Below, one piece after another: positions 1-64,000 of a stretch of 64,000 nucleotides of DNA; the stretch's first letter is position 1, and the number at the start of each line of letters is the position of its first letter. The position numbers and the translations under genes are program-made. The notes under the pieces are model-generated. The model saw nothing but the letters and a program-made list of their open reading frames with translations, was not told the origin of the DNA and searched no databases. The stretch is taken from the IMG/VR virus record IMGVR_UViG_3300050014_000823, positions 186,001 through 250,000 of that record. One strand, written 5' to 3'.

Positions 1-77
1 GGGTCGTTGTTATCATAGTCGTTTTTAGCAACTAAGTTTTTTCTGAATGGTACGCTGATATCTTCTAATCTGCTCAT
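1..77 (-). CDS. Partial CDS (N-terminus MSRLEDISVPFRKNLVAKNDYDNNDP), runs off the window start; hypothetical late protein
   Basis: ATG at 77-75, open to position 1, with a GTATTTATA motif upstream at 108-116. Confidence 0.6.
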   Translation of the reverse strand, partial: MSRLEDISVPFRKNLVAKNDYDNND

Positions 78-118
78 TTTATTTTGTTTTATATCTCAAT
101 TATTTACTATAAATACAA

Positions 119-904
119 TTAATCGTACTTTTTAAACGATAATGTTATGTATTCAATCAAATTTGGTACAATGTCCAGGTAATGCATTTCATCCACATCA
201 TACCAACCATAGTTTGTGTTTTCGGCATTATCTAACTCAATTTCAGTTGGGTCGCCCTCATATCGACAAGCAAAAACTGTTTCAATGCTCTCAGGATTCC
301 TTTGTATTGTGAAGGTCCTGACAAACTTATTAATTTCCAACCCAATTTCTTCAAGTATCTCTCTCTCAATAGCACGCTGTGGAGTTTCACCCTTCTCAAT
401 AGCACCACCAACCAATGCCCATTTCTCCGGCATCCAAGGTGCTTCTTTGCCTCTTTTCAACAGTAAAATCTTATTGTCGTTATTTACAATAACTGCAACG
501 GCATTTTTTTGTTTTTCTTCTTTCTTCTCTTTCTTTTCTTCATTCAGTGTTGGCATGGGACTATTCGGCATTAATTCTGAATTAGGATTTGATGTCATAT
601 CCTGCTTGGTTTCTTTTGACCTTGCCACACCTGCTCTATCTTGTGCTAATGAAGTTTCAATAAACTGTCTCATTGCTTCCCCACCAGCAAGGGCATATTG
701 TGTTTTATCATCAGTCTGTGGATTAAAATAATCAAAGAAGTTTTTAAGTCTTTTCATTGCTTGATATGTTAAATTACCGTTCTTAAGAATGAAATTAGCA
801 CGTTTAAGACCATTTTCATTCGAAGTGGATGCTTTAGCCACCGCAATACCATTAAGTACATTTGAGGGTATCCTATATGTCTTATCTTTGAGATATTGGT
901 TCAT
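119..904 (-). CDS. Nudix hydrolase with an N-terminal phage-type domain
   Basis: Canonical Nudix box GGAIEKGETPQRAIEREILEEIGL (GX5EX7REUXEEXGU) in the C-terminal half. Confidence 0.9.
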   Translation of the reverse strand: MNQYLKDKTYRIPSNVLNGIAVAKASTSNENGLKRANFILKNGNLTYQAMKRLKNFFDYFNPQTDDKTQYALAGGEAMRQFIETSLAQDRAGVARSKETKQDMTSNPNSELMPNSPMPTLNEEKKEKKEEKQKNAVAVIVNNDNKILLLKRGKEAPWMPEKWALVGGAIEKGETPQRAIEREILEEIGLEINKFVRTFTIQRNPESIETVFACRYEGDPTEIELDNAENTNYGWYDVDEMHYLDIVPNLIEYITLSFKKYD

Positions 905-1601
905 ATGCTTCTAAGATTTTGTTTATTCTGTTGATTTGGTCAAACTTTATTCTCAATAGAAAGTAGTTGTTTGATTCTGCAAAAGTATTTTTTATTTCAT
1001 CGTTAATTTTCTGGATTCTAAACTTATCAAGTCCACCGAAATGGTTATTAGCTATAAAGTGTTGTGCACCATCAAACTCTATTAATACGTTGTTCTCTGG
1101 AAGAAAAAAATCGAATGCAAGTTTATTTATATTTTTACAGTCATTAAATTTTTTCTCTCTTTCAAAAGCAATTGAATTATTTATTAAATATTTTGCAATC
1201 TCTCTTTCTCCGATAGATTCTGTACAACTGGGACAACCACATCCTTTTAAATGAGTATTTGGTTTTTGATTAAATTTTCCATGAATCGGACATAATATTT
1301 CTACATAAATATGTGCTGTTATATAGTTAACATTAGAATAATCATATCTATCTCCGTGAATTTCTTTTGCTTTAGTAATAAAATAATCAGTATTTTTTCT
1401 TAATTTCATTTTACCACACAATGGACAACCACAACCCTCTAAATGAGTATTTACTCGCTGTATGAATTCGCCATGTGTGGGACATGATATGATAATATTA
1501 TCGTGTGTATGTTTAAAATCAACCAAATCATACTCATAATAATTATTGTGCACAGCATTTGCTTTAGCAATAAACGCATCTATAGTTAATATCCTTGCCA
1601 T
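882..1601 (-). CDS. Putative homing endonuclease: DUF723-like zinc-binding repeats plus a PD-(D/E)XK/Vsr-like nuclease
   Basis: Two repeats of F..KA..HG..YDY...CP.HG.F.Q....HL.G.GCP.C, followed by FDFFLPENNVLIEFDGAQHF. Confidence 0.8.
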   Translation of the reverse strand: MARILTIDAFIAKANAVHNNYYEYDLVDFKHTHDNIIISCPTHGEFIQRVNTHLEGCGCPLCGKMKLRKNTDYFITKAKEIHGDRYDYSNVNYITAHIYVEILCPIHGKFNQKPNTHLKGCGCPSCTESIGEREIAKYLINNSIAFEREKKFNDCKNINKLAFDFFLPENNVLIEFDGAQHFIANNHFGGLDKFRIQKINDEIKNTFAESNNYFLLRIKFDQINRINKILEAYEPISQR

Positions 1602-2224
1602 TACTTTGCTTCGAGTAGATTTTTCAGTTTATCTTTAGATTCTTTATCAAGTTTGTCAATCAGGTCAGCAATTTTTTCAAGTTTCTTGTCGCCAATTTCT
1701 TTATCCTTGCTTTTACTTGCCATTTCATCTTCACTACGTTTCTCGATAACCCTATCTTCAACAACCGTAGCCTCATCAAGATTTTCAGGTTCTTTAAATG
1801 CATCTTCAAAGTGTTTTTCAACTACCTTAACAATTTTTCTTGCCCATTGGTCATCGAATTTCTGACATTCCTCAGTATGTTGACCCTCAGATGATTTTCT
1901 ATAATCTGGCTTTAATTTATTTGGATTTCTGTAGTAATGACCTAAAATATCAATAAATCTTTCGTGCATAAGTTGTGACAGGTCACGGAGTAATGCTTTT
2001 TGTTGTGAATTTTCTTCTTTTCCTTCCATGAATGGAAACATAGAAAAGCCAAAGCGACCCAACATATCATATCGAAATGGTTGTGTGCCTATTTTGGCAT
2101 TAATGTCAGTAGTACCATTGGCTGCAGTTTCTAAATCAGCACCTGATGTAGGCACGTCATTTTTTCCAATTAGGTCACCGTTAGAGTCTATGATTTCTAA
2201 TAATTCGCTCTTTTTGAATTTCAT
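1601..2224 (-). CDS. Hypothetical protein (late, charged; possibly head-associated)
   Basis: 207-aa ORF with a late-type motif upstream at 2240-2248. Confidence 0.7.
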   Translation of the reverse strand: MKFKKSELLEIIDSNGDLIGKNDVPTSGADLETAANGTTDINAKIGTQPFRYDMLGRFGFSMFPFMEGKEENSQQKALLRDLSQLMHERFIDILGHYYRNPNKLKPDYRKSSEGQHTEECQKFDDQWARKIVKVVEKHFEDAFKEPENLDEATVVEDRVIEKRSEDEMASKSKDKEIGDKKLEKIADLIDKLDKESKDKLKNLLEAK

Positions 2225-2279
2225 GATGCAATATTTTCATATAAATACTATTAAAATGCTAATACGCACCACGAAATTA

Positions 2280-5200
2280 TTATTCCGGACCATCGCCACT
2301 ATCATCGTAGCCAAAATCTGCAGCTTCTTCTTCCTGTTCGCTTTCCATGTTCTCCACATAAGTGTCGAATGCACCCATTGCTTCGGGTACTTCCACGAAA
2401 AGTTTATCCATAGTTATGTGTGCAGGAAGTCCAAATTGTTTCACAAAGCCGGGGAAGTGTAATATTCTTTTTTCTATCTTAGCTTTTAAATATTTATCCT
2501 TCTCAGTTTCAACATTAGCCTCTTCGAGATTTTTCAGTTTTTCTTGCTGTTCTGCTCTTTTTGTATCAAGTTCAAGTTCGATTTCACTCTTAGGTACTTC
2601 AACATTGTCTCTGATAATTTCCATGAAAATACCATTGAATTTACCCACATGATATTGGCTACCATCCTTAACGAGAACTAAATCACCCTTATCATATTTG
2701 TCATTAATTGACTTGATTTGTGGTTTACCGCTTGCTACCATTTTGTCGTTCAAGAACTTCAAAGCACCTTCGTAAATTTCGTAGTAAACTTTATCGTCTT
2801 CGTGCATCTTAAAACCATTCCACACAAGTCTTGGGTCATATCCGGTCTTATTCCAGAATTCCACTTCTTTAGGTTCGAGATACATTGAATCATCATAATC
2901 GTCACTGTCAAAGTTTTTAAGTTCGAGTTTTCCTGGTTCGTAACTACATTTAGTTATTTCCTCAATAGTACTTTTGTTGCCAAACTCATCTTTGACTTTC
3001 TTTTTCACAATCTTAGCAAGCATTGTATTAATTACCTCATCCTCAAAGCCAACAAGTATTGAACTAACTCTGCTGTTAAATGCATCAAGGTATTTCACGA
3101 CATTATAATAACCTGTCATTGTGGGATTCTCTTGAAGTTCTTCTGCACTAATTAAAGTAGATGCAAACCTGTCTTCACCAGTATCTTTGTCCTTAATTGT
3201 AGCTGAACTACCGTGAGACTTCAAATAACCTGTATTAACTTGGTATACAACAGAATCTAATTCGGGTTCGGGTGGCATATAATTAGCCACAAGTCTTAAT
3301 TTATCGTCCGATGTAAGTTTTTCTTCCTGCTTGGTGAAATTAATCTCTGCCTTATACTTTTCGAAAAGCGCATCAGCAATTCTATGACGTTTCTGTAGTA
3401 ATAACTCCATGTGTGCTTGCATTGCCTTATCCCTACCGTTCTTATCCTTACCTCTTTTCATGTAGGCATTTAAAGACATTTTAACCCTGTTCTTGGTTGC
3501 GATTTTCTTCAATGGAATTCTCTTATAGTATATGTCATCGACATAATCGTAGTAGTAATCAACAAACTCCTTACCCTTACCGTGGAGAATAAGTTCGAAA
3601 CCTTTGTCAATGAATTCTTCGATATACTCAGGCATTACTTTGGACTTAATTGTATTACCAGTGAGTTTGACTTTCTCTTTCATTTCACCTGTCTTTTTGT
3701 CTTTAACATTCGACAAGGTTGCATAGTTGATACGTGAAAGGTTCAAGCATGAAAGGAATTCACCGTCATTATCAACCGACATGTACGGTAATTTCATTTC
3801 CTCAGTGTTAAACTTTTTAATAAGTGCAGAAACACCTGTTTTACCACCATACTGCCACATATCCTCAATTAATCCCTCAGTTATTCCCTCAGTTATTCCC
3901 TCATCGGTAACTCTTATTGTGGTCCTGTCAGGAATATGGAAGTTTATACCGTCTGTTACAGCAAGCAATGCAACACAACCAAAACGATTGAACCATGTGA
4001 TTGCATGACGAAGTTCAAGACGACCTGCACAAGTAATACGAGCTGCACAAGTATTGTCCGACCAGTTGAATGACATATCCGAACCCAAAGCACCGAAAAG
4101 TGAGTTGTTCAAAATCTTAATAGGCAACTGCTTAACTTTAAACATTGCACGGTCCGCAGTGGTGAGAGTATCACTCAAATATTTTTTATGAACGTCAGGG
4201 TCAATCAGTTGTATCAACATAAGTTCTTCCTCGTTCAGTTTATCTGAATTTGCAAGTTTCTTATAAATGTTACGAGTAGTTGTAAGATACAACAACATTT
4301 TTCTGATAACACCCGTGATGTCGAACATCGGGAATATGTTCCAAGTTAACTGGAGCATAGGGTAAAGTGATGCGTAGTCAATCTTAACAAGTCTCTGTGT
4401 AAAACCAACCTTATAACATCTTGCAAGACCACCCGAAAAGTTTTCTTTCACATCGGAATGTGGAATAGCAAGGTCATTCTCATAACTCCATGCAGTCAAA
4501 AGTAAGTTCCAGATTGCAGCCGTACCCATAGTACAAACTCTCTGATAGGTAGTTGGTACAATCTTAGCCAACATGAATGCTGACTGATTATAAAGTTCAT
4601 CGACCTGTTCTGTTTCCCAAAGGTCATCGAGCAAGTAATTCTTAACAAGATTTTTACCACCGATAAAGGTTGTCATTTTCTTTGGGGCAGCTTCTGCTCT
4701 GAACCACTGAACAAATCCCGGACATTCATCAAGGCATTGAGTTCTTAATCCAGCATATTCTATATCTGAAAGATTGGCTTTATTTGCTTGTATTCTGTAT
4801 AATCTTCTTGAACATGTTTGAAATTCATCGGGTATCTGCAAATAATCGTTGGTTTCACTGACAAGAAACATTTTATTTTCAGTATAGTATCTGCCGATTG
4901 CATTGTCTTCTCCGGGAATATATGTTCTGTTCGGTCTGGCAATCTTCTCATGCTTGGCGATATACTTCAAACCATTTGCTTTGATTTCCGTGTTTACTGC
5001 AGCGGTTTTCTTAACAGCATGAATGATATCAATGACTGAAAGTCCCCACATTTCGGTTGCAGTAAACTTCTCAGCAGTATTACCATATTTTACTGAAACA
5101 TTGGGTCTTCTTTTAATATAGGTGTCTTTCTTTAATGTGGTTTGAAGTTTACCCATATTCATTTTGAGTTCCTTTGCCCTACCGAGAATAAAATCAAAGT

Positions 5201-5975
5201 CAAATCTCTCTGAATCATATCCACTGATAACCGCAGGTTGAAGATAAACTACCAAGTTAAAGAAGTCCTGTATAAGTTTTATTTCGGCATCGTCATCATT
5301 CGACTTCTCAACTTCTAATATTGTTTCAAAGCCACGATTGTCTCTTACACCAATGGCGAAAACTCTTGCTCTCTGGTATCTTAAACCTGTGGTTTCAATG
5401 TCAAAAGTAACCTTATGAACTTGTTTATATTCTTCGAAACCTTTAAAGAGTCTTGATTGTGTTGAAATAAAGAACTGTTCAACTATTCTTGGTGCATAAA
5501 AGAATTCCCTGTAAAGATAAATTGGTTCACCCTTTGCATCCTTAACCTCATTACCGTCTTCGTCATGAAGTTTTTCATATGGATAAACTCTACCGTCCTT
5601 TAAAAACTCAATAATGTGATTATATGATTTGCTGCTTGTTATCTTGAAACAATAACCATTTTTCATTCTCTTATGACCACCAGTCTTAAGCGGGGTAATT
5701 GTTATACCATGCTTAATCATCATATTAGGAAGAATGTCGGGGTCATGGGCATATAACTTTAACTTGTTTGGAGTTAAAGACAAGTCCTTCATGTACATGA
5801 AAGGAATATATGTTACAGGACGTATTTCGGGAGATTTGCCTGGCTCATGTATAATACACTGAGCAATATTGGTATCGGGGTCGGTTTCAACGTTAACCAA
5901 ATACTTTAATTCGTTATTATAGCCGTCAAGGAATTCCTTGATTTCGGTAATAATTGCCGATTTGTTTTCTACCAT
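2280..5975 (-). CDS. Family B DNA polymerase with 3'-5' exonuclease domain
   Basis: ExoI DIETTG, ExoII YDSERFDFDFI, ExoIII YLLDD, motif A DYASLYP, motif B KILNNSLFG, motif C variant AVTDG. Confidence 0.93.
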   Translation of the reverse strand: MVENKSAIITEIKEFLDGYNNELKYLVNVETDPDTNIAQCIIHEPGKSPEIRPVTYIPFMYMKDLSLTPNKLKLYAHDPDILPNMMIKHGITITPLKTGGHKRMKNGYCFKITSSKSYNHIIEFLKDGRVYPYEKLHDEDGNEVKDAKGEPIYLYREFFYAPRIVEQFFISTQSRLFKGFEEYKQVHKVTFDIETTGLRYQRARVFAIGVRDNRGFETILEVEKSNDDDAEIKLIQDFFNLVVYLQPAVISGYDSERFDFDFILGRAKELKMNMGKLQTTLKKDTYIKRRPNVSVKYGNTAEKFTATEMWGLSVIDIIHAVKKTAAVNTEIKANGLKYIAKHEKIARPNRTYIPGEDNAIGRYYTENKMFLVSETNDYLQIPDEFQTCSRRLYRIQANKANLSDIEYAGLRTQCLDECPGFVQWFRAEAAPKKMTTFIGGKNLVKNYLLDDLWETEQVDELYNQSAFMLAKIVPTTYQRVCTMGTAAIWNLLLTAWSYENDLAIPHSDVKENFSGGLARCYKVGFTQRLVKIDYASLYPMLQLTWNIFPMFDITGVIRKMLLYLTTTRNIYKKLANSDKLNEEELMLIQLIDPDVHKKYLSDTLTTADRAMFKVKQLPIKILNNSLFGALGSDMSFNWSDNTCAARITCAGRLELRHAITWFNRFGCVALLAVTDGINFHIPDRTTIRVTDEGITEGITEGLIEDMWQYGGKTGVSALIKKFNTEEMKLPYMSVDNDGEFLSCLNLSRINYATLSNVKDKKTGEMKEKVKLTGNTIKSKVMPEYIEEFIDKGFELILHGKGKEFVDYYYDYVDDIYYKRIPLKKIATKNRVKMSLNAYMKRGKDKNGRDKAMQAHMELLLQKRHRIADALFEKYKAEINFTKQEEKLTSDDKLRLVANYMPPEPELDSVVYQVNTGYLKSHGSSATIKDKDTGEDRFASTLISAEELQENPTMTGYYNVVKYLDAFNSRVSSILVGFEDEVINTMLAKIVKKKVKDEFGNKSTIEEITKCSYEPGKLELKNFDSDDYDDSMYLEPKEVEFWNKTGYDPRLVWNGFKMHEDDKVYYEIYEGALKFLNDKMVASGKPQIKSINDKYDKGDLVLVKDGSQYHVGKFNGIFMEIIRDNVEVPKSEIELELDTKRAEQQEKLKNLEEANVETEKDKYLKAKIEKRILHFPGFVKQFGLPAHITMDKLFVEVPEAMGAFDTYVENMESEQEEEAADFGYDDSGDGPE

Positions 5976-5977
5976 AA

Positions 5978-6337
5978 CTATTTTTTAATTGTTTTTATTA
6001 GTATCTTTCTTCGTTTGTCAAAGGAATATATCGTGTCATTAATATGACACTGATTGCTTAAAAGTACTGCTTGAGGATTCTTTGGTAATACACCAGAGAG
6101 CCATAATGCTGAAATAATGTTATTACCAATTATCTGATAATGCATGTCAGTCTTTTTAATTTTAAAGTCCAAATATACTAAATCTTCCCGATTCTTCAAG
6201 AAGTTTTCAAGAATTAACGTAAATATTGTATTTAATTCTTCCTTGAACTGTTTATCCGAAACGTCAACACCTATTGCAATCATCTGCAATAATGTATCAC
6301 GCATAGGATTCTGACCCCACACATATTCACTTCCCAT
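5978..6337 (-). CDS. Hypothetical protein
   Basis: ORF coupled between the helicase and the polymerase; ATG at 6337 overlaps the helicase stop. Confidence 0.7.
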   Translation of the reverse strand: MGSEYVWGQNPMRDTLLQMIAIGVDVSDKQFKEELNTIFTLILENFLKNREDLVYLDFKIKKTDMHYQIIGNNIISALWLSGVLPKNPQAVLLSNQCHINDTIYSFDKRRKILIKTIKK

Positions 6338-8114
6338 GTTTTGCCTTAATTTTCGCAATTAAATCATTAATAATACTCTGATTAATGTCCGATTCATATT
6401 TTTCTCCATCAATTACTTGTGAAAGTTCTGCTCGCTTAGATTCAATTAAGTCGAATACATATTCATCAATAGTATCTTTATATATGAAATAATACGCATT
6501 AACTGCATTTTTTTGACCAATTCTTAAAATCCTATATATTATTTGGTCTGCATCTGAAGGAGTCCAAGGCACTGTAATAATACCAATTTTATTTGCTGCA
6601 GTCAGTGTAACACCTTCAGAAATGGTTGCTTGAGAACCTAATAAAAGTTTTATTCTTCCATTTTCGTCTTGAAAATCTTTTAATATTTCAGCACGTTCAG
6701 TATCTTTTTCATTTCCCGTATGTAGTGCAGATTCTTTGGGATATGATTTATTTAATTCACACAAACTATCTTTATAAAAATCTACCACAACAAATTTTTC
6801 ACCGCATTCTAAAATAGAATCAATTAATTCTTTCACGCCATCAACTTTTAGATGTGAAGTATATTCTCGTAATTTACTTAATACTGCTAATGGATGTGTA
6901 ATTATTTTATCTGTGAATTCATTGGCAACACCCTCTTCAATTTTGAAATATGTTTCATATTCTTTTGGTGTCATTTCCAACATAATTCTTTGTGTTGTTT
7001 TTTCAGGTAAGTCTTTAATGACTTCTTCAAGTTTTTTCCTGTATGTGAAAGGAGCAATTTTATTAAATAATTCTTCAAATTTTGTCATACTTATATCTGT
7101 TTTCCATCCCAAGCCATCGACATTATACTCCATACCGCAATAATACTCATTAAAATATTTCTTTGTAGCAAAATCAGTTGGCGATATTTGGTGCAATACA
7201 CTATATAATTGATGCGCACGAGATTTTGCGGGAGTCCCCGACATAAACACTTTTGATGCTTTACCATTCGTAAAGATATCATCCTTAAATATTCTTTTAA
7301 ATGCTTTGTATGTATTTGTCTTGGTTGAAGCAATACGATGACACTCATCTACAATCAAACAGTCAATTTTTCCTATATTTAATTTATTAAATTTATCTTT
7401 TACCTTATTAAAATCAGACGAATTAAAATAATCGTAATTGACAATAATAAACTTGGCATCTTCGAGACTACACTTGTTTTTTTTACCGATAATAAAAGAG
7501 GTTGAATTTGTAAATTTTTCAATTTCATTGCGGTAATTAAATTTTAGAGAATTTGGCGTAATTACAAAAACTTTTTTAAAGCCATTCATTTCTGCATAAG
7601 TTATTGATATTAAACTTTTTCCTGACCCCATTCCTAATGCCAATAACGCATTTCTAACTGCATTTAAAAACATGCTACCTACGATTTGATGAGGATATAA
7701 ACGAATTCCCGGCTTCAAAAACCTATGAATATCTTCACTATATTTCTCATATGTCGTCTCTAATTCTCTCTTATATTGTACCCAATGCTCTTTCTTAATA
7801 TTAAGGTCGGCAATAAATTTGCGTTTTTCTTCTTCAGCAATTTCAATTTTACTAATTTGATTTATAAAAATTTTACGACTTTCGTCACTGCCGAAATCAA
7901 AATAGATTTTCTTAGAACTCCTATACTTCTTAATAAGAGACAATAATGAAGCTGTGGTTACTTCCCAAACCATCATACTTGAATTCCATTTTCGAGTCTC
8001 TTCGGGTAAACTTTTTATTTTTTCAATAAGACCTTCATTATATGAAAATCTAAGATAGTATGCCTGTCTTTTGGCAATTCTTTCACAAGAAACTACAAAT
8101 AATAATTGTTGCAT
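6327..8114 (-). CDS. SNF2-family helicase with an N-terminal HARP-like domain (SMARCAL1-like)
   Basis: Walker A GMGSGKS, DECH, SGTP and QIIYRILRIGQ motif VI; N-terminal FSYNEGLIEKIKSLP..RKW...W is HARP-like. Start moved to ATG 8114, downstream of the promoter. Confidence 0.88.
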   Translation of the reverse strand: MQQLLFVVSCERIAKRQAYYLRFSYNEGLIEKIKSLPEETRKWNSSMMVWEVTTASLLSLIKKYRSSKKIYFDFGSDESRKIFINQISKIEIAEEEKRKFIADLNIKKEHWVQYKRELETTYEKYSEDIHRFLKPGIRLYPHQIVGSMFLNAVRNALLALGMGSGKSLISITYAEMNGFKKVFVITPNSLKFNYRNEIEKFTNSTSFIIGKKNKCSLEDAKFIIVNYDYFNSSDFNKVKDKFNKLNIGKIDCLIVDECHRIASTKTNTYKAFKRIFKDDIFTNGKASKVFMSGTPAKSRAHQLYSVLHQISPTDFATKKYFNEYYCGMEYNVDGLGWKTDISMTKFEELFNKIAPFTYRKKLEEVIKDLPEKTTQRIMLEMTPKEYETYFKIEEGVANEFTDKIITHPLAVLSKLREYTSHLKVDGVKELIDSILECGEKFVVVDFYKDSLCELNKSYPKESALHTGNEKDTERAEILKDFQDENGRIKLLLGSQATISEGVTLTAANKIGIITVPWTPSDADQIIYRILRIGQKNAVNAYYFIYKDTIDEYVFDLIESKRAELSQVIDGEKYESDINQSIINDLIAKIKAKHGK

Positions 8115-8136
8115 GAAATTTATTACAATTGTGGTG

Positions 8137-8167
8137 CAAATATAATAATAAAAAATGTAAATACAAG
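8137..8167 (-). promoter_or_regulatory. Bacteroidota sigmaA-type promoter (TTG-N19-TATATTTG) for the helicase-polymerase operon
   Basis: caaatata at 8137-8144 and caag at 8164-8167 on the + strand. Confidence 0.65.
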
Positions 8168-8176
8168 AGATATTAA

Positions 8177-8205
8177 ACAATTACCACGTATTTATAGTAA
8201 ATTGT
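8177..8205 (+). promoter_or_regulatory. GTATTTATA late-type motif in the loop of a hairpin upstream of the GIY-YIG gene
   Basis: acaattac-cacGTATTTATA-gtaaattgt, ending 8 nt before ATG 8213. Confidence 0.55.
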
Positions 8206-8212
8206 ATCTGCT

Positions 8213-9109
8213 ATGAATAAATGGAATTTTGAATCATGCAAAAATGAAGCATTAAAATATAAAACTAAAGGTGATTTTTTTTTAAATTCTGGTAGTGCAT
8301 ATAATGCTTCTCGAAAAAATAAATGGCTTGATGAAATCACCAAACATATGATTATATTTAATAAACCAAACAATTATTGGACTTTTGATGCCTGTAAAAA
8401 TGAAGCATTAAAATATATAACAAAAATTGAGTTTAGAAATCAGTCCAGTTCTGCATATCAGACTGCGAAAAGAAAAAAATTTTTAAATGAAATATGCGGT
8501 CATATGATACCATTAGGTAATCAACATAAGAAATTAATATATTCGTATGAGTTTTCGGATAATTATGTATATGTTGGTTTAACATATAATATCATAAAAA
8601 GAAATTGGGAACACTTAACTGATATTAAAAGTCCCGTCTACAAACGCATATTAAAAACTAATATAATGCCAATTCATAAAATATTGATAAATGAATTTGT
8701 TGATGTTAATGAGGCAAAAACATTGGAAAATTATTGGTACGAGAAATATAAATCAAATGGATGGAAAATGTTAAATAGGGCGAAAACGGGTGCATTGGGT
8801 GGAAATAAAATTTATTGGACTTTTGAGAAATGTAAGGAGGAAGCATTAAAATATAACACAAAATATAAATTTATTAAAAATTCTGGTTCCGCATATAATT
8901 CAGCACTAAAAAACAATTGGCTTGATATAATAACAACACATATGATTAAAACCCAGAAACCCACAGGATATTGGAATATTGAAAGATGCCATGACGAAGC
9001 AGTTAAGTACCAAAGAAAATATGATTTTCAAAAAAATTCACCAAGTTCTTATTCTGCTGCAAGTAAAAGGGGGTGGATTAATATAATTTGTGGTCATATG
9101 CATCGTTAA
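8213..9109 (+). CDS. GIY-YIG-like homing endonuclease flanked by ~52-aa tandem repeats
   Basis: IYSYEFSDNYVYVGLT...R..H...LE...LN; four repeats of W.FE.C..EA.KY....F...S.SAY..A....WL..I..HM; inserted opposite to its neighbours. Confidence 0.8.
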   Translation: MNKWNFESCKNEALKYKTKGDFFLNSGSAYNASRKNKWLDEITKHMIIFNKPNNYWTFDACKNEALKYITKIEFRNQSSSAYQTAKRKKFLNEICGHMIPLGNQHKKLIYSYEFSDNYVYVGLTYNIIKRNWEHLTDIKSPVYKRILKTNIMPIHKILINEFVDVNEAKTLENYWYEKYKSNGWKMLNRAKTGALGGNKIYWTFEKCKEEALKYNTKYKFIKNSGSAYNSALKNNWLDIITTHMIKTQKPTGYWNIERCHDEAVKYQRKYDFQKNSPSSYSAASKRGWINIICGHMHR

Positions 9110-9507
9110 ATAACAGTAGTCTTAGTAATTGAATCTGATATCAGTATATTTATCTGACCATCAACAGGAAATTTAATTTTACCACAACCACCATTATTGC
9201 CTGACGGAATAAAATCGACTACAAATTCTCCCAAGTATCTTCCTGGCTTAGAGGTATTGCCTAATTTAAACCTATAAATTAACGCATAGATAAAATTGTT
9301 TGGATATTGTGGTCTAAGTCTGGTATATTCAATACTTGCAGGAACGTTGGCAATTCGATATATTCCCGTTTCAGCATCTATCATAGAAAACGTAACTGCC
9401 ACATTTGTGAGCATTTCATCGGTAATATCGTATTGTTCTCTTATGTCTTGAGTAAGATGATATTCTAATTCCGGAAGTGTACTGTCTTTTTTTATAAAAA
9501 AATTCAT
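9106..9507 (-). CDS. Putative baseplate/structural protein (BppU N-terminal-like)
   Basis: MNFFIKKDSTLPELEY...VTFSM...GRYLGEF pattern; last gene of the virion cluster; late motif at 9524-9532. Confidence 0.55.
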   Translation of the reverse strand: MNFFIKKDSTLPELEYHLTQDIREQYDITDEMLTNVAVTFSMIDAETGIYRIANVPASIEYTRLRPQYPNNFIYALIYRFKLGNTSKPGRYLGEFVVDFIPSGNNGGCGKIKFPVDGQINILISDSITKTTVI

Positions 9508-9509
9508 AA

Positions 9510-10235
9510 TTAATTATATTTAGTATAAATACCATCGACTAATATTGTTGTTATTGCATTTCTGAAAATATCCCAAGTACCTTGTGTTAATACCAATCCA
9601 CTTTCAGCCATTCCAGCACCTGCATAATCATTGGTTGACATTATATAATCCAAAATTCCCGATTTTTTATCACCAATTGCAATACCGAAACGACCCAATT
9701 GCGTGAATTCATATATTAAACTTTGTGCATCATCAAACAATTTTTCACCATCCGTCAATGAAACATATTGTGGAACAACAAACTTTATATAGTATGTTCT
9801 CAGATTACACGCTTCAAGCAATTTTGCGTGATATTTATGCCAAGACATCAGAACGAATCCCTGTGCTTGTTGTTGAGAATAACCCTTTGACATTAAATAA
9901 ATTACTGCATCAGTTGGATTATCGCTGATATAATGTTTAATTGCAACATCTTTTTCAACATTAGTCATGTTAGACCATCCCTTTGCCTTACATAGGTCTC
10001 TGATTTCAAAACGAACAACCATATAGTCATTTGCAGTAATTTCACCACTGGCATATCCTTGTTTCCAAACACTACCTACTTGCCAAATTCTTTTGATTTT
10101 CCAGTTTCCCTTTGCGGGGTCACTGAAACTTCTTGATGTGCCAATATAAATGTTAGTATTTGACACTTGGTCAACCAATACGGTTGGTTCTGTGTTTATT
10201 GGCTGAAAGTTGATATTTGATTCTTCTAATGGCAT
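9510..10235 (-). CDS. Hypothetical virion-associated protein
   Basis: 241-aa ORF with a late motif at 10251-10259. Confidence 0.65.
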   Translation of the reverse strand: MPLEESNINFQPINTEPTVLVDQVSNTNIYIGTSRSFSDPAKGNWKIKRIWQVGSVWKQGYASGEITANDYMVVRFEIRDLCKAKGWSNMTNVEKDVAIKHYISDNPTDAVIYLMSKGYSQQQAQGFVLMSWHKYHAKLLEACNLRTYYIKFVVPQYVSLTDGEKLFDDAQSLIYEFTQLGRFGIAIGDKKSGILDYIMSTNDYAGAGMAESGLVLTQGTWDIFRNAITTILVDGIYTKYN

Positions 10236-10270
10236 GGCTTTAAATTTTAATATAAATACTTAGATTTTTT

Positions 10271-12574
10271 CTAATAGCTTATGTTATAATATATGTATCG
10301 TTGATTATTATTGATGCTACTGATTTTTGCATTTTGCATCCAATATACTTTTTGTCCTTGCGTCCAAGGAGTATTTGTACCTGTTCCAGTATAATCAAGA
10401 CCCTGTACCAAGAAGTTAACTTGTGACTCACTTAAGTTCCACTGACCAGTTGTACCTGTTCCAAGTGGAAATGTTCCAGTATCACCTAATTGTTGAGTTC
10501 CACCAGTAACGGTATCACCAATATTGGTTATTTGAATATTCAATGAATAGTTTGTGAAATTCTTTCTATTGATAAACAAATAATTTATAAAACTATTCGA
10601 ACCAGTAATGCCTGTACAACCATTGATATAGAACGCATATTGTGAATAATTTAATGTTACACCCGATAAATTACCTGTCATATATATACAACCATTAAAA
10701 TCTGCAGAATATGTTCTATTAGTAAAATTAAAATCAGTTGCAATATTACTGGTTATTTTAGTACCATTTGCAAAAACTTGATACGGATTGGTCATTTTTA
10801 ACTGACCACCCAAATTAGTGCCGTCAATTCTTAAGTCAACATTATTAACATTCCATGCGCTTGTACTTCCAGACAATAATGAACAATTACTTAGTACAAT
10901 CTGATAAATTGTTGATGTACCTGTAAGCCAATTAGTCAAATCACCATGTAAATTTGGACAGTTGGTTGCATTAAAATTATAAACCTTACTTATATTCAAT
11001 TTTGATAAGTCTGAATAAAAATTATTATTGCTATATAAGGTTAGGTTGCTCATTTGATTATCAATAATAAAATTTGATAAATCACCAAATATTCCACCAA
11101 TATAACTGACATCAAATTGATTGATACTTTGTGTGTGAAAAACGCCAGCAGTTTTACCTGAATAATATGGTGTACTACTCAATGTAAATGTAACACCACT
11201 ATTACTATTCACACCCAATTGATATAATGTATTTGGTATTGTCATACCACTAACATCACCAGTTAAAAAATTTGTATCTAATGATAAGTATTGCAACTTG
11301 GGTGGAAGCACCAATAATTCTATGTTTCCCGTCACATACGTATTTCTAATTGTAATTGATGATGCGCTTAATGGTATTACAAAGGTACTGAGTGTTCCAT
11401 GCAATTTTGACCTTCCATAATAATTAAGAAAATTAATGCTCTGCATTTTTTCGTTGAAAACAAAATCGTTGATACTCATGTCGAGATTGTTCAACGCATA
11501 CATTGTCAAACTACTGAAATAGGTGAGACCACTATAATTCATGGGTATTGATGTTATGCCCGTACTGAAATATATTTGAAAATTTTGAAGTGTGCTTGGT
11601 AATGTCCATCCAGAAAGACTTCCAGAAAAATTGGAACTTGCAGGAAAATTATTTTGGTTGCCATATAACAAAAAATTACTAAGATGAGTATTACTAATGT
11701 CCCAATTTGATACATCGCCCCTTAAATATTGATTACTGTATAAATCAAACGAAGTCAATCCTGTATTAAACGTCCAACCACTTACATTACCAGTAATACC
11801 ATTTGAATTAAACAAATACCAATATATGTATTTTAACTTAGAAACATCCAAGGTCGTTGCATCGCCAGTAATTCCATAACATTCCTGTATGTATGAATAA
11901 ATTAAATTAGGACTATTGGTAATGATATCATTAAGACTTCCAGTTAGATAGCTATATAAATATGATAACACTAACCTTGTTAATTTAGTGAATCCATTAC
12001 CAAGATTTCCCGTGAAATGTGTATTAACCAATTCCAGGTCTTCGACATTATTAAGATTTGTAATTGTGTTAATATCACCCGACAAAGTATTATCAGCAAT
12101 ACGAAATGTACGAAGATTTTTAGGAAACACGCCATTAGTTATATCTTTATTAAAGGTTGTGTAATTGTAATAATTATTACCATTATAATTCAATATAACT
12201 GAATTCAAATTAGGAAATTGGTTCATGAATTTCAACAAATCACCAGCATAAGAATATCCATAATAAATATAATTATTGTATGGTTGAATTTTAGTAATTG
12301 CATCTAAATTACCTGAAAAATAAAAATTTTTATAACTACTTTCATTCGTTGCTTGCAATCCTTGATTCTGAAGACCATCATAATAAAATCTGTACTTCTG
12401 AGTACCCGCAGGTGTTTGATAATAAAAATTCACAGGATTACTCGGAGTCATACCTGTAAGTGTAAAACTCATTGAGTTACTATATAGCGAATTTAATCGT
12501 AAATACGAATCAACAATTTGTGCCTTAAACACACTGTCGCCATTTTTTAATATTCTACCGTCATTAATTAACAT
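10271..12574 (-). CDS. Leucine-rich-repeat protein, probable virion adhesin
   Basis: Many ~24-26-aa repeats of type LxxLxLxxxxxTGxIxx (e.g. LQYLSLDTNFLTGDVSG, LRTFRIADNTLSGDI); Asn/Ser/Thr-rich. Confidence 0.75.
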   Translation of the reverse strand: MLINDGRILKNGDSVFKAQIVDSYLRLNSLYSNSMSFTLTGMTPSNPVNFYYQTPAGTQKYRFYYDGLQNQGLQATNESSYKNFYFSGNLDAITKIQPYNNYIYYGYSYAGDLLKFMNQFPNLNSVILNYNGNNYYNYTTFNKDITNGVFPKNLRTFRIADNTLSGDINTITNLNNVEDLELVNTHFTGNLGNGFTKLTRLVLSYLYSYLTGSLNDIITNSPNLIYSYIQECYGITGDATTLDVSKLKYIYWYLFNSNGITGNVSGWTFNTGLTSFDLYSNQYLRGDVSNWDISNTHLSNFLLYGNQNNFPASSNFSGSLSGWTLPSTLQNFQIYFSTGITSIPMNYSGLTYFSSLTMYALNNLDMSINDFVFNEKMQSINFLNYYGRSKLHGTLSTFVIPLSASSITIRNTYVTGNIELLVLPPKLQYLSLDTNFLTGDVSGMTIPNTLYQLGVNSNSGVTFTLSSTPYYSGKTAGVFHTQSINQFDVSYIGGIFGDLSNFIIDNQMSNLTLYSNNNFYSDLSKLNISKVYNFNATNCPNLHGDLTNWLTGTSTIYQIVLSNCSLLSGSTSAWNVNNVDLRIDGTNLGGQLKMTNPYQVFANGTKITSNIATDFNFTNRTYSADFNGCIYMTGNLSGVTLNYSQYAFYINGCTGITGSNSFINYLFINRKNFTNYSLNIQITNIGDTVTGGTQQLGDTGTFPLGTGTTGQWNLSESQVNFLVQGLDYTGTGTNTPWTQGQKVYWMQNAKISSINNNQRYIYYNISY

Positions 12575-12582
12575 AGTATATT

Positions 12583-14772
12583 TTAATAAACAAATCCTTC
12601 AACTAATAAATGTGCGCAAAGTGGATTTACACTTGTTGAACAACATCCAACTCTGAAAAATATATCAACACCACAAGTATCTGGAACACCTTGATGTCTT
12701 GTACTTAAATCCAACTCATATGTTTCATTCGTCAAAACATCTGAAATTTGTTGTAAGTTAGCTAAATTATTCATTGAAAGGCTTGGGTCTCCCGGACAAC
12801 AGTTGTTACCAATGCTTACAGAGAAACATGTTGGAGAAGCATTACATAATATTATGAGTTTTGCACGGTTAAGTAATGCAACTTTGCCGGATGGTATACT
12901 AAATATTAAAGTATCTCCGACATTCTTCAAGTTAATATCTCTAACCACAATATAGTTTGGAACTGTAACACATGTTCCAACATCAGTTTGCATTATTGTT
13001 TGAGTGGGATATGCAAATTTCTGTCCAGTGTACAATATTTCGGATGTTGAACTAACCCATTCATTAATGATTGGAACTTGTTTAATTAATGTGCTTCCTG
13101 TGTCCCACACTAAACCTTGTGTTGCAGTTGCGCCATTTGGCACATGTACTACCGCCAAGCAAGCATCAAGTTTAACTGATTGATTTACAAAATCACCACA
13201 TATTAATGTGCAACTTGCACAGTTTGCAATGTGTAGTTTACTTGAACCAGTTTCATTATAACCAGCACATACACCAATCGCAATGTTATTACACCCACAT
13301 ATATTATTTTTAAGTGTCTGATTACCAATTCCAATATTAAAAGTACCACCAGTTATATATTTTAGTGATTGAGAACCAATTGCAATATTATCTATTCCAG
13401 AAACATTACATTGTAGTGCTTGTATACCAATTCCAATATTATCATAACCATCAACATTACATGTCATCGAATTTATACCAATTGCAATGTTTGAATCACC
13501 AATTGTATTTGCGCATAATGCTTGATATCCGAGAGCAATATTATAATTTGCAATAGTATTATTACCCAATGTATTAAAACCTAACCCAATATTGTATTGT
13601 CCACTAAGATTTTGTGTCATTGATGTTTGACCTAAAGCAATATTATTTCCTCCGCTTGTATTACTACAAAGCGATTGACAACCAATTCCAATGTTATTAG
13701 TACCACCAGTATTGAAATAAAGTGCTCTATATCCAATTCCAATATTATCATATCCTGTAGTATTATAAAAAAGTGATTGATAACCAACACCAATATTCTG
13801 ATAACCACTACTATTAGTACTAAGTGCAAATGAACCAAGTGCTACGTTACCAAATCCATTTATGTTACTATTAAGTGCAATTGTACCAACAGCAGTATTA
13901 TCATATCCACTAACGTTAGCACTAAGTGCTTCATATCCAAATGCGGTATTTTGACTACTTGTATTACTTTTAAGTGCAAATGAGCCAACAGCAGTATTAC
14001 TATTACCAATTATAACAGACATAAGAGCACATGCACCAATAGCTACGTTTCCCGTACCTGTTGTTGTATTAGTACCCGCAGATACACCAAAATAAGTATT
14101 ATCACATAAAGTACTACCGCTTATTGGTGTTCCACAACCTGCAACAGTTGAGCCATTAAGTGCATTAGACCAACCAATTCCACCACCAGTTGAACCTGTT
14201 GGTATGTGAGTATCCACATATTCTTTATCGACCAATGAACGATTTGTAAAGTCTGCACTATAATCTGTAACATATTCAATACCTGGGAAATTAACACCCG
14301 AAGCACCTGCTTTAATTGTGCCGCCACTAAATGACATATAACCACTAAAACTACAACCACCAAGTTTTCTTGATGCAAGTGATATATACGGACTTCCACC
14401 GGGGTTACCGTTAATGTATAATGTTGCTTCGCATCCACAGACGTTAGGTATATCGGTTGATATTGCAAGCGAATATGCATTAGTTCCTAAATCAAGAGAA
14501 GTATTTCCTGTTAATGTTCCACCTAATATGATATTTGCACCACTTGTACTTAAACCATTTGTACCACCTGTAATACTTCCACCGCCACCGCCAAGTGAAC
14601 ATATTGTCACAGTGTTAGCCTGACTTGTCATGACTATGCCTGTTCCTGCAGACAATGATTTAAATTGTAGGTTATTTCCGTTATTCTTACCGGAAAATAT
14701 CTGTGCACCACTACCTAGATTTTGACCTGTTGTTGTATTACCAACCAAATTTATATTTGACCTATTACCCAT
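12583..14772 (-). CDS. Tail-fibre/adhesin-like protein with a YadA/Hep-Hag-like beta-roll
   Basis: Long run of 14-aa NxAxGxxALxxNxxG repeats; TGGTNGL..LGGTLTGNT module. Confidence 0.75.
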   Translation of the reverse strand: MGNRSNINLVGNTTTGQNLGSGAQIFSGKNNGNNLQFKSLSAGTGIVMTSQANTVTICSLGGGGGSITGGTNGLSTSGANIILGGTLTGNTSLDLGTNAYSLAISTDIPNVCGCEATLYINGNPGGSPYISLASRKLGGCSFSGYMSFSGGTIKAGASGVNFPGIEYVTDYSADFTNRSLVDKEYVDTHIPTGSTGGGIGWSNALNGSTVAGCGTPISGSTLCDNTYFGVSAGTNTTTGTGNVAIGACALMSVIIGNSNTAVGSFALKSNTSSQNTAFGYEALSANVSGYDNTAVGTIALNSNINGFGNVALGSFALSTNSSGYQNIGVGYQSLFYNTTGYDNIGIGYRALYFNTGGTNNIGIGCQSLCSNTSGGNNIALGQTSMTQNLSGQYNIGLGFNTLGNNTIANYNIALGYQALCANTIGDSNIAIGINSMTCNVDGYDNIGIGIQALQCNVSGIDNIAIGSQSLKYITGGTFNIGIGNQTLKNNICGCNNIAIGVCAGYNETGSSKLHIANCASCTLICGDFVNQSVKLDACLAVVHVPNGATATQGLVWDTGSTLIKQVPIINEWVSSTSEILYTGQKFAYPTQTIMQTDVGTCVTVPNYIVVRDINLKNVGDTLIFSIPSGKVALLNRAKLIILCNASPTCFSVSIGNNCCPGDPSLSMNNLANLQQISDVLTNETYELDLSTRHQGVPDTCGVDIFFRVGCCSTSVNPLCAHLLVEGFVY

Positions 14773-14798
14773 TTTATTTTACTATTATATAAATACTA

Positions 14799-16901
14799 TT
14801 AAGATATTATTAAAATTTTAAATTCTTGACCATTTGCAGGTGGAGAATCGAATGTTACACAAACACAATTAGCGTTTGGTCTCTGTACGTTTGTGTAGAT
14901 TGTATCGTATGGACTACTACCTCTCACTACTTCAACTGCAACAAATTGTTTACCTTTGGCATGATTAATTGTAAATCCGGTTGCAGTGCTATTACCTGTA
15001 ATTGTAAATTCTGATAGTGATGAACCACCAGTTGCACCACTTACATATGGTACTTTATGAACTTGACATGTTCCAGAATCCCAAACCAATACACTATCAC
15101 TGCAAGTACCGTCTACAATATACCCAGATATATATGGTGAACCACAAAGTAGTACACAATTACCCTTTATCATCGAGATATTGTTGCAAGAATTAAGACT
15201 TAACTCTGCACAATTCATCATATTAACACAATATGCAGCAGATGGATAAGAAAGACACGTGTACATTGCATTTGCACCACATGTTGGTATTACGCATGTC
15301 ATTACGCTTGTAGTGTCAATATTAATTAACGGTGGGTCATTAAATGCCATTGGTTGACGTGCTGCACTTAAAATCACACGATTATATTCATGACAGCCAT
15401 CAAAAAGTAAACAACCACTATTACCCGATATATGAAACGAATATCCGTCAGTATTAGTAATATAAGTATTTCCAGTTAATGCGCCACCAAGAGCAATATT
15501 CTGACCAACTTTAGTAAGACCATTATTTGCTGTCGAAACACTTGTACCACCAGTAATCTGTGATATAACCCAACCCTTATTTACTAACGAACAATTGCTA
15601 AAATGAGCACTATAGTCTGCACAATATTCAATACCTGCAAAATTAGTCCATGTACCCTCAACACAAATAGCAGCAGCATTTTGGCAAATACATGTCTTAT
15701 CACCACAACCATTATCTGATAATAAAATAATTCCACCTGTTGAAAGATATATCTGACCTTGATTTAAATGATAACAAGTATATAAATTTATGCTTGGATT
15801 AGTAAGTTCAATACTACTACAATATTCTGTGGTTGGGGTATAATTGCATCTATATGTTTTTAATGTTAAATAACCTGCAGATTCACTAATACATCCGTAT
15901 TGCCTGCTACTATAGCCATCATCACCCAATTGAATTATCTTTGTTCCACCATAACAAGCATCTACACACAATTCAGCAGTATTGATACCATTATAGCCAG
16001 CATTATTAAATTTACTCCAAAGTCTACATTTATCCACACATAAAAAACGCTGATTACTATAATCATCATATCCATATAAAAATACCGATGGAGTTATAGT
16101 TAAGCCATTGTTACAACCAAGTGTTGAACCTGTTACAATGAAATTTCCAGCATCCGTATTAATTGAAGTGTTGCCTGTTAATGCACCACCAAGAACAACA
16201 ATTTTATCACTAAGAGTTAAACCGTTTGTTGCACCTGTAACATCACCGCCACCACCTTCAGGAACAGCAGTACTTAAAGCACCTAAACCATCTATATATA
16301 AAACACAAGTTGCTGTTGTTTTTGCAGGTAAACCATTAAAAGTAACCGCACTTGGGGTCATTTGTATACTCGTATAACATGCTGTGGAATAATTACAAGC
16401 ACTAAAATAGTTACAACCCTGTGAAGCACAAATCATTGCACCTATAGTTTCTGGAGTAGAAATAACACCGGATAAATATGCTTGTACTGAATCCACATAC
16501 ATTTCACCGCTATTATTACCATCATAATTAGATATATCAACATAATTATTAGCAACAGTAAAATAATTGTTACCAGAAGTATCGGTGAAACAAATGCAAC
16601 CACTATCAGTATTAATACCAGTATTACCTGTTAATGTTCCACCCAATATAATATTCTGTCCCGATTTGCTCAGACCATTTGTTGCACCAGTAATACCTGC
16701 AAAATTCTGCCAAGTAGCATTACCGTTTTCATCAGAAGCCAAGTACTTACCAAGACCTGCTTGTGGACATATGTGTAGTGTTGCACCACATTCAACAGTA
16801 AAATCACCATAAATTGCAGTACAACCCGATAAATAAAGTGAATCACCTGCTAACTGTTCAAACTTGCAATTACTTAGGTTGGGTTTTGTATCAATTGACA
16901 T
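14799..16901 (-). CDS. Cys-rich fibre-like virion protein
   Basis: Three NGL..LGGxLTGNT modules; N-terminal KPNLS..KFEQ..G..L.LSG motif shared with paralogs. Confidence 0.7.
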   Translation of the reverse strand: MSIDTKPNLSNCKFEQLAGDSLYLSGCTAIYGDFTVECGATLHICPQAGLGKYLASDENGNATWQNFAGITGATNGLSKSGQNIILGGTLTGNTGINTDSGCICFTDTSGNNYFTVANNYVDISNYDGNNSGEMYVDSVQAYLSGVISTPETIGAMICASQGCNYFSACNYSTACYTSIQMTPSAVTFNGLPAKTTATCVLYIDGLGALSTAVPEGGGGDVTGATNGLTLSDKIVVLGGALTGNTSINTDAGNFIVTGSTLGCNNGLTITPSVFLYGYDDYSNQRFLCVDKCRLWSKFNNAGYNGINTAELCVDACYGGTKIIQLGDDGYSSRQYGCISESAGYLTLKTYRCNYTPTTEYCSSIELTNPSINLYTCYHLNQGQIYLSTGGIILLSDNGCGDKTCICQNAAAICVEGTWTNFAGIEYCADYSAHFSNCSLVNKGWVISQITGGTSVSTANNGLTKVGQNIALGGALTGNTYITNTDGYSFHISGNSGCLLFDGCHEYNRVILSAARQPMAFNDPPLINIDTTSVMTCVIPTCGANAMYTCLSYPSAAYCVNMMNCAELSLNSCNNISMIKGNCVLLCGSPYISGYIVDGTCSDSVLVWDSGTCQVHKVPYVSGATGGSSLSEFTITGNSTATGFTINHAKGKQFVAVEVVRGSSPYDTIYTNVQRPNANCVCVTFDSPPANGQEFKILIIS

Positions 16902-17001
16902 AACTTCTTATCTTATTTAAGATAAATACTTAAAAACACAGACTTAATCCATTAGGCATAGAAAAAATAAAACCCACTGAAATTGTGAGTCTTAATTACA
17001 A

Positions 17002-17733
17002 TTAAAATGTTGGTGCTTGTGCGTCTAACCATGTGCACGTACCACCAATTTGAAAATCACTTGTGCTACCCGGAACACAACTTACTCCAACTATCTGTAT
17101 TTGACCACGTGAAAGACCACTGCCATTTACTGTACATGCAGATACCCCAACACAATAATCATCACCCAAACCTACAACAACATTATATTGACAATAACAA
17201 ACGCCAGTTCCAGGTGTTGCAAGTAAAGTAAATGGATTTGGATTGAAAATGTGTGAATCAGCATATGCACCACCCCAATCACCCGCATCTGCTTGAGCAG
17301 TCATGCCAAAGCATAAATTATAACAATCGCCAAGTTCTAATGGTGTACTTGGACACACATACGCACATATATAACAATAACATTGGTCACCAGAAGAAGT
17401 GCTACATATCTCAAAATTAATGTACTTAACCGTAGGCGGTAAAGTAGTTGTAGAGGTTGTCGTACTCGTAGTAGAAGTACTTGTTGTCGTAGTTGTCGGT
17501 GGTAAAGTAGTTGTAGTTGTTGTCGTAGTGGTAGTCGTTGTAGTAGTGGTAGTTGTTGGTGTATTCCAATTTCTGAAATTCAACATACTGTTGCAGCTTC
17601 CACCATAAGTAGGGTCAAAGCCACCACATGCAACAGCAGAATTCCTTGCAGCCAATAAATCATTTGACGGTGGAACTACTGCTGCGATAACATCAGTAAG
17701 GCAGAATGTCGTATTATTGGGTACACTTCCCAT
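17002..17733 (-). CDS. Thr-rich mucin-like, Cys-rich virion protein
   Basis: ~40-residue Thr/Ser/Pro tract between an N-terminal domain and a Cys-rich C-terminal domain. Confidence 0.7.
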   Translation of the reverse strand: MGSVPNNTTFCLTDVIAAVVPPSNDLLAARNSAVACGGFDPTYGGSCNSMLNFRNWNTPTTTTTTTTTTTTTTTTTLPPTTTTTSTSTTSTTTSTTTLPPTVKYINFEICSTSSGDQCYCYICAYVCPSTPLELGDCYNLCFGMTAQADAGDWGGAYADSHIFNPNPFTLLATPGTGVCYCQYNVVVGLGDDYCVGVSACTVNGSGLSRGQIQIVGVSCVPGSTSDFQIGGTCTWLDAQAPTF

Positions 17734-19685
17734 TATCCTAATCTATTTTCCAGTTCAGCAACTTTATTTTTTAAGTATGCAAGTTCCTTAAACACGAAGT
17801 CCATTTGTGCAATGGTTAACATACCATCAGCACCAACTCTCACTAACTCAGGATTTACTTTTTGTAGGTCTTGAGCAATAACACCATATCTAATTTGATT
17901 TGGCTCAGAAATTAACTCATATTGTTTATACTCGACATTAATTGGAGATATACTTATTGGTTCTATGCAAGTTTTTAACCTACAGTCAGAACTTAAAATA
18001 AAGTTTGATGCTGTTATTGTTGAACTTGCACATACTTGACCACACATACATATTAAGCCACTTGCACCACCGCTTACACCTGCACCAGATTTAATCATAA
18101 CATCACCACCAGCTTTAGGTGTTCCACCAATACCATCAACAGCATAGCCACCACAAATAAATATACTACCCCCCGCACCCGCATATCCTATTGCACCATA
18201 TCCAACTCCACCACAAATACACATTGTAGTTGCATCAGTAAAGGCAGTACCACCACCCTGTCCACATATTCTTGAACCTGAAGGTAATGTTAATGTGTTT
18301 GTTGTAAAAGCAAACCCATTACAAAATAGACCAGATGGACCAATGTAGTTGTTTGGTGCAATTATATAATTTGATGCACCTGCCCCTTTAGGAGTTATAA
18401 ATATGCTAATGTCGGTAGAAGTTCCTGCAGGACAAATATATGCATTACCAACACCCGCTTGTGTTGGACTTCCCATTATAAGATAGTTAGTACTACCATT
18501 CTTTGCTGCAATAAACACACAATTATTGTCAGCAGCCTGAATTGTCAAACAACCGTTATTACATAAAACATTACTCGTAAAAGTAGCCGTTGTATTGCAA
18601 ACATTATTTCCTGTTGCATTAAAAACAGTAAGGCGATTCGCAGTACCACTCATTGAAGATGTAGTGTTCGCTGTTACCCAACGTTTTACCCAATCAACAT
18701 CAGGAATACTGCGACAATTTGCATTAAATTTTGTACAATAATCAGCAGTATATAGCATACCAGAATTTCCTACGCCACCACCCACAGTAACATAAATTGC
18801 ATCAGGTCTAACAGTAAAATCATTTGAGCAAACACCGTTTGTTGAAGTAAATTGTGCCGTTCCACTTGCTGTTATAGAACCAGTCCACCCAAGTCCCGTT
18901 TGTACTCCACATCCCAAAAATCCACCACAACGAACACTCATGCTACCACAACAACTATTAAAGATTGAGCACATTGTCAAGTCATTTCCTGTTCCACTTG
19001 CATAAAGCAGTGCATGTCCGGTAATTGTACCACCAAGACAAACATTAGCACTATCATATTTACAAACACCATTTGTTGCGCCAGTTAAAGTACCGCTTCC
19101 ACCACTACCACCAGAAGTTATATAATATCCCGGATATGGAAGTACCCAACCCGTTGAAGTTGAAGTAGCAATTAATACAGATTTATCTATTTGTCCCGGT
19201 GTCGAAGGTTCAGTTGTTGTCAACAGACCTGCAACACTTGGACTTAAAAAGTACGTGCAATTCGCAACTAATCCCGTTAATCCTGTTACATATCCTGCTT
19301 GTGTCAAATCAAAGCAATTGGCATTATAACATTTGCTTACTATGCCTAAAACTTCGCCATTATATGCACCATTTGCTATTGGCTTACTATACACCCCACT
19401 ACCGAAGCCAATTACATCACCACAATTAAATCCATGTGATGTTTGATTTATTAATTTTGTAAGACTTTCACCTTTAGCAACTTCCCAAGTACCAATGCCT
19501 GAAGCATTTGATACCCATGCCTTTCCTTGCCCTGCACCATAAGAAGCACTAAATCCTGTTGGACCACAGATTTTTAATTGACCACAGATTACTGTCTGAC
19601 CAGATAAATGTATTGAATGACCGGGAAATTGGTCGAAGTGGCAATCGTCCCAATTTTGTTTTGTATCTAATTCTGCTGTTGACAT
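17733..19685 (-). CDS. Tail fibre/spike protein with a C-terminal intramolecular chaperone (peptidase S74-like)
   Basis: C-terminal SSDCRLKTCIEPI...YGVIAQDLQKVNPELV plus coiled coil; start moved to MSTAELDTK at 19685, below the late motif and terminator. Confidence 0.8.
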   Translation of the reverse strand: MSTAELDTKQNWDDCHFDQFPGHSIHLSGQTVICGQLKICGPTGFSASYGAGQGKAWVSNASGIGTWEVAKGESLTKLINQTSHGFNCGDVIGFGSGVYSKPIANGAYNGEVLGIVSKCYNANCFDLTQAGYVTGLTGLVANCTYFLSPSVAGLLTTTEPSTPGQIDKSVLIATSTSTGWVLPYPGYYITSGGSGGSGTLTGATNGVCKYDSANVCLGGTITGHALLYASGTGNDLTMCSIFNSCCGSMSVRCGGFLGCGVQTGLGWTGSITASGTAQFTSTNGVCSNDFTVRPDAIYVTVGGGVGNSGMLYTADYCTKFNANCRSIPDVDWVKRWVTANTTSSMSGTANRLTVFNATGNNVCNTTATFTSNVLCNNGCLTIQAADNNCVFIAAKNGSTNYLIMGSPTQAGVGNAYICPAGTSTDISIFITPKGAGASNYIIAPNNYIGPSGLFCNGFAFTTNTLTLPSGSRICGQGGGTAFTDATTMCICGGVGYGAIGYAGAGGSIFICGGYAVDGIGGTPKAGGDVMIKSGAGVSGGASGLICMCGQVCASSTITASNFILSSDCRLKTCIEPISISPINVEYKQYELISEPNQIRYGVIAQDLQKVNPELVRVGADGMLTIAQMDFVFKELAYLKNKVAELENRLG

Positions 19686-19721
19686 ATTAATATTTTCTAA
19701 TAAATACTTTAGAAAGGCAAT

Positions 19722-19749
19722 AAAAAAACCCATCGAATTCGATGGGTTT
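19722..19749 (-). terminator. Rho-independent terminator
   Basis: Perfect inverted repeat aaacccatcg-aatt-cgatgggttt with a U-tract on the minus strand. Confidence 0.8.
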
Positions 19750-19773
19750 CCTTAAAACTAAAAACTATGGCAA

Positions 19774-20685
19774 TTATTTCTGCTTGTTTACGGCTTCAAT
19801 AATCTTGTTTATGTCAAACAGGTTGACAGTATCATATGGGAAAGCCTGGATTTGCCCACTAATATCGAATTGCTCCAAGTATGAGAACTTGTTAAGTTCA
19901 TTTATATACTGTGCATTTGGAAGTACATTTATATGTTCCGGATAACCAAAAACTTCCGGCTTATTACCAATCCAAACAACGGTTGATTGCAGGTCGAGAG
20001 CTGCAGCGACATGTTGGCTGAAACTATCTATGAAAAGTCTCTTTGTACTCAAAGGAAACACCGCATATAATTCTCTATATGGCAAGTTAAGCATTTCTAC
20101 TCCTTGTAAAACAGGTTGCTCTGGGGACTTAATATGAAGTATACGGTAAGATTTACTGAAATAATTCACGAGTTTCTGTGCAATCTCAACTGGCATATCC
20201 CTAAACCAAGATTTCTTTGAGTATTGCCCCGTAGGACTGCCACCATGCGTTTGTAATAACATGATTGGTCTGTTATCAGGTTTAATCTTATCTCTCGCTA
20301 TTTCGAGTTCTCTGGGGTTTATATAGATTTTTGGTTTATAACCATCATAAGGAATTTTATACATATCACACCAACTTTGAGTCAAATGTTTTCTCTGTAG
20401 GATATGGTCTTCGGTGTGATAAACCTCTTGTCTGAATATTTTTGTTGTCGGTCTAATGAAATCTGCGAAAAAATATTGCATCTGACCAAAGGTATAAAAT
20501 CTGAATACATCTGGGTTGTAAAAGAACGGACCATCCCAAGCAGTTACAACAATTATTTTATAATCAGGGTATGCCTTTTTAATTGCACGAATAACTGCAA
20601 CACTCATAACTTGCTTACCATGACCACCTTCCGTATGAAAAATTATATATTTATCATCGTCTCTTATTTTATCATCTGTTACCAT
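19774..20685 (-). CDS. GT-B glycosyltransferase, GT9 (heptosyltransferase)-like
   Basis: GGHGKQVM...IRAIKKAYPDYKIIV N-terminal motif; C-terminal FIDSFSQHVAAAL...VVW...FGY typical of GT9. Confidence 0.7.
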   Translation of the reverse strand: MVTDDKIRDDDKYIIFHTEGGHGKQVMSVAVIRAIKKAYPDYKIIVVTAWDGPFFYNPDVFRFYTFGQMQYFFADFIRPTTKIFRQEVYHTEDHILQRKHLTQSWCDMYKIPYDGYKPKIYINPRELEIARDKIKPDNRPIMLLQTHGGSPTGQYSKKSWFRDMPVEIAQKLVNYFSKSYRILHIKSPEQPVLQGVEMLNLPYRELYAVFPLSTKRLFIDSFSQHVAAALDLQSTVVWIGNKPEVFGYPEHINVLPNAQYINELNKFSYLEQFDISGQIQAFPYDTVNLFDINKIIEAVNKQK

Positions 20686-20709
20686 AATTTTGAATTTTTA
20701 TATTAATTA

Positions 20710-21417
20710 TTATTTATATTCCCAACAAAAACCACCAGCGTGCTTTCTCTCTTTTTTTAAGCAATGATTTATATTTGGTTGAAAAATGCTTGTTATTGCC
20801 GATGCTTCCTTTTGACTTTTATATTCTTTAATAAAATCACCACTTTTAGATAATTGTATTATTGGTATGTTGTCTTTTTTTGTTTCTTTAAACACAAACG
20901 AATTTGCTTTTTCTTCGGACGAAAATAAATACGTGCTCCTATATGATTTTTTTCCTCTTTGGTCGATTACTTTTGAAATTATATCAGCACTAACACCATA
21001 TGTATTTGCAACTTCATTAACAGAATCATATCTTTTTAAAAATTTACCTTCTTCGGAATATTGATAAACAGGTTTTAAGTAAGTACAACCACCATCACCA
21101 CCATCAGTTAAATTTGTCAATTTAATTCCCTCATTTCTGTACTTTTGTATGTAATATCTTTCTAATCTTTCATGCTCACATATCTTCAATTTATTATTGT
21201 ATTCGTGCTCACATTCATCAAGTATTTTAATTTCCGGTTTTAATCCTAATGCAAGTATTTTATTAATGACATTATCTTTATGTGTGTTCTTTTCTCTTTT
21301 CTTACCATTCGTATTTAAATGCTCATGAAATCTTTTATTTAAGTCATTAGCAAATCCAACATAAAAAATACTGTCATTTCTTGGGTCAATCAATCCGTAA
21401 ATGTAAACAACTGCCAT
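20710..21417 (-). CDS. GIY-YIG homing endonuclease with NUMOD1-like DNA-binding repeats
   Basis: VYIYGLIDPRNDSIFYVG...R..EH...E...TNLTDGGDG; two PV.QY...G.F...Y.S..EA repeats. Confidence 0.85.
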   Translation of the reverse strand: MAVVYIYGLIDPRNDSIFYVGFANDLNKRFHEHLNTNGKKREKNTHKDNVINKILALGLKPEIKILDECEHEYNNKLKICEHERLERYYIQKYRNEGIKLTNLTDGGDGGCTYLKPVYQYSEEGKFLKRYDSVNEVANTYGVSADIISKVIDQRGKKSYRSTYLFSSEEKANSFVFKETKKDNIPIIQLSKSGDFIKEYKSQKEASAITSIFQPNINHCLKKERKHAGGFCWEYK

Positions 21418-21478
21418 ATTATAATTTTTTATACTTTTTTATAAATACGAGAAAAAATCAGAAAATCTATATTTATAT

Positions 21479-21515
21479 AAAAAAAAATGGAGAAAATTTC
21501 TTCTCTCCATTTTTT
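21479..21515. terminator. Bidirectional rho-independent terminator
   Basis: aaaaaatggaga...tctccatttttt. Confidence 0.7.
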
Positions 21516-21535
21516 GATATCGTAATTAACTATTA

Positions 21536-24500
21536 TTAGTTAACGAAAGCCAAACTGTACCATGCTGTTGATGCTGTGTCATACATTAATTCAAGTGCAC
21601 CAAAGTCAGTATTAATCAATCCAGTTGCTGAACCATCGATGTTATGACCGCCACCATTAACCGTGATATTGTTTACTAAGGCATTACCACTTATGTCTTT
21701 GATTTTGAATGCCTGTCCATTGATTGGTGTAGCAGGTAATGTAATTGTTGTTCCAGAAGTAGGATTAACCAACTGTACATATGTACTACCTGTTGTCAAC
21801 GTTGTTGAAACTGCAACAGTTGTCTTAGCATAAATGTTGTTCTTGTCACCAAGACTTGAACCTACAACAGTTTTAATTTCACCGGAAGTATTTCTTACAA
21901 GTACTGAATCACTTATAGTACCAGCATTTGGTATAGTAGCTAAACATGTTATACCACAAATTATAACATTTGTTGGATTTACTACTATACTATTTGTAGT
22001 GAAGCCATCAGTAGTTTTTATTTCTCCACATGAACTAAGTGCAGTAATATTTGTAACAGCATTAACATATTTTCCAATCATTTCAGCTTTACAAGTACCT
22101 GCATTTAAACATAAACTTGCAGAATAATCATTATTACATTTATATACACGAGAATAAACCGTATAACTATTAGGGTCAACACTCGTAAATGCTCTACAAG
22201 TTACAGAATTATCACCAATAAATAAGCTACTTGATGTAGATGTAATATTAGTATTTCCAGTTAAAGCACCACCAAGACTAACTATGCTACCTGCTTTGGT
22301 TAAACCGTTATTTGCAGTTATTGTTGTTAATCCTGTTAATGTAGCAACACTAAGTGTTCTAACTTCACCGCCTGTATTTCTTACAAGAAGAACATCAGAA
22401 GTTGCACCTGCTGTAGGCACAACACCAAGAGTTAATTTACCATTAATTGTTAATCCAGATGTACTGAAATCACCTTTAATAAGTGCATTAGTACCAGTAC
22501 CAATATAAAGTTGATTTGAACCAGCAGTTACTGCAGCACCAGCACCCTTACCAAGAATTATGTTATTACAGCCAGCCGAGATATTCAAACCAGCAGCACA
22601 ACCAATTGCAATGTTATCATTACCACTCGAAATATTCGCCAATGCATTTTGACCAATACCTAAGTTATTACTACCTGTAGTTACTATAGCACCACCCATA
22701 AGTGCTTGACAACCAATACCAATATTAAAAGCACCTGTACTAAGACAACTCATTATCTGTGTACCAATACCGATGTTTTGGCAACCAGTCATTAAACTAC
22801 TACCAAGTGCCAATACACTTCTACCAATAGCAATGTTACCACTTGCAGTTGGCTGTGCATAATATAGTGTTGAAAAACCAATAGCAAGGTTACATGTACC
22901 ACCACCAGAAGCAGGACCTGCAGCATAACCAATCCATGTGTTAGCATTACTTAATGTACTACCAGCAATTTTTAATATTGTTGAACCACTCTGCTGATAA
23001 CCAGCTTGAGTATTCAATTGTGCACCACCACAAACGTTAAGAGTAAATGCACCTGTTATACTTGTTGTACCTGTTAAAGCACCACCAAGTTTAACATTTG
23101 TTCCTTGTTTTGTTAAACCGTTATTTGCAGTTTGAATACCGCTTGTAGTAGTTTTACCAGTTACATAACCTGCGTCAACAAGTGAACGTGCTGTAAAACC
23201 TGCACAATAATTACCAGTATATTGAATACCAACCTGAGTAATACGTGAGTCTGTTATTACCAATGTTGGACTACCTACTCCAGATAATGTAAGTGTTGTT
23301 GCACCTGTTATTGTACCACCAAGTTTAACTTGTTGAGCTGCTCTTGTTAAACCATTTGTTGCTCCAGTTATAGCATTTGTTGCAGTTATTAAATCTGAAC
23401 AAGCAACCACAAGACATTCACCTGCGTTATATCCAACAGGAATTGCGGGAACTGCACCACAGTTTGCAGCACAAATACTAATAACACCCGCAGAATAACT
23501 TAAAGCAGTACCTGCAAGGTTAGGGTCAACACATAATCCAGTACCTGCTGTAGATAAACCACAACCTGTAGAACCACCGTTTCCTAAGTTAACACAAACT
23601 GTATGTACTCCACCAACCATTGAAATCGCAATACCTGCTCCTGCTTGAACATCAATGTTCGTTGCAAATAATGAGAAAGTTAATGAAGTTACACCTACTG
23701 TTATTGGGTTAAGTGTTGTTAATGCCCAAAGAGTATTATTTTGTGTTGAACCTGACGTTACCGGGATTAAGTTACCATTAGAAACTTCACCTGAAGGTGT
23801 TCCATCATAGTCAGTTGCACGTGTCCAAGTACTTGTTGAGGCACTATATATACCATTGGTTGAACCAGATGCTTGATTTTTAACAAGAATTCTGTCTCCA
23901 GTTACTGTTAAAACACCATCAATTGTTTGGTTACCGCTTAAAGTTATTGGACCTGTAGTTGCCAATCTTACTGCTCCGTGAACGTTAAGTCCAGTAGCAA
24001 TACTGTCAACATATTGTTTATCAACCAAAGAACGATTTGTATAGTTCAAACTATAATCAGATACATACACAATACCTGTTTGTGCAGCACCTGCTCTATT
24101 ATCGAAAATATTAAATCCTGAAGAACCATTAAAGTCAGCTAAGATACCAATAGCATTTGTTGTACCATTACCAATAGCACCACTACCAGATTCTGATTTG
24201 AACATTACTGTACCATTGCTTTGTCCAACAATAATTAAATCAGTTTCACCCGATGTTGCAAGTCTTAAGCCACAAAATCTTCCTAATGTCAATGTACGAT
24301 TACCATTATCAGATTCAATAATAGTATTTGCAACTAAAGCACCACCAAGGCAAACTTTTTGTCCTGTTGTACCAATACCATTTGTTGCTCCGGTTAATCC
24401 ACCAAGAGACGTAACTGATGTTGTACCAAGTACACCTGTTGAGGTATTAACACAAACTAAATTATTTGCACAACCAATAAGATTCTTTAATGCTACGGAT

Positions 24501-26122
24501 GAACCACCTAAGTTTACACCACCAGTTGCACCACTAATATTTATTTGATTTACGTTTTCACCTAAAACGAATGCACCTGTGATGCAAGTATTTCCTGTTA
24601 ATGCACCACCAAGAACAACTCTATTTCCAACCTTAGTTAAGCCATTATTTGCTAAAGATATGCCAGTACCACCTGTGATTAAATATTTAACCCAAGAAAC
24701 ATCTGGAATTGATTGTTCGGTTTGTGCAATGTATTGACAGAATGGTTGAGTATACTCAAGACCGTGGAAAAGTAATCCACATTCTGTTGCAACTGCAATT
24801 TTATCTTGAGATACTGATACTGATGTTAAACATCCGCTTGGTAATGCCTTTGAACTCAATACCACTGAACAGTTTCCTGGACACATTTTAATGCCAAGTG
24901 CTTCACCAACACCATCGATAAGATTCAGTTGTTTTGTATTAATATCAATTGTTGTTGCACCAGTTAATGTACCACCAAGTCTTATATTGTTACCTGCTTT
25001 TGTCAAACCGTTGTTTGCACTTATTGCAGTTGCACCAGTTATAGTTGCAACGCTTAAACATTTAACTCGTTTGTCAGTTGAATTCCAAACTAATACTGAA
25101 TCTGATGTTGTACCACCAGTTGGAGTTGTGAAAAGTTTAACACCACCAGTAAGTGAAACAGTACCAGCATTAAGTGAAACAACATTAGTAGCACCATCAA
25201 CACAAGCCAATGCTCCACCTGCTGATACTAAACCGATTCCATCTGTTGTTCCATCGATATACATTAATCCACTATTACATACTGACATAGAAATTTGATG
25301 TCCAGCAATATCAATACCATCGCTTACACATGCATATAATGATAAATTATTATTAGTAAATTTATAACATGCATTCGTATCTTCAAAACATAGTGAGTTA
25401 CCTGCTAATCCAATTGTTGTAGTACCAGTTAATGTACCACCAAGTTTAACATTTGTACCTTGCTTTGTTAAACCATTATTCGCAGTTTGAATACCAGAAG
25501 TAGTAGTTTTACCTGTTACCCAAGCAGCATCTGGAATTGAACGTGCTATAAAGCATGTGCTATAATCATTACCATACAATAAAGCATTTGTACCTAACAA
25601 TGTTGTTCTGCAACAGCCATTACAATTATAAAATTCTGAAAAAACACCATTATTTAATTGTGCGCAAACAATAACAGCACTATGACCCATACAACTATTT
25701 GCTGCAGCTACAACCATGTTACATGAACTTTCAGCAGGAGCACAACTTGTACCGACATATAATTTAGTTCCACTTGCTGTTGAGCAAGTGCCGTTTCCTG
25801 CCATAAAATATCTTAAAGCAACATCTGCAGGAATAGCAACGCAAGTATTGCCAGTTAAAATACCACCAAGTTTTACTTGTTGTGCTTGTTTTGTCAAACC
25901 GTTGGTTGCACCAGTTATTGCTGACCCTAATACACAAGCAGTTTTACCTGTTACATAAGCTGCATCAGCTAATGAACGTGCAGTAAACGTTGAACTTTGG
26001 TCTGAGGTATAACAGATTGTACCAACAGATGCAATCTTCGTATCACCCGATAATGTTAATGGAGTGCCATCTGTTTGCTCAAACTTAGCACAACTTAGAT
26101 TTAATTTTGTTGAAAATGCCAT
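21536..26122 (-). CDS. Long tail-fibre-like protein (1528 aa)
   Basis: Eight NGLT..LGG.LTG modules, an LSGNQTIDGV..GDRILVKNQ..NGIY fibre domain and NxAxG beta-roll repeats. Confidence 0.8.
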   Translation of the reverse strand: MAFSTKLNLSCAKFEQTDGTPLTLSGDTKIASVGTICYTSDQSSTFTARSLADAAYVTGKTACVLGSAITGATNGLTKQAQQVKLGGILTGNTCVAIPADVALRYFMAGNGTCSTASGTKLYVGTSCAPAESSCNMVVAAANSCMGHSAVIVCAQLNNGVFSEFYNCNGCCRTTLLGTNALLYGNDYSTCFIARSIPDAAWVTGKTTTSGIQTANNGLTKQGTNVKLGGTLTGTTTIGLAGNSLCFEDTNACYKFTNNNLSLYACVSDGIDIAGHQISMSVCNSGLMYIDGTTDGIGLVSAGGALACVDGATNVVSLNAGTVSLTGGVKLFTTPTGGTTSDSVLVWNSTDKRVKCLSVATITGATAISANNGLTKAGNNIRLGGTLTGATTIDINTKQLNLIDGVGEALGIKMCPGNCSVVLSSKALPSGCLTSVSVSQDKIAVATECGLLFHGLEYTQPFCQYIAQTEQSIPDVSWVKYLITGGTGISLANNGLTKVGNRVVLGGALTGNTCITGAFVLGENVNQINISGATGGVNLGGSSVALKNLIGCANNLVCVNTSTGVLGTTSVTSLGGLTGATNGIGTTGQKVCLGGALVANTIIESDNGNRTLTLGRFCGLRLATSGETDLIIVGQSNGTVMFKSESGSGAIGNGTTNAIGILADFNGSSGFNIFDNRAGAAQTGIVYVSDYSLNYTNRSLVDKQYVDSIATGLNVHGAVRLATTGPITLSGNQTIDGVLTVTGDRILVKNQASGSTNGIYSASTSTWTRATDYDGTPSGEVSNGNLIPVTSGSTQNNTLWALTTLNPITVGVTSLTFSLFATNIDVQAGAGIAISMVGGVHTVCVNLGNGGSTGCGLSTAGTGLCVDPNLAGTALSYSAGVISICAANCGAVPAIPVGYNAGECLVVACSDLITATNAITGATNGLTRAAQQVKLGGTITGATTLTLSGVGSPTLVITDSRITQVGIQYTGNYCAGFTARSLVDAGYVTGKTTTSGIQTANNGLTKQGTNVKLGGALTGTTSITGAFTLNVCGGAQLNTQAGYQQSGSTILKIAGSTLSNANTWIGYAAGPASGGGTCNLAIGFSTLYYAQPTASGNIAIGRSVLALGSSLMTGCQNIGIGTQIMSCLSTGAFNIGIGCQALMGGAIVTTGSNNLGIGQNALANISSGNDNIAIGCAAGLNISAGCNNIILGKGAGAAVTAGSNQLYIGTGTNALIKGDFSTSGLTINGKLTLGVVPTAGATSDVLLVRNTGGEVRTLSVATLTGLTTITANNGLTKAGSIVSLGGALTGNTNITSTSSSLFIGDNSVTCRAFTSVDPNSYTVYSRVYKCNNDYSASLCLNAGTCKAEMIGKYVNAVTNITALSSCGEIKTTDGFTTNSIVVNPTNVIICGITCLATIPNAGTISDSVLVRNTSGEIKTVVGSSLGDKNNIYAKTTVAVSTTLTTGSTYVQLVNPTSGTTITLPATPINGQAFKIKDISGNALVNNITVNGGGHNIDGSATGLINTDFGALELMYDTASTAWYSLAFVN

Positions 26123-26188
26123 AATTTCGTATTTTTATGTTATTTATAAATAGTTAAAAAGCCGATAAGTCTTTGCATTATGTTAAAT

Positions 26189-26944
26189 TTAGTTTATGAA
26201 TGCAGTTGCACTCCAAGAGTTTCCATTATTGACCAAAGTAACTGAGCCAAAGTCTGTATTAACAGTCGCACAATCGGCACAGTTAATGCATCTTCCATTA
26301 CCATTTACAATTATCATACACTCTAATGCATGACCACTAACATCAGTAATTGTAATCCTCTGACATGGTTTTGGTGTTACTGGCAAACAAATTGTTGAAC
26401 CACTCTGAGCACCAATAAAATCATTCGAACAAGTTGCCACATATACAGCAGTAACTGCTTGACAATAAACATTAACCTGATTTGATTTACCCGTTACATA
26501 TCCTGCATCAACAATTGAACGTGCAATATAATTCAAACTATAATCACCCGCATAAGTAACACCAATTTGATTTGAAGCAAAACGTGAGTCAACAAATGTT
26601 AATGTTGAGCCAACCGAGAGCGTAAGTGTAGTACCTGTGATTATTGAACCACCCAATCCAAGACTTTTACCTGAATTATATAGACTTAAACCGTTGGTTG
26701 CACCTGTGATAGTTCCACCTAATGATTTAAGTACCAAATCACCGTCACCGATACCAGTTTTATACCAATATTCACTACCACCAATGTTAACAGTTAAACC
26801 AGTATACCTAACACCACCGACACCACCAGTAATATTACTGTTCGCTTGACCTACGCTCGTATATGGTGTAAGGTTGCATAAATATCTGCTATCCGTTGGT
26901 TTCGGAGCACTTGTGTAAATATTATCACTTAAATTTATTGCCAT
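26189..26944 (-). CDS. Short fibre paralog
   Basis: N-terminus MAINLSDNI..APKP.DSRYL shared with 26956-28857; C-terminal domain shared with 21536-26122. Confidence 0.7.
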   Translation of the reverse strand: MAINLSDNIYTSAPKPTDSRYLCNLTPYTSVGQANSNITGGVGGVRYTGLTVNIGGSEYWYKTGIGDGDLVLKSLGGTITGATNGLSLYNSGKSLGLGGSIITGTTLTLSVGSTLTFVDSRFASNQIGVTYAGDYSLNYIARSIVDAGYVTGKSNQVNVYCQAVTAVYVATCSNDFIGAQSGSTICLPVTPKPCQRITITDVSGHALECMIIVNGNGRCINCADCATVNTDFGSVTLVNNGNSWSATAFIN

Positions 26945-26955
26945 ATCTGTATTTT

Positions 26956-28857
26956 TTAACTATTTCTAAATTGTATTGGATTTGCATCTGTTGCAGCATA
27001 TCCACTCATATAGACTTTATAATTTACACCCGCCCAACATCCCTGTGCCGAAGTAATTGCTATTGGACATTCATCTGGATATTTATCTGACGGAGCATTG
27101 TTAATTCTACCGTTATCAAGTGCGTTTACAAACCAACAGGTCTTTGATGTTGAGGTTGCAGGTATTGCAAGCCAAGTCCATTCACCACTGCTACTAAATG
27201 TAACTGTAACTGTTCCATTACTATCTGCAACTGGTTTTGCAATACATCCTGTTGTTATAAGAGCATTTGTTACTCCGGGACGACTACCTGCAGCAAGTTT
27301 ACCATAATAATATGGATAAATACCTGTTATTGAAGCATTTGATACATTTGAACAACCACTTACTAATGGTGTGTTATAGTTTGTTCCCGAACTACCTTTT
27401 GGTTGAACGCCACAATCATATCTTGTACAAACACTCCATGTCTGACCGCCTAATAATACACTATATGCAGTTGCTGTTTCAACAGCAGGTGAACTTGCGC
27501 ATGCTTGAAATCCCACAGGCATTTGACTGCCTGTAAAACTATATGCATTTGGTAAACCGCTTCTGAATGGAGAAGCACTACAATATTGTGGAGAAATACT
27601 ACCTCTACTAAATGTTGCAGTAACACTCAAACTTGCTATTGAGCAACCAACTTCAAATGTGCCAGAAGGACTTAAACCAATGCTTACACTTGGATTTACC
27701 AAAGAAGTCGGAAATAATTCTGGTGCTAAAATCTCTTGAAGTAAGCATAATGCTGTTTTTCCCGTTAAATTATCTCCTGCAGTTACACCACCAACTGTTT
27801 TTGTTGCGGGGTTAGCAAGATTATAAGTACCACCAGTAGCAACAAGACTTTCTGCAAATTGCTTAGTTATAAGCGAGTTGGCTGAAAGACCCGGAAGATA
27901 ACTACCACTATATTGTAAATTAAAACCGCCACCTAAAACTGTATTTCCTGTTAAAGTACCACCTAAAGCCAAACCCGCCATTGTAGCTGTTAAACCATTT
28001 GTGGCATTCACACTAACTGTATGTGTACCGCCAGATTGAACAACTGTTATGCCAGGACCACCCAGAACATCAGAAACGTGATTAAATAATACAAAATTTA
28101 ATGATGTTACACCGACAAATATTGGGTCTGGTGTTGAAAGCACCCATGAACTATTTGCATTTGTGTTTCCACTTAAAACCCACATATATGAACCACTCTC
28201 CACTTCAGTACCGTCAAAGTCTGTAGTACGACCCCAAATACCTGTTGAGGCACTATATACACCATTTGCAGTATCACCAGTGGTAGAATTGTTTTGATTT
28301 TTAACCAAGACTCTCATGCCAGTGGTTGTCATATACCCATCAATTAACTGATTACCGCTTAAAGTGATGTTGCTTGTTGTTGCCAAACTAACCGCTTGTT
28401 TTGGTTTTAATCCGGATAGTATTGCATTTGCATAACCTTTATCAATTAAAGAACGGTCAGTATATGATGCACTGTAATCACCTGCATATCTTAAGGTATA
28501 TTGTGAAACAGTACCATCAAAGACAGTATTTCCTGTTAATACACCACCTAATATTGCTGTTGTACCACTTTTAACAAGTGTTAAACCATTTGTTGCACCT
28601 GTCAATACGCTTGTGCCACCTAATGATTTGAGCACTAAATCTACGTCAGCCACTCCAATTTTATACCAATATTCTTTATTAACACCACCTGTCTGAGTAC
28701 CGTTTATTAATACAGTTAACCCCGGAAATCTTTCGCCCGAAGGTATAAGCATATTAACCTCAGTTGTGCCAGTATATGGAACAGTAATGTTCAGATATCT
28801 ACTATCTGCTGGTTTCGGTGCTTGGACCTTAATATTATCACTTAAATTTATTGCCAT
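26956..28857 (-). CDS. Fibre-like virion protein
   Basis: MAINLSDNI N-terminus, LSGNQLIDG..RVLVKNQ domain, C-terminal GIYPYYYGK...FRNS domain. Confidence 0.7.
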   Translation of the reverse strand: MAINLSDNIKVQAPKPADSRYLNITVPYTGTTEVNMLIPSGERFPGLTVLINGTQTGGVNKEYWYKIGVADVDLVLKSLGGTSVLTGATNGLTLVKSGTTAILGGVLTGNTVFDGTVSQYTLRYAGDYSASYTDRSLIDKGYANAILSGLKPKQAVSLATTSNITLSGNQLIDGYMTTTGMRVLVKNQNNSTTGDTANGVYSASTGIWGRTTDFDGTEVESGSYMWVLSGNTNANSSWVLSTPDPIFVGVTSLNFVLFNHVSDVLGGPGITVVQSGGTHTVSVNATNGLTATMAGLALGGTLTGNTVLGGGFNLQYSGSYLPGLSANSLITKQFAESLVATGGTYNLANPATKTVGGVTAGDNLTGKTALCLLQEILAPELFPTSLVNPSVSIGLSPSGTFEVGCSIASLSVTATFSRGSISPQYCSASPFRSGLPNAYSFTGSQMPVGFQACASSPAVETATAYSVLLGGQTWSVCTRYDCGVQPKGSSGTNYNTPLVSGCSNVSNASITGIYPYYYGKLAAGSRPGVTNALITTGCIAKPVADSNGTVTVTFSSSGEWTWLAIPATSTSKTCWFVNALDNGRINNAPSDKYPDECPIAITSAQGCWAGVNYKVYMSGYAATDANPIQFRNS

Positions 28858-28869
28858 ATCTATTGTTTT

Positions 28870-30735
28870 TTAACTATTTCTGAATTCCATTGGAGCACTT
28901 ATTGCACCAACAGTTCCACTCATATAAACCTTATAATTTATGCCCGACCAACATCCTTGTCCAGAAGTAATTCCAATTAAACATTCATCAGGATATTTAT
29001 CTGATGGAGCACAATTCACATGACCATTATCAAGAGCATTTACATACCAACATGTTTTTGCTGTTGCTGTGTATGGAATTGCAAGCCAAGTATATTCACT
29101 TGTACTTGAGTTGAAACTAACCGTCACAGTACCGCTACTGTCTGCAACAACCTTAGTTCCACCAGTTACAAGAGAATTTGTTACAGCCGGACGACTACCT
29201 GCAACGAGTTTACCATAATAATACGGATAAATTCCTGTTAAACTTGCAGATATTGCAGAAGTTTCTCCTGCAATTAATGGCGAACAATAATTATAACTCT
29301 TACTATCTTTTGGCTGAACTCCGCAATTATAATGCTGACAACTTCCCCATGTTTGTGTACCATATAATAATTCATACGTACCTGCAGGAAAAGTAAATGT
29401 GGGTGAAGTGCAACTAAATGCACCCGGAGCAGTTTGTGTACCTGTAAGGCAATATAAGTTAACACCATTACTTCTTTTACTACATGTTGCAGTAAACTGT
29501 GGATTAATACAGCCAGCATCAAAACAACTTAAAATACACAATGGAATATGACAACCCACTTCAAAAGTACCTGAAGGACTTAAACTCATACTACTACTTG
29601 GATTAGTAAGTACTGGATATAATGTTGGGACTAATAATTCCTCGAATAATTCAAAAGAAGTTTTACCAACTAATGATGTTCCTGCACAAATTCCACCAAC
29701 ACATATTGCAGCAGGACTTGCTAAGTTATATGTGTCACCACTACCGCCAGTACCACCGCTTGAAAAAATAACGATTGTGTCACCACTTTGAGTAACAACA
29801 GTGTTTCCACCACCCACAATAGTTCTGAAATTCAATGTGGTATCACTAATATTTATTGTTGTGTCTTTATAAACATCAACACCAATTCCGACATTTGAAC
29901 CTAAAACTGTTGGAGTTTTTCCAGAAAAATAAATCAGGGATTCGTCAGCAGTAATTTTCAGCAAGTCTGGAGTTTTACTCTGAATTGTTTTAAAATTCAA
30001 CACATTATTAACTTCACCTGCAAATACTGGCGCACCATTAGTATATGTACTACCTGTGGTAAGACTTCCAAGTACTGTGTTTATAACCGCAGTTGAGCCG
30101 TTATTATAAAAACTTCCTGTTACCCAAGCAGTTGTAGTGTACGGAAATGTTGTTACACCATTATAATATGAACTTACTGTCGGATTAATACCAATCAAAT
30201 TGGTAACATCGCCATCAACAAAAATCCAACCAACACTATAGTCTAAACCTTCATTCCAAATCCATGACTTAACCTGCCCGGTTGATTTTAAGTAACCTCT
30301 TTTAGCAATATTATCACTCGGTGTACCAGTATGAATTTTAAAATCAGTACCCCTATAAAAATAATTATAAAGTGAATTATAATTACCATCATAGGTATTG
30401 TCAGTCATGTTATCAATTGGAAGTGTCTGAATACCAGTAAATCCACTGAAATATCCAACATTAGTTCCACCTGTAACAAAATCACCAATCGGAACAGTTG
30501 AGTCGTATTTCTTTTCAATAAGATTAATATCAGCAACACCGTCTTTATACCAATATTCAATATTAGTTCCACCGCTATTAACAAGTACAGTTAAACCATT
30601 ATATCTTACAGGAACAGGTAATAATGCATTTGCTGAAGTTACTGAAGCATATGCGGTATTACCAGTGGTTAAATATTTTGACTCACTCGGTTTACCCGCA
30701 TTTATTTTAATGTTATCGTTTAGTATTATTGCCAT
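28870..30735 (-). CDS. Fibre-like virion protein (paralog)
   Basis: MAIILNDNI N-terminus and GIYPYYYGK...MEFRNS C-terminal domain. Confidence 0.7.
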   Translation of the reverse strand: MAIILNDNIKINAGKPSESKYLTTGNTAYASVTSANALLPVPVRYNGLTVLVNSGGTNIEYWYKDGVADINLIEKKYDSTVPIGDFVTGGTNVGYFSGFTGIQTLPIDNMTDNTYDGNYNSLYNYFYRGTDFKIHTGTPSDNIAKRGYLKSTGQVKSWIWNEGLDYSVGWIFVDGDVTNLIGINPTVSSYYNGVTTFPYTTTAWVTGSFYNNGSTAVINTVLGSLTTGSTYTNGAPVFAGEVNNVLNFKTIQSKTPDLLKITADESLIYFSGKTPTVLGSNVGIGVDVYKDTTINISDTTLNFRTIVGGGNTVVTQSGDTIVIFSSGGTGGSGDTYNLASPAAICVGGICAGTSLVGKTSFELFEELLVPTLYPVLTNPSSSMSLSPSGTFEVGCHIPLCILSCFDAGCINPQFTATCSKRSNGVNLYCLTGTQTAPGAFSCTSPTFTFPAGTYELLYGTQTWGSCQHYNCGVQPKDSKSYNYCSPLIAGETSAISASLTGIYPYYYGKLVAGSRPAVTNSLVTGGTKVVADSSGTVTVSFNSSTSEYTWLAIPYTATAKTCWYVNALDNGHVNCAPSDKYPDECLIGITSGQGCWSGINYKVYMSGTVGAISAPMEFRNS

Positions 30736-30740
30736 ATCTT

Positions 30741-31865
30741 TTAACTATTTCTTAATTCCATTATTGTTGCTGAAGCAGTCTGATAATTACTGATATAAAT
30801 CTTGTAGCACTGACCACCCCAAAGTACTGTTGAAACAGGACAAACGGTTGTATTTGAAGGAAATAGATTACCACCAGGACTTACAGCACCACCAATATTA
30901 CCGTTATTAAGTGCATCTACAAACCATTTTGTTTTAGTTGCTGAAGCATCTGGTGTTGCAAACCAAATATAATCATCTGGAGAGCTGCTGAAATTAATAC
31001 AAAGTGTACTTGTACTTAAAGCAACTACTTTACAACCACCAATTATCATTGCACATGTTGCAATTGGTCTATTAATACCTGCAGGGCAACCACCACTTGC
31101 TACTTTACCGTAATAATAAGGATATAAGCCACAAACACTTTGTGCAATTGGTGCTATACAACCAGCAGGCAATGCAGTGCAAAATACTGCACCACTGCTA
31201 TCATATGCGGGTGTTGGACCTGCATCATAACAAACTGTACCATATGAGGTATTATTGCCGGGAGTTATTGTGTGAGCAGGCATTGCATAGGTTGATGTTA
31301 ATGTAGTCAGTAAGCAATTACAGAAACCACCATTCATGTCTTGATATCTATGAGTATTTGGTAAACCACTTCTGAAACAGCAAGTACCACAATATTGTGG
31401 AGCAATTGAACCTCTGGTGAAGTTTAAACAACCCGTAACACTCACACTCACACCAACTTCATAATATGTTGTTGAAGGACTGATGTAGAATGAAAGTCCA
31501 GGTGCTGATACAGCAGGACTAACTGTTGGTACTAATATACTCTCAAGTATGTCTGAAATTGGCAATCCATATATTGGACTTCCACAACATAATCCACCTA
31601 CTGTACATGTTGTTGGCGATGCACCGCTATACACTCCACCGCCACCAGTACCTGTTGAAGGTTCTAAGGTAATTTTACCATTACAATAAGTTAATACATC
31701 GAAATTAGTTCCACCAGTTACAATGACAGGAATAAAGTTACTGCCATCAGATATTGAGAAACCTGTTACATTTTCAATTTTTGTCTGACCCGATAATGTT
31801 AGTGTTGTACCCTCTAATTGCTTAAATTGTTCATCACTAAGGTTTGGACGTGCGAAAAATCCCAT
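30741..31865 (-). CDS. Cys-rich virion protein (paralog)
   Basis: RPNLSDEQFKQ..G..LTLSG N-terminus; GLYPYYYGK...MELRNS C-terminus. Confidence 0.7.
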   Translation of the reverse strand: MGFFARPNLSDEQFKQLEGTTLTLSGQTKIENVTGFSISDGSNFIPVIVTGGTNFDVLTYCNGKITLEPSTGTGGGGVYSGASPTTCTVGGLCCGSPIYGLPISDILESILVPTVSPAVSAPGLSFYISPSTTYYEVGVSVSVTGCLNFTRGSIAPQYCGTCCFRSGLPNTHRYQDMNGGFCNCLLTTLTSTYAMPAHTITPGNNTSYGTVCYDAGPTPAYDSSGAVFCTALPAGCIAPIAQSVCGLYPYYYGKVASGGCPAGINRPIATCAMIIGGCKVVALSTSTLCINFSSSPDDYIWFATPDASATKTKWFVDALNNGNIGGAVSPGGNLFPSNTTVCPVSTVLWGGQCYKIYISNYQTASATIMELRNS

Positions 31866-31877
31866 ATGTTTTTATTT

Positions 31878-32594
31878 TTAAATTATTATATTATTTTTTA
31901 ACACTTCTGAAAGATTTTTTCTTTCAGTATATGGAATACGCAATAAAGTAATATTATTTTTCTCTGCATATTCAGATTTAATTTTATCATTCAATTGAGT
32001 AACCATGTATTCGCTTTCACCACCAAAACATTCAACGGGTTTAAAATGTTGTCTTCCATCATATTCAATAAGTATATTTTGATTTGGTAAATAAAAATCA
32101 TACCTCAAATTTCTACGATTCCTACACCCGTTAAAAGTTTTTTGTTTTTCATACTTAATTGAATGTTGATTCAGCCAATAACCAATTAATTTTTCACCCA
32201 CACTACCAATCATCATGCTTTTCTTATTTACCCTTTTAATAAACCTTTCACGTCTAATTCTTGGTTTAATATTTTTATTACATACTGAGCAACCAATTGG
32301 ACCGTGTAAATGATTAATTGGTGTTTGTGTGAATTCTATGTCATGTTTTTTACATGTGATTATAATTTTAGTTGACATATTAACATATTCACACTTCGAG
32401 TAATCAAAAATATCGCCATGAACATTAACTGCTCTTTCAATAAATTGTATTGTTGTTAATGACTTATTCTTCTTCTCACGATTTATTTCAATAACACTTA
32501 ATCCGGATTCAAAAAACGAGTTATATTTTTGTTTATATGTGTGCATTTCTCTTTTCATTTCTTCGTAACTGCAAGCCGTACCCCTAATTAGCAA
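31878..32594 (-). CDS. Putative homing endonuclease (DUF723-like plus PD-(D/E)XK), paralog of 882-1601; start uncertain
   Basis: FIERAVNVHGDIFDYS..C..H...HL.G..GC..C; RYDFYLPNQNILIEYDGRQHF. Confidence 0.75.
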   Translation of the reverse strand: MLIRGTACSYEEMKREMHTYKQKYNSFFESGLSVIEINREKKNKSLTTIQFIERAVNVHGDIFDYSKCEYVNMSTKIIITCKKHDIEFTQTPINHLHGPIGCSVCNKNIKPRIRRERFIKRVNKKSMMIGSVGEKLIGYWLNQHSIKYEKQKTFNGCRNRRNLRYDFYLPNQNILIEYDGRQHFKPVECFGGESEYMVTQLNDKIKSEYAEKNNITLLRIPYTERKNLSEVLKNNIII

Positions 32595-32670
32595 ATCCGA
32601 AGTTTTTCCTTCGGTTTTATTTATAATAAATACAATAGAAACAGATTAAAAACTTACAGTTGTGGAAAAT

Positions 32671-32703
32671 AAAAAACCCCGTAAGATTTCTCCTACGGGG
32701 TTT
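32671..32703 (-). terminator. Rho-independent terminator after the ARPP-like gene
   Basis: aaaccccgta...tacggggttt stem followed by a T-run on the minus strand. Confidence 0.75.
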
Positions 32704-32721
32704 CGATATACTTATTCAATC

Positions 32722-33819
32722 TTATAGACTGAAATTTTTCTGCTTACGAGCCTTCTTACGAAGTTCGTTTACTTCCCTGTATGCGTCAGGATTAAACCTT
32801 TCACGCTTAACAACTGATACAAGGTGATTGAATTCGTTCTCAGTAATTACCTGTCCGATATAACCTTCTGCCTTGAGAACATAAGATTTGGGAGCACGGA
32901 GTGACTGAGACTGACCTTCGGTATCAAGTTTTGCTTCGAAGGTTAAATCAAGAATTTCTTGAATCTTTTCAGTAACATCAGCAGTCATTTTAGCTTTTGT
33001 CTGCTTCAATGCTCTTTCAAGCAAATCAACAACATTTTCCCTGTGAGTCTGCTTCAATTCCTCATATGTCTGAGTAAACTCATTCATAGTAGTTTTGTTC
33101 TTCAACTCACTAATAATTGCCAATGAACCGTAGCAGTCACGAATCATTAAATCCCATACCTGTTCAGCGTATGTGAATGAAGGAAACTTGTCTATTGCAA
33201 CAATCTCACCATCAATCAACACGATGATACCAATCAAGTTCTTTGGACGTTCAAAGTGTGCAATGAACTGTTCAAGTTTCTTGTCGAACTTCTCGAAGTA
33301 GATGTTCAAGTAGTTACCAGTACCAGACTTGGTATCTACACCTAACTTCTGAATAGCAGGGTAAATATTACCGTGACCTGATGTCTGACCAACTGCATCA
33401 AACAACATTTCACGCATAGATACGGGAATCATACGGAATTCCTGAGTTCCACGGAAGTATCCGGTCTGTCCACCTTGTACACAACCTGCGTCATGGAAAG
33501 TTGTCTGAGCACGTGGCTCAACATAACCAGCCTTTACCATACCGTGGTTCTGTGCCTGTTGCTTAGTTAAAACAGCCATCTGAGTAGGAAGAATAACTTC
33601 CTTATCCTGTTGGTTGGTAAACGTGATTTGACCATAGGTAGAGTTACTTGACACCAATGATGTCAAGGGATTCGCAAAGCGAGTATCCAATGAAAACTCA
33701 GCATCGGTTGTAAGGCATACAATCTGCATATTTAATATGCTTTGTACAATAATATTACCATCTTTATCTTTGACAGGACGGCAACCTTTCAATAATTCTG
33801 AAAAATCTTTTGTATTCAT
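32722..33819 (-). CDS. ARPP-1/DUF6569-like protein
   Basis: N......VILP......QAQNH......YV.P......AGCVQ.G core and a GIIVLIDGEIVAIDKF C-terminal segment; recognised from family patterns, not by search. Confidence 0.6.
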   Translation of the reverse strand: MNTKDFSELLKGCRPVKDKDGNIIVQSILNMQIVCLTTDAEFSLDTRFANPLTSLVSSNSTYGQITFTNQQDKEVILPTQMAVLTKQQAQNHGMVKAGYVEPRAQTTFHDAGCVQGGQTGYFRGTQEFRMIPVSMREMLFDAVGQTSGHGNIYPAIQKLGVDTKSGTGNYLNIYFEKFDKKLEQFIAHFERPKNLIGIIVLIDGEIVAIDKFPSFTYAEQVWDLMIRDCYGSLAIISELKNKTTMNEFTQTYEELKQTHRENVVDLLERALKQTKAKMTADVTEKIQEILDLTFEAKLDTEGQSQSLRAPKSYVLKAEGYIGQVITENEFNHLVSVVKRERFNPDAYREVNELRKKARKQKNFSL

Positions 33820-34376
33820 AACGTATTGATTTTAATGTTATTAATTTCACACTCTAATTTATATGCATTAAATGCTAATTCTTCTGTTTCAAATCTACCT
33901 AAAAATTTTGTTTTACCTTGAATGTTAATTCTTGAAATCCAAGGTTTTTGATATTTTTCTTTAACATACGATACTCCAACATATTTACTACTACTTTTCA
34001 TTTTTGTTCTCGCATGATGAGTATTTTCTCTTGAAGTGCACCATTCTAAGTTAGAAGAAAAATTATTTTTCTTATTTCTATCTTTATGATTTACTTCATC
34101 CAAATTATTTGGATTAGGAATGAATGCTTCTGCAATTAATCTGTGTAAACAAAATGCTTTATTTATACAATTTTTCGATAAAGTAACCAGCACATATTTA
34201 CCTTGATTAATAAACGTACCTTTCAACGAACCCTTCAGTCTTCGACTGACACCATTTCTGTTAATTTCATTTCTATCCAAACTTCTAACTCTTCCAAAAT
34301 TACTTATTTGATAATAACCCTCATATCCGACAACATCTTTCCAATTTTCAAACAATATTCTTGGGTAGTGAAACAT
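33816..34376 (-). CDS. NUMOD4-HNH-AP2 homing endonuclease
   Basis: WKDVVGYEGYYQISNFGRVRS (NUMOD4), HRLIAEAF...VNHKDRNKKNN (HNH), SKYVGVS...LGRF.TEELA..AY (AP2). Confidence 0.9.
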   Translation of the reverse strand: MFHYPRILFENWKDVVGYEGYYQISNFGRVRSLDRNEINRNGVSRRLKGSLKGTFINQGKYVLVTLSKNCINKAFCLHRLIAEAFIPNPNNLDEVNHKDRNKKNNFSSNLEWCTSRENTHHARTKMKSSSKYVGVSYVKEKYQKPWISRINIQGKTKFLGRFETEELAFNAYKLECEINNIKINTL

Positions 34377-34388
34377 ATTAATTTGCGT

Positions 34389-36032
34389 TTAAGCGTTTAC
34401 ACTAATTTTTTTAATTCTCTTAACAGGAGCAGCTTCAAGAGCAAGAACCTGGTTTTCAAGCCAACGTTTGGTGTCAATTTCAAGTAACCTTGCGTTAATC
34501 TGTGGCTGTAAAGCTGCAGGGTTGTTAATTGCCATTGTGACAACACCCTTACCTAAAGTCCTTACATTAGCACCCATTTCGGCACTGGTAATCGGTGAAA
34601 TCTGGAATGTTGGTACACTCCTTCCACTTTCTGCTTGCCAGATTGAGATAACTTCGTTAGTCAATCCATCGTAAGCGTTTTCGTAACCATCGGTTAAGAT
34701 GAAAATTGCATCGTATGGCTTTGAAGGGTTTTCTTCCTTCAAAAGTTCAATAAATGCACTTGCAATATCACTTGCAAAACCTTTAGTATCAACTCTGTTA
34801 GATTCCCTTGCAGATGCCATAAGAACCAATGAAGTGAAATCTGCAATTGCCCTTGGGGTATTCTTTGATTCGGTCTTGTCACCTGTCATTGAGATACTAC
34901 CGTCAACAATAATACCGATATTCTGGTAGAAGAAACCTGCAATTTTCTTTTTATCTGCAAGTTTTACAATTGCTGACCTTAATTCTGGTGTGAAAGTTGT
35001 TTCATAACCAGTTTTGTAAAGTGCAAGGAAGTCTGTTGCCTTTTCAACCTCAACGTGTTTTTCAACACCGAGTTTTGCGGTTGATTTGGTCTGACGGACC
35101 TGCTGGTTTACAGAAGTTACCTTCACATTCTTACGAATGAGTGCCTTTGTAGCTTCTCTCTGAACCTTAGTTGACCACAATGAGTGATACTGAGGGTGTG
35201 AAGTACTTGCAACCATACCGATAAGAACTTCTTCCGGTACTGAACTTACAGAAGTAATGTCAGTTTTTGCCTTCTGGTATTCTGACAAAAGTGGAAATTC
35301 GTTTGCAGGATACTGAACGCCAACAAAGTTAGCACCACAATCCCTCTTGAACAAGAACATCAATAACTTATATGCACGAGTATCACTACCGTTAAAGTAC
35401 TTGAGAATGTTCTTAGTTGCAATTGTCAATTCCTTGTCACTTCCGTACAAACCATTTGTGATTATGTTCTTCTGTGCAATTGAAAGCAATACTGATGTCT
35501 TTTTAACACCATAAACGTGACGTAAAATCTGAGCAATCTTGTTACGGTACTTCAATGAGTAGAATTCCAAGTTAGTTTGACCCCAGATAAAGCCAAGAAT
35601 GATTTTCCTTGACCTTTCGTTGTTAATCTTAGCATCCTTTAAGTCTACGAAAAGACGTAATACATATGGAAGACCGTTTTCACCCAAGTTGTTGAGTGCG
35701 GTAAGAACTGCCTTATCACTAAGACCATTATCATACCAGTCGATTGGATTAACAATATTACATGCGCCACCCTTCAAAGTATTTTTAAATTCGTTTAAAA
35801 GTACCTCAGACACGAACTGTCCAGTCGCACCCTTTTGACTTGCTATAATCAAAGGGAGTTCCTTAGAAAGACCGTACATCTTCTTGATTTCCTTCTGGAG
35901 AGCAATTGCTTGCTCATCCCTGCTGTGGTAGTAAGTTGCTGATGCTTTGCTACCTGATGCTGTGGTAAGACCGTCAATCAGTGTCTGTTTAACGCTTACA
36001 AGCATTTTCTGTGTTAATACCAACTTTTCCAT
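34389..36032 (-). CDS. Helical N-terminal domain plus C-terminal vWA domain protein (TROVE/Ro60-like architecture)
   Basis: MIDAS motifs IIVDGSISM and IFILTDGYEN; ~370-aa basic helical N-terminal region (INNERSRK, KYRNK); 547 aa, similar in size to Ro60. Confidence 0.65.
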   Translation of the reverse strand: MEKLVLTQKMLVSVKQTLIDGLTTASGSKASATYYHSRDEQAIALQKEIKKMYGLSKELPLIIASQKGATGQFVSEVLLNEFKNTLKGGACNIVNPIDWYDNGLSDKAVLTALNNLGENGLPYVLRLFVDLKDAKINNERSRKIILGFIWGQTNLEFYSLKYRNKIAQILRHVYGVKKTSVLLSIAQKNIITNGLYGSDKELTIATKNILKYFNGSDTRAYKLLMFLFKRDCGANFVGVQYPANEFPLLSEYQKAKTDITSVSSVPEEVLIGMVASTSHPQYHSLWSTKVQREATKALIRKNVKVTSVNQQVRQTKSTAKLGVEKHVEVEKATDFLALYKTGYETTFTPELRSAIVKLADKKKIAGFFYQNIGIIVDGSISMTGDKTESKNTPRAIADFTSLVLMASARESNRVDTKGFASDIASAFIELLKEENPSKPYDAIFILTDGYENAYDGLTNEVISIWQAESGRSVPTFQISPITSAEMGANVRTLGKGVVTMAINNPAALQPQINARLLEIDTKRWLENQVLALEAAPVKRIKKISVNA

Positions 36033-36086
36033 AGTGAATGTTTAAAAATTTACATTACAATTATTAATAAAAAACATTTCAGAGTG

Positions 36087-36116
36087 CAAATATACTATTA
36101 AATCTGAAACATCAAA
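36087..36116 (-). promoter_or_regulatory. Bacteroidota sigmaA-type promoter (TTTG-N18-TATATTTG) for the vWA-HNH-ARPP operon
   Basis: caaatata at 36087-36094 and caaa at 36113-36116. Confidence 0.65.
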
Positions 36117-36125
36117 ACATATTCG

Positions 36126-36186
36126 AAAAAAAAAACAAAAAAAATGGGCGAGTAGACACATTTCTATGTCAGTCCCCGCCCATTTT
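36126..36186 (-). terminator. Terminator closing the ncRNA operon
   Basis: aaaatgggcg...cgcccatttt stem followed by a long U-tract on the minus strand. Confidence 0.75.
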
Positions 36187-36216
36187 CTCTTCGAAAAACA
36201 CTTCTCTCTATTAAGG

Positions 36217-36310
36217 AGAAGAAGTTTAGTTGTAATTTGGTAAGTTTGTCCCTCTTCTTCATGAGAGGGATTACATTTTTCAATCTACTGTATTCACAAC
36301 AAGTTCTTCT
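36217..36310 (-). ncRNA. Handle-RNA unit 1 (Y-RNA-like; hairpin cargo)
   Basis: 5' AGAAGAACTT-GTTGTGA-ATACAGT pairs with 3' TTACAAC-TAAAC-TTCTTCT; internal TCCCTCT/AGAGGGA hairpin. Confidence 0.6.
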
Positions 36311-36552
36311 GTCAAATTGCTGCTTCAGGTGGCACGCTCCGAAGAACCCGACATCTACTCACAACAATATGTCTTTTTTTATGAAAAAATAAGCACTTCT
36401 GCTTAAAAAACCATTCTTAATCATCAAATGTTAGGCGACACGCCCCGTTTTTTGTAAAAAACACTCTGGTGCCGACAGCCTAAAAACTTCAAGCGGTGGG
36501 GTTTACTTGATTTAATTTAAATTTGGTTTAACCCTTACCACTTTTAAAACTT

Positions 36553-36707
36553 GGGGAACATTTTAATAGTATTTGTTGTTTTTCTTTTGATAGTTTAACT
36601 GACTATTGACTTTACCACTTGTCTACTTCCCCAAATTTGTTTTGTTATTTGTGGGGAAGGAAGGACTCGAACCTCCGATATTACTGTAAACACTTTTAGT
36701 TTTCCCT
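36553..36707 (-). ncRNA. Handle-RNA unit 2 containing a circularly permuted tRNA-Asn(GTT)-like domain (YrlA-like)
   Basis: Order on the minus strand: handle, T arm GGAGG-TTCGAGT-CCTTC, acceptor 3' CTTCCCC, linker, acceptor 5' GGGGAAG, D arm GAC-AAGTGGTAAA-GTC, arm ATAGT-CAGTTAA-ACTAT, handle complement. Confidence 0.75.
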
Positions 36708-36718
36708 TCGTATCTTCA

Positions 36719-36807
36719 CCCGAAAGTTTGTGTTGCCACAGGGACAGTCGGGAATTCCAGAAACACGGTTACTTTACTTTCGTAAGAGGCTTTTCCGTGC
36801 ATACCTG
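36719..36807 (-). ncRNA. Two GNRA-capped structured hairpins within the ncRNA operon
   Basis: CACGG..TTAC-GAAA-GTAA..CCGTG and CCCGA..TGTG-GCAA-CACA..TCGGG. Confidence 0.45.
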
Positions 36808-36816
36808 AAAAATTTG

Positions 36817-36925
36817 TGGGGAGAGCAGGCTTCGAACCTGCAAATCATTGAGTTCAAATCAATTGCTTTACCTTTTACTGAAAACACAATCAGTTCTCTC
36901 ATCTAAGAGAGCAGTGAGTATGTAT
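36817..36925 (-). ncRNA. Handle-RNA unit 3: hairpin-closed handle fused to the 3' two-thirds of a tRNA (anticodon loop TTTGAAC)
   Basis: CTCTC-ttagat-GAGAGAACTGATTGTGTTTTCAGT, then GGTAAAGC, ATTGA-TTTGAAC-TCAAT, GCAGG-TTCGAAG-CCTGC, TCTCCCCA. Confidence 0.6.
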
Positions 36926-37090
36926 ATTGAAATTGGATTATGGTCTACATGAGAATGAGCGTGTTATCAGCATAATCCTTAACCAACCTTATTTTCTCAA
37001 TTAGATGTAAAAACTCAAAAAAATCAATATATTTGATAAGTTTTCAATATAGCCATACGAATAAAGTTTTTTTAATTAAAAGTGGTTAAA

Positions 37091-37417
37091 ATGACAAATC
37101 AAACATTCAGTGGACAATTGGGTTTTGTTATTAAAAAAATCCACGCAATTAATAAAAGCGGAAAATGGTTCTATTTTTTTAGCAATACCGATATAACTAA
37201 TACTATTTCAAATAATTACAAAATAGTTGGTGTTGATGTTAATATATTCTCTATCACAAATAACTTAAAAACGTTAATTGATATTGTTGGCTCTTTGAAA
37301 ACCAATGATAATGAATTAAATGATTTATCTATAGAACCATACCCACTATTTAAAATTCCTGAAATAACTCAAGAGAATTCTTCTGAGGAATGGTATCTGA
37401 TATTTATTACAGGTTGA
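37091..37417 (+). CDS. Hypothetical protein (inserted in the ncRNA region)
   Basis: ORF only; overlaps the 3' end of an opposite-strand ORF. Confidence 0.35.
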   Translation: MTNQTFSGQLGFVIKKIHAINKSGKWFYFFSNTDITNTISNNYKIVGVDVNIFSITNNLKTLIDIVGSLKTNDNELNDLSIEPYPLFKIPEITQENSSEEWYLIFITG

Positions 37418-37639
37418 TGCCTTATCCCATTCTGGAATTAGATTAATTATTCTTTTAATATTTTTTTCTGGAGTCCAACAACTAAGTAATCCATTCTTAG
37501 TTATATCAATATTAAAGTAAACATGCAAAACATTATCACTTGAATAACCGTGATATTTATAGTATGCAAAGAACACTCTCCTTTCATACCATCGTAGTAG
37601 CCAATACATAAATTTATTAACTGGATTATATTTTTTCAT
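37346..37639 (-). CDS. Hypothetical protein (MKKYNPVNK...)
   Basis: ATG at 37639 preceded by a GTATTTATA motif at 37654-37662. Confidence 0.45.
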   Translation of the reverse strand: MKKYNPVNKFMYWLLRWYERRVFFAYYKYHGYSSDNVLHVYFNIDITKNGLLSCWTPEKNIKRIINLIPEWDKASTCNKYQIPFLRRILLSYFRNFK

Positions 37640-37661
37640 TATTGATATATAATTATAAATA

Positions 37662-37910
37662 CTAATAATAATTATTAGCAAAACCACCAATTGCCGTTTT
37701 GTTTAAAAAGAGTTTGTTCAATTCATCTTTACTGGGTAAATACCAATCGCTATAGCTACCTAATACCAAATCAGAACACAATTTTGCAGCATAGTTTCCT
37801 GCCCCCTGATTACTGACTACAGTGTTTGTGTTCGCATTTCCAGTTCCCAATCCTGTTGCTGTTGCCCCTGTTGTAGTATTAGTTCCATTATACCATTGTA
37901 TACCTGTACT
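37662..37910 (-). pseudogene. Fragment of a DUF1566/Lcl-C (C-type lectin fold) gene
   Basis: STGIQWYNG..TGATATGLGTG..NT...AAKLCSDL...YSDWYLPSKDELNKL...GGF.NNYY*; no in-frame ATG; stops where YWSS is expected. Confidence 0.65.
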
Positions 37911-37956
37911 ATAGTATCTTTTGTTTTATTTTTGCTATCTCCCCATATTAATACTT

Positions 37957-37968
37957 TGTTAAAGAACG
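37957..37968 (-). promoter_or_regulatory. boxA-like antitermination element (CGTTCTTTAACA)
   Basis: Near-match to the rrn boxA TGCTCTTTAACA; similar sites at 39006-39018 and 39168-39179. Confidence 0.55.
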
Positions 37969-37979
37969 TTTAAAAATTT

Positions 37980-38057
37980 AAGAAGAATTTCGTCAGTCTT
38001 GTTTTGTAGTTTTCTGATTTGCCGTCAAATTTACTGTAAACACCAACAGTTCTTCTT
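37980..38057 (-). ncRNA. Handle-RNA unit 4 (minimal)
   Basis: AAGAAGAACT-GTTGGT-GTTTACAGT ... ACTGAC-GAAA-TTCTTCTT; small TTTG-acgg-CAAA hairpin cargo. Confidence 0.6.
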
Positions 38058-38139
38058 TTATTTCTCGAAATCTATTGGCGCAGTCTTCTTGTGACTTACC
38101 TTTGTCGGAGTGTTATGCCGAGACCATTAAATTTCATTG

Positions 38140-38212
38140 TAGCGTTGGACAGGACTCGAACCTGTGATTCCGAGCTTATGAGGCTCGTGAGATGCCGCTT
38201 CTCTACCCCGCT
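38140..38212 (-). tRNA. tRNA-Met(CAT), initiator-like 5' end, imperfect acceptor stem, CCA not encoded
   Basis: AGCGGGG-TA-GAGA..TCTC, anticodon arm CGAGC-CTCATAA-GCTCG, T arm ACAGG-TTCGAGT-CCTGT. Confidence 0.8.
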
Positions 38213-38958
38213 ATATGCTTCTCAAAATTTTCAAATTCCTTTGTTACAAAGGATTTATCGAATTTTCCTAAATCTTTTATAACATATGGTTCATACCCAC
38301 AACCAATAATTTCTTTAATTTTTAATTTATCTCTATTCTCTGTTTGTAATAATGAATGATTTTTCGATATTTTCTTATAATGCCAAGCACCATTCCATAA
38401 TACTGCAATTTTATAATCTTCTATAATTACATCTGCATCCCATCCATTAAAAATTTGTTCATTACAAAGAACCAACTTAAATTTCTCACAACATAATTTA
38501 GCAAAATATATTTCGTTTTTACTTCTTTTATTTTGTGATTTTACAGAACATAAACCACCAATTCTTTCATACCCTTTCAGTGGCATTCGGAATTTTGTGG
38601 CACATGAATGTCCACAAAATCTTTGGTTTACTTTCTTCTGTTCAAAACTATTTTCACAATATTCACAATTAATAATTTTAACCTTTTTGTTTTTTAATGA
38701 AAGTTTATCTTTTGTTCCTTGTGAATGTACTCTCTTATTAGCACAGCCTCGTGAACAATAATATATTTTCTTTTGTGGGTGTAGTTTTTCACGTTCATTT
38801 ACAATAAAAATTTTAGCACATGAAATACATTTAACCGAATAATCAACAAACTTACCATATTTTTTATCATTTTTTTGAGTATTTTGAAACTCATTTTGAC
38901 AAGAAACATTACAAAATTTATTTTTTACCAATTTTCCACAATTCAAACAATTATTCAT
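38203..38958 (-). CDS. Putative homing endonuclease: CxxC zinc-finger repeats plus a PD-(D/E)XK/Vsr-like domain
   Basis: Three C..C...(F/Y)C...C repeats; WDADVIIEDYKIAVLWNGAWH; own late motif at 38972-38980; last codons overlap the tRNA-Met 5' end. Confidence 0.7.
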   Translation of the reverse strand: MNNCLNCGKLVKNKFCNVSCQNEFQNTQKNDKKYGKFVDYSVKCISCAKIFIVNEREKLHPQKKIYYCSRGCANKRVHSQGTKDKLSLKNKKVKIINCEYCENSFEQKKVNQRFCGHSCATKFRMPLKGYERIGGLCSVKSQNKRSKNEIYFAKLCCEKFKLVLCNEQIFNGWDADVIIEDYKIAVLWNGAWHYKKISKNHSLLQTENRDKLKIKEIIGCGYEPYVIKDLGKFDKSFVTKEFENFEKHIAG

Positions 38959-39028
38959 AATACATATTTATTATAAATACTGCGGACTTTTAAATCGAAC
39001 CATAGTTTTCAAAGAACATTATAAGGTA

Positions 39029-39154
39029 AAAAGGATAATTCGTTTGTTATTTTTGTTTTAAACAATGAGGTTTCGACACCCCAACATTCTGCCTGAAAAG
39101 CGGACACTCTACTTTGAGTTAATTGTATACTGTAATAACGAACAGTTTCCTTTT
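39029..39154 (-). ncRNA. Handle-RNA unit 5 enclosing a degenerate cloverleaf (anticodon loop TTTTCAG, Glu-like)
   Basis: AAAAGGAAACT-GTTCGTTATT-ACAGT ... AATAACAAAC-GAATTA-TCCTTTT; inside: ACAAT/ATTGT stem, ACTC-aaagta-GAGT D arm, TCCGC-TTTTCAG-GCAGA arm, degenerate T arm. Confidence 0.65.
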
Positions 39155-39167
39155 GTATTTTAAATCT

Positions 39168-39230
39168 TGTTAAAGAACATTTGTCATTTCGGACGATGCA
39201 AACATAATACACTTTTATTTAACATGCAAG
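39168..39230 (-). promoter_or_regulatory. SigmaA-type promoter (TTG-N20-TATGTTTG) followed by boxA-like TGTTCTTTAACA, driving the ncRNA operon
   Basis: caag 39227-39230, caaacata 39199-39206, tgttaaagaaca 39168-39179; a late-type motif also lies at 39276-39284. Confidence 0.65.
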
Positions 39231-39324
39231 TGTTTTCTGAAAAAAATTAAAAATATTTTTACTATCGTCTGGGATTATAAATACGTAATAGTTTTAAAAA
39301 AGTTACAAAAAAATATAAAAATTT

Positions 39325-41355
39325 TTATCTTAATCTTATATCTTCCTCATTTACACGCATTTTACCCAAGTAATCAAACACATGTTTTTGGTCAGAACTT
39401 ACTTCATCGGGGTCAATTAACAACTTTTTTTCTGCCTCACTAAGGTCAATTTTTTTCTTAGAAATCGGATTTTTATTCACATTGCTGACCATTTCGTGCA
39501 CAGATTTTCGAACTTCTGGCTCAATTTTCGGCTTAATATCTTCGAATTTTACCTCAGTTTCATTCGTGGCAGTAGTAAAAGTTTCTCCCGACCAATTTAA
39601 TAACTCTGGTTCTACACCATCATTTACACCCTCACTTACACCATCATTTACACCATCACTTTTTTCAATAGGTTTGTCTTCAAGTATGAATTTATCGTCA
39701 CTTGCTTCCTCATTTGCACCCTCATTTGCACCCTCACTTACACCATCATTTACACCATCATTATTATCTATTTCACGTGTTGAGATTCCCGGAGATACAA
39801 ATTGTGAAGTATCTATGGGTTTCTTTTCCTCGATATTTTCTGATTTTATATATGCACTTCTCAATAACTCGTCTTCCGCAGTTAATCCCCCTGCATTGCT
39901 TACAAGAGTATTAAATAAACCACCCGGAGAATGAGATTCAATTGATTCTGCTTTTCCAGCTATTACATCTTCACTATATTTTTTCTTTACACTATATGTT
40001 GTACCTACATATCTTTCGTCAGTAATTTTAATTTCCATTGTATCGTTGTTAAAGATACAGTCTTTAAATGTCTGACCGTCTTTAGCAAACCTTGCCTTAA
40101 TAATACGTATACTTGCGAGACTTGCTTCTTTCTGGTCAGGAGTTTTAGCTACCGACATAAAGAAGTGTGCTTTCTGTACTCTCTTGATGTTACCACCAGA
40201 CTGATGCGCCTCAACGAGTTCAGCATCAAAACCTGAACGATTACTCTGAATTGCAGACCAACATGGAATGTCAAAATCACTTGCCATTGCTTCAAACGAC
40301 TTAACAATTTGAAGTTCAGCCTCATTACGGTCATTGACTTTCTTGTGAGATTCTAAACAATCAAGATAGTCAAGTATAATAATATCGAATTTAATACCTG
40401 TTTTTTTCTGTTCTCTGAGAATCCAGTCTTTAATATCCGTCATTGTGGTATTTTCCTGGCTGAACTTTTTCACTTTAAGTTTACCCGGATTCATGTGTGC
40501 AATATGGTCATTTGCCTTTTGAAGTGCTTCGTCATTTCTTTCATCGAGTTCACTTAAAGGTATTCCTGTCCAAATAGTAACATGCTTTCTCTTAATTTGT
40601 TCTTCGGTATCCTCAAAAATAATCTGACATACATTATAATCATGTGCACGTGCAGTATTGGCAATTTTAGTCAGTAATGTTGTTTTACCAACACCTGAAG
40701 GAGTCAAAATTAATCCAATTTCGCCTTTACCCAATCCACCACCAGTAAGTGTGTCAATAACACCAACACCAGTAGGAATTGTTTTACGAAATTCTTTCAT
40801 TAGTGCTTTGTCAAGACCCTCTGTTGCATCACTACCATTATCTTCTGTATTGCCGATAAGTGCAATTTTTTGCATTTTTTCGTCAAACTCAGGTAAGAAG
40901 GTCTTGCTACGAATCTCACCTGTTTTTACTTTTGCAAGAACACCCTCTGCCCATTTGCGTATTTCTTGCTGTTTAATAAATTCAGTAGTTGCCTGTTGAA
41001 CAACTATTCCATCGTGCATTAAAGTCTGATTGAGAATTCTTTCATTCCACAACTTAACTCTTTCGATTACAGCAAAAAGTGATTCTTCCTCAATAACATT
41101 ATTGGGAGATTTGAATTCGTTTATGGCTTGGATTACACTCTGATTCTGTAGATTAGGTACTTTACCGTATCTCTTGACGTATTCCAACATAATAAGGAAT
41201 AACCTCTTTATGTTAGGGTCATCAAAGTATTCTACTGCTAAGATTGGTATTGTTCTCTCGGCATATTCTGGTTCAACCAGAAGTTGCCACAATAATTTTT
41301 GTTGAAATTCCGGACCTTTGTATGCCGTTAAGGTATTATCTAATTGTTCGCTCAT
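39325..41355 (-). CDS. Replicative DnaB/T4 gp41-like helicase with an acidic C-terminal extension
   Basis: IPTG...D....GG...GE; Walker A PSGVGKT; IILDYLD; SAIQSNR; IKARF. Confidence 0.92.
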   Translation of the reverse strand: MSEQLDNTLTAYKGPEFQQKLLWQLLVEPEYAERTIPILAVEYFDDPNIKRLFLIMLEYVKRYGKVPNLQNQSVIQAINEFKSPNNVIEEESLFAVIERVKLWNERILNQTLMHDGIVVQQATTEFIKQQEIRKWAEGVLAKVKTGEIRSKTFLPEFDEKMQKIALIGNTEDNGSDATEGLDKALMKEFRKTIPTGVGVIDTLTGGGLGKGEIGLILTPSGVGKTTLLTKIANTARAHDYNVCQIIFEDTEEQIKRKHVTIWTGIPLSELDERNDEALQKANDHIAHMNPGKLKVKKFSQENTTMTDIKDWILREQKKTGIKFDIIILDYLDCLESHKKVNDRNEAELQIVKSFEAMASDFDIPCWSAIQSNRSGFDAELVEAHQSGGNIKRVQKAHFFMSVAKTPDQKEASLASIRIIKARFAKDGQTFKDCIFNNDTMEIKITDERYVGTTYSVKKKYSEDVIAGKAESIESHSPGGLFNTLVSNAGGLTAEDELLRSAYIKSENIEEKKPIDTSQFVSPGISTREIDNNDGVNDGVSEGANEGANEEASDDKFILEDKPIEKSDGVNDGVSEGVNDGVEPELLNWSGETFTTATNETEVKFEDIKPKIEPEVRKSVHEMVSNVNKNPISKKKIDLSEAEKKLLIDPDEVSSDQKHVFDYLGKMRVNEEDIRLR
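39612..39760 (-). repeat. 12-bp-unit coding tandem repeats (GVND/GVSE/GANE) in the helicase tail
   Basis: tacaccatcatt / tacaccctcact / tgcaccctcatt units in two clusters. Confidence 0.75.
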
Positions 41356-41423
41356 TAAAATGTATGTGTTAAGAACAGGAGGTCACTGAAAATTATCAGT
41401 AACCGCCCGTATGAATACCCCAA

Positions 41424-42035
41424 CTATCGTCTCATTTTTCTGAGCAGTTCTTCCCGTTTTCCGGTAGAAAGTTCTCTGATTTGATTTATTGACATCCCTC
41501 TGACGTTGATTAAATCATAATCGTCCCACATATTTTTAATATCGTTCCCTTTGATTTTTGTGAAAATGTCTTTTGTGATTTCTGTGACTGCATCAACCAC
41601 ATCAGTTGACCATCTTGCAACAGGATTAAAACCATCTACATAGAAAACTCTTTCTACGATAGGATTTTCGTTGATGTAGAAACCAATTTTACATTCTACG
41701 CCTCTTATTGTTTTTTCCTCGATTTGCTGGATGATTGCCTGTGGATTGTATCTCAAATCATTCTTAATTTGTGAAGGATATGATTCAAGAATGTCTTGAT
41801 TAAAATGGTATAGGTCATAGCAGGTATTACTGCCACAATCCCATAATATGTCGTACTTTTTTCTCGAAAGGGTTTTCTGCAACTTAGTAATTGCACGTGG
41901 AAGGATATCCCGAATGTCTATGGAATATCTTGTAAATGGGTTGAACTTATCTGCATCAAAAATTTTCTCACACAATAATACGTTACCTTGCATTAATGCA
42001 AATCTGAATGTATTGCTGTATTCTTTTTCGTTCAT
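41424..42035 (-). CDS. Hypothetical protein in the replication cluster
   Basis: 203-aa ORF with a TATATTTG promoter element at 42070-42077. Confidence 0.75.
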   Translation of the reverse strand: MNEKEYSNTFRFALMQGNVLLCEKIFDADKFNPFTRYSIDIRDILPRAITKLQKTLSRKKYDILWDCGSNTCYDLYHFNQDILESYPSQIKNDLRYNPQAIIQQIEEKTIRGVECKIGFYINENPIVERVFYVDGFNPVARWSTDVVDAVTEITKDIFTKIKGNDIKNMWDDYDLINVRGMSINQIRELSTGKREELLRKMRR

Positions 42036-42107
42036 GGGGTCTGTTATTTTTAATTGTTAATACTATGTACAAATATAATGTGAATATGCCGAAGATGAAA
42101 GACTTTT

Positions 42108-43160
42108 TTATAATTTACCCTTATTATTTTTATAATATTCGTTAAGTAGCTGTTTCTCATTCTCTATGACAACATAAAAAGGTTCTACGTAATTCGGAAA
42201 AGTGCCAGTGTATATCGTCAAGAACTCATCTTCCGTCATCATCTTAATCAGGTTTTTACTACCTCTGTCTGTCGGATTTAACGGCATTTTTAGCTGTTCG
42301 AGTTCTTCTCTTGCCTGTTCGTTTAAAAATGGTTCTCTGAGGTTAACTAATTTGTAATTCATTATAAGTCTGTCAACATTTGCCAAAAGACTTTCAAATA
42401 CTTTCAATGGTTTTTGTTTGTTAGCAATGCGTTCCTTGTTAATCCTGTCGGCTTCCCGGCAAATTTCCCTTACAGTAAACTTTTTATACTGCATATCGGG
42501 GAAATGTTTAACGAGTGTATCTTCTCCAACACCTGGAATTCCTTTAATATTATCTGCCTTGTCACCCGTAATTACCTTCATAATAAGCGAGTTAGTATAG
42601 TGGTGACCAAAGTTCAAGGAATAATTTGCCTTTGTGATTGGCATATCGATGTTTGCGAAAAGTATTGTAATATTTAAGTCTAATAATTGTCCGAAGTCCC
42701 TGTCATTAGTATAAAGATAAATTTCTTCACGATTTTCATATTGCATACAATAAGCTGCAATTATATCATCGGCTTCGATATCATCTACCTCAATTTGTCT
42801 CAGAAATAAATCTTCGGCATATGCTTTTATTCTCTGTCGTTGTTTTAAAATGGATTCTTCTTTCTCTGCTTCCCGTTTAATTTCGGCATCGCTCAATTCA
42901 ATTTTTTGATGCCAACTTTTGTTTTTACGATTGGCTTTATACGCAGCGTCAATATGGTGTCTGTAGACACCACCGTTTTGACCGTCCCAGACTAAAACGA
43001 CTTTATTGATTTTATGTGCTTTTATTAATTTGCGTACAGTTGTGAGAAAAGAATATAACCCACCAATATGACCAAACTTATTGGTGTGTACATCCTTTGC
43101 CCCGTTGAACGAGCGTTTCAACAGATAGGAAGAATCCACTAACAGAGTTCTTGTTCTCAT
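42108..43160 (-). CDS. 5'-3' exonuclease / flap endonuclease (T4 RNase H / PolI 5' nuclease family)
   Basis: LLVD, VWDG, YR..YKANR, EADD, TNDRD, GDKADNIKGIPGVG. Confidence 0.92.
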   Translation of the reverse strand: MRTRTLLVDSSYLLKRSFNGAKDVHTNKFGHIGGLYSFLTTVRKLIKAHKINKVVLVWDGQNGGVYRHHIDAAYKANRKNKSWHQKIELSDAEIKREAEKEESILKQRQRIKAYAEDLFLRQIEVDDIEADDIIAAYCMQYENREEIYLYTNDRDFGQLLDLNITILFANIDMPITKANYSLNFGHHYTNSLIMKVITGDKADNIKGIPGVGEDTLVKHFPDMQYKKFTVREICREADRINKERIANKQKPLKVFESLLANVDRLIMNYKLVNLREPFLNEQAREELEQLKMPLNPTDRGSKNLIKMMTEDEFLTIYTGTFPNYVEPFYVVIENEKQLLNEYYKNNKGKL

Positions 43161-44254
43161 CCTATTTCGAAGGTATCTTCTTTTGTGAAATCAGTGTACT
43201 TGTCGCCCAAGTCACCTACTTCAACATCAGTTCCAAGAATATCACGGAAGAATCCAAGATTTTCCTTTTTATATGCTTCAATACTATCTTTGTCCGGAAG
43301 TATGAATCCGTGTGGGGTACTTACTACCTTTCCTTCAAAGGAAATTCCACCAAGAGGTCCGTCAATTTGGTTTTTAGCAACGTTTACATTAGCCTCAATA
43401 CCATATGCGATATCCCTGCTTTTGCTTGTAGCAGTTACTTTCTTAGCACCATGAGCAGCAATACCACCAAAATGATAGATTAGTCGTGAACCATAAAAGA
43501 ATGTTTCACCACCTTTGTGTTTTACAACACCTGCACCCATACTGTCAATCCAGATTTTCTGTACGCCAATAACTGTATTGGTATACTTTTTACTTTCTTT
43601 TCTACTGTTTGGAATTGTGTTGTTGAGCATGTATTTGAAAGATTTCTCAAATGCTCCGGCATTCCACATGTTGTTATCTGAGGTATTTTTTTCTTGTGCA
43701 TTGATTGATTTAATGCAATCAAGCGTACCCAATGAGTCGATTGCGAACAATAAATCATACGGTAAATCACCGTTTTCCTGTTGGTCGATTAGGAAAAACA
43801 TTGCTGCAGCCATATCTTCAATGGCAGCTTCTTTTCTTTTTGGGTCTTGTTTCTTACCGAATTGGTTAAGAAGATATTCGTTATCGATTAAAATAAAAAA
43901 TTCGTTATCCCAATCGAAACCCATTTTTCTTAAACGTTCATTTCCAAGGTTATTTTCAGTATCAATGATGACAGGTAATACTCCCATTTTCTGTGCACTT
44001 ACAATGCCTTCACAAACTGCTGTTGATTTACCTGTATTACTAAAACCACGTGCCAATGAAACATATCCCTTTGGAAAGCCGGGAAGACCTGTTGATTGTT
44101 GTAATGCTTTTGAACTTGGAATCCATATTAATGGTTTGTCTGGAGAATCTTCTCCACCAATTTTTTTCTTGAAATCGTTTAAGGAAAAAGTTTTTTTTGC
44201 CGTAGGTTTCCTAACAGGAGCTGCAGGAACTCCACTTTCGTTATCTTTTGCCAT
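43157..44254 (-). CDS. RecA/UvsX-like recombinase
   Basis: PGFPKG...GFSNTGKS Walker A, IDTEN, IDSLG, GGE...Y, AKNQ. Confidence 0.88.
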   Translation of the reverse strand: MAKDNESGVPAAPVRKPTAKKTFSLNDFKKKIGGEDSPDKPLIWIPSSKALQQSTGLPGFPKGYVSLARGFSNTGKSTAVCEGIVSAQKMGVLPVIIDTENNLGNERLRKMGFDWDNEFFILIDNEYLLNQFGKKQDPKRKEAAIEDMAAAMFFLIDQQENGDLPYDLLFAIDSLGTLDCIKSINAQEKNTSDNNMWNAGAFEKSFKYMLNNTIPNSRKESKKYTNTVIGVQKIWIDSMGAGVVKHKGGETFFYGSRLIYHFGGIAAHGAKKVTATSKSRDIAYGIEANVNVAKNQIDGPLGGISFEGKVVSTPHGFILPDKDSIEAYKKENLGFFRDILGTDVEVGDLGDKYTDFTKEDTFEIG

Positions 44255-44280
44255 TTAATAAATTTGTTTAGAGTAAATTA

Positions 44281-44303
44281 AGGGGGAACATTATATTCCC
44301 CCT
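44281..44303 (-). terminator. Hairpin (possible terminator) after the SSB gene
   Basis: agggggaa-cattata-ttccccct; U-tract is weak. Confidence 0.5.
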
Positions 44304-44327
44304 CAATTCGATTTAATAATTTTTTCC

Positions 44328-45545
44328 TTAGAAAGGTAGGTCTTCGTAATCACCTGAAGGTGGAAGTTCTTCATTTTCATCACCTACAAGGTCCTCGTGC
44401 TCGTCATGAACTAAAGCAGAACCCGCATTTTCGGTAAGGTCAACAGAGTCTTCCTTGTACGTACCCACTGTTGTAGGTGTTATGTTTGCAATAGTTGTAC
44501 GTGGTCCTTCTTCAAGGTCAGATGCGTATTCGAAGTTCTCGTCATCATCTGCATCGAGATTCTGCTTACGTGTGTTAGCAGCGAGTTCAAGGTCTGGACG
44601 ACCAGGAAATACCCAATGCTTGTTACTTGCATCACTATCTTCCCAATATGGGTTAGTACCTGCAGCAACCATTTGAAGGAATTCCAACGGTGTGATTCCC
44701 GGTGCTTTCTTTGGTAAGAAAACTTGTCTCCATGAAGTTGTGTCTTCGAGCCACTGTCTTGCAACGATTGGGTCGCTGTGAAGTGGTGACTTAGCACGAG
44801 TACTCATGGCAGTAATTTGTTTGTAACTGATTTTGTTGAATTCAGTATCTGCCGTTGTTATACTGATATCAGTACCGTTAATCGGGTCTGCGAAACTTAC
44901 ACCATTCTGAGTGTTGAAGTCATCGAGAATCGGGAACAATTTATCAAGAGTACCTTGGTTCTTGAAATTATGTTTGAATCTCCAGAATTTAACACCGTCT
45001 TTTTCAGCACCCTTGTCGATACCTTTGATGATGTAGAATTTTTTAGCATCCCATTTACCTGCCTCAATAAAAATCTCACGGTTTCTGTCCCATATGACTT
45101 TCTGTGCAGAGGTCAAGTCCTCTTTCTTAACTTTCTTAAGAGAAGGGTCTTGTGTTGCAAGAATTCTTTTTGCTTTTTCACAAAGCGGACATGGAGCAGG
45201 AATCATAATTTTGTTACCATTTCCATCGAGCACTGGATTACCATCTTTGTCAACTTTGACAATTTTTGGGTCATTGTGTGCAGGGCAATAAACTTTCGCA
45301 TATACCCTCTTACCACCAGCGATGGTCATAGGTACTGCATGGAAGAACGCCTCAACGAAAAAGAATTTCGTCTTGTACGGTAGAATCCTGAAAGTTTCTT
45401 TAGGTTTGCGGGGAGTGAAATACTTTGAAAGTATATCCTCTTTTGATTTGCGTTTGTTTTTTACTTGATTTTTCTGATAAGTACTAAACGCTTCTTTGAA
45501 ATTTGACAAATCGCCACTTTGGGCATTTACATTTTGATTTTCCAT
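44328..45545 (-). CDS. T4 gp32-like single-stranded DNA-binding protein
   Basis: FRILP...H...C...CPLCE, DP..G.DI, acidic tail ending in DLPF; next to recA/uvsX. Confidence 0.8.
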   Translation of the reverse strand: MENQNVNAQSGDLSNFKEAFSTYQKNQVKNKRKSKEDILSKYFTPRKPKETFRILPYKTKFFFVEAFFHAVPMTIAGGKRVYAKVYCPAHNDPKIVKVDKDGNPVLDGNGNKIMIPAPCPLCEKAKRILATQDPSLKKVKKEDLTSAQKVIWDRNREIFIEAGKWDAKKFYIIKGIDKGAEKDGVKFWRFKHNFKNQGTLDKLFPILDDFNTQNGVSFADPINGTDISITTADTEFNKISYKQITAMSTRAKSPLHSDPIVARQWLEDTTSWRQVFLPKKAPGITPLEFLQMVAAGTNPYWEDSDASNKHWVFPGRPDLELAANTRKQNLDADDDENFEYASDLEEGPRTTIANITPTTVGTYKEDSVDLTENAGSALVHDEHEDLVGDENEELPPSGDYEDLPF

Positions 45546-45595
45546 TTTGTTAATTAAATTACATTAAGTTATTTTTACAATATATAATTGTGCTA

Positions 45596-45627
45596 CAAAT
45601 ATAGCCTACATTAACTATAAATACAAG
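45596..45627 (-). promoter_or_regulatory. SigmaA-type promoter with a nested GTATTTATA motif upstream of the SSB gene
   Basis: caaatata 45596-45603, tataaatac 45616-45624, caag 45624-45627. Confidence 0.6.
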
Positions 45628-45663
45628 GATTTTTAAAAATAAACTAAAAATCCGAAACTTTTT

Positions 45664-47097
45664 TTAAGGTAAAATACCATCATTAACGACTGTGAATGAT
45701 AACGTTTGCTTGTTCTCATAATAGTCGCCATTTTTTAATCTTATCTGCAAATAATAATCCTGCGGAATCAACCATGATGTGTCCAAATCGAAATCATAAC
45801 CACTTGAAGTCCTATTAACTTTAGTAAAAGGTATAATATCTATCTCATATTTTGCTCCGACTGTCGTAAATAGTCTATATTCAATATCCAAAGGTAAGAA
45901 ATTACTTTGATTTGGGTATAGTTCTTTTATACTCAGCCTGATTTTTCTGATATTTCCTGCTCTGACATTCTCTTTTTCGTTGATTCCCCAGAAATAAAAG
46001 AAATAATTTCTTGGGTCAATCTGATTGCTCTGATTAAAGGTATAATACTTGTCTGCAGAGATAAGATAAAACTCACCATTGTATTCTGTAGTTCTACTAT
46101 TAATGGTTACTGACCATACATCACGGAATATTACTGCATCAGGATATGTTAGAGAATCAATGTTTATGTTTATTTTGTAAACACCCCTTGACACATGTGT
46201 GATTGAATCACCTGTAAGGGTCAGCACAAGATTATCTTCGTAATCATAAATGTCTACCTTATTTACTGTGATGTTTTGACTGAAGTTACCGACATTTACA
46301 TATAGATAAAGGTCATTATCCTTATCCATGTAAAAATAATTTCTGTCGTCCGTAATTTCGTCCGCAATAATTGTTTCAATGAAAGGTTCGTAAAAAGTAT
46401 TTGTGTGTTTAGCATGAAATGCAACTGCCTGTCTGAATTCAGTCTCTAATGCTTCGATATTATCGGGAAATTTAATTCCTAAACCAAAAGAACTACCCGT
46501 ATATGCCGATGTTCCTGTATAACCTGTACCAAAAAGTCGTTGATTAATGTAATGTGTAACGTCAATTTCCATATTTTCATTACCTGCCTCGAATCCCTGT
46601 GTACCGATTATCTGTGTTACACCACTTATATATGCACCCGCAACTGTCCAACCGCTTGCTGTTGTTCTTGCGGTCCAGTTAGATGCCTGTTCGGGAATTA
46701 CCGGAACAGGTCCTAAAGTAAATAAATCCTGTTTATCGGAATACGTAAAAACATAGCCATTACCTTCTCGCCAATCTTCGTTAACATTAAAAAGGTCTAA
46801 AGTAAAAGCTGCAGCACGGTCAATACCCATACTATATGACTTTTTTCCAATGAATTGCGGTGCATATGCAATAGTATTAGTCATATGTAATACGTGTCCG
46901 ATAATCCTTTGTGGATTTATTGAACCCTGTACAATTCTATCACGTAAACCCTGTAAATCAACATCAAAAATAAATCTACTAACCTTTGCATCGAATGTAC
47001 CATAAGATATTTCGGTAACGGGGTTCTGAGAGTTATTCGTAAGGTTACTTTCGATTAACGTGTTATTCTTGGAAAAATATGACCTGAATACTGACAT
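45664..47097 (-). CDS. Putative virion structural protein
   Basis: Beta-rich 477-aa ORF with a late motif at 47110-47118. Confidence 0.55.
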   Translation of the reverse strand: MSVFRSYFSKNNTLIESNLTNNSQNPVTEISYGTFDAKVSRFIFDVDLQGLRDRIVQGSINPQRIIGHVLHMTNTIAYAPQFIGKKSYSMGIDRAAAFTLDLFNVNEDWREGNGYVFTYSDKQDLFTLGPVPVIPEQASNWTARTTASGWTVAGAYISGVTQIIGTQGFEAGNENMEIDVTHYINQRLFGTGYTGTSAYTGSSFGLGIKFPDNIEALETEFRQAVAFHAKHTNTFYEPFIETIIADEITDDRNYFYMDKDNDLYLYVNVGNFSQNITVNKVDIYDYEDNLVLTLTGDSITHVSRGVYKININIDSLTYPDAVIFRDVWSVTINSRTTEYNGEFYLISADKYYTFNQSNQIDPRNYFFYFWGINEKENVRAGNIRKIRLSIKELYPNQSNFLPLDIEYRLFTTVGAKYEIDIIPFTKVNRTSSGYDFDLDTSWLIPQDYYLQIRLKNGDYYENKQTLSFTVVNDGILP

Positions 47098-47124
47098 GTT
47101 ACTTTTCTATATAAATACGAGCAA

Positions 47125-47156
47125 ACAAAAAAGACTACTCGTGGTAGTCTTTTTAT
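47125..47156. terminator. Bidirectional terminator
   Basis: aaaaagactac-tcgtg-gtagtcttttt. Confidence 0.7.
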
Positions 47157-47174
47157 TATCTGAAATATTGTATT

Positions 47175-49874
47175 TTATTTCATGTTATGCTTAATTAAAA
47201 TCTGCACAGCCTCTTTTTTACTCATTCCTGTTGGAACTCTACGATATGTTAGGGTTTCTCTTGCAATTTTAATCTGACCTTCGTTTAATTCTTCTTTCTT
47301 CTCTTCTTCGGGTTCTTCCTCTTTTTCTTCTGGTTCTTCAACAGGTGCTTCTACAGGACTTTCTGCAGGAGTTTCCTCTGCTTCTGGTTCTTCGTCACCT
47401 TCTACTTCGTCACCAACATTATGAGGTTTAAATCCAAGTAACACATCTGTTGTTGCTTTATCGCCACCTTGAGCATCTGTTGATGCATTTGCCTGTGCTG
47501 AATCTTCAGGTGTTTCTTTGCTTGTATAATACTCTGGGTCTTCTGTAAGATGGTCCAAAACGATTTCCAATGCGTACATCGGGTCATCGGTATGTTCCAT
47601 TTCAACTTTCAATCCCATTAATATTTGTTCTTGACTGAATTCCATTGGAGATTTACCTTCACCCTTACCGCCAGGAATTAATTCACCTACTTCTTCTTTG
47701 TCTTGTGCAAGTTGTTCAACATTATCTGTCTCTGGTTCCATTGACATTCCTATTTTATCGAAATCCGGCTCAATTGCAGGTATTGGCATACCCTCATCAT
47801 CAGTACCAATTCCCGGCATTTTACTCATATCTTCTTCTTCATCACCAACTTCGCTTGGACTTGGATTATCGATATCTTCAATGCCCTTTTGAGCATTTGG
47901 TTCTGCTTCTTCTGCAAACTCTGCAGGTTCTTCTACTGGTTGTGCTATTCCACTATAACTTCTTGCCATATCTTTTTGAGCAAGTCCCTTTTCACCATAT
48001 CCCTTTGGAACTTCTGGTAAATTAGAAATGTCGTCATCGCCATACACTTCAGTTTCATTCATGTTCGCCATATCATACTGTAAGCCAATATAGCCAAGAC
48101 GTGAATTCCAAGACATAATATAACCGTCTTTTTCGTAAGTTTGGTCTTCTGTACCATTACCAAGTTCCTGTGAACCTTGGTGTTGACCAGGATTATGCCA
48201 TTGTTTAAGGTATTCCATTGCAGCGTCTTTACCTTTAGTATCAAGAATTTCTAATGGCTGATATGCTTCATCACCCTGTAAGAAAACAACATCCTCATAT
48301 TTGTCACGGTCTGTACTTTCATTTATTTTAACTGTTGACACCGGATTTTTCTTTTTCTTCGGATATTTTGACTGTGATTTTGGCTTGAAAGTTTTACCCA
48401 ATTGTTTAAATGGAGAAAATGCATCAGTATTTTCTTTTTTCTTATCCTCTTTTTTCTTCTCGTCTTTCTTCACTTCCTTCTTCTCTGCTTCCTGCAAGAA
48501 AGGTTCTGCCTCTTTAGGATATGTTCTCGTTTTAGCGGGTTTTTTAACGCCTGCCATCCTATCAAGTTCAGCCATTACTTCGGGAGTAGTCGGAGAATAA
48601 TTCGGATTTCTTGTACCGTTTCTTTGTACTAAAGCATCATATGCCTGTAATATTTTGTCTCTTTTTTCTGGAGATACTTCAGGAACTGGCTCATTGTCAG
48701 TAGGTAACACATCATCAACAGTTGGAGTTTCTGGCTCTTGTTGTGGCATATCTTCTGCATTTTCAACATCATCTGGATTGTATTCCATTGTATCTACTTC
48801 TGAACCATAGCCGGGATTTTCTTCGTCATATTCATTTTCAACAACACCGCCCAATGTCATACCTGCAATAGGTTTGTCCATTTCCAAAACGGGTTGCATT
48901 TTTAATTTCATTGCTGGTTTATCGGTTTCACCTAATCCCAGACTTTTAAGACTATAACCTTCTTCTTTGAGTCTTTTGTTAACTGCTTTTTTTACGTTTG
49001 CAAGCAATTGCTCAAATGTCATACCTTCTCTGATATAATCCCACATAGAATTAACGTCAGCCAAATCATCCCAACTCATTGGTAACATTTTGTTTGCCAA
49101 TCCCATTGCAACCTTATAAAGTAAATCTTTATGTAGGTTTGGAACATCTGCCTTTGTTAATTTTCTACCAAGTTGTTTTATATCGGTAATTTTACCACCA
49201 ATCGGACTAACACCGCCAATTGGGGGAACAGGAGCAACCTCTTCTTTTACAAATTTGTCGAGTTCCGGAGATTTTACTCTTACAGAAGGATTTGTAGGTT
49301 TATTGTCTGCGTAATTATGTCCTGTTTGCATTTTATCGAAACTATTTTTGCCAAACGGCATAGTATCGATAATATTAATTGCCTCTTGAAGTTCCTCTGC
49401 ATTTGGTCCTTCTTGACCTTTCACGTCAATATACTTGTCGATAATATCGAATAGTTCGTTTGTATAGTTGCTGTTGAAGTTCTGTAAAGCATTTTCATCC
49501 AACTCAAAAGTTTGTGAACCATTTGCATTGGCATATGAGAATTTCTGTAACTGTACACCTTGAACATTGTACACACCCTGTTGGTCACCATCATTGAATT
49601 CTAATTTGAATACGAATGTATATTGGTTTTTATCTTTATCAACACCGTTGATTGAAACTACGCTGTTGTCATCAGTCATTTGTACTGTAGTCGTATTGCT
49701 ACCACCATCATTTATTGTTAACTGACCATTTTTTAATGCCATGAAGCCACGGGTTAAAATTGTTTTAGCATCGGGTGTACCGAAACCTAAGTCTTCATTT
49801 AGCTTAACCTTATTGACTTTCTGAAACACTTCAAGAAGTCTGTCTGTACTGCCAACTGGTTTATATATTCTCAT
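47175..49874 (-). CDS. Large acidic multi-module protein with a DUF5661-like motif; probable head-internal protein
   Basis: GLKVEMEHTDDPMYALEIVLDHLTEDPEYYT motif; several LNE/INE/LQE sites; acidic low-complexity linkers. Confidence 0.6.
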   Translation of the reverse strand: MRIYKPVGSTDRLLEVFQKVNKVKLNEDLGFGTPDAKTILTRGFMALKNGQLTINDGGSNTTTVQMTDDNSVVSINGVDKDKNQYTFVFKLEFNDGDQQGVYNVQGVQLQKFSYANANGSQTFELDENALQNFNSNYTNELFDIIDKYIDVKGQEGPNAEELQEAINIIDTMPFGKNSFDKMQTGHNYADNKPTNPSVRVKSPELDKFVKEEVAPVPPIGGVSPIGGKITDIKQLGRKLTKADVPNLHKDLLYKVAMGLANKMLPMSWDDLADVNSMWDYIREGMTFEQLLANVKKAVNKRLKEEGYSLKSLGLGETDKPAMKLKMQPVLEMDKPIAGMTLGGVVENEYDEENPGYGSEVDTMEYNPDDVENAEDMPQQEPETPTVDDVLPTDNEPVPEVSPEKRDKILQAYDALVQRNGTRNPNYSPTTPEVMAELDRMAGVKKPAKTRTYPKEAEPFLQEAEKKEVKKDEKKKEDKKKENTDAFSPFKQLGKTFKPKSQSKYPKKKKNPVSTVKINESTDRDKYEDVVFLQGDEAYQPLEILDTKGKDAAMEYLKQWHNPGQHQGSQELGNGTEDQTYEKDGYIMSWNSRLGYIGLQYDMANMNETEVYGDDDISNLPEVPKGYGEKGLAQKDMARSYSGIAQPVEEPAEFAEEAEPNAQKGIEDIDNPSPSEVGDEEEDMSKMPGIGTDDEGMPIPAIEPDFDKIGMSMEPETDNVEQLAQDKEEVGELIPGGKGEGKSPMEFSQEQILMGLKVEMEHTDDPMYALEIVLDHLTEDPEYYTSKETPEDSAQANASTDAQGGDKATTDVLLGFKPHNVGDEVEGDEEPEAEETPAESPVEAPVEEPEEKEEEPEEEKKEELNEGQIKIARETLTYRRVPTGMSKKEAVQILIKHNMK

Positions 49875-49885
49875 GTTTATATCTA

Positions 49886-50332
49886 TTATTCGAAAATTAT
49901 TGGGTTTTTCTGACCGAATTCTCTTAATAAAACACCTGCAAGAGCATTTGCTTCGTTTTCATGCTCACTACCCGTTTCATTTGAACCATCTTTCAAAACA
50001 CCCGCTTTACGTTGTTTATCGTGTACTAATTCATGTGCAAGCGTCCTTAAAACGTCTGCTAAATTCCTATTTGTTGCCACCACTCGCAATTCATTTGTCT
50101 TTGGTGTGTACTTACCGAAGGAATGCATTGTTGGTGCTTCAGTTTCATCATACGAAATCACTATGTCTGGCATACTTTCACCCAAACCAAGTTTATTCTT
50201 AGCAAACTCAACGAACTGATTAATAACCTCTTCCTTCTTCTCCTTTGGGAGAATCGACTCGTTGAGATTATTAACTCTTCTCATCATTTCAAAGAGTCGT
50301 TGTGGACTGCCGTATGCATGAAATACTCTCAC
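49886..50332 (-). CDS. Zincin-like metallopeptidase-domain protein
   Basis: TLAHELVH (HExxH) plus downstream E.EANA; N-terminus shared with 47175-49874. Confidence 0.7.
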   Translation of the reverse strand: MRVFHAYGSPQRLFEMMRRVNNLNESILPKEKKEEVINQFVEFAKNKLGLGESMPDIVISYDETEAPTMHSFGKYTPKTNELRVVATNRNLADVLRTLAHELVHDKQRKAGVLKDGSNETGSEHENEANALAGVLLREFGQKNPIIFE

Positions 50333-50334
50333 TA

Positions 50335-51126
50335 TTAATTAAAATCATTAAAACTATTCTGAACATCTGTTTTGGAACTCTGTGGCAGGTCATCAAAGTC
50401 TGCAATAAAACTACCATCGGGTAATTCTCTTACACCCTTCTCGTGCTCTTCATTACGTTTCTCACTGAACCAGTTACCCGACCAAAAATCATTTAAGTTA
50501 AAATAATATGGATAACTCACATTTTTCTTACTCATAAGTTTCTCGGTATTAGTCGGTTCACGGACTTCCTCAACATCGACACTAAGAGTTTCTAACTTCG
50601 CATTTAAACCTTGTACGGTTGCGTTTAGACCTTCTAATTGGTCGTGTATGCTTTGCATTGCTGCAATATTATGTTTAATAATGTCATTCTGAATGTCATC
50701 AACTTCCTGTTGTGGCTCTGCACCCATACCCATAGGGTCAGGATTCATACCACTTGGGTCTACTGGTGGTTCAGGCATTGTGCCACCGCCTGCTGTCGGA
50801 GCATCTGTTCCGGGTGGTGTTTCTGCAGGTGGACCTGCTGCTGGTGGTTCGGGTAATGCACCCGGAGCACCTGTATTTCCTGCAGGGGGTTCACCCATAC
50901 CCAAAGGCTGGTCATTGGAAGGCGCAGGAGGCACTTCGCCCCCACCTGGTTTAGGTGCGTCTTCTTGGTCACCTGCTTCGTTAGTAATCGCAGGTATCTC
51001 ATCGAACTGGTCGTTAGCACTAACTAAAGAACGATATCTTGGCGATTCATTAATCGTATAGCCAACACGATACTTAAAGTTTCTAAGACCTTCCTCAAAA
51101 ACTTTATCTTTCTTATTATCTTTCAT
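50335..51126 (-). CDS. Pro-rich/coiled-coil hypothetical protein (scaffold-like)
   Basis: Pro/Gly-rich linker followed by a heptad coiled coil. Confidence 0.6.
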   Translation of the reverse strand: MKDNKKDKVFEEGLRNFKYRVGYTINESPRYRSLVSANDQFDEIPAITNEAGDQEDAPKPGGGEVPPAPSNDQPLGMGEPPAGNTGAPGALPEPPAAGPPAETPPGTDAPTAGGGTMPEPPVDPSGMNPDPMGMGAEPQQEVDDIQNDIIKHNIAAMQSIHDQLEGLNATVQGLNAKLETLSVDVEEVREPTNTEKLMSKKNVSYPYYFNLNDFWSGNWFSEKRNEEHEKGVRELPDGSFIADFDDLPQSSKTDVQNSFNDFN

Positions 51127-51139
51127 CTATATGAAATTA

Positions 51140-51322
51140 TTAATATTGCTCTCTTAATAATTGTTTACCGTCTTTAGTAACATAGATACGGTCAACACGT
51201 TCAATCAAGCCTTCACGTTCATCGAGAATGACTTTTTTTGCAGTGTCAACCTTTGGTTTCACTTCCTCAGTTTGAGGAACTTCAACAAAGTTATCAAGTG
51301 CGTTTTCTACTTTAGTTTCCAT
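51140..51322 (-). CDS. Small hypothetical protein
   Basis: 60-aa ORF with a late motif at 51342-51350. Confidence 0.6.
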   Translation of the reverse strand: METKVENALDNFVEVPQTEEVKPKVDTAKKVILDEREGLIERVDRIYVTKDGKQLLREQY

Positions 51323-51405
51323 AGTACTTATAATTATTTCATATAAATACTATGTTTTGTTAGAAAATAATTATTTTGGGAGTATCGTAGATGTGTATTT
51401 GAAAT

Positions 51406-52185
51406 TTATTTTAAATCTTGTAGTGTATAGCCACCAATTCCACCAGTTTTACACCTATTTAATGGTATCCAACCCTCAGAAACATATTTATTTAATGTTT
51501 CACGTTCTAATTTAATCGCATTTTCAACTGAAACATATTCAGTTAATTGTTTTCTTATTGGTACTAAACCTGTCATTTTCATGTGAATTGTGACACTATC
51601 CCTTTCATCAGAATTTCTAATGTATTGTCTTTTAACTATATTATATGTTAATCCAACATATACGTGATTGTCTGAAAACTCATATGCGTATATACATCTT
51701 TTATATTTACTACCCACAGGAATCATGTGTTGACAAATATCATCAAGCCAACCACTTTTCAACGAAATAGTATATACGTGTGGTGAGAATTTACAAAATT
51801 CGGTTTTTGTCTTATATTCCAATGCTCTATTTCGGCAATTTTCAACATTATTCCAATGTCCATTCGGCAATTTTTTAAATTTCATATGCCGACAAACATT
51901 TTCAAGCCACCCATTGTGTTTTGCTGATTCATATGCTTTTTTATCTCCTTGTTGAAATTCTATTCTATGTTGATATTTTAACGCAACAGTGCGACATTTT
52001 TCCTCAGTCCACTTAAATGTATCTTCATACGGCTTTTTCATGTGTTTACATGCAATATCAAGCTGTCCACCTTTTCTCAATATTTCGTATGCTCTCGAAG
52101 ATATTTCTCTGAAATCACGTCTATTCGAAAATTTAAGTGCTTCGTCAAAACACATTTTTTCAGTCCACTTATTGTATTTTTTCAT
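51406..52185 (-). CDS. GIY-YIG-like homing endonuclease with three N-terminal repeats (paralog of 8213-9109)
   Basis: CIYAYEFSDNHVYVGLTYN; W...C...ALKY....F......AY......GWL...C.HM repeats. Confidence 0.8.
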   Translation of the reverse strand: MKKYNKWTEKMCFDEALKFSNRRDFREISSRAYEILRKGGQLDIACKHMKKPYEDTFKWTEEKCRTVALKYQHRIEFQQGDKKAYESAKHNGWLENVCRHMKFKKLPNGHWNNVENCRNRALEYKTKTEFCKFSPHVYTISLKSGWLDDICQHMIPVGSKYKRCIYAYEFSDNHVYVGLTYNIVKRQYIRNSDERDSVTIHMKMTGLVPIRKQLTEYVSVENAIKLERETLNKYVSEGWIPLNRCKTGGIGGYTLQDLK

Positions 52186-52219
52186 AATAAAAAACCGTTA
52201 ATATAAATACTAACGGTTT
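52186..52219 (-). promoter_or_regulatory. Terminator-like hairpin with the GTATTTATA motif in its loop, abutting the endonuclease start
   Basis: aaaccgtta-GTATTTATAT-taacggttt-tttatt-ATG on the minus strand. Confidence 0.7.
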
Positions 52220-52239
52220 ACATAAATTTTAAATTATAT

Positions 52240-52881
52240 TTATAATATTGTAACTAAATATCTTTTAAGTAAAGTAAAATTAGGGAGAATTTTATAATAT
52301 GTCAGGTACGTATCACCGCTTAAATCTTCGTGAGATTTAATTGCCCTATTACATAAACCCAATTTTATTTCATCTATACTAATCCGAAAAAAACCATACA
52401 TATTGAGATTCACACCCCAAATACATTTTTGTTTTGAAATGGCTGTTCCTAACACATATAACATTTCGTCTTTGTAATTATAAAGCATGTCTATTTCTTT
52501 CGGCAAAACATCCATTAAACCCTGTACATCAACGATTTGAAAGAATATTGGGTCTAAATTTACGTATAGGTATTTTGGACTGAAATAAAATTGTGGTACG
52601 GCTGCGATAAAACTTTCAATGCCTCTGACGTGCGATTGTTTGCTTTCTTCGAAGCTGCATTCCCAATAAAGTTCATTGCTAACTATGCGTTTTTTCAGAA
52701 TATCCGCATTCTGAATTATCTGATTGTTGGGGTTTGAAGCCTTCATGAACGACCATCCAACGTATAGTGTAGGAAGTTTGTCGAGACTGTCATACTCTTG
52801 TGGTCCTTTATAGTAGTTAATATAACTGACTTCGGTATGATTTACCAGTTCTTTTTCATAAATAATGTTACCTATTTTCAT
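52240..52881 (-). CDS. Hypothetical protein
   Basis: 213-aa ORF coupled to the hldD-like gene. Confidence 0.7.
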   Translation of the reverse strand: MKIGNIIYEKELVNHTEVSYINYYKGPQEYDSLDKLPTLYVGWSFMKASNPNNQIIQNADILKKRIVSNELYWECSFEESKQSHVRGIESFIAAVPQFYFSPKYLYVNLDPIFFQIVDVQGLMDVLPKEIDMLYNYKDEMLYVLGTAISKQKCIWGVNLNMYGFFRISIDEIKLGLCNRAIKSHEDLSGDTYLTYYKILPNFTLLKRYLVTIL

Positions 52882-53785
52882 TTTTTAGCTTATTTACGTA
52901 TTTCAAAACACCATCTTCTAACTCATGAAAAGGCTTTTTATAGCCAGCAACCCTCAACTTATTCATCTTAGCCTCAGTAAAATACTGATACTTGTCTCTG
53001 ATTTTAATTGGGGTGTCAATATAATTAATAGTTCCGGGATTACCAAGACTTTTAAAAACTGCTTTCGCCAAGTCATTAAAAGTACGTGCTTTTCCTGTTC
53101 CGACATTATAAATACCCGAAAGTGGTTTTTCTGTTGCCATAAATATGCAAACGTCAACAATATCATCCACATATACAAAATCACGTAGCTGTTCACCGTC
53201 TTTGTAGTCTGGACGATGTGACTTAAATAATTGAATTTTTGCAGGACCTGAACAAAACTCAATTTGGTGATATAAATGTAAAACAACAGAAGCCATTTTA
53301 CCTTTATCGGCTTCTCCGTAGCCGTAAACATTAAAAAATTTTAGTCCGTACCAATAAGGTGGTTGTTTTTCCTGGACTTCTGCCCAAACATCGAACTGTT
53401 GCTTTGACCAACCGTAGGGATTAAGTGGTTGTAACTTAATGATATCCTTCTCGTCATTAAAACCTAATTCTCCGTCACCATAGGTTGCTGCACTTGAAGC
53501 ATAAACCAAAGGGATTTGGTATTCTGCGCAGATATTCCAGATAAATATACTTGCGCCAACATTATATTCGTCAAAAAGATTTCTGTCCATAACAGTAGTA
53601 TCGGTAATAGCACCTAAGTGATAAATAACATCTATATCTTTGGCGTGAATTAAAAGCCATTCATATATCGACTGCAGACTTTCGGTACGGGTATCAAGTA
53701 CCACAACACCAATTGCTCCACGTCTTTGCAATTCTGCAACGAGATTCTGACCAATAAAACCTAAACCACCTGTTACTACTATCAT
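52868..53785 (-). CDS. hldD: ADP-L-glycero-D-manno-heptose 6-epimerase
   Basis: MIVVTGGLGFIG, HLGAITDTT, YASSAATYG, PLNPYGWSK, FFNVYG..E..KGKMASV, QLRDFVYVDD, KYQYFTEA. Confidence 0.92.
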   Translation of the reverse strand: MIVVTGGLGFIGQNLVAELQRRGAIGVVVLDTRTESLQSIYEWLLIHAKDIDVIYHLGAITDTTVMDRNLFDEYNVGASIFIWNICAEYQIPLVYASSAATYGDGELGFNDEKDIIKLQPLNPYGWSKQQFDVWAEVQEKQPPYWYGLKFFNVYGYGEADKGKMASVVLHLYHQIEFCSGPAKIQLFKSHRPDYKDGEQLRDFVYVDDIVDVCIFMATEKPLSGIYNVGTGKARTFNDLAKAVFKSLGNPGTINYIDTPIKIRDKYQYFTEAKMNKLRVAGYKKPFHELEDGVLKYVNKLKNENR

Positions 53786-54210
53786 AAATTTTTTATTTTC
53801 TCAATAATATTTGTGCTTGACCTTTTATCTGTTGGGTAAAAAACCACACCAAACCTTGAATTTTCACTGCCGATTACCTCTTTATTTCTATATTGGTCAC
53901 CAACAACCATATAATCAATATCTAACTTATCGACTAAGTTTCTCAACTCATCATCTGTGTCAAAGATAAATACTTGATGAACCATTCGCAAATTTCGCAT
54001 TATTGTTATTCTTGTGTTAATGTCATTAATGGGTCGTTTATCACCCTTTAACCTCTTAACACGCTCATCTGTATCAAGTCCAACATATAGCTTATTTTCC
54101 GCATCGAGAACTGGATATACATCACCGGGTTGATAGTTCTTTGCATACCAAAGTAAGTCTATGTGTCCCGTATGTAAGATGTCAAAGCACCCGTTTACCC
54201 AGATATTCAT
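53782..54210 (-). CDS. D-glycero-beta-D-manno-heptose 1-phosphate adenylyltransferase (RfaE domain II / HldC-like)
   Basis: NGCFDILHTGH, VGLDTD..V.RLKG..RPIN, SSTNII. Confidence 0.85.
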   Translation of the reverse strand: MNIWVNGCFDILHTGHIDLLWYAKNYQPGDVYPVLDAENKLYVGLDTDERVKRLKGDKRPINDINTRITIMRNLRMVHQVFIFDTDDELRNLVDKLDIDYMVVGDQYRNKEVIGSENSRFGVVFYPTDKRSSTNIIEKIKNL

Positions 54211-54494
54211 ATTTCTTCGATTCTTTTAGTTTTGTCATCAATAAGTAGGTCGTATGAGGGTTTAGTTTGGGTGTCAAGTCTGTGAAATTTACAACCCCAA
54301 TCAGCAAGTTGTTTCGCTGTTAATTCTTTCCAATCTATACCAGTATTTCCACCCCTGGCGGTCCAATAGGTAATTGAATGTCCTTCGTCAAAGAGTTTGT
54401 TGATTTTCTCAATCATATCATATCTTGGCTTGGCATTTGGATATCCCTCACTACTGTCACAGATTGTTCCGTCTATGTCTACTAAAATTTTCAT
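54207..54494 (-). CDS. Small HAD-superfamily phosphatase
   Basis: DIDGTI, TARG, KP..D..IDDK. Confidence 0.8.
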   Translation of the reverse strand: MKILVDIDGTICDSSEGYPNAKPRYDMIEKINKLFDEGHSITYWTARGGNTGIDWKELTAKQLADWGCKFHRLDTQTKPSYDLLIDDKTKRIEEI

Positions 54495-55642
54495 TGCTGG
54501 CTATCTCCTTTCTCTATTCTTATTGAATCTTCCGGAAAATCGGTTGTTGACACTTCAACTATAATCGAATTTGTAATCGCCATTAACTGATGTTCTACGT
54601 TTTGTTTAATTTCTATTTTGTCTCCTCTTTTAAAAAGAAAATAATCGAAAAAATCACCGTTTTCACTATTCATAACACATTCCAAACTACCCCACATACA
54701 AAACCACAATTCTTGTTTGAGAATATGTTTATGCCAACTAAATTTTTTTCCTTTGAAAAATACTAAATATTTTAAACAATATTTTTCGTTATTTACTAAG
54801 TGAATTTCCAACCCCCACCCCTTCTTAACTACCTTCGAGTTCGAATTTAATCCAATAAAAACTTGTGTCCAGAATTCTCGATTGAAATTTGTAATATTAT
54901 GACACTTTTTACATAATGTAATTAAATTATCTTCACCATTATTTTTTTTATTATAATCAACGTGATGTACATGTAAGTCTTCGGTTTCGCCACACAATTG
55001 ACAACAATTACCGTCCCTCTCTTTTATTCTGTCTTTTAATCCTTTATTAAATCCTCTCGCATATTTATGGTCTAACCTAACATTATCTTCAATTTCTTTA
55101 TTATTTCCATTATTTCTGGAACAATTTAGTGAACAAAATACCACATTCTGTCCCTTATGTAAATTTCTCCTTGTGTATTCAAAAACTTTACCACATCTTT
55201 TACACGTAGCCTTTTCTTTATCTTCAATCCACGCAGGATTATTTTCATTTAGTCTTTGTTGACTCAAGTACACGCTTAGACATTCTCTTGAACACACAAT
55301 TCTTTCGCCATAATGCTTAAATTCATTACCACAAACCTCACAATTACTCGTTGTTCTTATATCGGTCTTTGGTCTTACTGAATCTAACTGACATGTTTTT
55401 GAACAATATTGTCTGTCCTTCTCCCAAGTTGGTGCATTAAATTCTTTCTGACATTGTTTACAAACCAATGTTGATTTACGATTTTCATCAGTTTGTTTTT
55501 TATTTCGATTTCGCTTACACTCATAACAAATATCACTTTTAACATATCTCTTATCGACATGTCCATATTTACAAGGTTCACCAGTAAAGTACCACTTCTG
55601 ACCGATTTCTTTAGCTTCTTCCCTTGTAATTATCTCAATCAT
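54491..55642 (-). CDS. Zinc-finger/HNH endonuclease fused in frame to a C-terminal cupin (sugar isomerase-like)
   Basis: YFTG.PCK.GH, CxxC repeats, RDG..CQLCG...HVHH.DY...NN...NLITLC..CH, then KKGWG.E....N.KYC.K.L....KFS.H.H..K.E...H...EVST. Confidence 0.8.
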   Translation of the reverse strand: MIEIITREEAKEIGQKWYFTGEPCKYGHVDKRYVKSDICYECKRNRNKKQTDENRKSTLVCKQCQKEFNAPTWEKDRQYCSKTCQLDSVRPKTDIRTTSNCEVCGNEFKHYGERIVCSRECLSVYLSQQRLNENNPAWIEDKEKATCKRCGKVFEYTRRNLHKGQNVVFCSLNCSRNNGNNKEIEDNVRLDHKYARGFNKGLKDRIKERDGNCCQLCGETEDLHVHHVDYNKKNNGEDNLITLCKKCHNITNFNREFWTQVFIGLNSNSKVVKKGWGLEIHLVNNEKYCLKYLVFFKGKKFSWHKHILKQELWFCMWGSLECVMNSENGDFFDYFLFKRGDKIEIKQNVEHQLMAITNSIIVEVSTTDFPEDSIRIEKGDSQQ

Positions 55643-56427
55643 AATTTTGCTTTATTTAAATCCACAACAACCACACCCTTTTGAGTAACAACCCAAGCTG
55701 CGCACTTGTTTGCAAACTGAATTGCTTTGGAAATATCTTTATTTTTCATATAATCTGCAACCAAAGCCGCAAGGAAAGTATCTCCTGCACCACTTAAATC
55801 TCTGACTGGGTGTTCATCGTCTTCATTTAAAATCTCTTGATAATCAAAAATACCTACTTTATTGTGTGAATACATTGCCCCCTTTTTACCGAGAGTTACA
55901 ACTAATATATTACTGTATTGAAAGTCCAACCATTGTTTATTTTTCAGAAATTCTTTTTCGTTTATTTTAACACAAAAAACCTTATCACACCAATGACCAA
56001 AATCTTTCTTCGTGTCCATAAAAACCAACGGATGTGAATTTGCAATGTGTTCTATTACTTCCTCACTAATAAAACCCTTATCATAGTCACTAATAACAAT
56101 TGCTTCGTATTGACTATAATCAAACGCCATTTGCCTATCATATATGTTTGGTCCAACAAATATCATGTCGTTTTCATCAACCCGAAGTAACATCTGATTT
56201 GAAACTTCATCAACATATCGGGTTTTTGTTATGCCACTATATGTGTGGATATCTGCATCAATACCTAATGCAAGTAAGTTTGCATAGACATTCACAGCCA
56301 TACCACCATTAGACTTATCACCCAAAGGTTTAAAAACGGGTACTGGTGCTTCAGGACTTAACCTGTCGCATTTTCCATAGCGAAACACATCTTTACAACC
56401 GTCACCGATTACTAATACTTTACTCAC
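55639..56427 (-). CDS. Heptose-7-phosphate kinase (RfaE domain I / HldA-like, PfkB family)
   Basis: RLSPEAPVPV, GG.A.NV, SDYDKG, DLSGAGDTF. Confidence 0.88.
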   Translation of the reverse strand: MSKVLVIGDGCKDVFRYGKCDRLSPEAPVPVFKPLGDKSNGGMAVNVYANLLALGIDADIHTYSGITKTRYVDEVSNQMLLRVDENDMIFVGPNIYDRQMAFDYSQYEAIVISDYDKGFISEEVIEHIANSHPLVFMDTKKDFGHWCDKVFCVKINEKEFLKNKQWLDFQYSNILVVTLGKKGAMYSHNKVGIFDYQEILNEDDEHPVRDLSGAGDTFLAALVADYMKNKDISKAIQFANKCAAWVVTQKGVVVVDLNKAKL

Positions 56428-57455
56428 TGTAATCTCTTTAAAATCTCAATTATTTTTTCCGCAGCGTGACCATCACCAAATGGGCACTCTACATTTATTT
56501 CATAATCATTATGTACTTCGTCAAAAAAGTACTTTAAGTCTTCTGGTCTTGTTACCAAAAGACCATTTACACCAATTGCTTCCGGACGTTCTGTAACAAT
56601 TCGGCAAGTTAAACATATTTTATTGAAAAAACAAGATTCTTCCTGAAGTCCACCACTATCAGTTATTACCATACGACACTGAACCAGTAATTCAAGCATA
56701 TCCTCATATGGCAATGGGTCAATAACTACAACATTTTTTAATAAATGCTTCCATTTCTGCACATTTGGATTTGGATGCATTGGTAATATGAAAGCATATT
56801 GTGGATATTCCGTTGCAAGTTTTTCCAACTCAGTAAACCATCTGTCCATCCAATGATGATTTTCACGCCTATGTAATGTAACCAAAATTTTGTTGGTATA
56901 TATGCATTTATCTTTATATAACAAGAGATTATCAATGACCGTATTACCAACAACATAAACATCATCCAAAATTTTTTCTCCCGCAAGATTTCTTGCTGCC
57001 CAATCAGTTGGACATAGGTGAATATCTGCAATTTGTGATATTATTCTCCTGTTGACTTCTTCGGGATATGGGTTTTCTTTGTCGTATGTTCGGAGTCCGG
57101 CTTCCAGGTGTATTACTTTAATACCATGATGAAATGCAGACAGTGCTACCGCAAATGCCGATGTGGTATCGCCTTGGACCATTACATATGCATCAACGAA
57201 TTTACCTGTTTCTGTGTTGAGTTTACAGAAAGACCGAAAAAATTCCCACAACTGTCCTGTTATCGAACTAACAATCGAATCCAGTCTGTTGGGTTTATTC
57301 TCGATATTAAGAATCCAATCATATTCGAATTCTCCTATGTGAACCTGTTGTCCAGTGAATAGTATGTTAAACTCAAAATTATTCTTCCTTAATTCATCGA
57401 TAATCGGCTTAAGTTTAATGTATTCTGGTCGTGTGCCGTATGCTAATAATATCAT
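56424..57455 (-). CDS. wecB: UDP-N-acetylglucosamine 2-epimerase (non-hydrolysing)
   Basis: GTRPEYIK, QGDTT, HLEAGLRT, PEE.NR, TLHRREN, TDSGGLQEE, TERPE, FGDG. Confidence 0.92.
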   Translation of the reverse strand: MILLAYGTRPEYIKLKPIIDELRKNNFEFNILFTGQQVHIGEFEYDWILNIENKPNRLDSIVSSITGQLWEFFRSFCKLNTETGKFVDAYVMVQGDTTSAFAVALSAFHHGIKVIHLEAGLRTYDKENPYPEEVNRRIISQIADIHLCPTDWAARNLAGEKILDDVYVVGNTVIDNLLLYKDKCIYTNKILVTLHRRENHHWMDRWFTELEKLATEYPQYAFILPMHPNPNVQKWKHLLKNVVVIDPLPYEDMLELLVQCRMVITDSGGLQEESCFFNKICLTCRIVTERPEAIGVNGLLVTRPEDLKYFFDEVHNDYEINVECPFGDGHAAEKIIEILKRLQ

Positions 57456-58219
57456 TGTAAATCTTTTAATACTTCAGGTAATTCTTCGTTAAACTCAACT
57501 GCCTTACACCAAGCAGGTGGATTAACAGGATGCATATTAACCATGTCTGGTGTCCATTTAAGCCATATATTATTAAACCACGCATCTACATCAAAATCAT
57601 TATGATGACCCCAAGTTTTTAACTTTTCTCTGAGTTCACTATCGGTTAATACGTATGATGCATGATAACAAATGGCATTTGGAATATTAATGGTTGATAT
57701 CCCCGTAGGTTTTCTTTTTCTTTCGAACCTATTTCCTCTGTTTAGGTTAATAAATATTTGGGGGTGACCAACAATTTGACTGCCTAAATTAGCTACTGTT
57801 ATATGTTTAAATGATTTCCAGAAACTTATCCACCCACAAGTATAAATGTCGTAGCCGGGATGATTAACAATAAACATTTTCATCTGCTCAAAGCCATCGT
57901 GAAAATAAAATTCGTCTGCATCATGAATCATAAGATAGTCAATACCATCTTCTTTGGCTCTGTCAACACATGCATTCCTTTGTGCTTCTTCGGTAAGCCA
58001 ATCACCTAAAATCAAGACAATTTTATCAGCAAATCTCGATTCTCTTATTATTTTCAAGTCAAAAGAATTTACATATTCTTGTCTTGCGGTGGGGTTATAT
58101 CCCCAAGGCTTATCGCTATATGCAATATAAATTTTATCTACATGTGGATATGCATTTTCAATATTTCTCATAATCCACTTGTCTTGACCGAACAATACTA
58201 TGTGTGTTGCAAATTTCAT
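57452..58219 (-). CDS. GT-A (GT2-like) glycosyltransferase
   Basis: QRNAC...DADEF (DxD) motif. Confidence 0.7.
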   Translation of the reverse strand: MKFATHIVLFGQDKWIMRNIENAYPHVDKIYIAYSDKPWGYNPTARQEYVNSFDLKIIRESRFADKIVLILGDWLTEEAQRNACVDRAKEDGIDYLMIHDADEFYFHDGFEQMKMFIVNHPGYDIYTCGWISFWKSFKHITVANLGSQIVGHPQIFINLNRGNRFERKRKPTGISTINIPNAICYHASYVLTDSELREKLKTWGHHNDFDVDAWFNNIWLKWTPDMVNMHPVNPPAWCKAVEFNEELPEVLKDLQ

Positions 58220-58842
58220 TTCTTTTTAGCTATTAAACATCCACAATCGGTTACAGAATCTTTAAATCCCTGAAAACCATCAAACATATGTTTCATTTCA
58301 TCCCACGCACGCCAAACCCCGCATTGGTCTGGTTTACTTCTTTGCCAATAATCGTGCGTCCAAACATAATATTTATTTTGCATGTTATATTTAAGTATTA
58401 ACTCAATTTCTTTTCTTACGTGCTCTTCTGTGTGGTCACCATCCTGTATAATTAAATCGAAATCAAATGGTTCTGACAATATTTTCAGCGAATCGTCAAG
58501 AACACGTTTAAAATTATTTGAATGTAACTTGTCATATTCAAGTCTTTCTTGAATGTCAAGCAATGTGACTTCACCGCAACCATTCATTTCAACCGCCTGC
58601 AATATGTGATTAGAACTTCTACCAAGAAAATTACCGATTTCCAATATTCTTTTTGGCTTTAAAATGCGCATCAACACAAATATTGACTTGCCCTCACTTT
58701 CCCATATGCTTCCTGCAGGTTCTTCGGGATAGCCACCATATAACGACTCATCATAATAACCACAAAAATCCGTAAGATTAACTCCCGTTAGTTTTTCAAA
58801 CCCAATAAAATACGTCTTTATAAAGTCTTCCCTTTTATCCAT
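58216..58842 (-). CDS. Class I SAM-dependent methyltransferase (Methyltransf_24-like)
   Basis: KPKRILEIGNFLGRSS, FDLIIQDGDH, HD. Confidence 0.8.
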   Translation of the reverse strand: MDKREDFIKTYFIGFEKLTGVNLTDFCGYYDESLYGGYPEEPAGSIWESEGKSIFVLMRILKPKRILEIGNFLGRSSNHILQAVEMNGCGEVTLLDIQERLEYDKLHSNNFKRVLDDSLKILSEPFDFDLIIQDGDHTEEHVRKEIELILKYNMQNKYYVWTHDYWQRSKPDQCGVWRAWDEMKHMFDGFQGFKDSVTDCGCLIAKKK

Positions 58843-59398
58843 TTTTTTCAAACATAAAAAATTTTGCTGAAGTCAATAAAAAATTATCAACCTCTTCTAT
58901 TAATTTAAAATCTTTACGATTCTCTTCCACCCAATCAGTAAACTTGCGATGAATGACATGTGGTGCACTACTATCGTAGCTATTAAAATTTGACGAAAAT
59001 ATTAACACGTATTTCTTTGACCCATCAAACAATCTGGTCAAATATTTTTCATATTCCTCTTGAGAAAGAATGTGATATACTACGTCTAAGGATATACACA
59101 AATCTGCTTGGGGCAAATCCGACATTAATGAACAAAAATTCATGGCTTTATTGTTCTTAAACTTTTCGTGGCATAAATAAAGTGCATATGAAGATATGTC
59201 ATAACCCATATAACTATCAAAACCCTTTAACAGACTAATTTGATTACCATCACCACACCCAAAGTCCGATATTGTTTTAATTCCGAACTTCGTGATATAA
59301 TTATTAATCACAGTCGCTTTATGGTCGGCAGTTTCGCCATACGACCCATTACCCGAATTACCGCCTGCTCTATATCTCTCTTCCCAATAATTATTCAT
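58835..59398 (-). CDS. Class I SAM-dependent methyltransferase
   Basis: YWEERY..GGNSG.GS, DFGCGDG, GYDIS, SLDVVYH. Confidence 0.85.
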   Translation of the reverse strand: MNNYWEERYRAGGNSGNGSYGETADHKATVINNYITKFGIKTISDFGCGDGNQISLLKGFDSYMGYDISSYALYLCHEKFKNNKAMNFCSLMSDLPQADLCISLDVVYHILSQEEYEKYLTRLFDGSKKYVLIFSSNFNSYDSSAPHVIHRKFTDWVEENRKDFKLIEEVDNFLLTSAKFFMFEKNG

Positions 59399-59408
59399 AA
59401 TTAATTTA

Positions 59409-60062
59409 TTAATCGCTCCACCCTCTTAAACCTGCGTTTAGATGAATATACCCAACTTGTGGTGGCATTTCAACATTATATAGCATAGATTCACTGTGTA
59501 CATATTTAATTATATTTGATTTTAAGTTTGTTGTTGCAATTTTTTTATAAAACCAAAGTTCGGGACAAATACTACCATTTTTATATTTGTCAATTTCCGA
59601 TTCACTTTTTAATAGCGAAATTTTAGTAAACAATGCTTCAACCGCCCTTCTATTCATAAATATCACTTCCATCATTGCATATTCATTGCCATACCACACG
59701 GGGTTTCTATATACTAAATCACATTTATTTTCGAAAACACTTGTTATATGGTTCATAACAACATCAATAGACTTTGGATTTATTCTGACATCATCGTGTG
59801 AAAAAATTAAAACATCGAAATCTGTTTCCAATGACATATTACATGACAACATCAGTCCATTAACACATCCAATTTTATGTTGGGGTGTTTCCATGTAATA
59901 TTTAATACTTAGGTTATTTTCTTGACTAAAAAACTCATCATTTTTATAACTATTACACGCAATAAACTCTTGTGCGTCAGGAAAAAAACTTCTTTCAATA
60001 TTTATTGTTTCCTTTAACGTTTTAAATCTATTATAAACATTATGTGCAAAAACTATTTTCAT
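59409..60062 (-). CDS. Putative GT-A glycosyltransferase
   Basis: N-terminal .YNR..L, FSHDDV; located in the glycan operon. Confidence 0.55.
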   Translation of the reverse strand: MKIVFAHNVYNRFKTLKETINIERSFFPDAQEFIACNSYKNDEFFSQENNLSIKYYMETPQHKIGCVNGLMLSCNMSLETDFDVLIFSHDDVRINPKSIDVVMNHITSVFENKCDLVYRNPVWYGNEYAMMEVIFMNRRAVEALFTKISLLKSESEIDKYKNGSICPELWFYKKIATTNLKSNIIKYVHSESMLYNVEMPPQVGYIHLNAGLRGWSD

Positions 60063-60071
60063 CTTACTAAT

Positions 60072-60800
60072 TTACCATATACAAACTTTATTTAATGTGT
60101 CAGCACCACGCAAATACCCTCTTGTTGGACCAAGACTCATCATTGAATCTAATGTCGAACCTGCGTCCAGATAAGTGTTGTTGGGGGAAGACTTAAAACA
60201 TTCCATGATTAGAATGTTCGAAAACGGACCTGCACAGAAGAGAAACAAATGATTTTCAATTTTTTTCTCTTCGATATATTTTTTCATCTTACCAACCAAC
60301 TCAAAATCTTGCATCCACGCATTAGTACCAACGTAAAACGTCTGTACTATTTTACCTGCAAAGGGCAAGTGATTAATAACTGCCTTGTTGTTTACTACCA
60401 TAACAACATTATAATTGTTAAACTCAGGAATTATTGTTTTCACATAGTTGGGATAGTTTGCATTGACAAATATATTACCCCATGTCAGATGCTCATCGTC
60501 CTGTCCTGTTAGTGCTTTTAATTTTTCGTGTTTCTCGTTACCAACACAACATCTACATGCAATTCCAACATAATAATTGTCTGCCTTGTATTGTGCAGAT
60601 TCAAGTAATTTTTCCCTGAAGTATCCGTGGTCTGGTTGATTTGGGTCATAAATAAACTCACCGTTTAATTTTTGCCTTAAGTCAATGAATTCGTTGAAAA
60701 GAATAATCATTTCACCGTCATTGTTTCTTGAAACAGCAAAAGGTATGTGATTTTTTATCTTTTCTTGAAACTTTATAAAATCTCCACCAAATGTTTTCAT
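60072..60800 (-). CDS. GT-D fold (DUF1792-like) glycosyltransferase-like protein
   Basis: SRNNDGE (R.xDGE), LFCAGP, LDAGS. Confidence 0.6.
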   Translation of the reverse strand: MKTFGGDFIKFQEKIKNHIPFAVSRNNDGEMIILFNEFIDLRQKLNGEFIYDPNQPDHGYFREKLLESAQYKADNYYVGIACRCCVGNEKHEKLKALTGQDDEHLTWGNIFVNANYPNYVKTIIPEFNNYNVVMVVNNKAVINHLPFAGKIVQTFYVGTNAWMQDFELVGKMKKYIEEKKIENHLFLFCAGPFSNILIMECFKSSPNNTYLDAGSTLDSMMSLGPTRGYLRGADTLNKVCIW

Positions 60801-60801
60801 A

Positions 60802-61536
60802 TCATTTAATATTATTTACAGTTTTCCAACCATTATTTATACAATGTACACAAATCTCACCACGTAAATCCAGGTGATTTCCAATTCTCCATGAAGCATT
60901 TGCATCACTGCCAACCTCATTACCTGTTCGAAAATCCGAACTCCAGAGATTCTGATTATTATCTGGATGTGGTGGAACAAATGTATTAATGTTGCCGTAC
61001 TTTTGTGCTAAGTAAGAAAATGTAATATCTTCACCATTATCCCAAGAATATGGCTTTTCATACCACATATATTTTGCCCATTCTTGTCTAAAAAACCAAG
61101 CATGTCCAACTAAATCAACACGTTCAACTTTATTGGAGTGTCCACCATTCCAACCGAACTTATGATGAGGATAATACCCTTTACAGTCAACAATTACACC
61201 ACTACCACCAAGTATACCGTTGCTTTCAGGTTTTTCAATTGTTTCTACACAATTTTTAAACCAGTCCTTCTGTGGAAGTATATCATCATCAAACATTGCA
61301 ACGAACTTTGTTTTAAGCATTGGTAGTATGGAAAATCTACCCCAAAATTTAGTGTTCCAGTTACATGCATATGTTCGTATATCTTTATCAACAGGAAAAT
61401 ATTGTGCAACATCTGTTTTATTGTACCAAACATGAATGTTTTCGCTTTTAATTTCAACTGACTGTGCCTTTACTGCTTGAATTTGTCTTTCGAGCATATA
61501 GGGTCTTTTATATACATTTAATACAACACTAATCAT
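60802..61536 (-). CDS. GT2-like glycosyltransferase
   Basis: ISVVLNVYKRP, FDDD, GEDI. Confidence 0.75.
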   Translation of the reverse strand: MISVVLNVYKRPYMLERQIQAVKAQSVEIKSENIHVWYNKTDVAQYFPVDKDIRTYACNWNTKFWGRFSILPMLKTKFVAMFDDDILPQKDWFKNCVETIEKPESNGILGGSGVIVDCKGYYPHHKFGWNGGHSNKVERVDLVGHAWFFRQEWAKYMWYEKPYSWDNGEDITFSYLAQKYGNINTFVPPHPDNNQNLWSSDFRTGNEVGSDANASWRIGNHLDLRGEICVHCINNGWKTVNNIK

Positions 61537-62510
61537 AATTTTTCAATATATTTTTGAGTATAAACACCGCCACCCCTTCTTGAGTCTGCATGAAGTTGTG
61601 AATCATCATTGCCGTCATGATAAACCATAGAATATTGTGTTCTGAAAATCCAACAACTCATTTCTTTAATTGCATCGTTTATTTGATTCCACGCACGCAC
61701 AGGTGTTCCTGGTTTACTCACCGCAACAGCATCAACGGGTTTCATCTTATATTCCATGTGTTTAATAACAGCATCGTCTATTAGTGCAATTCCATCCACA
61801 AAATCTTTTCTCTGCCACCATTGTTCGTGCTCAGTTATTTTTTTAAATGACCATAAATGTGGTGCAATTGCCATAATTCTGCCATTTTCTGCCTTTTTAC
61901 TAAAAAACATATCCACAACCGCATCCAAGAATCCTTTAGAAAGTATAAAATCGTCATCCATCTGTAAAACAACATGACAAGTAATATTCTTTAAAAATTC
62001 CCACATCTGATTATAACAATACCAGTGCAACACCTTTCCGTTGGGGGTTTTATTTTCAATGTATGTAAGATTTGAAAACTCATTTATTAAACTACCATAT
62101 CTCGTATCAGTTGAACCGTCATTGAGAAGTATTATTTTTATTGTATATTTTGTTGGTTGCTCGTGAAATTGTTGTATTAATCTCCGAACCTTTTCATATC
62201 TATTGTGTGACGGTATGCAAATAACTACGTCATAATCAACAAATGCTTTTTTTTCATATATTCTAAAGCCACTTGCGCCATTTTCAGCACGTAAAGCAGT
62301 ACGTTCAGAATTATTTAATCGACTCACATCAATATATGTGTTCTGTTTATCTTGTAAATAGACATCAGCACGTTTTCTATTTCTAATTTCATCCAAATCA
62401 TCCATTGCTTTATTTCCTCTTTTATCGAGAAATAATAATTTCTGATTTCGTAATTCGATTTTCTTCTCGATTAACCTCTTTCTCGAAATTTTTTGCCTTT
62501 TCATTACCAA
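61533..62510 (-). CDS. GT2-like glycosyltransferase with a basic N-terminal extension
   Basis: ICIPSHNR, LNDGSTD, QMDDDF. Confidence 0.75.
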   Translation of the reverse strand: MVMKRQKISRKRLIEKKIELRNQKLLFLDKRGNKAMDDLDEIRNRKRADVYLQDKQNTYIDVSRLNNSERTALRAENGASGFRIYEKKAFVDYDVVICIPSHNRYEKVRRLIQQFHEQPTKYTIKIILLNDGSTDTRYGSLINEFSNLTYIENKTPNGKVLHWYCYNQMWEFLKNITCHVVLQMDDDFILSKGFLDAVVDMFFSKKAENGRIMAIAPHLWSFKKITEHEQWWQRKDFVDGIALIDDAVIKHMEYKMKPVDAVAVSKPGTPVRAWNQINDAIKEMSCWIFRTQYSMVYHDGNDDSQLHADSRRGGGVYTQKYIEKL

Positions 62511-64000
62511 CTTTCAGCTATAACTTCCTCATATAGTGTAAATACTTTATTGGCAGAAAAGTCCGAGTGATATTTTTCCAAGTCCTGTGGAACTTCCTGT
62601 AATTCCTTATTTTGAATGTTTCCTTGGTCATCCACAACATATATCCAACCTGGTTTTCCACATAAAAATCCCTCAATGGTTGTTCTGCCTTTAAAAATTC
62701 CTGCAGTATAGTCACACTTCTTAATGTATTCTTCGACATTCTGCTTAACCCCAAGATATTTCACATGGTCGCCAACGAGAATATTAGCATACCCGCCATT
62801 ATCCGCACCGATTATCTGTAATAATTGACCATTCGTTCTGGTCATTTCAACTAAGTCGAGTAAAATGTTTTTTCTTAAATGGTCAAGTGTACCAATAAAC
62901 AGTACAATCTCTTTGGGATTCTTAACAGGCGTATAGTTTGTATTAAACCTCTTAGTATCGAATGGATTGTCAATTGTGACAATCTTATCAGCCTCAATAC
63001 CGTAAGACCTAATATAATCGGTGATGCTATCACGAATACTTATGTATCTCGCAATTCTTGGATTGATAATTGGTTCTTCGAAGGTAGGTATGACTTCGCT
63101 TCTGACATGCATAACTGCAGGAGTATTCGGGTATAAGCCTAACATAAGTTCCCCGATAGGTTTGTGGTTAATGTGAATGATATCGAATTCCTGCTCATTT
63201 TTAATAAAATGAAATTTACCGTCTTGGTCCAGTACATAATTGGGTAAATTTATGTAACTGCAAACTCTTACACCATTTGCAAGTGCTTTCTTGTGTAATG
63301 GTTCGCCAACAACTTGAGAAATTATAGTAACATCACAACCCTGTTTAACAAGTTCCTTTGAAAGTTCGTAATTTGACATTTCAGAACCCGTGTAGTTTTT
63401 AAAGAACTGACAGCAGAGCAGTACTTTTAATCTACCCTCAGAAACATGACGAATAGGTAAATTATATTCACTGGCGAACTTTATCCTATTTCTGTCCCAA
63501 TCTGGATTAGTTTGACCCATTGACTTGTGTAATACTCTTATTGAGGCGGTTACACCAATATTAACATCTTTCAGATAGTTATCTACACAAAATGGTAAGT
63601 CATAAAAGTGAAATAAACCATAATTCTCGTTGAAATTTTTAACTATTTGGTCGGGGTCAACACCCATGAATAAACCATCAATAATTATAACTGGTTTTAC
63701 TCCGTTGAATTGTGGTGAATACTCACTTACCCATGTACTCATGCCGTTTGTGTGTTCAACAATACCATACATTTTGCTTCTGTCTTCCCACCACATGCCA
63801 GATGCCGGGAGAAATGTTGTCCCCGCAAGTCCAATAATTGCGTAGTCGGTATGATTAAATTGGTTTAACAATACTTTTCCCCAGTTTTTTGTCTTATATA
63901 CCATGTCGTTATGACAAAAAACAAACACACAATCTTTTTCTGCGTGGGTTTTTAGTGCATCGTTATAAATCTGTGGCAAACCAAACTGTCCAAAGTTCGG
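62504..64000 (-). CDS. Bifunctional glycosyltransferase (GT-A N-terminal plus GT4-like C-terminal); 5'-truncated by the window end
   Basis: FCHND..IGLAG..IDG..FHFYD, then GSEM..YELSKEL..G.DV, NPFD, GRTTIEG; frame open to 64000. Confidence 0.8.
   Translation of the reverse strand, partial: PNFGQFGLPQIYNDALKTHAEKDCVFVFCHNDMVYKTKNWGKVLLNQFNHTDYAIIGLAGTTFLPASGMWWEDRSKMYGIVEHTNGMSTWVSEYSPQFNGVKPVIIIDGLFMGVDPDQIVKNFNENYGLFHFYDLPFCVDNYLKDVNIGVTASIRVLHKSMGQTNPDWDRNRIKFASEYNLPIRHVSEGRLKVLLCCQFFKNYTGSEMSNYELSKELVKQGCDVTIISQVVGEPLHKKALANGVRVCSYINLPNYVLDQDGKFHFIKNEQEFDIIHINHKPIGELMLGLYPNTPAVMHVRSEVIPTFEEPIINPRIARYISIRDSITDYIRSYGIEADKIVTIDNPFDTKRFNTNYTPVKNPKEIVLFIGTLDHLRKNILLDLVEMTRTNGQLLQIIGADNGGYANILVGDHVKYLGVKQNVEEYIKKCDYTAGIFKGRTTIEGFLCGKPGWIYVVDDQGNIQNKELQEVPQDLEKYHSDFSANKVFTLYEEVIAESW

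What the first reader, a model, noticed from the sequence alone, without database searches (positions are those of the whole stretch)
36553..36707. Circularly permuted complete tRNA-Asn-like domain embedded in a handle RNA
The T arm and 3' acceptor strand come before the 5' acceptor strand, D arm and anticodon arm. The 7-bp acceptor GGGGAAG/CTTCCCC is perfect and closed by an A-rich linker, and the handle is attached where the variable loop would be. Unlike YrlA as I know it, an anticodon-like arm (ATAGT-CAGTTAA-ACTAT, GTT) is retained, but with A at the normally invariant U33. This suggests a non-decoding mimic. Alternatively, RNase P/Z cleavage of the linker could create real tRNA ends.
Basis: partly seen in the sequence, partly recalled or inferred. 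Interest (0 to 1): 0.78.

Follow-up and report, generated by a model that had tools for sequence, protein, structure and literature searches.

The report
Phage Y RNA with permuted tRNA
This is a real, conserved 153-nt non-coding RNA of an uncultivated jumbo phage, in which a complete but circularly permuted tRNA shape hangs on a conserved stem ("handle"); it lies just upstream of an unannotated Ro60-like gene, so it is most likely a new variant of the known bacterial and phage Y RNAs (YrlA type).

Summary
The element lies on the minus strand at 36706-36554. Its order is handle 5' strand, T arm, 3' acceptor strand, 20-nt A-rich linker, 5' acceptor strand, D arm, anticodon-like arm, A-rich joiner, handle 3' strand.

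It is present in at least 73 of 75 related jumbo-phage loci. Across 49 distinct copies, 95% of cells pair and 26 of 33 pairs show double changes. All 7 acceptor pairs and all 5 anticodon-stem pairs covary. The tertiary Levitt pair switches between G15:C48 and A15:U48 with no exception.

ARAGORN calls none of the 49 native copies a tRNA, but calls all 49 a tRNA once they are re-permuted.

The gene 520 nt downstream on the same strand (547 aa, no Pfam hit) folds as Ro60/Rsr: a helical-repeat ring plus a vWA domain with a MIDAS motif. Ro60 chains are the top PDB matches (Z 12-14).

I therefore read the RNA as a YrlA-class Y RNA, which is a known kind, with several new features:
- a closed anticodon arm;
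- the handle attached at the variable-loop position;
- N73-CCA encoded in the acceptor loop in 34 of 49 relatives;
- a divergent handle motif;
- sibling RNAs that carry the same handle in other topologies.

The "Asn" identity means nothing, because the anticodon triplet differs freely among orthologues. Binding to the Ro60-like protein and cleavage of the linker are untested.

The parts
36702..36706 (-). Handle helix P1, 5' strand (GGGAA); predicted 5' end of the RNA
   Evidence: Pairs with 36554-36558. 99.6% of cells pair in 49 orthologues, and two pairs show double changes.
36698..36701 (-). Internal loop of the handle, 5' side (AAAC(N)). A4-C8 are invariant. This is the position where Y RNAs carry the Ro60-contacting CGAA-type motif.
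   Evidence: Invariant columns in A2. The motif reads AAC-GAAA in 16 of 49 copies, AAC-GUAA in 7 of 49, and AAC-UAAA in the window. Compared with GNCGAAN0-1G of PMC4201824.
36688..36697 (-). Handle helix P2, 5' strand (AAAAGTGTTT)
   Evidence: Pairs with 36565-36574. 10 bp are predicted by RNAalifold, and 5 of the 6 tested pairs show double changes, for example TTCGT/ACGAA in L058.
36677..36687 (-). Conserved single-stranded joiner (ACAGTAATATC). CAG-A is invariant. The last base is C48, the Levitt partner of G15.
   Evidence: Invariant columns. The Levitt pair is C:G in 41 copies, U:A in 7, and unpaired in none.
36660..36676 (-). T arm (GGAGG-TTCGAGT-CCTTC)
   Evidence: 100% of cells pair, and 3 of 5 pairs show double changes. 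The T loop TTCRANT is conserved.
36653..36659 (-). 3' strand of the 7-bp acceptor stem (CTTCCCC)
   Evidence: All 7 pairs covary with 36626-36632.
36633..36652 (-). Linker that closes the acceptor stem. It begins ACAA in the window. Relatives have N73-CCA in 34 of 49 copies, and linker lengths of 5-23 nt.
36626..36632 (-). 5' strand of the acceptor stem (GGGGAAG), followed by U8 and A9 (36625-36624)
36608..36623 (-). D arm (GACA-AGTGGTAA-AGTC), with A14, G15, G18, G19 and A21
   Evidence: 3-bp stem. Pair 11:24 is C:G in 25 copies, A:U in 22 and U:A in 2. Pair 13:22 is unpaired, as in many tRNAs.
36590..36606 (-). Anticodon-like arm (ATAGT-CAGTTAA-ACTAT)
   Evidence: All 5 pairs covary and 98.8% of cells pair. 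The loop is 7 nt, with C32 in 37 of 49, U33 in 35, A37 in 43 and A38 in 46. The triplet is hypervariable.
36575..36589 (-). A-rich single-stranded joiner between the anticodon-like arm and the handle
36554..36574 (-). Handle 3' strand: P2 3' strand (36565-36574), internal loop (36559-36564) and P1 3' strand TTCCC (36554-36558)
34389..36032 (-). Gene for a 547-aa Ro60/Rsr-like protein (helical-repeat ring plus vWA with MIDAS D377-x-S379-x-S381). Presumed protein partner.
   Evidence: No Pfam, PHROG or PDB sequence hit. Neighbours in the ESM Atlas are TROVE clusters. For the AF2 model, the top 13 Foldseek hits are all Ro60, and VIA-align gives Z 11.7-14.3 over residues 16-535.
32722..33819 (-). 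Gene for a 365-aa ARPP-1-domain protein. Conserved companion of the Ro60-like gene.
   Evidence: PF20208, E 3.7e-15. It sits directly downstream of the Ro60-like gene in 63 of 75 loci, directly downstream in four distant contexts, and one small gene further on in a fifth.

Best explanation
The element is a phage-encoded Y RNA of the YrlA kind.

Proposed structure and mechanism:
- The ends of a roughly 153-nt transcript pair into a stem-bulge-stem handle: P1 of 5 bp, an internal loop with invariant AAAAC, and P2 of 10 bp.
- Conserved single strands tether this handle to a circularly permuted tRNA-shaped module.
- The handle is the binding site for the Ro60-like ring protein encoded 520 nt downstream on the same strand (inferred).
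- The tRNA-shaped module folds into the tRNA L-shape. The fold is shown by covariation, including the Levitt pair.
- The module serves as the effector end that recruits tRNA-recognising proteins to the Ro60-like particle (inferred by analogy with Y RNAs that tether Ro60 to PNPase).
- In most relatives the acceptor loop encodes N73-CCA and the stem has the canonical 7 bp. RNase P probably nicks the loop there, giving a two-piece RNA with a tRNA-like CCA end, as published for M. smegmatis YrlA (inferred).
- In the window copy the CCA has decayed to CAA and U33 is A, so this copy looks least like a decoding tRNA.
For: The structure is real.
- Covariation in all seven helices and in the tertiary 15:48 pair; independent RNAalifold prediction.
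- Found in at least 73 of 75 loci and once per genome in 67 viral contigs.
- The tRNA shape holds: all 49 re-permuted copies are called tRNA and none of the 49 native copies is.

The link to Ro60.
- The adjacent same-strand gene has the Ro60 fold over its full length and an invariant MIDAS motif.
- YrlA RNAs are defined as lying within 4 kb of Ro60 on the same strand, in the order 5' motif, T arm, acceptor-like stem-loop, D arm. They show Levitt-pair covariation and are known in phages (PMC4201824; bioRxiv 10.1101/312249; PMC12135203).
- A distant Ro60-like gene (P0140) has the same permuted RNA, with its anticodon arm, about 100 nt upstream (L139:97-244, 53.9 bits).
- More distant loci, L140 and L143, carry the handle motif around tRNA-like cargo upstream of the same gene pair.

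Cleavage of the linker.
- N73-CCA is encoded in 34 of 49 copies. M. smegmatis YrlA, with a 7-bp stem, is cut by RNase P and receives CCA in vivo (PMC4201824).

Expression.
- A peat metatranscriptome holds contigs on 36501-36686 and an exact match on 36192-36323, but none on the flanking ORFs.
Against: - No Rfam family for Y RNAs matches, even at E<=10 on a 581-nt stretch.
- The published Ro60 motif GNCGAAN0-1G is only approximated. CGAA is present in 16 of 49 copies; the window has CUAA.
- The protein has no sequence-level link to TROVE. Profile searches of 1.8 billion proteins stay within an unannotated family, and ten distant members give no TROVE hit. The Ro60 assignment therefore rests on a predicted fold (pLDDT 73, TM about 0.4).
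- Canonical YrlA has no anticodon loop, and its anticodon stem is the route to the handle. Here the topology differs.
- RNA-protein binding, transcript ends and cleavage were not observed. Two metatranscriptome contigs span the acceptor loop uncut, and the library could hold DNA.
Confidence: 0.72

Rival explanations
1. It is a permuted pre-tRNA that matures into a working, aminoacylated tRNA. Either the handle is excised and the ends are ligated (as with the permuted tRNA genes of Cyanidioschyzon merolae), or RNase P and 3' trimming open the acceptor loop to give a two-piece tRNA whose handle projects like a long variable arm.
For: - The stem has the canonical 7 bp, and N73-CCA is encoded in 34 of 49 copies.
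- The loop is 7 nt with C32, U33, A37 and A38 in most copies, and all tertiary nucleotides are present.
- ARAGORN accepts every re-permuted copy.
- The same handle also flanks normally ordered tRNAs at their acceptor ends, which looks like a leader-trailer pair (window 39152-39031; L140).
- The variable-arm position is where class II tRNAs tolerate long extensions (established knowledge).
Against: - The 'anticodon' is not conserved among orthologues: 26 different loops in 49 copies, including tta.
- 14 of 49 copies, the window's among them, lack U33.
- The window's CCA has decayed.
- The junction is a 4-nt/6-nt internal loop, not a bulge-helix-bulge. No splicing endonuclease or RNA ligase was found among the roughly 35 window ORFs scanned against Pfam or PHROGs.
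- The handle sequence is far more conserved than an excised spacer would need to be.
Confidence: 0.1
2. The handle is a real RNA module but not a Ro60 site. It may be bound by another factor, for example the conserved ARPP-1 protein or a host enzyme. Or it may be a processing or stability signal shared by a family of phage tRNA-like RNAs, with the Ro60-like gene merely a neighbour.
For: - The handle motif differs from the published Ro60-binding motif (against PMC4201824).
- The ARPP-1 gene is as tightly linked to the RNA cluster as the Ro60-like gene is.
- The handle occurs in four different topologies, one of them closed by a loop.
Against: - Co-location and same-strand arrangement with a Ro60-fold gene hold across distant relatives, which is the defining signature of Y RNAs (PMC4201824).
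- A stem-bulge-stem with a conserved 5' strand is the Y RNA design (PMC12135203).
Confidence: 0.13
3. It is a two-piece (permuted) tmRNA-like gene.
For: Weak Rfam matches to tmRNA_permuted (19.7 bits) and tmRNA (13.1 bits) over the T arm, the acceptor stem and the linker. The order 'T arm, 3' acceptor, CCA, spacer, 5' acceptor' is that of permuted tmRNA genes.
Against: - The scores are far below the gathering score of 47 bits.
- G3:U70 is present in only 2 of 49 copies (columns 54:83).
- Full D and anticodon arms are present, which tmRNA lacks.
- No tag frame or pseudoknots; ARAGORN finds no tmRNA.
Confidence: 0.02
4. It is a decayed remnant of two tandem tRNA genes (the 3' half of one and the 5' half of the next) with no function of its own.
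For: The layout 'T arm, 3' acceptor, ACCA, spacer, 5' acceptor, D arm, anticodon arm' is what a tRNA dimer junction looks like. A dimeric-tRNA origin has been proposed for YrlA (bioRxiv 10.1101/312249).
Against: The 3' and 5' acceptor strands covary at all 7 positions. P1, P2 and the Levitt pair covary too. The element is kept in at least 73 of 75 loci whose neighbouring protein is only 61-87% identical. This is selection on the permuted fold, not decay.
Confidence: 0.01

Closest known systems
YrlA Y RNAs (Salmonella Typhimurium, Mycobacterium smegmatis, mycobacteriophages; Chen et al. 2014, PMC4201824; structure 6CU1, bioRxiv 10.1101/312249)
   Same: - Encoded close to a Ro60-type gene, upstream and on the same strand.
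- The 5' and 3' ends pair into a stem with a conserved 5'-strand motif.
- The order is T arm, closed acceptor-like stem-loop, UA, D arm, which is a circularly permuted tRNA.
- tRNA tertiary nucleotides are present and the Levitt pair covaries.
- M. smegmatis YrlA has a 7-bp acceptor stem, is cut by RNase P and receives CCA.
   Different: - Here a closed anticodon-like hairpin with a 7-nt loop follows the D arm, and the handle leaves from the variable-loop position. In YrlA the anticodon stem itself is formed by the two ends and there is no anticodon loop.
- N73-CCA is already encoded in most copies.
- The handle motif is AAAAC...GUUUACAGUAA rather than GNCGAAN0-1G.
- No Rfam match.
- The partner protein is too divergent for the Pfam TROVE model.
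Deinococcus radiodurans Yrn1
   Same: A Ro60-bound Y RNA that can be drawn with a T arm and a possible 5-bp 'anticodon arm' (PMC4201824).
   Different: Yrn1 has a 6-nt loop, no clear D arm and the opposite orientation of the arms. The tRNA likeness here is complete and supported by covariation.
Yrl1/Yrl2 of Thermus phage phiLo with phage Ro60 (PMC12135203; PDB 9KOP, 9L5Y)
   Same: Phage-encoded Y-like RNAs lie directly upstream of a phage Ro60. They have a stem-bulge-stem design with a CGAA-type motif. The phiLo Ro60 is the best structural match to the window's protein (Z 14.3).
   Different: A search of the phiLo paper for 'tRNA-like' found no occurrence, so no tRNA-like module appears to be reported for Yrl1/Yrl2. 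The host is thermophilic, and the protein is recognisable as TROVE.
Circularly permuted tRNA genes of Cyanidioschyzon merolae, other algae and Thermofilum pendens
   Same: The 3' half precedes the 5' half. The acceptor stem is closed by a linker, and the leader and trailer pair with each other.
   Different: Those RNAs have a bulge-helix-bulge junction cut by the splicing endonuclease and become normal decoding tRNAs with fixed anticodons. Here there is no BHB, the handle is strongly conserved, and the anticodon is not conserved.
Two-piece (permuted) tmRNA
   Same: The gene order around the acceptor stem is the same, with encoded CCA followed by a spacer and the 5' acceptor strand.
   Different: No G3:U70, no tag reading frame and no pseudoknots. 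Full D and anticodon arms are present.

Membership tests
YrlA-type Y RNA | Encoded within about 4 kb of a Ro60/Rsr gene, on the same strand | tested here: met
   The RNA ends at 36554 and the gene starts at 36032 on the same strand. The protein has a Ro60 fold. The Ro60 assignment rests on predicted structure only.
YrlA-type Y RNA | The 5' and 3' ends pair into a stem that carries the GNCGAAN0-1G (CGAA) Ro60-contact motif in the 5' strand | tested here: inconclusive
   A stem, internal loop and stem are present and covary. The motif reads AAAAC-GAAAAG in 16 of 49 copies and AAAAC-UAAAAG in the window, so CGAA is not conserved.
YrlA-type Y RNA | T arm, then closed acceptor-like stem-loop, then UA, then D arm, with tRNA tertiary nucleotides and a covarying Levitt pair | tested here: met
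   all helices are supported, and the 15:48 pair is C:G in 41 copies, U:A in 7 and unpaired in none.
YrlA-type Y RNA | The anticodon-stem equivalent is formed by the 5' and 3' strands and leads to the Ro60 module; there is no anticodon loop | tested here: not met
   A closed 5-bp hairpin with a 7-nt loop occupies the anticodon position (5 of 5 pairs covary). The handle leaves between this hairpin and the T arm.
YrlA-type Y RNA | Bound by Ro60/Rsr in vivo; modified by TruB/DusA | not testable with these tools
   Needs immunoprecipitation and mapping of modifications.
YrlA-type Y RNA | Matches a curated covariance model of the family | tested here: not met
   No Y RNA family appears among the Rfam 15 matches at E<=10. 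The covariance models of Chen et al. were not available.
Ro60/Rsr (TROVE) protein, for the 547-aa neighbour | Helical-repeat ring followed by a vWA domain with a MIDAS motif | tested here: met
   In the AF2 model, helices run from 8 to 361 and an alpha/beta domain from 371 to 534. Ro60 chains are the top 10-13 matches over the full length. DxSxS is invariant.
Ro60/Rsr (TROVE) protein, for the 547-aa neighbour | Sequence match to Pfam TROVE (PF05731) | tested here: not met
   No hit for the protein, or for ten distant family members. No hit in PDB sequence searches.
Canonical tRNA | Linear cloverleaf recognised by tRNA finders | tested here: not met
   ARAGORN calls none of the 49 native copies. 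It calls all 49 only after artificial re-permutation.
Canonical tRNA | Anticodon identity conserved among orthologues; U33 | tested here: not met
   26 different loops in 49 orthologues. U33 is present in 35 of 49, and the window has A33.
Permuted tRNA genes (algal/archaeal type) | Bulge-helix-bulge motif at the leader-trailer junction | tested here: not met
   The junction is P1 (5 bp), an asymmetric 4-nt/6-nt internal loop, then P2 (10 bp).
Permuted tmRNA | G3:U70 alanine identity pair, a tag reading frame, and a score above the Rfam threshold | tested here: not met
   G3:U70 is present in 2 of 49 copies. The Rfam score is 19.7 bits against a gathering score of 47.

The most novel reading that the evidence does not exclude
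The Ro60-like/ARPP-1 gene pair and its several 'handle' RNAs may form one modular system. The same protein-binding handle displays tRNA-shaped modules in several circular permutations: joined at the acceptor ends, at the variable loop, or in place of the D arm. The anticodon triplets of these modules change freely between phages while the loop geometry is kept.

This would fit tRNA baits, decoys or sensors aimed at host anticodon nucleases and other tRNA-targeting defences. Alternatively, it would fit Ro60-tethered, RNase P-opened two-piece tRNAs that can still be charged.

The finding's RNA also looks like a preserved intermediate of the proposed origin of YrlA from a tRNA dimer: the T arm and CCA of the first tRNA, a spacer, then the 5' acceptor strand, D arm and anticodon arm of the second.
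Probability: 0.15. Interest if true: 0.85.

Novelty: new variant of a known kind. Interest (0 to 1): 0.6.

Why it matters
Y RNAs that mimic tRNA are known, but what their tRNA end recruits is still an open question. This phage clade offers several things that bear on it.
- A Y-type RNA whose mimic is a complete cloverleaf, including an anticodon loop and, in most members, an encoded CCA.
- Natural permutations of the same handle-plus-tRNA design within one operon.
- A partner protein that standard annotation misses: a family of at least 377 clusters at 50% identity, all either unnamed or called 'hypothetical'.
- A conserved, uncharacterised ARPP-1 companion gene.

Together these give a compact set of constructs for testing Ro60-RNA recognition, RNase P processing of Y RNAs and the dimeric-tRNA origin model. 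They also show that Ro60 systems are more widespread in phages than TROVE-based counts suggest.

Tried and rejected
- **Genome-wide promoter.** I first took the recurring motif AACTGATTGTGTTTTCAGTAA for a phage promoter. It occurs only in this RNA cluster and its flanks pair with covariation, so I rejected that.
- **Self-cleaving ribozyme or intron.** The CUGA in the motif is not conserved, there is no hammerhead core, no BHB and no Rfam hit, so I rejected this reading of the handle.
- **tmRNA.** Rejected; see the rival explanations.
- **Single-sequence folding.** Folding the window copy alone gave a different, insignificant structure (z -1.45). The fold shows only in the comparative analysis.
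- **BLASTN against GenBank phages.** Nothing found.
- **Sequence searches for the 547-aa protein.** Pfam, PHROGs, PDB by sequence and by profile, a word-indexed search and an exhaustive profile search never reached an annotated TROVE protein.
- **Sigma-70 promoter and terminator scan.** At background level.
- **RNA-seq.** Only assembled contigs of one peat metatranscriptome were available. They show presence but neither transcript ends nor cleavage. One contig ends in Illumina adapter 7 nt inside the predicted 5' end, which is too weak to use.

Full report
**What is there.**

Read on the minus strand, window 36706-36554 has this order:
- GGGAA (P1 5' strand);
- AAAC-N bulge;
- AAAAGTGTTT (P2 5' strand);
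- ACAGTAATAT plus C48;
- T arm GGAGG-TTCGAGT-CCTTC;
- CTTCCCC (3' acceptor strand);
- a 20-nt A-rich linker that begins ACAA;
- GGGGAAG (5' acceptor strand);
- TA;
- D arm GACA-AGTGGTAA-AGTC;
- A26;
- ATAGT-CAGTTAA-ACTAT (anticodon-like arm);
- a 15-nt A-rich joiner;
- AAATACTATT (P2 3' strand);
- AAAATG;
- TTCCC (P1 3' strand).

ARAGORN finds no tRNA or tmRNA anywhere in the window. At gathering score, Rfam reports only two tRNA-like matches elsewhere. Here it gives only a weak partial match to permuted tmRNA over the T arm and acceptor stem (19.7 bits against a threshold of 47).

**Is it real?**

The window comes from a 299-kb uncultivated jumbo phage (peat metagenome). I used the downstream 547-aa protein to fetch 75 related viral loci, with protein identity of 61-100%.
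- A T arm plus 7-nt 3' acceptor strand, followed 5-23 nt later by its complement, was found in 70 of the 75 loci with a simple pattern. A covariance model found three more.
- The handle pattern occurs once per contig in 67 viral contigs. It also occurs in two short contigs binned with Bacteroidota MAGs.

The 49 distinct copies align cleanly (A2). On my structure:
- 95.4% of cells pair, against 76.5% in shuffles;
- 26 of 33 pairs change on both sides;
- the covariation score is 0.49, against 0.14 in shuffles and at most 0.09 when the partners are slid.

Per helix, the numbers of pairs with double changes are:

| Helix | Pairs with double changes |
|---|---|
| Acceptor stem | 7 of 7 |
| Anticodon-like stem | 5 of 5 |
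| P2 (six pairs tested) | 5 of 6 |
| T stem | 3 of 5 |
| D stem | 3 of 4 |

The base just 5' of the T stem and D-loop position 15 form C:G in 41 copies and U:A in 7, with none unpaired. This is the Levitt pair of tRNA, so the L-shaped tertiary fold is under selection. RNAalifold predicts the same helices without my input and extends P2 to 10 bp.

After re-permutation (5' acceptor strand, D arm, anticodon arm, a 4-5-nt junction taken from the native flanks, T arm, 3' acceptor strand, N73-CCA), ARAGORN calls a tRNA in all 49 copies with all seven junction choices. It calls none of the 49 native sequences.

**The neighbourhood explains it.**

The next gene downstream on the same strand (34389-36032, 547 aa) has no Pfam, PHROG or PDB sequence match. 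Its nearest protein-language-model neighbours are TROVE/Ro60 clusters.

An AlphaFold model built on 26 family members (pLDDT 73) shows a helical-repeat region followed by an alpha/beta domain.
- Its 13 best Foldseek matches in the PDB are all Ro60/Rsr chains aligned over the full length.
- VIA-align gives Z 11.7-14.3 for ten Ro60/TROVE entries over about 400 aligned residues. The best is the Ro60 of Thermus phage phiLo. Hits that cover only the vWA domain score lower.
- The MIDAS signature D377-x-S379-x-S381 is invariant.

Profile searches show a large family: 368 and 377 proteins or clusters. Of the 120 listed, none carries a Pfam domain, and the only source names are 'hypothetical protein'. 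Ten distant representatives have no TROVE hit. This is therefore a cryptic Ro60-like family.

An ARPP-1-domain gene (32722-33819) is linked to it throughout:
- It follows the Ro60-like gene directly in 63 of 75 close loci.
- It follows directly in four distant contexts, and one small gene further on in a fifth. One of the four looks chromosomal.
- In the window, an HNH endonuclease gene (33816-34376) is inserted between the two.

**Comparison with the literature.**

Chen et al. (PMC4201824) defined YrlA Y RNAs by these features:
- they lie within 4 kb of Ro60 and on the same strand;
- they have a 5' motif GNCGAAN0-1G;
- an optional V hairpin is followed by a T arm, an acceptor-like stem-loop and a D arm;
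- the Levitt pair covaries.

They found YrlA RNAs in 254 bacteria and 22 phages. They also showed that M. smegmatis YrlA, which has a 7-bp acceptor stem, is cut by RNase P and receives CCA in vivo.

The crystal-structure paper (bioRxiv 10.1101/312249) calls YrlA RNAs circularly permuted tRNAs with a closed acceptor stem. It states that YrlA lacks the anticodon loop, and that the anticodon stem is formed by the two ends. It also relays a model in which YrlA arose from a tRNA dimer. Phage Ro60 with upstream Y-like RNAs has been characterised in phiLo (PMC12135203), and ROT/TROVE proteins with tRNA-like partners have been noted in some jumbo phages (PMC7824862).

The finding therefore belongs to a known kind.

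**What is different.**

1. A closed, covariation-supported anticodon-like hairpin follows the D arm, and the handle leaves from the variable-loop position. The mimic is a complete cloverleaf.
2. The loop keeps tRNA geometry: 7 nt, C32 in 37 of 49, U33 in 35, A37 in 43 and A38 in 46. The triplet is free, with 26 different loops; ctt, gtt, att, tga, tta and atg are the commonest. 'tRNA-Asn' is therefore not an identity, and the window's A33 is a minority state.
3. N73-CCA is encoded directly after the 3' acceptor strand in 34 of 49 copies (GCCA 18, ACCA 14, TCCA 2). Seven copies have a tight 5-nt loop without CCA, and the window has ACAA. With the strict 7-bp stem, this suits RNase P recognition. 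It also looks like a fossil tRNA-dimer junction.
4. The handle consensus (G1, A4-C8, T15, T18, T19, C21-A22-G23, A25 invariant) only approximates the CGAA motif.
5. The same handle recurs in the cluster in other arrangements:
   - Open, around a normally ordered tRNA joined at its acceptor ends (39152-39031, 35.6 bits). In relatives, ARAGORN calls this tRNA with 14 different anticodons.
   - Open, around a small cargo (38056-37981).
   - Closed by a loop and replacing the D stem of a normally ordered tRNA-like RNA. In 36 of 38 distinct copies, a 7-bp acceptor stem pairs perfectly across the handle, with covariation.
   - Probably also at 36310 to about 36218, which a metatranscriptome contig matches exactly.

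A distant Ro60-like gene (P0140) has the same permuted RNA, anticodon arm included, about 100 nt upstream (L139:97-244, 53.9 bits). Still more distant loci (L140, which is GC-rich, and L143) have the handle motif around tRNA-like cargo upstream of the same gene pair. The association of handle RNAs with this protein family thus extends well beyond the close clade.

**Expression.**

A peat metatranscriptome holds three contigs:
- a 186-nt contig on 36501-36686 with 5 differences;
- contigs of relatives that span the acceptor loop;
- an exact 132-nt match on 36192-36323.

Its depth is zero on the flanking coding regions 35900-36127 and 38294-38863. This fits abundant stable RNAs. But these are assembled contigs, DNA carry-over cannot be excluded, and neither ends nor nicks can be read from them.

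**Mechanism, with what is shown and what is inferred.**

- Shown: the secondary structure and the key tertiary pair; conservation; linkage to a Ro60-fold gene; tRNA-finder acceptance after re-permutation.
- Inferred: the handle binds the Ro60-like ring.
- Inferred: the tRNA-shaped end recruits tRNA-binding factors.
- Inferred: RNase P opens the loop in the copies that carry CCA.
- Not supported: a decoding role (no conserved anticodon, and U33 is missing in 14 of 49 copies) and a tmRNA role (G3:U70 in 2 of 49 copies).

**Verdict.**

The element is real and interesting, and it is a new variant of a known kind (a YrlA-type Y RNA). Its partner protein is not annotated in any database I searched. 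I found no prior report of the complete cloverleaf, or of the same handle in several topologies, in the papers I read.

Noticed in passing
window 34389-36032 (-) and 32722-33819 (-); L139, L140, L142, L143, L145: A cryptic Ro60-like gene (no Pfam TROVE hit) is followed by an ARPP-1 (PF20208) gene. The ARPP-1 gene comes directly after it in 63 of 75 close loci and in four distant contexts, and one small gene further on in L139. One distant context (L142) has bacterial-looking neighbours: TetR, MFS and a protein kinase. The 2022 ARPP paper (PMC9503650) lists three other two-gene contexts for ARPP, not this one.
   Followed up: partly
window 39152-39031 (-): A handle RNA whose cargo is a normally ordered tRNA-like sequence joined to the handle at its acceptor ends (Rfam tRNA 36.4 bits at 39059-39128; CM R1 35.6 bits). 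In relatives, ARAGORN calls this tRNA with 14 different anticodons, although the acceptor stem is similar.
   Followed up: partly
window 38056-37981 (-) and about 36310-36218 (-): Two short handle RNAs with small or hairpin cargo, comparable to YrlB. The second lies just upstream of the Ro60-like gene and is matched exactly by a metatranscriptome contig covering 36192-36323.
   Followed up: partly
window 37944-36817 (-): A third design: a normally ordered tRNA-like RNA (GGGGAGA ... TCTCCCC-A) in which a loop-closed copy of the handle replaces the D stem. 36 of 38 distinct copies in relatives keep a perfect 7-bp acceptor stem across the handle, with covariation. In the window this RNA is interrupted by an insertion.
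   Followed up: partly
window 36919-37910: A 992-bp insertion sits inside the handle of the RNA above. It carries small ORFs, one of which I took for a DUF1566-like fragment from its translation alone (no domain search). A contig of run X18 joins 36918 directly to 37911, and a soil metagenome (X3) has the same piece, with the same ends, in a different context. This suggests a mobile or recombined segment.
   Followed up: partly
window 38141-38211 (-) and 38203-38958 (-): A tRNA-Met(CAU)-like gene has two A-G mismatches in its acceptor stem (3' strand CCAACGC). In the listed loci this variant co-occurs with a 251-aa Cys-rich ORF, which I suspect is a homing endonuclease (no family hit). The ORF's stop overlaps the 5' end of the tRNA. 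The ORF is present in 13 loci; loci without it have a normal tRNA-Met that ARAGORN accepts.
   Followed up: partly
window 33816-34376 (-): An HNH endonuclease gene is inserted between the Ro60-like and ARPP-1 genes. It is present in only 9 of 75 related loci, so it is a sporadic mobile insertion.
   Followed up: yes
window about 36540-36400 (-): Conserved non-coding stretch between the Y RNA and the next handle RNA. It has a hairpin with a variable insert, then a long-range helix (AGGCTGTCGGCAC ... GTGTCGCCT) whose two sides change together in L003 and L019. There is no Rfam match and the function is unknown.
   Followed up: no
L076, L077 (genome contigs): The only cellular-genome matches to the handle pattern are two contigs of 2.3-2.5 kb binned in Bacteroidota MAGs. 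They are probably phage contigs and hint weakly at a Bacteroidota host.
   Followed up: no

What the first reader, a model, noticed from the sequence alone, without database searches (positions are those of the whole stretch)
36817..36925. Unit 3: handle in reversed topology fused to a tRNA lacking its 5' acceptor strand
Here the handle's complementary strand lies upstream (CTCTC-ttagat-GAGAG hairpin). It is followed by a D-loop remnant, an anticodon arm (loop TTTGAAC), a perfect T arm and TCTCCCCA. The 3' end CCCCACAAAT is shared with unit 2, which suggests common ancestry. The orphan acceptor strand could pair imperfectly with unit 2's TGGGGAAG, giving an alternative fold. The handle is therefore attached at different points of the tRNA scaffold in units 2, 3 and 5.
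Basis: partly seen in the sequence, partly recalled or inferred. Interest (0 to 1): 0.6.

Follow-up and report, generated by a model that had tools for sequence, protein, structure and literature searches.

The report
Split tRNA-like Y RNA beside phage Ro60
The "tRNA without a 5' strand" is one of five small RNA genes of a giant phage that carry the same conserved stem ("handle") grafted onto tRNA-shaped RNAs. They sit in front of an unannotated Ro60-like protein gene, so they are most likely Y-RNA-type tRNA mimics, and this copy has been cut in two by a 1-kb insertion.

Summary
Everything lies on the minus strand. The listed features exist: hairpin CTCTC/GAGAG, a 20-nt conserved box, D-loop remnant, anticodon arm, T arm and TCTCCCCA. 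The missing 5' acceptor strand also exists. GGGGAGATAGC lies at 37944-37934, separated by a 992-nt insertion unique to this genome. In more than 70 related ~300-360 kb phage contigs the unit is contiguous. It is a tRNA cloverleaf with a ~55-60-nt two-helix "handle" inserted in the D arm.

The same handle flanks a complete tRNA (39153-39015). It opens a circularly permuted tRNA at the variable loop (unit 2, 36706-36554). It also closes two non-tRNA hairpins. Covariation supports every helix.

In 80 loci the array lies 0.2-3 kb upstream of a 547-aa protein with no Pfam match. Its model matches Ro60/TROVE structures over its full length (Z 12-14). An ARPP-1 gene follows.

Best reading: a phage Ro60 with an array of Y-RNA-like tRNA mimics, where the handle is the Ro60 docking stem. 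This is a new variant of the YrlA/Rsr theme. Binding is inferred, not shown. The main rival is that the handle is an excision or processing signal. The orphan strand and the pairing with unit 2 were wrong.

The parts
37956..37967 (-). GTTCTTTAACAA box, a conserved element 8-25 nt upstream of handle units. Here it lies 11 nt before the 5' acceptor strand of unit 3.
   Evidence: Searches show it conserved in relatives before the 5' acceptor strand of D-arm units (class a). One search shows it before some variable-loop units (class b), and before the window's flanked tRNA (class c). It is not a genome-wide motif. Its role as a leader or processing element is inferred.
37934..37944 (-). 5' piece of the unit-3 tRNA-like RNA: acceptor 5' strand GGGGAGA + U8 A9 + G10 C11.
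   Evidence: It is a perfect complement of TCTCCCC at 36824-36818. The same 11-mer directly precedes the handle in relatives.
37911..37933 (-). L strand of the unit-3 handle (AAAAATAAAACAAAAGATACTAT). It is an A-rich linker plus AAGAUAC, which pairs with GUGUUUU of the R-box (helix 2).
   Evidence: A second copy lies at 36588-36566 in unit 2. Helix 2 is supported by covariation in 21 orthologues.
36919..37910 (-). 992-nt lineage-specific insertion that splits the handle's L side (CUAU|CUC). It begins with a start-less DUF1566/Lcl_C-like ORF fragment. It also holds an opposite-strand ORF at 37082-37417.
   Evidence: It is absent from all related loci and unique in the genome. In the closest relatives the unit (d) to unit (a) box spacing is 162 nt, against 1156 nt here. 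Weak Lcl_C and phrog_4245 hits are.
36912..36918 (-). CTCACTG, the rest of the handle's L side between the insertion and helix 1.
   Evidence: It aligns with ...ATACTAT-CTCACTG-CTCTC... of relatives.
36896..36911 (-). Helix 1 of the handle, closed as a hairpin: CTCTC-ttagat-GAGAG.
   Evidence: It covaries in relatives (CUCC/GGAG, CUCCC/GGGAG, CUCUU/AAGAG...).
36876..36895 (-). R-box AACUGAUUGUGUUUUCAGUA. AAC is an internal loop, nnnGUGUUU is the helix 2 strand, and (U/A)CAGUA is a conserved single-stranded joint to the cargo.
   Evidence: There are 5 copies in the window against 0.28 expected. It is conserved in >70 loci. Helix 2 pairing is.
36817..36875 (-). 3' body of the unit-3 tRNA-like RNA: D loop and D-stem 3' strand, anticodon-like arm (loop UUUGAAC), variable loop, T arm, acceptor 3' strand, discriminator A.
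   Evidence: Rfam tRNA 27.5 bits, model positions 9-63. With the insertion removed in silico the RNA folds to a cloverleaf plus handle (-38.1 kcal/mol).
36554..36706 (-). Unit 2 is a circularly permuted tRNA-like RNA. In order: GGGAA, R-box, variable loop, T arm, acceptor 3' strand, 20-nt loop (ACAA...), acceptor 5' strand, D arm, anticodon-like arm, L strand, UUCCC.
   Evidence: 45 orthologues, 98.1% of cells paired against 80.6% shuffled, 0/500. In 30 of 45 copies N-CCA follows the acceptor 3' strand.
39015..39153 (-). Class (c) unit: a complete tRNA (39128-39059, anticodon UUC, 36.4 bits) whose 5' leader (AAAGGA + R-box) and 3' trailer (..AAUAAC..ACGAA..UCCUUU) form the same handle.
   Evidence: 30 orthologues; helix 1 and helix 2 predicted, with compensatory changes.
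37981..38057 (-). Class (d) unit: a handle (GAAGAA/UUCUUC and GUUGGUGUU/AAGACUGAC) closing a small hairpin, with no tRNA module.
   Evidence: 21 orthologues.
36218..36311 (-). Class (e) unit: a handle closing a GC-rich hairpin. A further hairpin and a terminator-like hairpin plus U-run (36186-36130) follow.
   Evidence: An RNA-library contig covers 36192-36323 exactly.
34389..36032 (-). Gene for a 547-aa Ro60/TROVE-like protein: a helical ring domain plus a C-terminal vWA domain with MIDAS residues D377, S379, S381, T447, D448.
   Evidence: No Pfam or PHROG match. AF2 model pLDDT 72.6. The top 12 Foldseek hits are all Ro60/Rsr/TROVE. VIA-align Z is 14.3-11.7 over ~400 residues. The nearest language-model clusters are TROVE/vWA_Ro60.
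32722..33819 (-). ARPP-1 domain gene, the operon partner of the Ro60-like gene. In this window an HNH endonuclease gene (33816-34376) separates them.
   Evidence: Pfam ARPP-1 E 3.7e-15. It lies 15-45 nt after the Ro60-like gene in most of 67 loci. It is fused to a Ro60-like domain in P0269.

Best explanation
The window comes from a ~300-kb phage of a large, uncultured clade seen in peat and soil. The clade has Bacteroidota-type promoters.

**The locus.** Upstream of a strongly diverged Ro60 (TROVE + vWA) gene and its ARPP-1 partner lies an array of five small RNA genes. Each carries the same ~45-nt two-strand 'handle'. Its parts, in order, are:
- helix 1
- an AAC / AAAAU internal loop
- a ~8-10-bp helix 2 (GUGUUU x AAAUAC in most units)
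- a conserved single-stranded (U/A)CAGUA joint

**Proposed role.** I take the handle to be the Ro60 docking stem of Y-type RNAs. I take the variable cargo to be the effector module, which in three units is a tRNA-shaped RNA. This parallels bacterial YrlA, where Rsr binds the stem and the tRNA-like domain engages tRNA-recognising proteins.

**Attachment points.** The handle is grafted at three topologically different places on the tRNA:
- on the leader and trailer of a complete tRNA
- in the D arm (the finding, unit 3)
- in the variable loop, with the RNA ends moved there and the acceptor stem closed by a loop that usually encodes N-CCA (unit 2)

**Unit 3 in this genome.** A 992-nt insertion in the handle has cut unit 3 in two. 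Its 5' acceptor strand and one handle strand now lie 1.07 kb upstream. This copy therefore works only as a long read-through transcript, or as two RNAs pairing in trans, or it is decaying.

**Shown:** the sequences, the structures with covariation, the synteny, the Ro60-like fold and the insertion.
**Inferred:** that the protein binds the handle, and what the ribonucleoprotein does.
For: **The motif**
- 5 copies in the window against 0.28 expected, and none elsewhere in the genome.
- Conserved in >70 related loci, always abutting the cargo.

**Structures**
- Class (a): 21 sequences, 98.0% of cells paired against 85.3% shuffled, covariation 0.475 against 0.208, 0/500.
- Class (b): 45 sequences, 98.1% against 80.6%, 0.458 against 0.133, 0/500.
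- Classes (c) and (d) show the same two helices.

**Synteny**
- In 80 loci the array lies 0.2-3 kb upstream of the 547-aa gene on the same strand, mostly in the order ..d, a, b, e, gene.
- A phage whose protein is only 28% identical (LR756500.1) has the same kind of units upstream.

**The protein**
- The top 12 Foldseek hits are all Ro60/Rsr/TROVE, including Thermus phage phiLo Ro60.
- VIA-align Z 14.3-11.7 over ~400 residues spanning 16..520-536.
- TROVE/vWA_Ro60 clusters are nearest by language-model features, score 0.94, 184 of 256 features.
- The MIDAS residues are invariant.

**Precedent**
- YrlA RNAs have a T arm, an acceptor-like stem closed by a loop, and a D arm. They lie next to rsr in >250 bacteria and phages. 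M. smegmatis YrlA is cut by RNase P and receives CCA (PMC4201824).
- phiLo Ro60 binds two upstream Y-like RNAs built as stem-bulge-stem with a CGAA motif (PMC12135203).
- About half of the class (b) copies read AACGAAAAG in the handle.
- 30 of 45 class (b) copies encode N-CCA in the acceptor loop.

**The insertion**
- Absent from all relatives.
- The joined sequence folds as its orthologues do.
Against: - No sequence-level link to Ro60. Pfam TROVE fails on the protein and on the genome. A profile of the family finds no PDB sequence. Distant family members give only weak vWA hits. TM-scores are low (0.38).
- Rfam has no Y-RNA-type match here.
- The window's own handles lack CGAA (AACUAAAAG, AACUGAUUG).
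- Known Y RNAs bind Ro60 through a stem formed by the RNA termini. In unit 3 the handle is an internal hairpin within an otherwise normal tRNA with open acceptor ends. That looks as much like an intron as like a docking stem.
- The 5' acceptor strand also pairs with the handle's L side. This extra pairing (P1) reaches -7 to -14.5 kcal/mol with type-specific sequences. The Y-RNA model does not explain it.
- Class (c) units are ordinary-looking tRNAs, some with suppressor-type anticodons (UCA, UUA), which hints at decoding.
- Expression evidence is thin. RNA-library contigs cover units 2 and (e) only, and none covers unit 3.
Confidence: 0.6

Rival explanations
1. The handle is an excision or processing signal, a functional analogue of the archaeal bulge-helix-bulge motif. 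An endonuclease cuts both strands at its base, after CAGUA and before the A-rich strand. This releases a ready tRNA from class (c). It removes a D-arm 'intron' from class (a). It yields a permuted tRNA from class (b), which is then circularised by an RNA ligase and re-opened at the encoded CCA. On this reading unit 3 is a tRNA gene with an intron that acquired an insertion.
For: - The cargo is a complete cloverleaf with canonical U8, A14, G18G19 and GTTCRA, a 7-bp acceptor stem and a discriminator.
- The handle always sits exactly at the junction.
- N-CCA is encoded in 30 of 45 permuted copies.
- The P1 pairing of the last ~7-10 nt of the 5' piece with the intervening sequence resembles exon-binding guides of self-splicing introns.
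- The anticodons of class (c) include UCA and UUA, in a genome with a CUA suppressor tRNA.
- An RNA contig of unit 2 starts 5 nt before the end of the box.
Against: - No spliced or circular joint was seen. The RNA contig of unit 2 runs unbroken through the L strand and ~50 nt beyond.
- There is no RtcB in the phage, and Rfam matched no ribozyme or intron family across 35000-40500.
- Units (d) and (e) carry the handle but no tRNA to release.
- Anticodon-like loops of classes (a) and (b) are hypervariable, and 15 of 45 class (b) loops lack U33.
- 7 of 45 class (b) acceptor stems are closed by 5-nt loops with no CCA.
- This model gives no reason for the strict linkage to the Ro60-like gene.
Confidence: 0.22
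2. Unit 3 is simply a dead tRNA gene truncated by an insertion. The 'handle' is insertion debris, a promoter, or the end of a mobile element.
For: - A 992-nt insertion really does separate the two parts in this genome.
- No RNA contig covers unit 3.
- Some relatives lack a class (a) unit at this position (L004, L047).
Against: - The handle is present, in place and covarying in intact orthologues without the insertion.
- The box lies inside the RNA structure, not at the insertion ends.
- The insertion has no copies elsewhere.
- In class (c) a Bacteroidota-type -7 box (TATGTTTG) lies upstream of the handle, so the handle is transcribed.
Confidence: 0.05
3. Unit 2 and its downstream region form a two-piece (permuted) tmRNA, and unit 3 is a related fragment.
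For: There is a weak Rfam tmRNA_permuted hit (19.7 bits, E 0.57) on the T arm, acceptor 3' strand, linker and acceptor 5' strand.
Against: - The score is far below the 47-bit threshold, and ARAGORN finds no tmRNA.
- A full D arm and an anticodon-like arm are present.
- The candidate 'tag' region covaries as a helix and has no conserved C-terminal residues (direct reading).
Confidence: 0.02

Closest known systems
YrlA-type Y RNAs with Rsr/Ro60 (Chen et al. 2014, PMC4201824)
   Same: - Small RNAs are encoded just upstream of a Ro60 gene, several per locus.
- A stem-loop-stem is joined to a tRNA-like domain.
- Unit 2 has the YrlA order: T arm, acceptor-like stem closed by a loop, D arm.
- A 7-bp acceptor stem with CCA recalls M. 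smegmatis YrlA, which is cut by RNase P and receives CCA.
- Part of the copies carry a CGAA-like motif in the 5' strand.
   Different: - The protein is not recognisable as TROVE by sequence.
- The handle sequence (AAC..GUGUUU.CAGUA) differs from GNCGAAN0-1G.
- The tRNA module keeps an anticodon-like arm, and the stem leaves from the variable loop, not from the anticodon-stem position.
- The same stem is also grafted into the D arm of an unpermuted tRNA (unit 3) and onto the leader and trailer of a complete tRNA. Neither arrangement has been described for Y RNAs.
- There are five units per locus, and an ARPP-1 partner gene.
Thermus phage phiLo Ro60 with Yrl1/Yrl2 (PMC12135203; PDB 9KOP, 9L5Y)
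   Same: - A phage-encoded Ro60 with Y-like RNAs directly upstream.
- These are the best structural matches of the 547-aa model (Z 14.3 and 13.7).
   Different: - There is no detectable sequence similarity.
- The phiLo Yrls are described as stem-bulge-stem RNAs with CGAA, not as complete tRNA cloverleaves in several topologies.
Circularly permuted tRNA genes (Cyanidioschyzon merolae and some other algae) and archaeal split or intron-bearing tRNAs with bulge-helix-bulge motifs (from my own knowledge)
   Same: - In unit 2 the 3' half lies upstream of the 5' half, joined by a short linker after CCA.
- Intervening sequences sit at non-canonical positions (D arm, variable loop).
- In the window, unit 3 is physically split.
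   Different: - Those systems use the splicing endonuclease plus a ligase, and a BHB motif. Here there is a different, much larger conserved two-helix element.
- No endonuclease or ligase gene was found here and no spliced product was seen.
- The organisms here are a bacterial virus and its host.
Two-piece (permuted) tmRNA
   Same: The T arm and CCA-bearing strand lie upstream of the 5' acceptor strand on one transcript.
   Different: - There is no tag reading frame.
- Full D and anticodon-like arms are present.
- The score is far below the Rfam threshold, and ARAGORN is negative.

Membership tests
YrlA / Y RNA | Encoded adjacent to a Ro60/Rsr gene | tested here: met
   The array lies 0.2-3 kb upstream of the Ro60-like gene on the same strand in 80 loci. 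The Ro60-like fold is supported.
YrlA / Y RNA | A stem formed by paired strands with an internal loop carrying GNCGAAN0-1G / CGAA | tested here: inconclusive
   The helix 1 - internal loop - helix 2 architecture is supported by covariation. AACGAAAAG occurs in about half of the class (b) copies. The window's units read AACUAAAAG and AACUGAUUG.
YrlA / Y RNA | tRNA-like domain in the order T arm, acceptor-like stem closed by a loop, D arm | tested here: not met
   Unit 3, the finding, has the normal tRNA order with open acceptor ends and the stem in the D arm. The feature is met only by unit 2 / class (b).
YrlA / Y RNA | Match to a curated Y-RNA covariance model | tested here: not met
   Rfam scan of 35000-40500 at E<=10 gives only tRNA and weak tmRNA hits.
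YrlA / Y RNA | Bound by Ro60 | not testable with these tools
   Needs EMSA, RIP or a structure.
Ro60 / TROVE protein (the 547-aa neighbour) | Pfam TROVE (PF05731) match | tested here: not met
   No Pfam family at E<=0.01. No TROVE in the genome at E<=1. The family profile finds no PDB sequence.
Ro60 / TROVE protein (the 547-aa neighbour) | Helical ring domain followed by a vWA domain with a MIDAS motif | tested here: met
   Full-length structural matches to Ro60/Rsr/TROVE only, at Z 14.3-11.7. DxSxS...T-D is invariant. TROVE/vWA_Ro60 clusters are nearest by features.
Canonical tRNA gene | Contiguous cloverleaf scoring above the Rfam RF00005 threshold | tested here: not met
   27.5 bits against a 29-bit threshold, model positions 9-63 only. 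ARAGORN finds none. The 5' strand is 1.07 kb away.
Canonical tRNA gene | Conserved anticodon identity and U33 among orthologues | tested here: not met
   Class (a) loops vary (GUUGAAA, UUUGAAC, CGUUAAA, CAGUAAA...). Class (b) has 26 different loops in 45 copies, and 15 lack U33.
Permuted or intron-bearing tRNA gene processed by splicing | Spliced or circular junction in RNA; endonuclease and ligase available | tested here: inconclusive
   No joint was seen in the one RNA run, which consists of contigs only. There is no RtcB in the phage. Host enzymes were not examined.
Two-piece tmRNA | tmRNA model match and a tag reading frame | tested here: not met
   tmRNA_permuted 19.7 bits against 47, tmRNA 13.1 bits against 47. 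ARAGORN finds none.
Group I/II intron or small self-cleaving ribozyme | Match to a curated model | tested here: not met
   No such Rfam hit at E<=10 in 35000-40500.

The most novel reading that the evidence does not exclude
The handle may be a portable module that lets a phage Ro60-ARPP machine act on tRNA-shaped RNAs held in three different topologies. At least some units may then mature into working tRNAs. In that case these would be the first circularly permuted tRNA genes, and the first D-arm and variable-loop intervening sequences, in a bacterial virus. They would be excised at a new kind of conserved two-helix motif, with the window's unit 3 being a naturally split (two-piece) tRNA gene.
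Probability: 0.15. Interest if true: 0.9.

Novelty: new variant of a known kind. Interest (0 to 1): 0.62.

Why it matters
Ro60 and its Y RNAs are an ancient RNA-surveillance system whose bacterial and phage roles are still poorly understood. Four things follow from this locus.

- **An unannotated Ro60-like family.** A large family of 'hypothetical' proteins has a Ro60-like fold: 377 clusters at 50% identity, found on contigs up to ~360 kb.
- **A natural grafting experiment.** The locus carries five RNAs. One conserved stem is grafted onto tRNA scaffolds at the acceptor ends, in the D arm and in the variable loop. This marks which RNA element probably docks the protein, and shows that the cargo is deliberately tRNA-shaped.
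- **A new partner.** Conserved adjacency and one gene fusion link this Ro60-like family to ARPP-1, a predicted enzyme acting on ribose-containing molecules. This points to a new RNA-repair or counter-defence module in giant phages.
- **A warning for annotation.** These phages look almost tRNA-free to standard tools, yet they carry several tRNA-like genes that are permuted, interrupted or split.

Tried and rejected
- **ARAGORN.** It found no tRNA or tmRNA in the window and a single tRNA(CUA) in the genome.
- **Rfam.** At permissive thresholds there was no ribozyme, intron or Y-RNA family, only a weak tmRNA_permuted hit, which I rejected.
- **Other readings of the 20-nt box.** I considered a CRISPR-type repeat or crRNA handle, a T7-like promoter ending at +1, a hammerhead core (CUGANGA/GAAA is absent) and an IS end. 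I rejected all four. The box pairs with a partner strand with covariation. It is transcribed downstream of a Bacteroidota-type -7 box. It occurs only in this locus.
- **Pfam searches of the genome.** TROVE and RtcB were both negative.
- **Profile search of PDB sequences.** Nothing found.
- **Word-index protein search.** It returned only unannotated close relatives.
- **My own scan for the partner strand by complementarity alone.** It did not beat shuffled controls in this AT-rich DNA, so I dropped it in favour of class-wise alignments.
- **Read evidence.** The only RNA run is kept as contigs. It shows units 2 and (e) present in an RNA library, but gives no ends, no joints and nothing for unit 3. 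The 'joints' in DNA runs are alignments of diverged relatives to different box copies, not deletions.
Unit 2 folds on itself, and there is no unit 2 - unit 3 acceptor pairing.
- **DNA similarity to known phages.** There was only a short coding match to Lak-C1 and tRNA-level matches.
Full report
**1. What is at the coordinates**

All features lie on the minus strand. Reading 36925 to 36817 gives, in order:
- a hairpin CTCTC-ttagat-GAGAG (36911-36896)
- a 20-nt box AACTGATTGTGTTTTCAGTA (36895-36876)
- AAAGGTAAAGCA, which is a D loop plus the D-stem 3' strand
- an anticodon-like arm with loop TTTGAAC
- a 5-nt variable loop
- a perfect T arm
- TCTCCCC and a discriminator A

Rfam's tRNA model aligns positions 9-63 to 36879-36825 at 27.5 bits. 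The threshold is 29. ARAGORN sees no tRNA in the window.

The box is not a chance feature. Five copies lie within 36286-39147, where 0.28 would be expected. The 299-kb genome has no other credible copy.

**2. The 'missing' strand**

About 90 nt downstream of the box copy at 38051-38032 the minus strand reads GGGGAGATAGC (37944-37934). This is the exact complement of TCTCCCC, followed by U8, A9 and the first two D-stem bases. A 23-nt A-rich element follows it (37933-37911). That element has one other copy in the genome, right after the 5' part of unit 2 (36588-36566).

Related contigs show how the pieces belong together. In them the sequence is contiguous: GGGGAGAUAGC - A-rich element ..AAAUACUAU - CUCACUG - hairpin - box - AAAGGUAAAGC... 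- UCUCCCCA, about 135 nt in all.

The window differs by 992 nt inserted between ..ACTAT and CTCACTG (37910-36919). The evidence for an insertion is as follows:
- In the closest relatives the boxes of units (d) and (a) are 162 nt apart. Here they are 1156 nt apart.
- The inserted DNA occurs nowhere else in the genome or in any related locus.
- It opens with a start-less fragment of a DUF1566/Lcl_C-like reading frame.

With the insertion removed in silico, the RNA folds into an acceptor stem, the handle, an anticodon arm and a T arm (-38.1 kcal/mol). As two separate pieces the RNAs still co-fold through the acceptor stem (-39.0 against -23.8 kcal/mol). Pairing of TCTCCCC with unit 2's GGGGAAG is weaker than with its own partner (-8.7 against -12.2 kcal/mol).

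**3. The handle**

RNAalifold and pair counting on 21 class (a) orthologues give a 4-bp hairpin (helix 1) and an 8-bp helix 2. Helix 2 forms between AAAUACUA of the A-rich (L) strand and UAGUGUUU of the box (R strand). The tRNA helices are predicted as well.
- 98.0% of cells are paired, against 85.3% after shuffling.
- 15 pairs carry compensatory changes.
- 0 of 500 shuffles reach the observed values, and shifted registers collapse to ~50%.

AAC at the start of the box, and (U/A)CAGUA at its end, stay unpaired and nearly invariant.

The same two helices recur in the other four units:

| Unit | Window position | How the handle is attached | Evidence |
|---|---|---|---|
| 2, class (b) | 36706-36554 | The RNA begins GGGAA + box and ends AAAUACUnnn-AAAAU-UUCCC. 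Between them lie a variable loop, T arm, acceptor 3' strand, a loop, acceptor 5' strand, D arm and an anticodon-like arm. This is a circularly permuted cloverleaf with the handle leaving from the variable loop. | 45 orthologues, 98.1% paired against 80.6%, every helix with compensatory changes, 0/500 |
| class (c) | 39153-39015 | The leader and trailer of a complete tRNA form the handle. | |
| classes (d), (e) | 38057-37981 and 36311-36218 | The handle closes small non-tRNA hairpins. | |

In 30 of 45 class (b) copies the acceptor 3' strand is followed by N-CCA inside the closing loop.

In the D-arm units helix 1 is closed as a hairpin upstream of the box. In the variable-loop units the same helix is formed by the two ends of the unit.

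**4. Context**

In 80 related loci the units lie 0.2-3 kb upstream of one conserved gene on the same strand. The usual order is ..(d), (a), (b), (e), gene.

That gene (34389-36032, 547 aa) has no Pfam or PHROG match. Its 368 word-search relatives and 377 representative clusters are all unannotated.

Three lines of evidence point to a strongly diverged Ro60:
- An AlphaFold model (pLDDT 72.6) finds only Ro60/Rsr/TROVE structures as its top 12 Foldseek matches. The second aligner gives Z 14.3-11.7 over ~400 residues spanning the whole chain. The best matches are the Thermus phage phiLo Ro60 entries.
- Language-model features independently place it next to TROVE/vWA_Ro60 clusters.
- The family has invariant MIDAS residues in a C-terminal vWA domain.

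There is no sequence-level link. I therefore call it a strongly diverged Ro60 on the basis of fold, architecture and context.

An ARPP-1 gene follows it at 15-45 nt in most of 67 loci. In the window an HNH endonuclease gene is wedged between them. One distant relative fuses the two domains.

A 462-kb phage (LR756500.1) has a protein only 28% identical, yet it carries the same kinds of units upstream.

**5. Interpretation**

Bacterial and phage Ro60 genes are known to be preceded by Y RNAs. In the YrlA class, a stem is joined to a tRNA-like domain ordered T arm, closed acceptor-like stem, D arm. M. smegmatis YrlA is even cut by RNase P and given CCA (PMC4201824). phiLo Ro60 binds two upstream stem-bulge-stem RNAs (PMC12135203).

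Unit 2 reproduces the YrlA topology. All five units share a stem-loop-stem whose 5' strand is the most conserved part. The linkage to the Ro60-like gene holds over large evolutionary distances.

I therefore read the array as Y-type RNAs, the handle as the Ro60 docking stem, and the tRNA-shaped parts as effector modules. Unit 3 is a variant in which the stem sits in the D arm of an otherwise unpermuted tRNA-like RNA. In this genome it is broken by an insertion.

Binding and function are inferred. What the RNP does is open. Possibilities include recruiting or decoying tRNA-recognising enzymes, perhaps together with ARPP-1.

**6. What does not fit, and the main rival**

Four observations sit uneasily with the Y-RNA reading:
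- In class (a) the last 7-10 nt of the 5' piece also pair with the handle's L side. The sequences are type-specific, at -7 to -14.5 kcal/mol and a mean z of -2.3. This competes with the acceptor stem and with helix 1 or helix 2. It resembles an exon-binding guide or a folding switch.
- Class (c) units are ordinary tRNAs whose anticodon changes between close relatives and includes UCA and UUA.
- N-CCA is selected in the permuted units.
- The handle sits exactly at the junctions.

These points keep alive the reading that the handle marks sites of excision. On that reading the units mature into tRNAs, including permuted ones.

Against it:
- Units (d) and (e) have no tRNA.
- The anticodon-like loops of (a) and (b) are unconstrained, and a third of the (b) loops lack U33.
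- Some acceptor loops are 5-nt caps.
- No ligase or ribozyme was found.
- The single RNA data set shows an unspliced unit 2.

I give this rival about 0.2.

**7. Limits**

The only RNA run is stored as contigs, and part of it comes from relatives. It cannot show ends or levels, and it has nothing on unit 3.

Noticed in passing
window 32722-33819 (-), 33816-34376 (-); protein P0269: An ARPP-1 domain gene is the conserved operon partner of the Ro60-like gene, lying 15-45 nt behind it in most of 67 loci. In the window an HNH/NUMOD4 homing-endonuclease gene is wedged between the two. A distant relative (884 aa) fuses the Ro60-like domain with ARPP-1/ARPP-2. This association is not among those the paper that named ARPP lists for it (PMC9503650).
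   Followed up: partly
window 38141-38211 (-): A tRNA-Met(CAU)-like gene scores 44 bits in Rfam, but its acceptor stem is broken (GCGGGG against CCAACGC: two mismatches and one missing base). It overlaps the 3' end of ORF 38203-38958. Relatives have an intact version with a 1-72 mismatch just upstream of unit (d).
   Followed up: partly
window 39059-39128 (-) and orthologues in L006-L107: The class (c) tRNA body is conserved, but the anticodon differs between close relatives (UUC, UCA, UUA, GUC, CGC, GUU, CGU, CCU, CAA...). The set includes stop-codon-reading types.
   Followed up: partly
window 36312-36550 (-): A conserved structured non-coding stretch without a handle lies between units 2 and (e). 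It includes a covarying hairpin GGCUGUYGGYAYCAGAG...GGGGCRURYCRCC followed by UAACAUUUGA and GGUUAAGAAUGGUUUU. It could be a further RNA of the locus.
   Followed up: no
window 36707-36816 (-): Two hairpins lie between units 3 and 2 (CACGG..GCCUCUUACGAAAGUAAAGUAA..CCGUG and CCCGA..GUCCCUGUGGCAACAC..UCGGG). Both recur in relatives, often followed by the GTTCTTTAA box.
   Followed up: no
window 36919-37910: The 992-nt insertion carries a start-less DUF1566/Lcl_C-like frame (37910-37665), further frame-shifted pieces, and an opposite-strand ORF of 111 aa (37082-37417). It has no terminal repeats and no second copy.
   Followed up: partly
genome C1:1380-1453 (outside the window): The only tRNA that ARAGORN finds in the 299-kb genome has anticodon CUA (reads TAG). 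Among ORFs of at least 150 aa the stop codons are TAA 191, TGA 43, TAG 20. I did not test for recoding.
   Followed up: no
L111 (LR756500.1) 1864-1998, 2256-2390, 3355-3480: A 462-kb uncultured phage with a Ro60-like protein only 28% identical carries the same handle units. It has a flanked complete tRNA and two tRNA-like RNAs with the handle near or in the D arm. The box variant there is AACUCNAAGUNAUUACAGWA.
   Followed up: partly
window 36501-36686 and 36192-36323: A peat metatranscriptome (run X24, contigs only) holds a 186-nt contig over unit 2 that starts 5 nt before the end of the box and runs past the handle's 3' strand. It also holds a contig identical over 132 nt to unit (e).
   Followed up: yes

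What the first reader, a model, noticed from the sequence alone, without database searches (positions are those of the whole stretch)
52868..64000. Phage-encoded ADP-heptose pathway and glycan-building operon
Split HldA-like kinase and HldC-like adenylyltransferase, HldD epimerase and a small HAD phosphatase (possible GmhB stand-in) are translationally coupled with WecB, about six glycosyltransferase genes (GT-A, GT4, GT-D-like) and two methyltransferases. No GmhA (SIS domain) is visible in the window; the cupin fused to the HNH gene sits in the middle of the heptose genes and is a candidate replacement isomerase (inference). Many Bacteroidota LPS lack heptose, which would explain why the phage brings its own donor pathway.
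Basis: partly seen in the sequence, partly recalled or inferred. Interest (0 to 1): 0.62.

Follow-up and report, generated by a model that had tools for sequence, protein, structure and literature searches.

The report
Phage ADP-heptose cassette lacking GmhA
A 299-kb T4-like phage from peat carries a tightly packed operon for making the sugar donor ADP-heptose and building a glycan, in which the usual first enzyme (GmhA) is missing and a small cupin protein, so far mislabelled in phage databases, most likely does its job.

Summary
On the minus strand of 52240-64000 (running 114 bases past the window end) lie 16 tightly packed, mostly 4-base-overlapping genes. They include WecB, an HldA-like kinase, an HNH-cupin fusion, a 95-aa HAD phosphatase, an HldC-like nucleotidyltransferase and HldD. 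There are also three clear glycosyltransferases (one more marginal, not six) and two methyltransferases.

No SIS/GmhA gene exists anywhere in the 299-kb genome.

The cassette itself is not new. The same five families sit together in cultured cyanomyophages (P-SSM2 PSSM2_309-313, S-SM2, S-CAM3, P-TIM68, S-SSM7). There the HAD is mislabelled "phosphoheptose isomerase" and the cupin "cysteine dioxygenase". None of those five complete genomes has a SIS gene either.

The cupin-as-isomerase idea is strengthened by several results:
- The cupin is standalone and syntenic in most relatives.
- Elsewhere it occurs fused to the HAD or to the HldC-type domain, next to HldE.
- Its invariant residues match seven of eight active-site residues of D-lyxose/D-mannose isomerase.

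Enzymology is still missing, and the acceptor of the glycan is unknown. No membrane export proteins are encoded, so I favour virion proteins. The Bacteroidota host is only weakly supported.

The parts
62504..64000 (-). Two-domain glycosyltransferase (536 aa; its first 38 codons lie beyond the window end, at L001:505-2115:-)
   Evidence: Pfam Glyco_tranf_2_5 at 1e-18 plus Glyco_transf_4 at 1.5e-11.
61533..62510 (-). GT2-family glycosyltransferase (325 aa)
   Evidence: Pfam Glycos_transf_2 at 9e-10, above cut-off.
60802..61536 (-). GT2-family glycosyltransferase (244 aa)
   Evidence: Pfam Glycos_transf_2 at 1.6e-7, above cut-off. 70-71% identical copies in L005 and L012.
60072..60800 (-). Unknown protein u242
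   Evidence: No hit in Pfam, NCBIfam or PHROGs. Present in some relatives only.
59409..60062 (-). Unknown protein u217
   Evidence: No family hit.
58835..59398 (-). SAM-dependent methyltransferase (187 aa)
   Evidence: Pfam Methyltransf_11 above cut-off. phrog_3382. Weak similarity to the pseudaminic-acid-associated methylase family.
58216..58851 (-). SAM-dependent methyltransferase (about 208-211 aa)
   Evidence: Pfam Methyltransf_24 at 2.9e-9, above cut-off.
57452..58219 (-). Unknown protein u255, possibly a divergent GT-A glycosyltransferase
   Evidence: Only sub-threshold GT2 hits (E=0.024).
56424..57455 (-). WecB, non-hydrolysing UDP-GlcNAc 2-epimerase (makes UDP-ManNAc)
   Evidence: TIGR00236 at 257 bits, above the 210 cut-off. 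Pfam Epimerase_2 at 3e-73.
55639..56427 (-). HldA-like heptose-7-phosphate 1-kinase (PfkB, 262 aa, GTG start)
   Evidence: Best NCBIfam hit is rfaE_dom_I at 2.7e-35, below the equivalog cut-off. Best PDB hit is HldA 4e84, with the N-terminal signature conserved. phrog_8133 at 245 bits.
54851..55642 (-). HNH homing-endonuclease module with zinc ribbons, fused in frame to the cupin
   Evidence: Pfam HNH. phrog_1271 and other HNH families. Absent from 7 of the 10 loci. No start codon lies between it and the cupin.
54494..54850 (-). Cupin domain (119 aa), the proposed metal-dependent sedoheptulose-7-P isomerase replacing GmhA
   Evidence: phrog_7851 at 1e-31. Weak PF01050/Cupin_2 hits. AF2 model with pLDDT 88.6. 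Closest by sequence and rmsd to D-lyxose/D-mannose isomerase 7nzo. Synteny and fusions.
54207..54494 (-). Minimal capless HAD phosphatase (95 aa), the proposed stand-in for GmhB
   Evidence: Motifs DxDGT, T, K and DD seen in the translation. phrog_1238 at 8e-29. PDB 9iqw 'capsule biosynthesis protein' at 3e-13. Weak hits to BT0820 and EcbF/BcbF.
53782..54210 (-). HldC-like heptose-1-phosphate adenylyltransferase (142 aa)
   Evidence: Best NCBIfam hit is rfaE_dom_II at 4.8e-26, below cut-off. phrog_7878.
52868..53785 (-). HldD, ADP-glycero-manno-heptose 6-epimerase (305 aa)
   Evidence: TIGR02197 at 329.8 bits, above the 274.6 cut-off. PDB 1eq2 at 8e-48 over the full length, with the YxxxK and K-containing loop conserved.
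52240..52881 (-). u213, a clade-wide core gene of unknown function that overlaps the end of hldD by 14 bases
   Evidence: Over 500 clusters at 60-79% identity, always just after the epimerase where context was read. Folding failed.

Best explanation
The region is the donor-synthesis core plus tailoring genes of a phage glycan locus.

Donor pathway (five co-translated enzymes, all functions inferred from homology and context):
1. The cupin, here fused to an HNH endonuclease, isomerises the ketose phosphate to D-glycero-D-manno-heptose-7-P. It would work as a metal-dependent aldose-ketose isomerase, as D-lyxose/mannose isomerases and cupin-type PMI/PGI do. This takes the place of the SIS enzyme GmhA.
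2. The HldA-like PfkB kinase phosphorylates O-1.
3. The 95-aa HAD removes the 7-phosphate, taking the place of GmhB.
4. The HldC-like transferase adds AMP.
5. HldD epimerises C-6.
Together they would convert sedoheptulose-7-phosphate into ADP-L-glycero-beta-D-manno-heptose without host help.

Glycan assembly: WecB supplies UDP-ManNAc. At least three soluble glycosyltransferases and two methyltransferases then assemble a methylated heteroglycan.

Acceptor (least certain step): the phage encodes no flippase, polymerase or ligase. The cassette is a conserved core next to a hypervariable tailoring block. I therefore favour a cytoplasmic acceptor, most likely virion proteins.
For: Shown by sequence and tools:
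- Enzyme identities.
- 4-base overlaps between genes.
- No SIS/GmhA in the 91%-complete genome, in five relatives' records, or in five complete cyanophage genomes with the same cassette.
- The order kinase-cupin-HAD-nucleotidyltransferase-epimerase is kept in nine of the ten related IMG/VR loci (L012 lacks the HAD) and in three further 355-372-kb contigs.
- The same five families sit together in Kyanoviridae: P-SSM2, S-CAM3, S-SM2, P-TIM68 and S-SSM7.
- Rosetta-stone fusions exist: HAD+cupin (P0014, P0056, P0049, P0066), cupin+HldC-type domain in both orders (P0146, P0153), and HAD-cupin beside bifunctional HldE in two unrelated contigs.
- Invariant K27, H40, H42, K45, E47, H87 and E99 of the cupins align with K62, H75, H77, K86, E88, H143 and E156. 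These are the metal and sugar-binding residues of Thermofilum D-lyxose isomerase (alignments; residue roles in PMC8378251).
- The model superposes on 7nzq at 1.4 A with 28% identity.
- No TM-rich protein is found in the cluster or in the genome.

Inferred: five enzymatic steps against five genes, with one unassigned gene and one unassigned step. Cyanobacterial LPS lacks heptose (PMC4390846), so those phages need a complete route of their own.
Against: - No enzymology exists for any of these proteins.
- The cupin fold is promiscuous. By Z-score the model is tied with the CapF cupin (an NDP-sugar 3-epimerase), KdgF and seed globulins.
- Pfam hits to PMI and lyxose-isomerase families are weak for the window's copy.
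- The kinase, the nucleotidyltransferase and the HAD score below NCBIfam equivalog cut-offs.
- The Shapirobacteria MAG that carries the HAD-cupin fusion also has a GmhA-like SIS gene in a separate GDP-heptose-type cluster, so the cupin is not always the only candidate isomerase.
- One relative (L012, 75% complete) lacks the HAD.
- No GT9 heptosyltransferase was found in this genome, so the enzyme that would use ADP-heptose is unidentified.
- The acceptor is pure inference.
Confidence: 0.55

Rival explanations
1. The phage relies on a host (or other) isomerase for heptose-7-phosphate. The cupin is a tailoring enzyme instead, for example a metal-dependent epimerase or isomerase acting on the nucleotide sugar, like the cupin domain of CapF.
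For: CapF cupin domains top the Z-ranking, at Z 15.4. One genome with a HAD-cupin fusion also has a GmhA-like gene elsewhere. Cupin homologues at about 40% identity also sit in non-heptose sugar clusters, e.g. the Pelagibacter MAG locus L018 with SDR and epimerase genes.
Against: Identity to CapF is only 12-13%, against 23-28% to D-lyxose isomerases, whose catalytic Lys/Glu and metal ligands are invariant in the phage family. Fusions are to the phosphatase and to the nucleotidyltransferase, i.e. to steps that act on sugar phosphates. The cassette occurs in phages of cyanobacteria, whose LPS lacks heptose. Six phage genomes lack any SIS gene.
Confidence: 0.25
2. The cassette makes a different ADP-sugar, for example ADP-mannose from fructose-6-P. 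The cupin would act as a phosphomannose isomerase, and the 'HldD' would act on another substrate.
For: The cupin's weak family hits are to the PMI type II C-terminal domain. The kinase and the nucleotidyltransferase are below equivalog cut-offs. Modules in L017 and L040 show no HldD on their short contigs.
Against: HldD scores above the curated equivalog cut-off and aligns end to end with 1eq2. The kinase keeps the HldA-specific N-terminal signature. The L017 partner scores 326 bits, full length, against HldE.
Confidence: 0.08
3. The glycan is added to the host envelope (LPS, O-antigen or capsule remodelling). It would block superinfection or competing phages, as proposed for cyanophage and pelagimyophage 'LPS genes', rather than being added to virions.
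For: This is the published interpretation for related gene sets (PMC7029224; PMC7378029). The hypervariable glycosyltransferase/methyltransferase block resembles O-antigen loci.
Against: No initiating phosphoglycosyltransferase, flippase, polymerase or ligase is found, and no protein with 5 or more TM-like segments exists in the whole genome. The donor cassette is a clade-wide core next to conserved genes, rather than an accessory moron. Host machinery could still be used, so this rival is not excluded.
Confidence: 0.3
4. The sugars decorate phage DNA (hypermodified bases).
For: Phage glycosyltransferases can hypermodify DNA with diverse glycans (bioRxiv 10.1101/2023.12.21.572611, listed). One cupin homologue (P0007) lies among nucleotide-metabolism genes.
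Against: The genome has no Tet/JBP dioxygenase. Its only thymidylate-synthase-family gene is a true ThyA (TIGR03284 at 271 bits), so no hydroxymethyl-pyrimidine route is visible. No T4-type DNA glucosyltransferase turned up in the Pfam, NCBIfam and PHROG scans of the cluster's proteins; the families themselves were not searched in the genome.
Confidence: 0.07

Closest known systems
Bacterial ADP-L-glycero-beta-D-manno-heptose pathway (GmhA, HldE or HldA+HldC, GmhB, HldD)
   Same: The kinase, nucleotidyltransferase and 6-epimerase are homologues of HldA, HldC and HldD. The split HldA/HldC form is as in Burkholderia. The step logic is the same.
   Different: There is no SIS isomerase. The phosphatase is a 95-aa capless HAD of the BT0820/EcbF-BcbF kind, not a GmhB/HisB-type HAD. 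A cupin occupies the fifth slot. No GT9 heptosyltransferase is present.
Cyanomyophage 'heptose/LPS' cassette, T4-GC 304-308 (e.g. P-SSM2 PSSM2_309-313; also S-SM2, S-CAM3, P-TIM68, S-SSM7)
   Same: The same five protein families are adjacent: phrog_7878, 8133, 1238, 7851 and 540. Identity is 37-49%. They lie beside tail-fibre, structural and glycan genes, and there is no SIS gene in the genome.
   Different: Gene order differs. Here the cassette is joined to WecB, more glycosyltransferases and methyltransferases, and the cupin carries an HNH module. The habitat is peat, not ocean. In RefSeq and PHROGs the HAD is named 'phosphoheptose isomerase' and the cupin 'cysteine dioxygenase'.
Cupin-type aldose-ketose isomerases: D-lyxose/D-mannose isomerase (7nzo, 2y0o), archaeal small PMI (7zvy, 7zvm), cupin-type PGI
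   Same: Single-domain cupin with His-His-Glu-His metal site. Lys and Glu are equivalent to the catalytic K86 and E88 of the Thermofilum enzyme. The chemistry produces the manno configuration at C-2, as GmhA does.
   Different: Only 23-28% identity. The phage family is shorter and has its own invariant C-terminal D-S-x-R motif. The substrate would be a seven-carbon sugar phosphate. Activity is untested.
Hypervariable tail-fibre/glycosyltransferase regions of pelagimyophages and cyanomyophages (PMC7029224)
   Same: T4-like phages carrying rfaE-like genes and several glycosyltransferases in a variable region.
   Different: In this clade the donor cassette is constant and only the tailoring block varies.
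Virus-encoded glycosylation of virions (chloroviruses, mimivirus fibrils, some mycobacteriophages; from my own knowledge, not tested here)
   Same: Soluble, virus-encoded nucleotide-sugar enzymes and glycosyltransferases, without membrane export machinery.
   Different: No heptose donor pathway is known to me in those systems. Virion glycosylation is not shown here.

Membership tests
Canonical ADP-heptose pathway | SIS-fold sedoheptulose-7-P isomerase GmhA | tested here: not met
   PF13580, TIGR00441 and PF01380 find nothing in the 299-kb genome, even at E<=1 for the last two. The control genomes do ring.
Canonical ADP-heptose pathway | PfkB-type heptose-7-P kinase (HldA / HldE domain I) | tested here: inconclusive
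   rfaE_dom_I is by far the best family (2.7e-35), but 122 bits is below the 345 cut-off. The protein is about 50 aa shorter than HldA. The N-terminal HldA signature is conserved against 4e84.
Canonical ADP-heptose pathway | GmhB-type HAD 7-phosphatase | tested here: not met
   The 95-aa HAD matches the BT0820, EcbF-BcbF and 9iqw type of phosphatase, not GmhB families. All four HAD motifs are present, so phosphatase chemistry is plausible.
Canonical ADP-heptose pathway | HldC / HldE domain II adenylyltransferase | tested here: inconclusive
   rfaE_dom_II is the best hit (4.8e-26, full length), but 91 bits is below the 181 cut-off.
Canonical ADP-heptose pathway | HldD ADP-heptose 6-epimerase | tested here: met
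   TIGR02197 at 329.8 bits, above the 274.6 cut-off. PDB 1eq2 at 8e-48.
Cupin aldose-ketose isomerases (D-lyxose isomerase / PMI type II) | Cupin barrel with His-His-Glu-His metal site | tested here: met
   Model with pLDDT 88.6, all-beta barrel. H40, H42, E47 and H87 are invariant in 14 sequences.
Cupin aldose-ketose isomerases (D-lyxose isomerase / PMI type II) | Catalytic and sugar-binding residues of D-lyxose isomerase (K62, K86, E88, E156, D163 in TsLI) | tested here: met
   K27, K45, E47 and E99 are invariant and aligned. D163 falls two residues from the invariant D108.
Cupin aldose-ketose isomerases (D-lyxose isomerase / PMI type II) | Score above the Pfam gathering cut-off for PF01050 or PF07385 | tested here: inconclusive
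   The window copy scores 18.9 bits, below 23.6. The relatives L004 and L007 pass PF07385 (24.3 and 22.5, above 20.8). P0009, P0060 and P0124 pass PF01050.
Cupin aldose-ketose isomerases (D-lyxose isomerase / PMI type II) | Isomerase activity on a sugar or sugar phosphate | not testable with these tools
   Needs an enzyme assay.
Cyanomyophage T4-GC 304-308 cassette | The five families (nucleotidyltransferase, kinase, mini-HAD, cupin, epimerase) co-located in a T4-like phage | tested here: met
   PHROG assignments. tblastn at 37-49% identity and annotated loci. The genome has T4-type Gp23, a baseplate protein and a RecA/UvsX-like gene.
Free-standing / fused HNH homing endonuclease | Intact HNH motif and presence/absence polymorphism among close relatives | tested here: met
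   Pfam HNH and several HNH PHROGs. The module is present in the window (L003 is the same sequence), L008, L009 and L048. It is absent in L004-L007, L010-L012, L049 and L050.

The most novel reading that the evidence does not exclude
A metal-dependent cupin is a previously unrecognised sedoheptulose-7-phosphate isomerase. Together with a 95-aa HAD phosphatase it forms a GmhA- and GmhB-independent route to ADP-heptose. This route is conserved from ocean cyanophages to peat huge phages and CPR-type bacteria. It lets lytic phages heptosylate their own particles in hosts that make no heptose. Part of what databases and virome surveys list as phage 'phosphoheptose isomerase (gmhA)' and 'cysteine dioxygenase' would then be mis-assigned.
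Probability: 0.45. Interest if true: 0.72.

Novelty: new variant of a known kind. Interest (0 to 1): 0.6.

Why it matters
ADP-heptose is a core building block of Gram-negative envelopes and a potent innate-immune signal. Its pathway has been regarded as fixed (GmhA, HldE, GmhB, HldD).

A non-homologous isomerase and phosphatase would be a clean case of non-orthologous displacement in that pathway. It would correct annotations carried by many marine and soil phage genomes. It would also explain why phages of hosts without heptose carry the genes.

The hypothesis is directly testable with standard E. coli mutants and with cultured cyanophages. It also points to a conserved donor cassette next to a hypervariable tailoring block, which would serve as a glycan-diversification system in a large clade of huge phages.

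Tried and rejected
- Folding u213 from an 8-sequence alignment gave pLDDT 46, which is unusable. The Atlas feature search for it gave nothing.
- The fold search in the 'atlas' library was unavailable.
- The VIA second look showed that fold alone cannot separate isomerase cupins from other cupins.
- A tblastn of one bacterial SIS domain against the phage collection hit only Listeria-labelled fragments. The query is probably too distant to be a fair test, so I draw no conclusion from it.
- Two phage-collection records with HldA-like genes (L046, probably bacterial HldE+HldD; L047, a lone kinase) gave no information on complementary distribution.
- No GT9 heptosyltransferase was found in this genome. 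Only a 'faint' GT9 hit appears in relative L049.
- A DNA-modification route was looked for and not found.
- Literature searches for a cupin heptose isomerase found nothing relevant.
- Host assignment could not be tested beyond capsid similarity.
- Read laying, complex prediction and alternative genetic codes were not used.

Full report
**Where the window lies.** The window is bases 186001-250000 of a 299,144-bp IMG/VR virus record that CheckV rates 91% complete. It is a T4-like myovirus. It has a Gp23-type major capsid protein, a T4 baseplate protein and PhoH, and a RecA/UvsX-like gene and a 5'-3' exonuclease just downstream of the finding. The DNA occurs in peat metagenomes. G+C is about 35%.

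**Observation.** All genes of the finding are on the minus strand. From upstream to downstream they are:
- a KilA-N gene outside the window;
- a 536-aa two-domain glycosyltransferase that starts 114 bases beyond the window end;
- two GT2 glycosyltransferases;
- two unknown proteins (u242, u217);
- two SAM methyltransferases;
- u255, with marginal GT2 similarity only;
- WecB, the HldA-like kinase, the HNH-cupin fusion, the 95-aa HAD, the HldC-like nucleotidyltransferase and HldD;
- u213.

From MT211 down to HldD every junction overlaps by 4 bases, and HldD and u213 overlap by 14. The 'translationally coupled operon' description is therefore accurate. Three are firm and one is marginal.

**The donor enzymes.**
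- HldD is the firmest. It is above the curated equivalog cut-off of TIGR02197 (329.8 against 274.6 bits). It aligns over its whole length with E. coli ADP-heptose 6-epimerase 1eq2, with the catalytic YxxxK and the lysine-bearing loop conserved.
- The kinase has rfaE domain I as by far its best family, and the heptose kinase HldA (4e84) as its best solved relative, including the HldA N-terminal signature. It is about 50 residues shorter and scores below the equivalog cut-off.
- The nucleotidyltransferase likewise has rfaE domain II as its best family, below cut-off.
- The 95-aa protein is not a fragment. It has all four HAD motifs and keeps its length in relatives. It belongs to phrog_1238. It resembles a 134-aa 'capsule biosynthesis protein' structure (9iqw, 3e-13) and the BT0820/EcbF-BcbF phosphatases, not GmhB.

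**No GmhA.** Three SIS/GmhA models find nothing in the whole genome, while the control genomes ring. Nothing is found in five partial relatives' records either.

**The cupin: anatomy.** Residues 265-383 of the 383-aa protein form a cupin. The first 264 residues are a zinc-ribbon-rich HNH endonuclease. No start codon lies between the two parts, so here the cupin can only be made as a fusion. In seven of the ten related IMG/VR loci the cupin is a free gene of 123-125 aa at the same place, between kinase and HAD; L005's copy is broken by a 1-base deletion. The fusion is found in the window (L003 is the same sequence), L008, L009 and L048. The HNH part is thus a secondary, mobile addition.

**The cupin: evidence for a role in the pathway.**
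1. Synteny. The order kinase-cupin-HAD-nucleotidyltransferase-epimerase-u213 is kept in nine of the ten IMG/VR loci; L012 lacks the HAD. It is also kept in three further huge contigs of 355-372 kb from other samples, where a SET-domain gene sometimes sits between HAD and nucleotidyltransferase.
2. A second phage lineage. The same five families lie together in cultured Kyanoviridae: P-SSM2 (PSSM2_309-313), S-CAM3, S-SM2, P-TIM68 and S-SSM7. 31 of the 35 phage records with the cupin also show the kinase. None of these five complete genomes has a SIS gene. Cyanobacterial LPS is reported to lack heptose (PMC4390846). In S-SM2 and P-TIM68 a transketolase-like gene stands directly upstream of the kinase; transketolase makes sedoheptulose-7-P.
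3. Gene fusions. A profile search of 1.8 billion representatives finds 2,613 relatives at E<=1e-10. Among the best 150 are HAD+cupin fusions, cupin+HldC-type and HldC-type+cupin fusions, and an NT5C-type HAD+cupin fusion. In a Candidatus Shapirobacteria MAG contig (L017) and in an unrelated metagenome contig (L040), a HAD-cupin fusion lies divergently next to a bifunctional HldE. The L017 HldE scores 326 bits over its full length.
4. Active site. Fourteen cupins share invariant K27, H40, H42, K45, E47, H87, E99, D108, S109 and R111. The printed alignments to Thermofilum D-lyxose isomerase 7nzo place K27, H40, H42, K45, E47, H87 and E99 on K62, H75, H77, K86, E88, H143 and E156. These are the Mn ligands, the proposed catalytic base E88, and the lysine that stabilises the enediol (PMC8378251). 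My mapping uses a chain offset of 24, which makes all eight residue types agree.
5. Structure. The AF2 model (pLDDT 88.6) has D-lyxose isomerase as its top Foldseek match. It superposes on the mannose complex 7nzq at 1.4 A with 28% identity.

D-lyxose/D-mannose isomerases and PMI set the same C-2 (manno) configuration that GmhA sets in heptose-7-P. Cupin-type PGI is an established precedent for a cupin replacing a classical sugar-phosphate isomerase; this last point is from my own knowledge and the reference list of PMC8378251.

**The cupin: caveats.**
- By Z-score the model is tied with many cupins, including the CapF 3-epimerase domain.
- The Pfam matches of the window copy are sub-threshold.
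- The Shapirobacteria MAG also has a GmhA-like SIS gene between HddA- and HddC-like genes on another contig.
- Homologues at about 40% identity occur in other sugar clusters.
- One relative's record (L012) lacks the HAD.
- No activity has been measured.

I put the isomerase role at roughly 55%.

**The glycan-building part and the acceptor.** The block upstream of the kinase differs in every relative examined:
- GT2s with a DegT aminotransferase and an acetyltransferase;
- a faint GT9 hit with a GT1 and six methyltransferases;
- a UDP-galactopyranose mutase with an epimerase, methyltransferases and WecB.

So a constant donor cassette is joined to a hypervariable tailoring block. None of the 20 proteins around the cluster has a TM-like segment. 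No ORF in the genome has more than four, so no Wzx, Wzy, ligase or membrane phosphoglycosyltransferase is encoded.

u213, u263, u148, the 899-aa DUF5661 protein with a variable middle, and the 477-aa protein are clade core genes. This pattern fits cytoplasmic glycosylation of phage proteins best. Use of host lipid-linked machinery cannot be excluded. That is the published reading for similar genes in marine myophages (PMC7029224; PMC7378029).

A DNA-glycosylation route finds no support. There is no Tet/JBP dioxygenase, and the only ThyA-family gene is a true thymidylate synthase. No GT9 heptosyltransferase is found here, so the heptose-using transferase is unidentified.

**Host.** The capsid protein's nearest cultured relatives are Flavobacterium phage immuto (33% identity) and Rhodothermus phage RM378 (27%), besides uncultured huge phages. 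This is weak support for a Bacteroidota-type host, and nothing more.

**Known or new.**
- A phage-borne heptose-type cassette with glycosyltransferases is known at the annotation level.
- I could not find anywhere the recognition that these cassettes lack GmhA and GmhB homologues.
- The gene labelled 'phosphoheptose isomerase' is a HAD phosphatase.
- The gene labelled 'cysteine dioxygenase' is the likely isomerase.

I therefore rate the operon as a new member of a known cassette. Relative to the textbook route, I rate the pathway as a new variant of a known kind.

**Housekeeping.** Only table 11 was used. No reads were laid. No step needed referral.

Noticed in passing
window 54851-55642 (minus strand); also P0016, P0019, P0024, P0029 and others: Homing-endonuclease modules are repeatedly fused in frame to the N-terminus of this cupin. 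34 of the best 150 cluster representatives carry the HNH/zinc-ribbon extension, some reduced to zinc ribbons only (about 200 aa). One (P0019) carries GIY-YIG+NUMOD3 instead. Full-length fusions stay 77% identical among the window, L008 and L009, which suggests both parts are kept.
   Followed up: partly
L041:4685-5029 (P-SSM2 PSSM2_311) and L041:5010-5366 (PSSM2_312); PHROGs 1238 and 7851: RefSeq and PHROG names look wrong. The 114-aa 'phosphoheptose isomerase' has HAD phosphatase motifs, and the 'cysteine dioxygenase' is the sugar-isomerase-like cupin. Virome surveys that count phage 'gmhA' from such labels may be counting the phosphatase.
   Followed up: partly
window 51406-52185 (minus strand): A GIY-YIG endonuclease gene lies just downstream of u213. 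It is present at that place in the window, L008, L010 and L011, and absent there in the other relatives, as expected of a free-standing homing endonuclease. Copies also occur elsewhere in L006 and L011.
   Followed up: partly
L043:1-264 (S-SM2 SSM2_198) and L044:1926-3071 (P-TIM68 gp190): A 'transketolase central region' gene sits directly upstream of the heptose kinase in two cyanophages. It might feed sedoheptulose-7-P into the cassette.
   Followed up: no
L049:8239-8625 and L050:8310-8684: A small SET-domain gene is inserted between the HAD and the nucleotidyltransferase in two huge-phage relatives.
   Followed up: no
L029 (G006 contig 61) versus L017: The same Candidatus Shapirobacteria MAG carries a GDP-heptose-type cluster (HddA-like kinase, GmhA-like SIS, HddC-like guanylyltransferase). 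It also carries, on another contig, the HldE + HAD-cupin module with a methyltransferase and a TauD-like dioxygenase.
   Followed up: partly
L005:8763-9183 versus L004:1340-1760: The cupin of L005 has a one-base deletion in a run of A, relative to the 95%-identical L004 copy. It is either an assembly error or a recent frameshift. Other differences are mostly at third codon positions.
   Followed up: partly
L012 (record of 246 kb, 75% complete): This relative has the cupin directly followed by the nucleotidyltransferase, and no HAD95 homologue anywhere in the record.
   Followed up: partly
window 47175-49874 (minus strand): The 899-aa protein with a DUF5661 match has conserved ends and a variable middle among relatives, with lengths from 720 to 1269 aa. 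This pattern is typical of a host-recognition or surface protein, and it is a conceivable glycosylation target.
   Followed up: no
window 49886-50332 (minus strand): The conserved 148-aa protein has only sub-threshold similarity to small metallopeptidase families (M78/IrrE-like, DUF3920).
   Followed up: no
contig of P0009 (256 kb): Another huge-phage lineage, with a TubZ-like tubulin and intein-containing ribonucleotide reductase, has a PfkB kinase directly followed by a zinc-ribbon-cupin and a glycosyltransferase. No nucleotidyltransferase or epimerase lies nearby.
   Followed up: no
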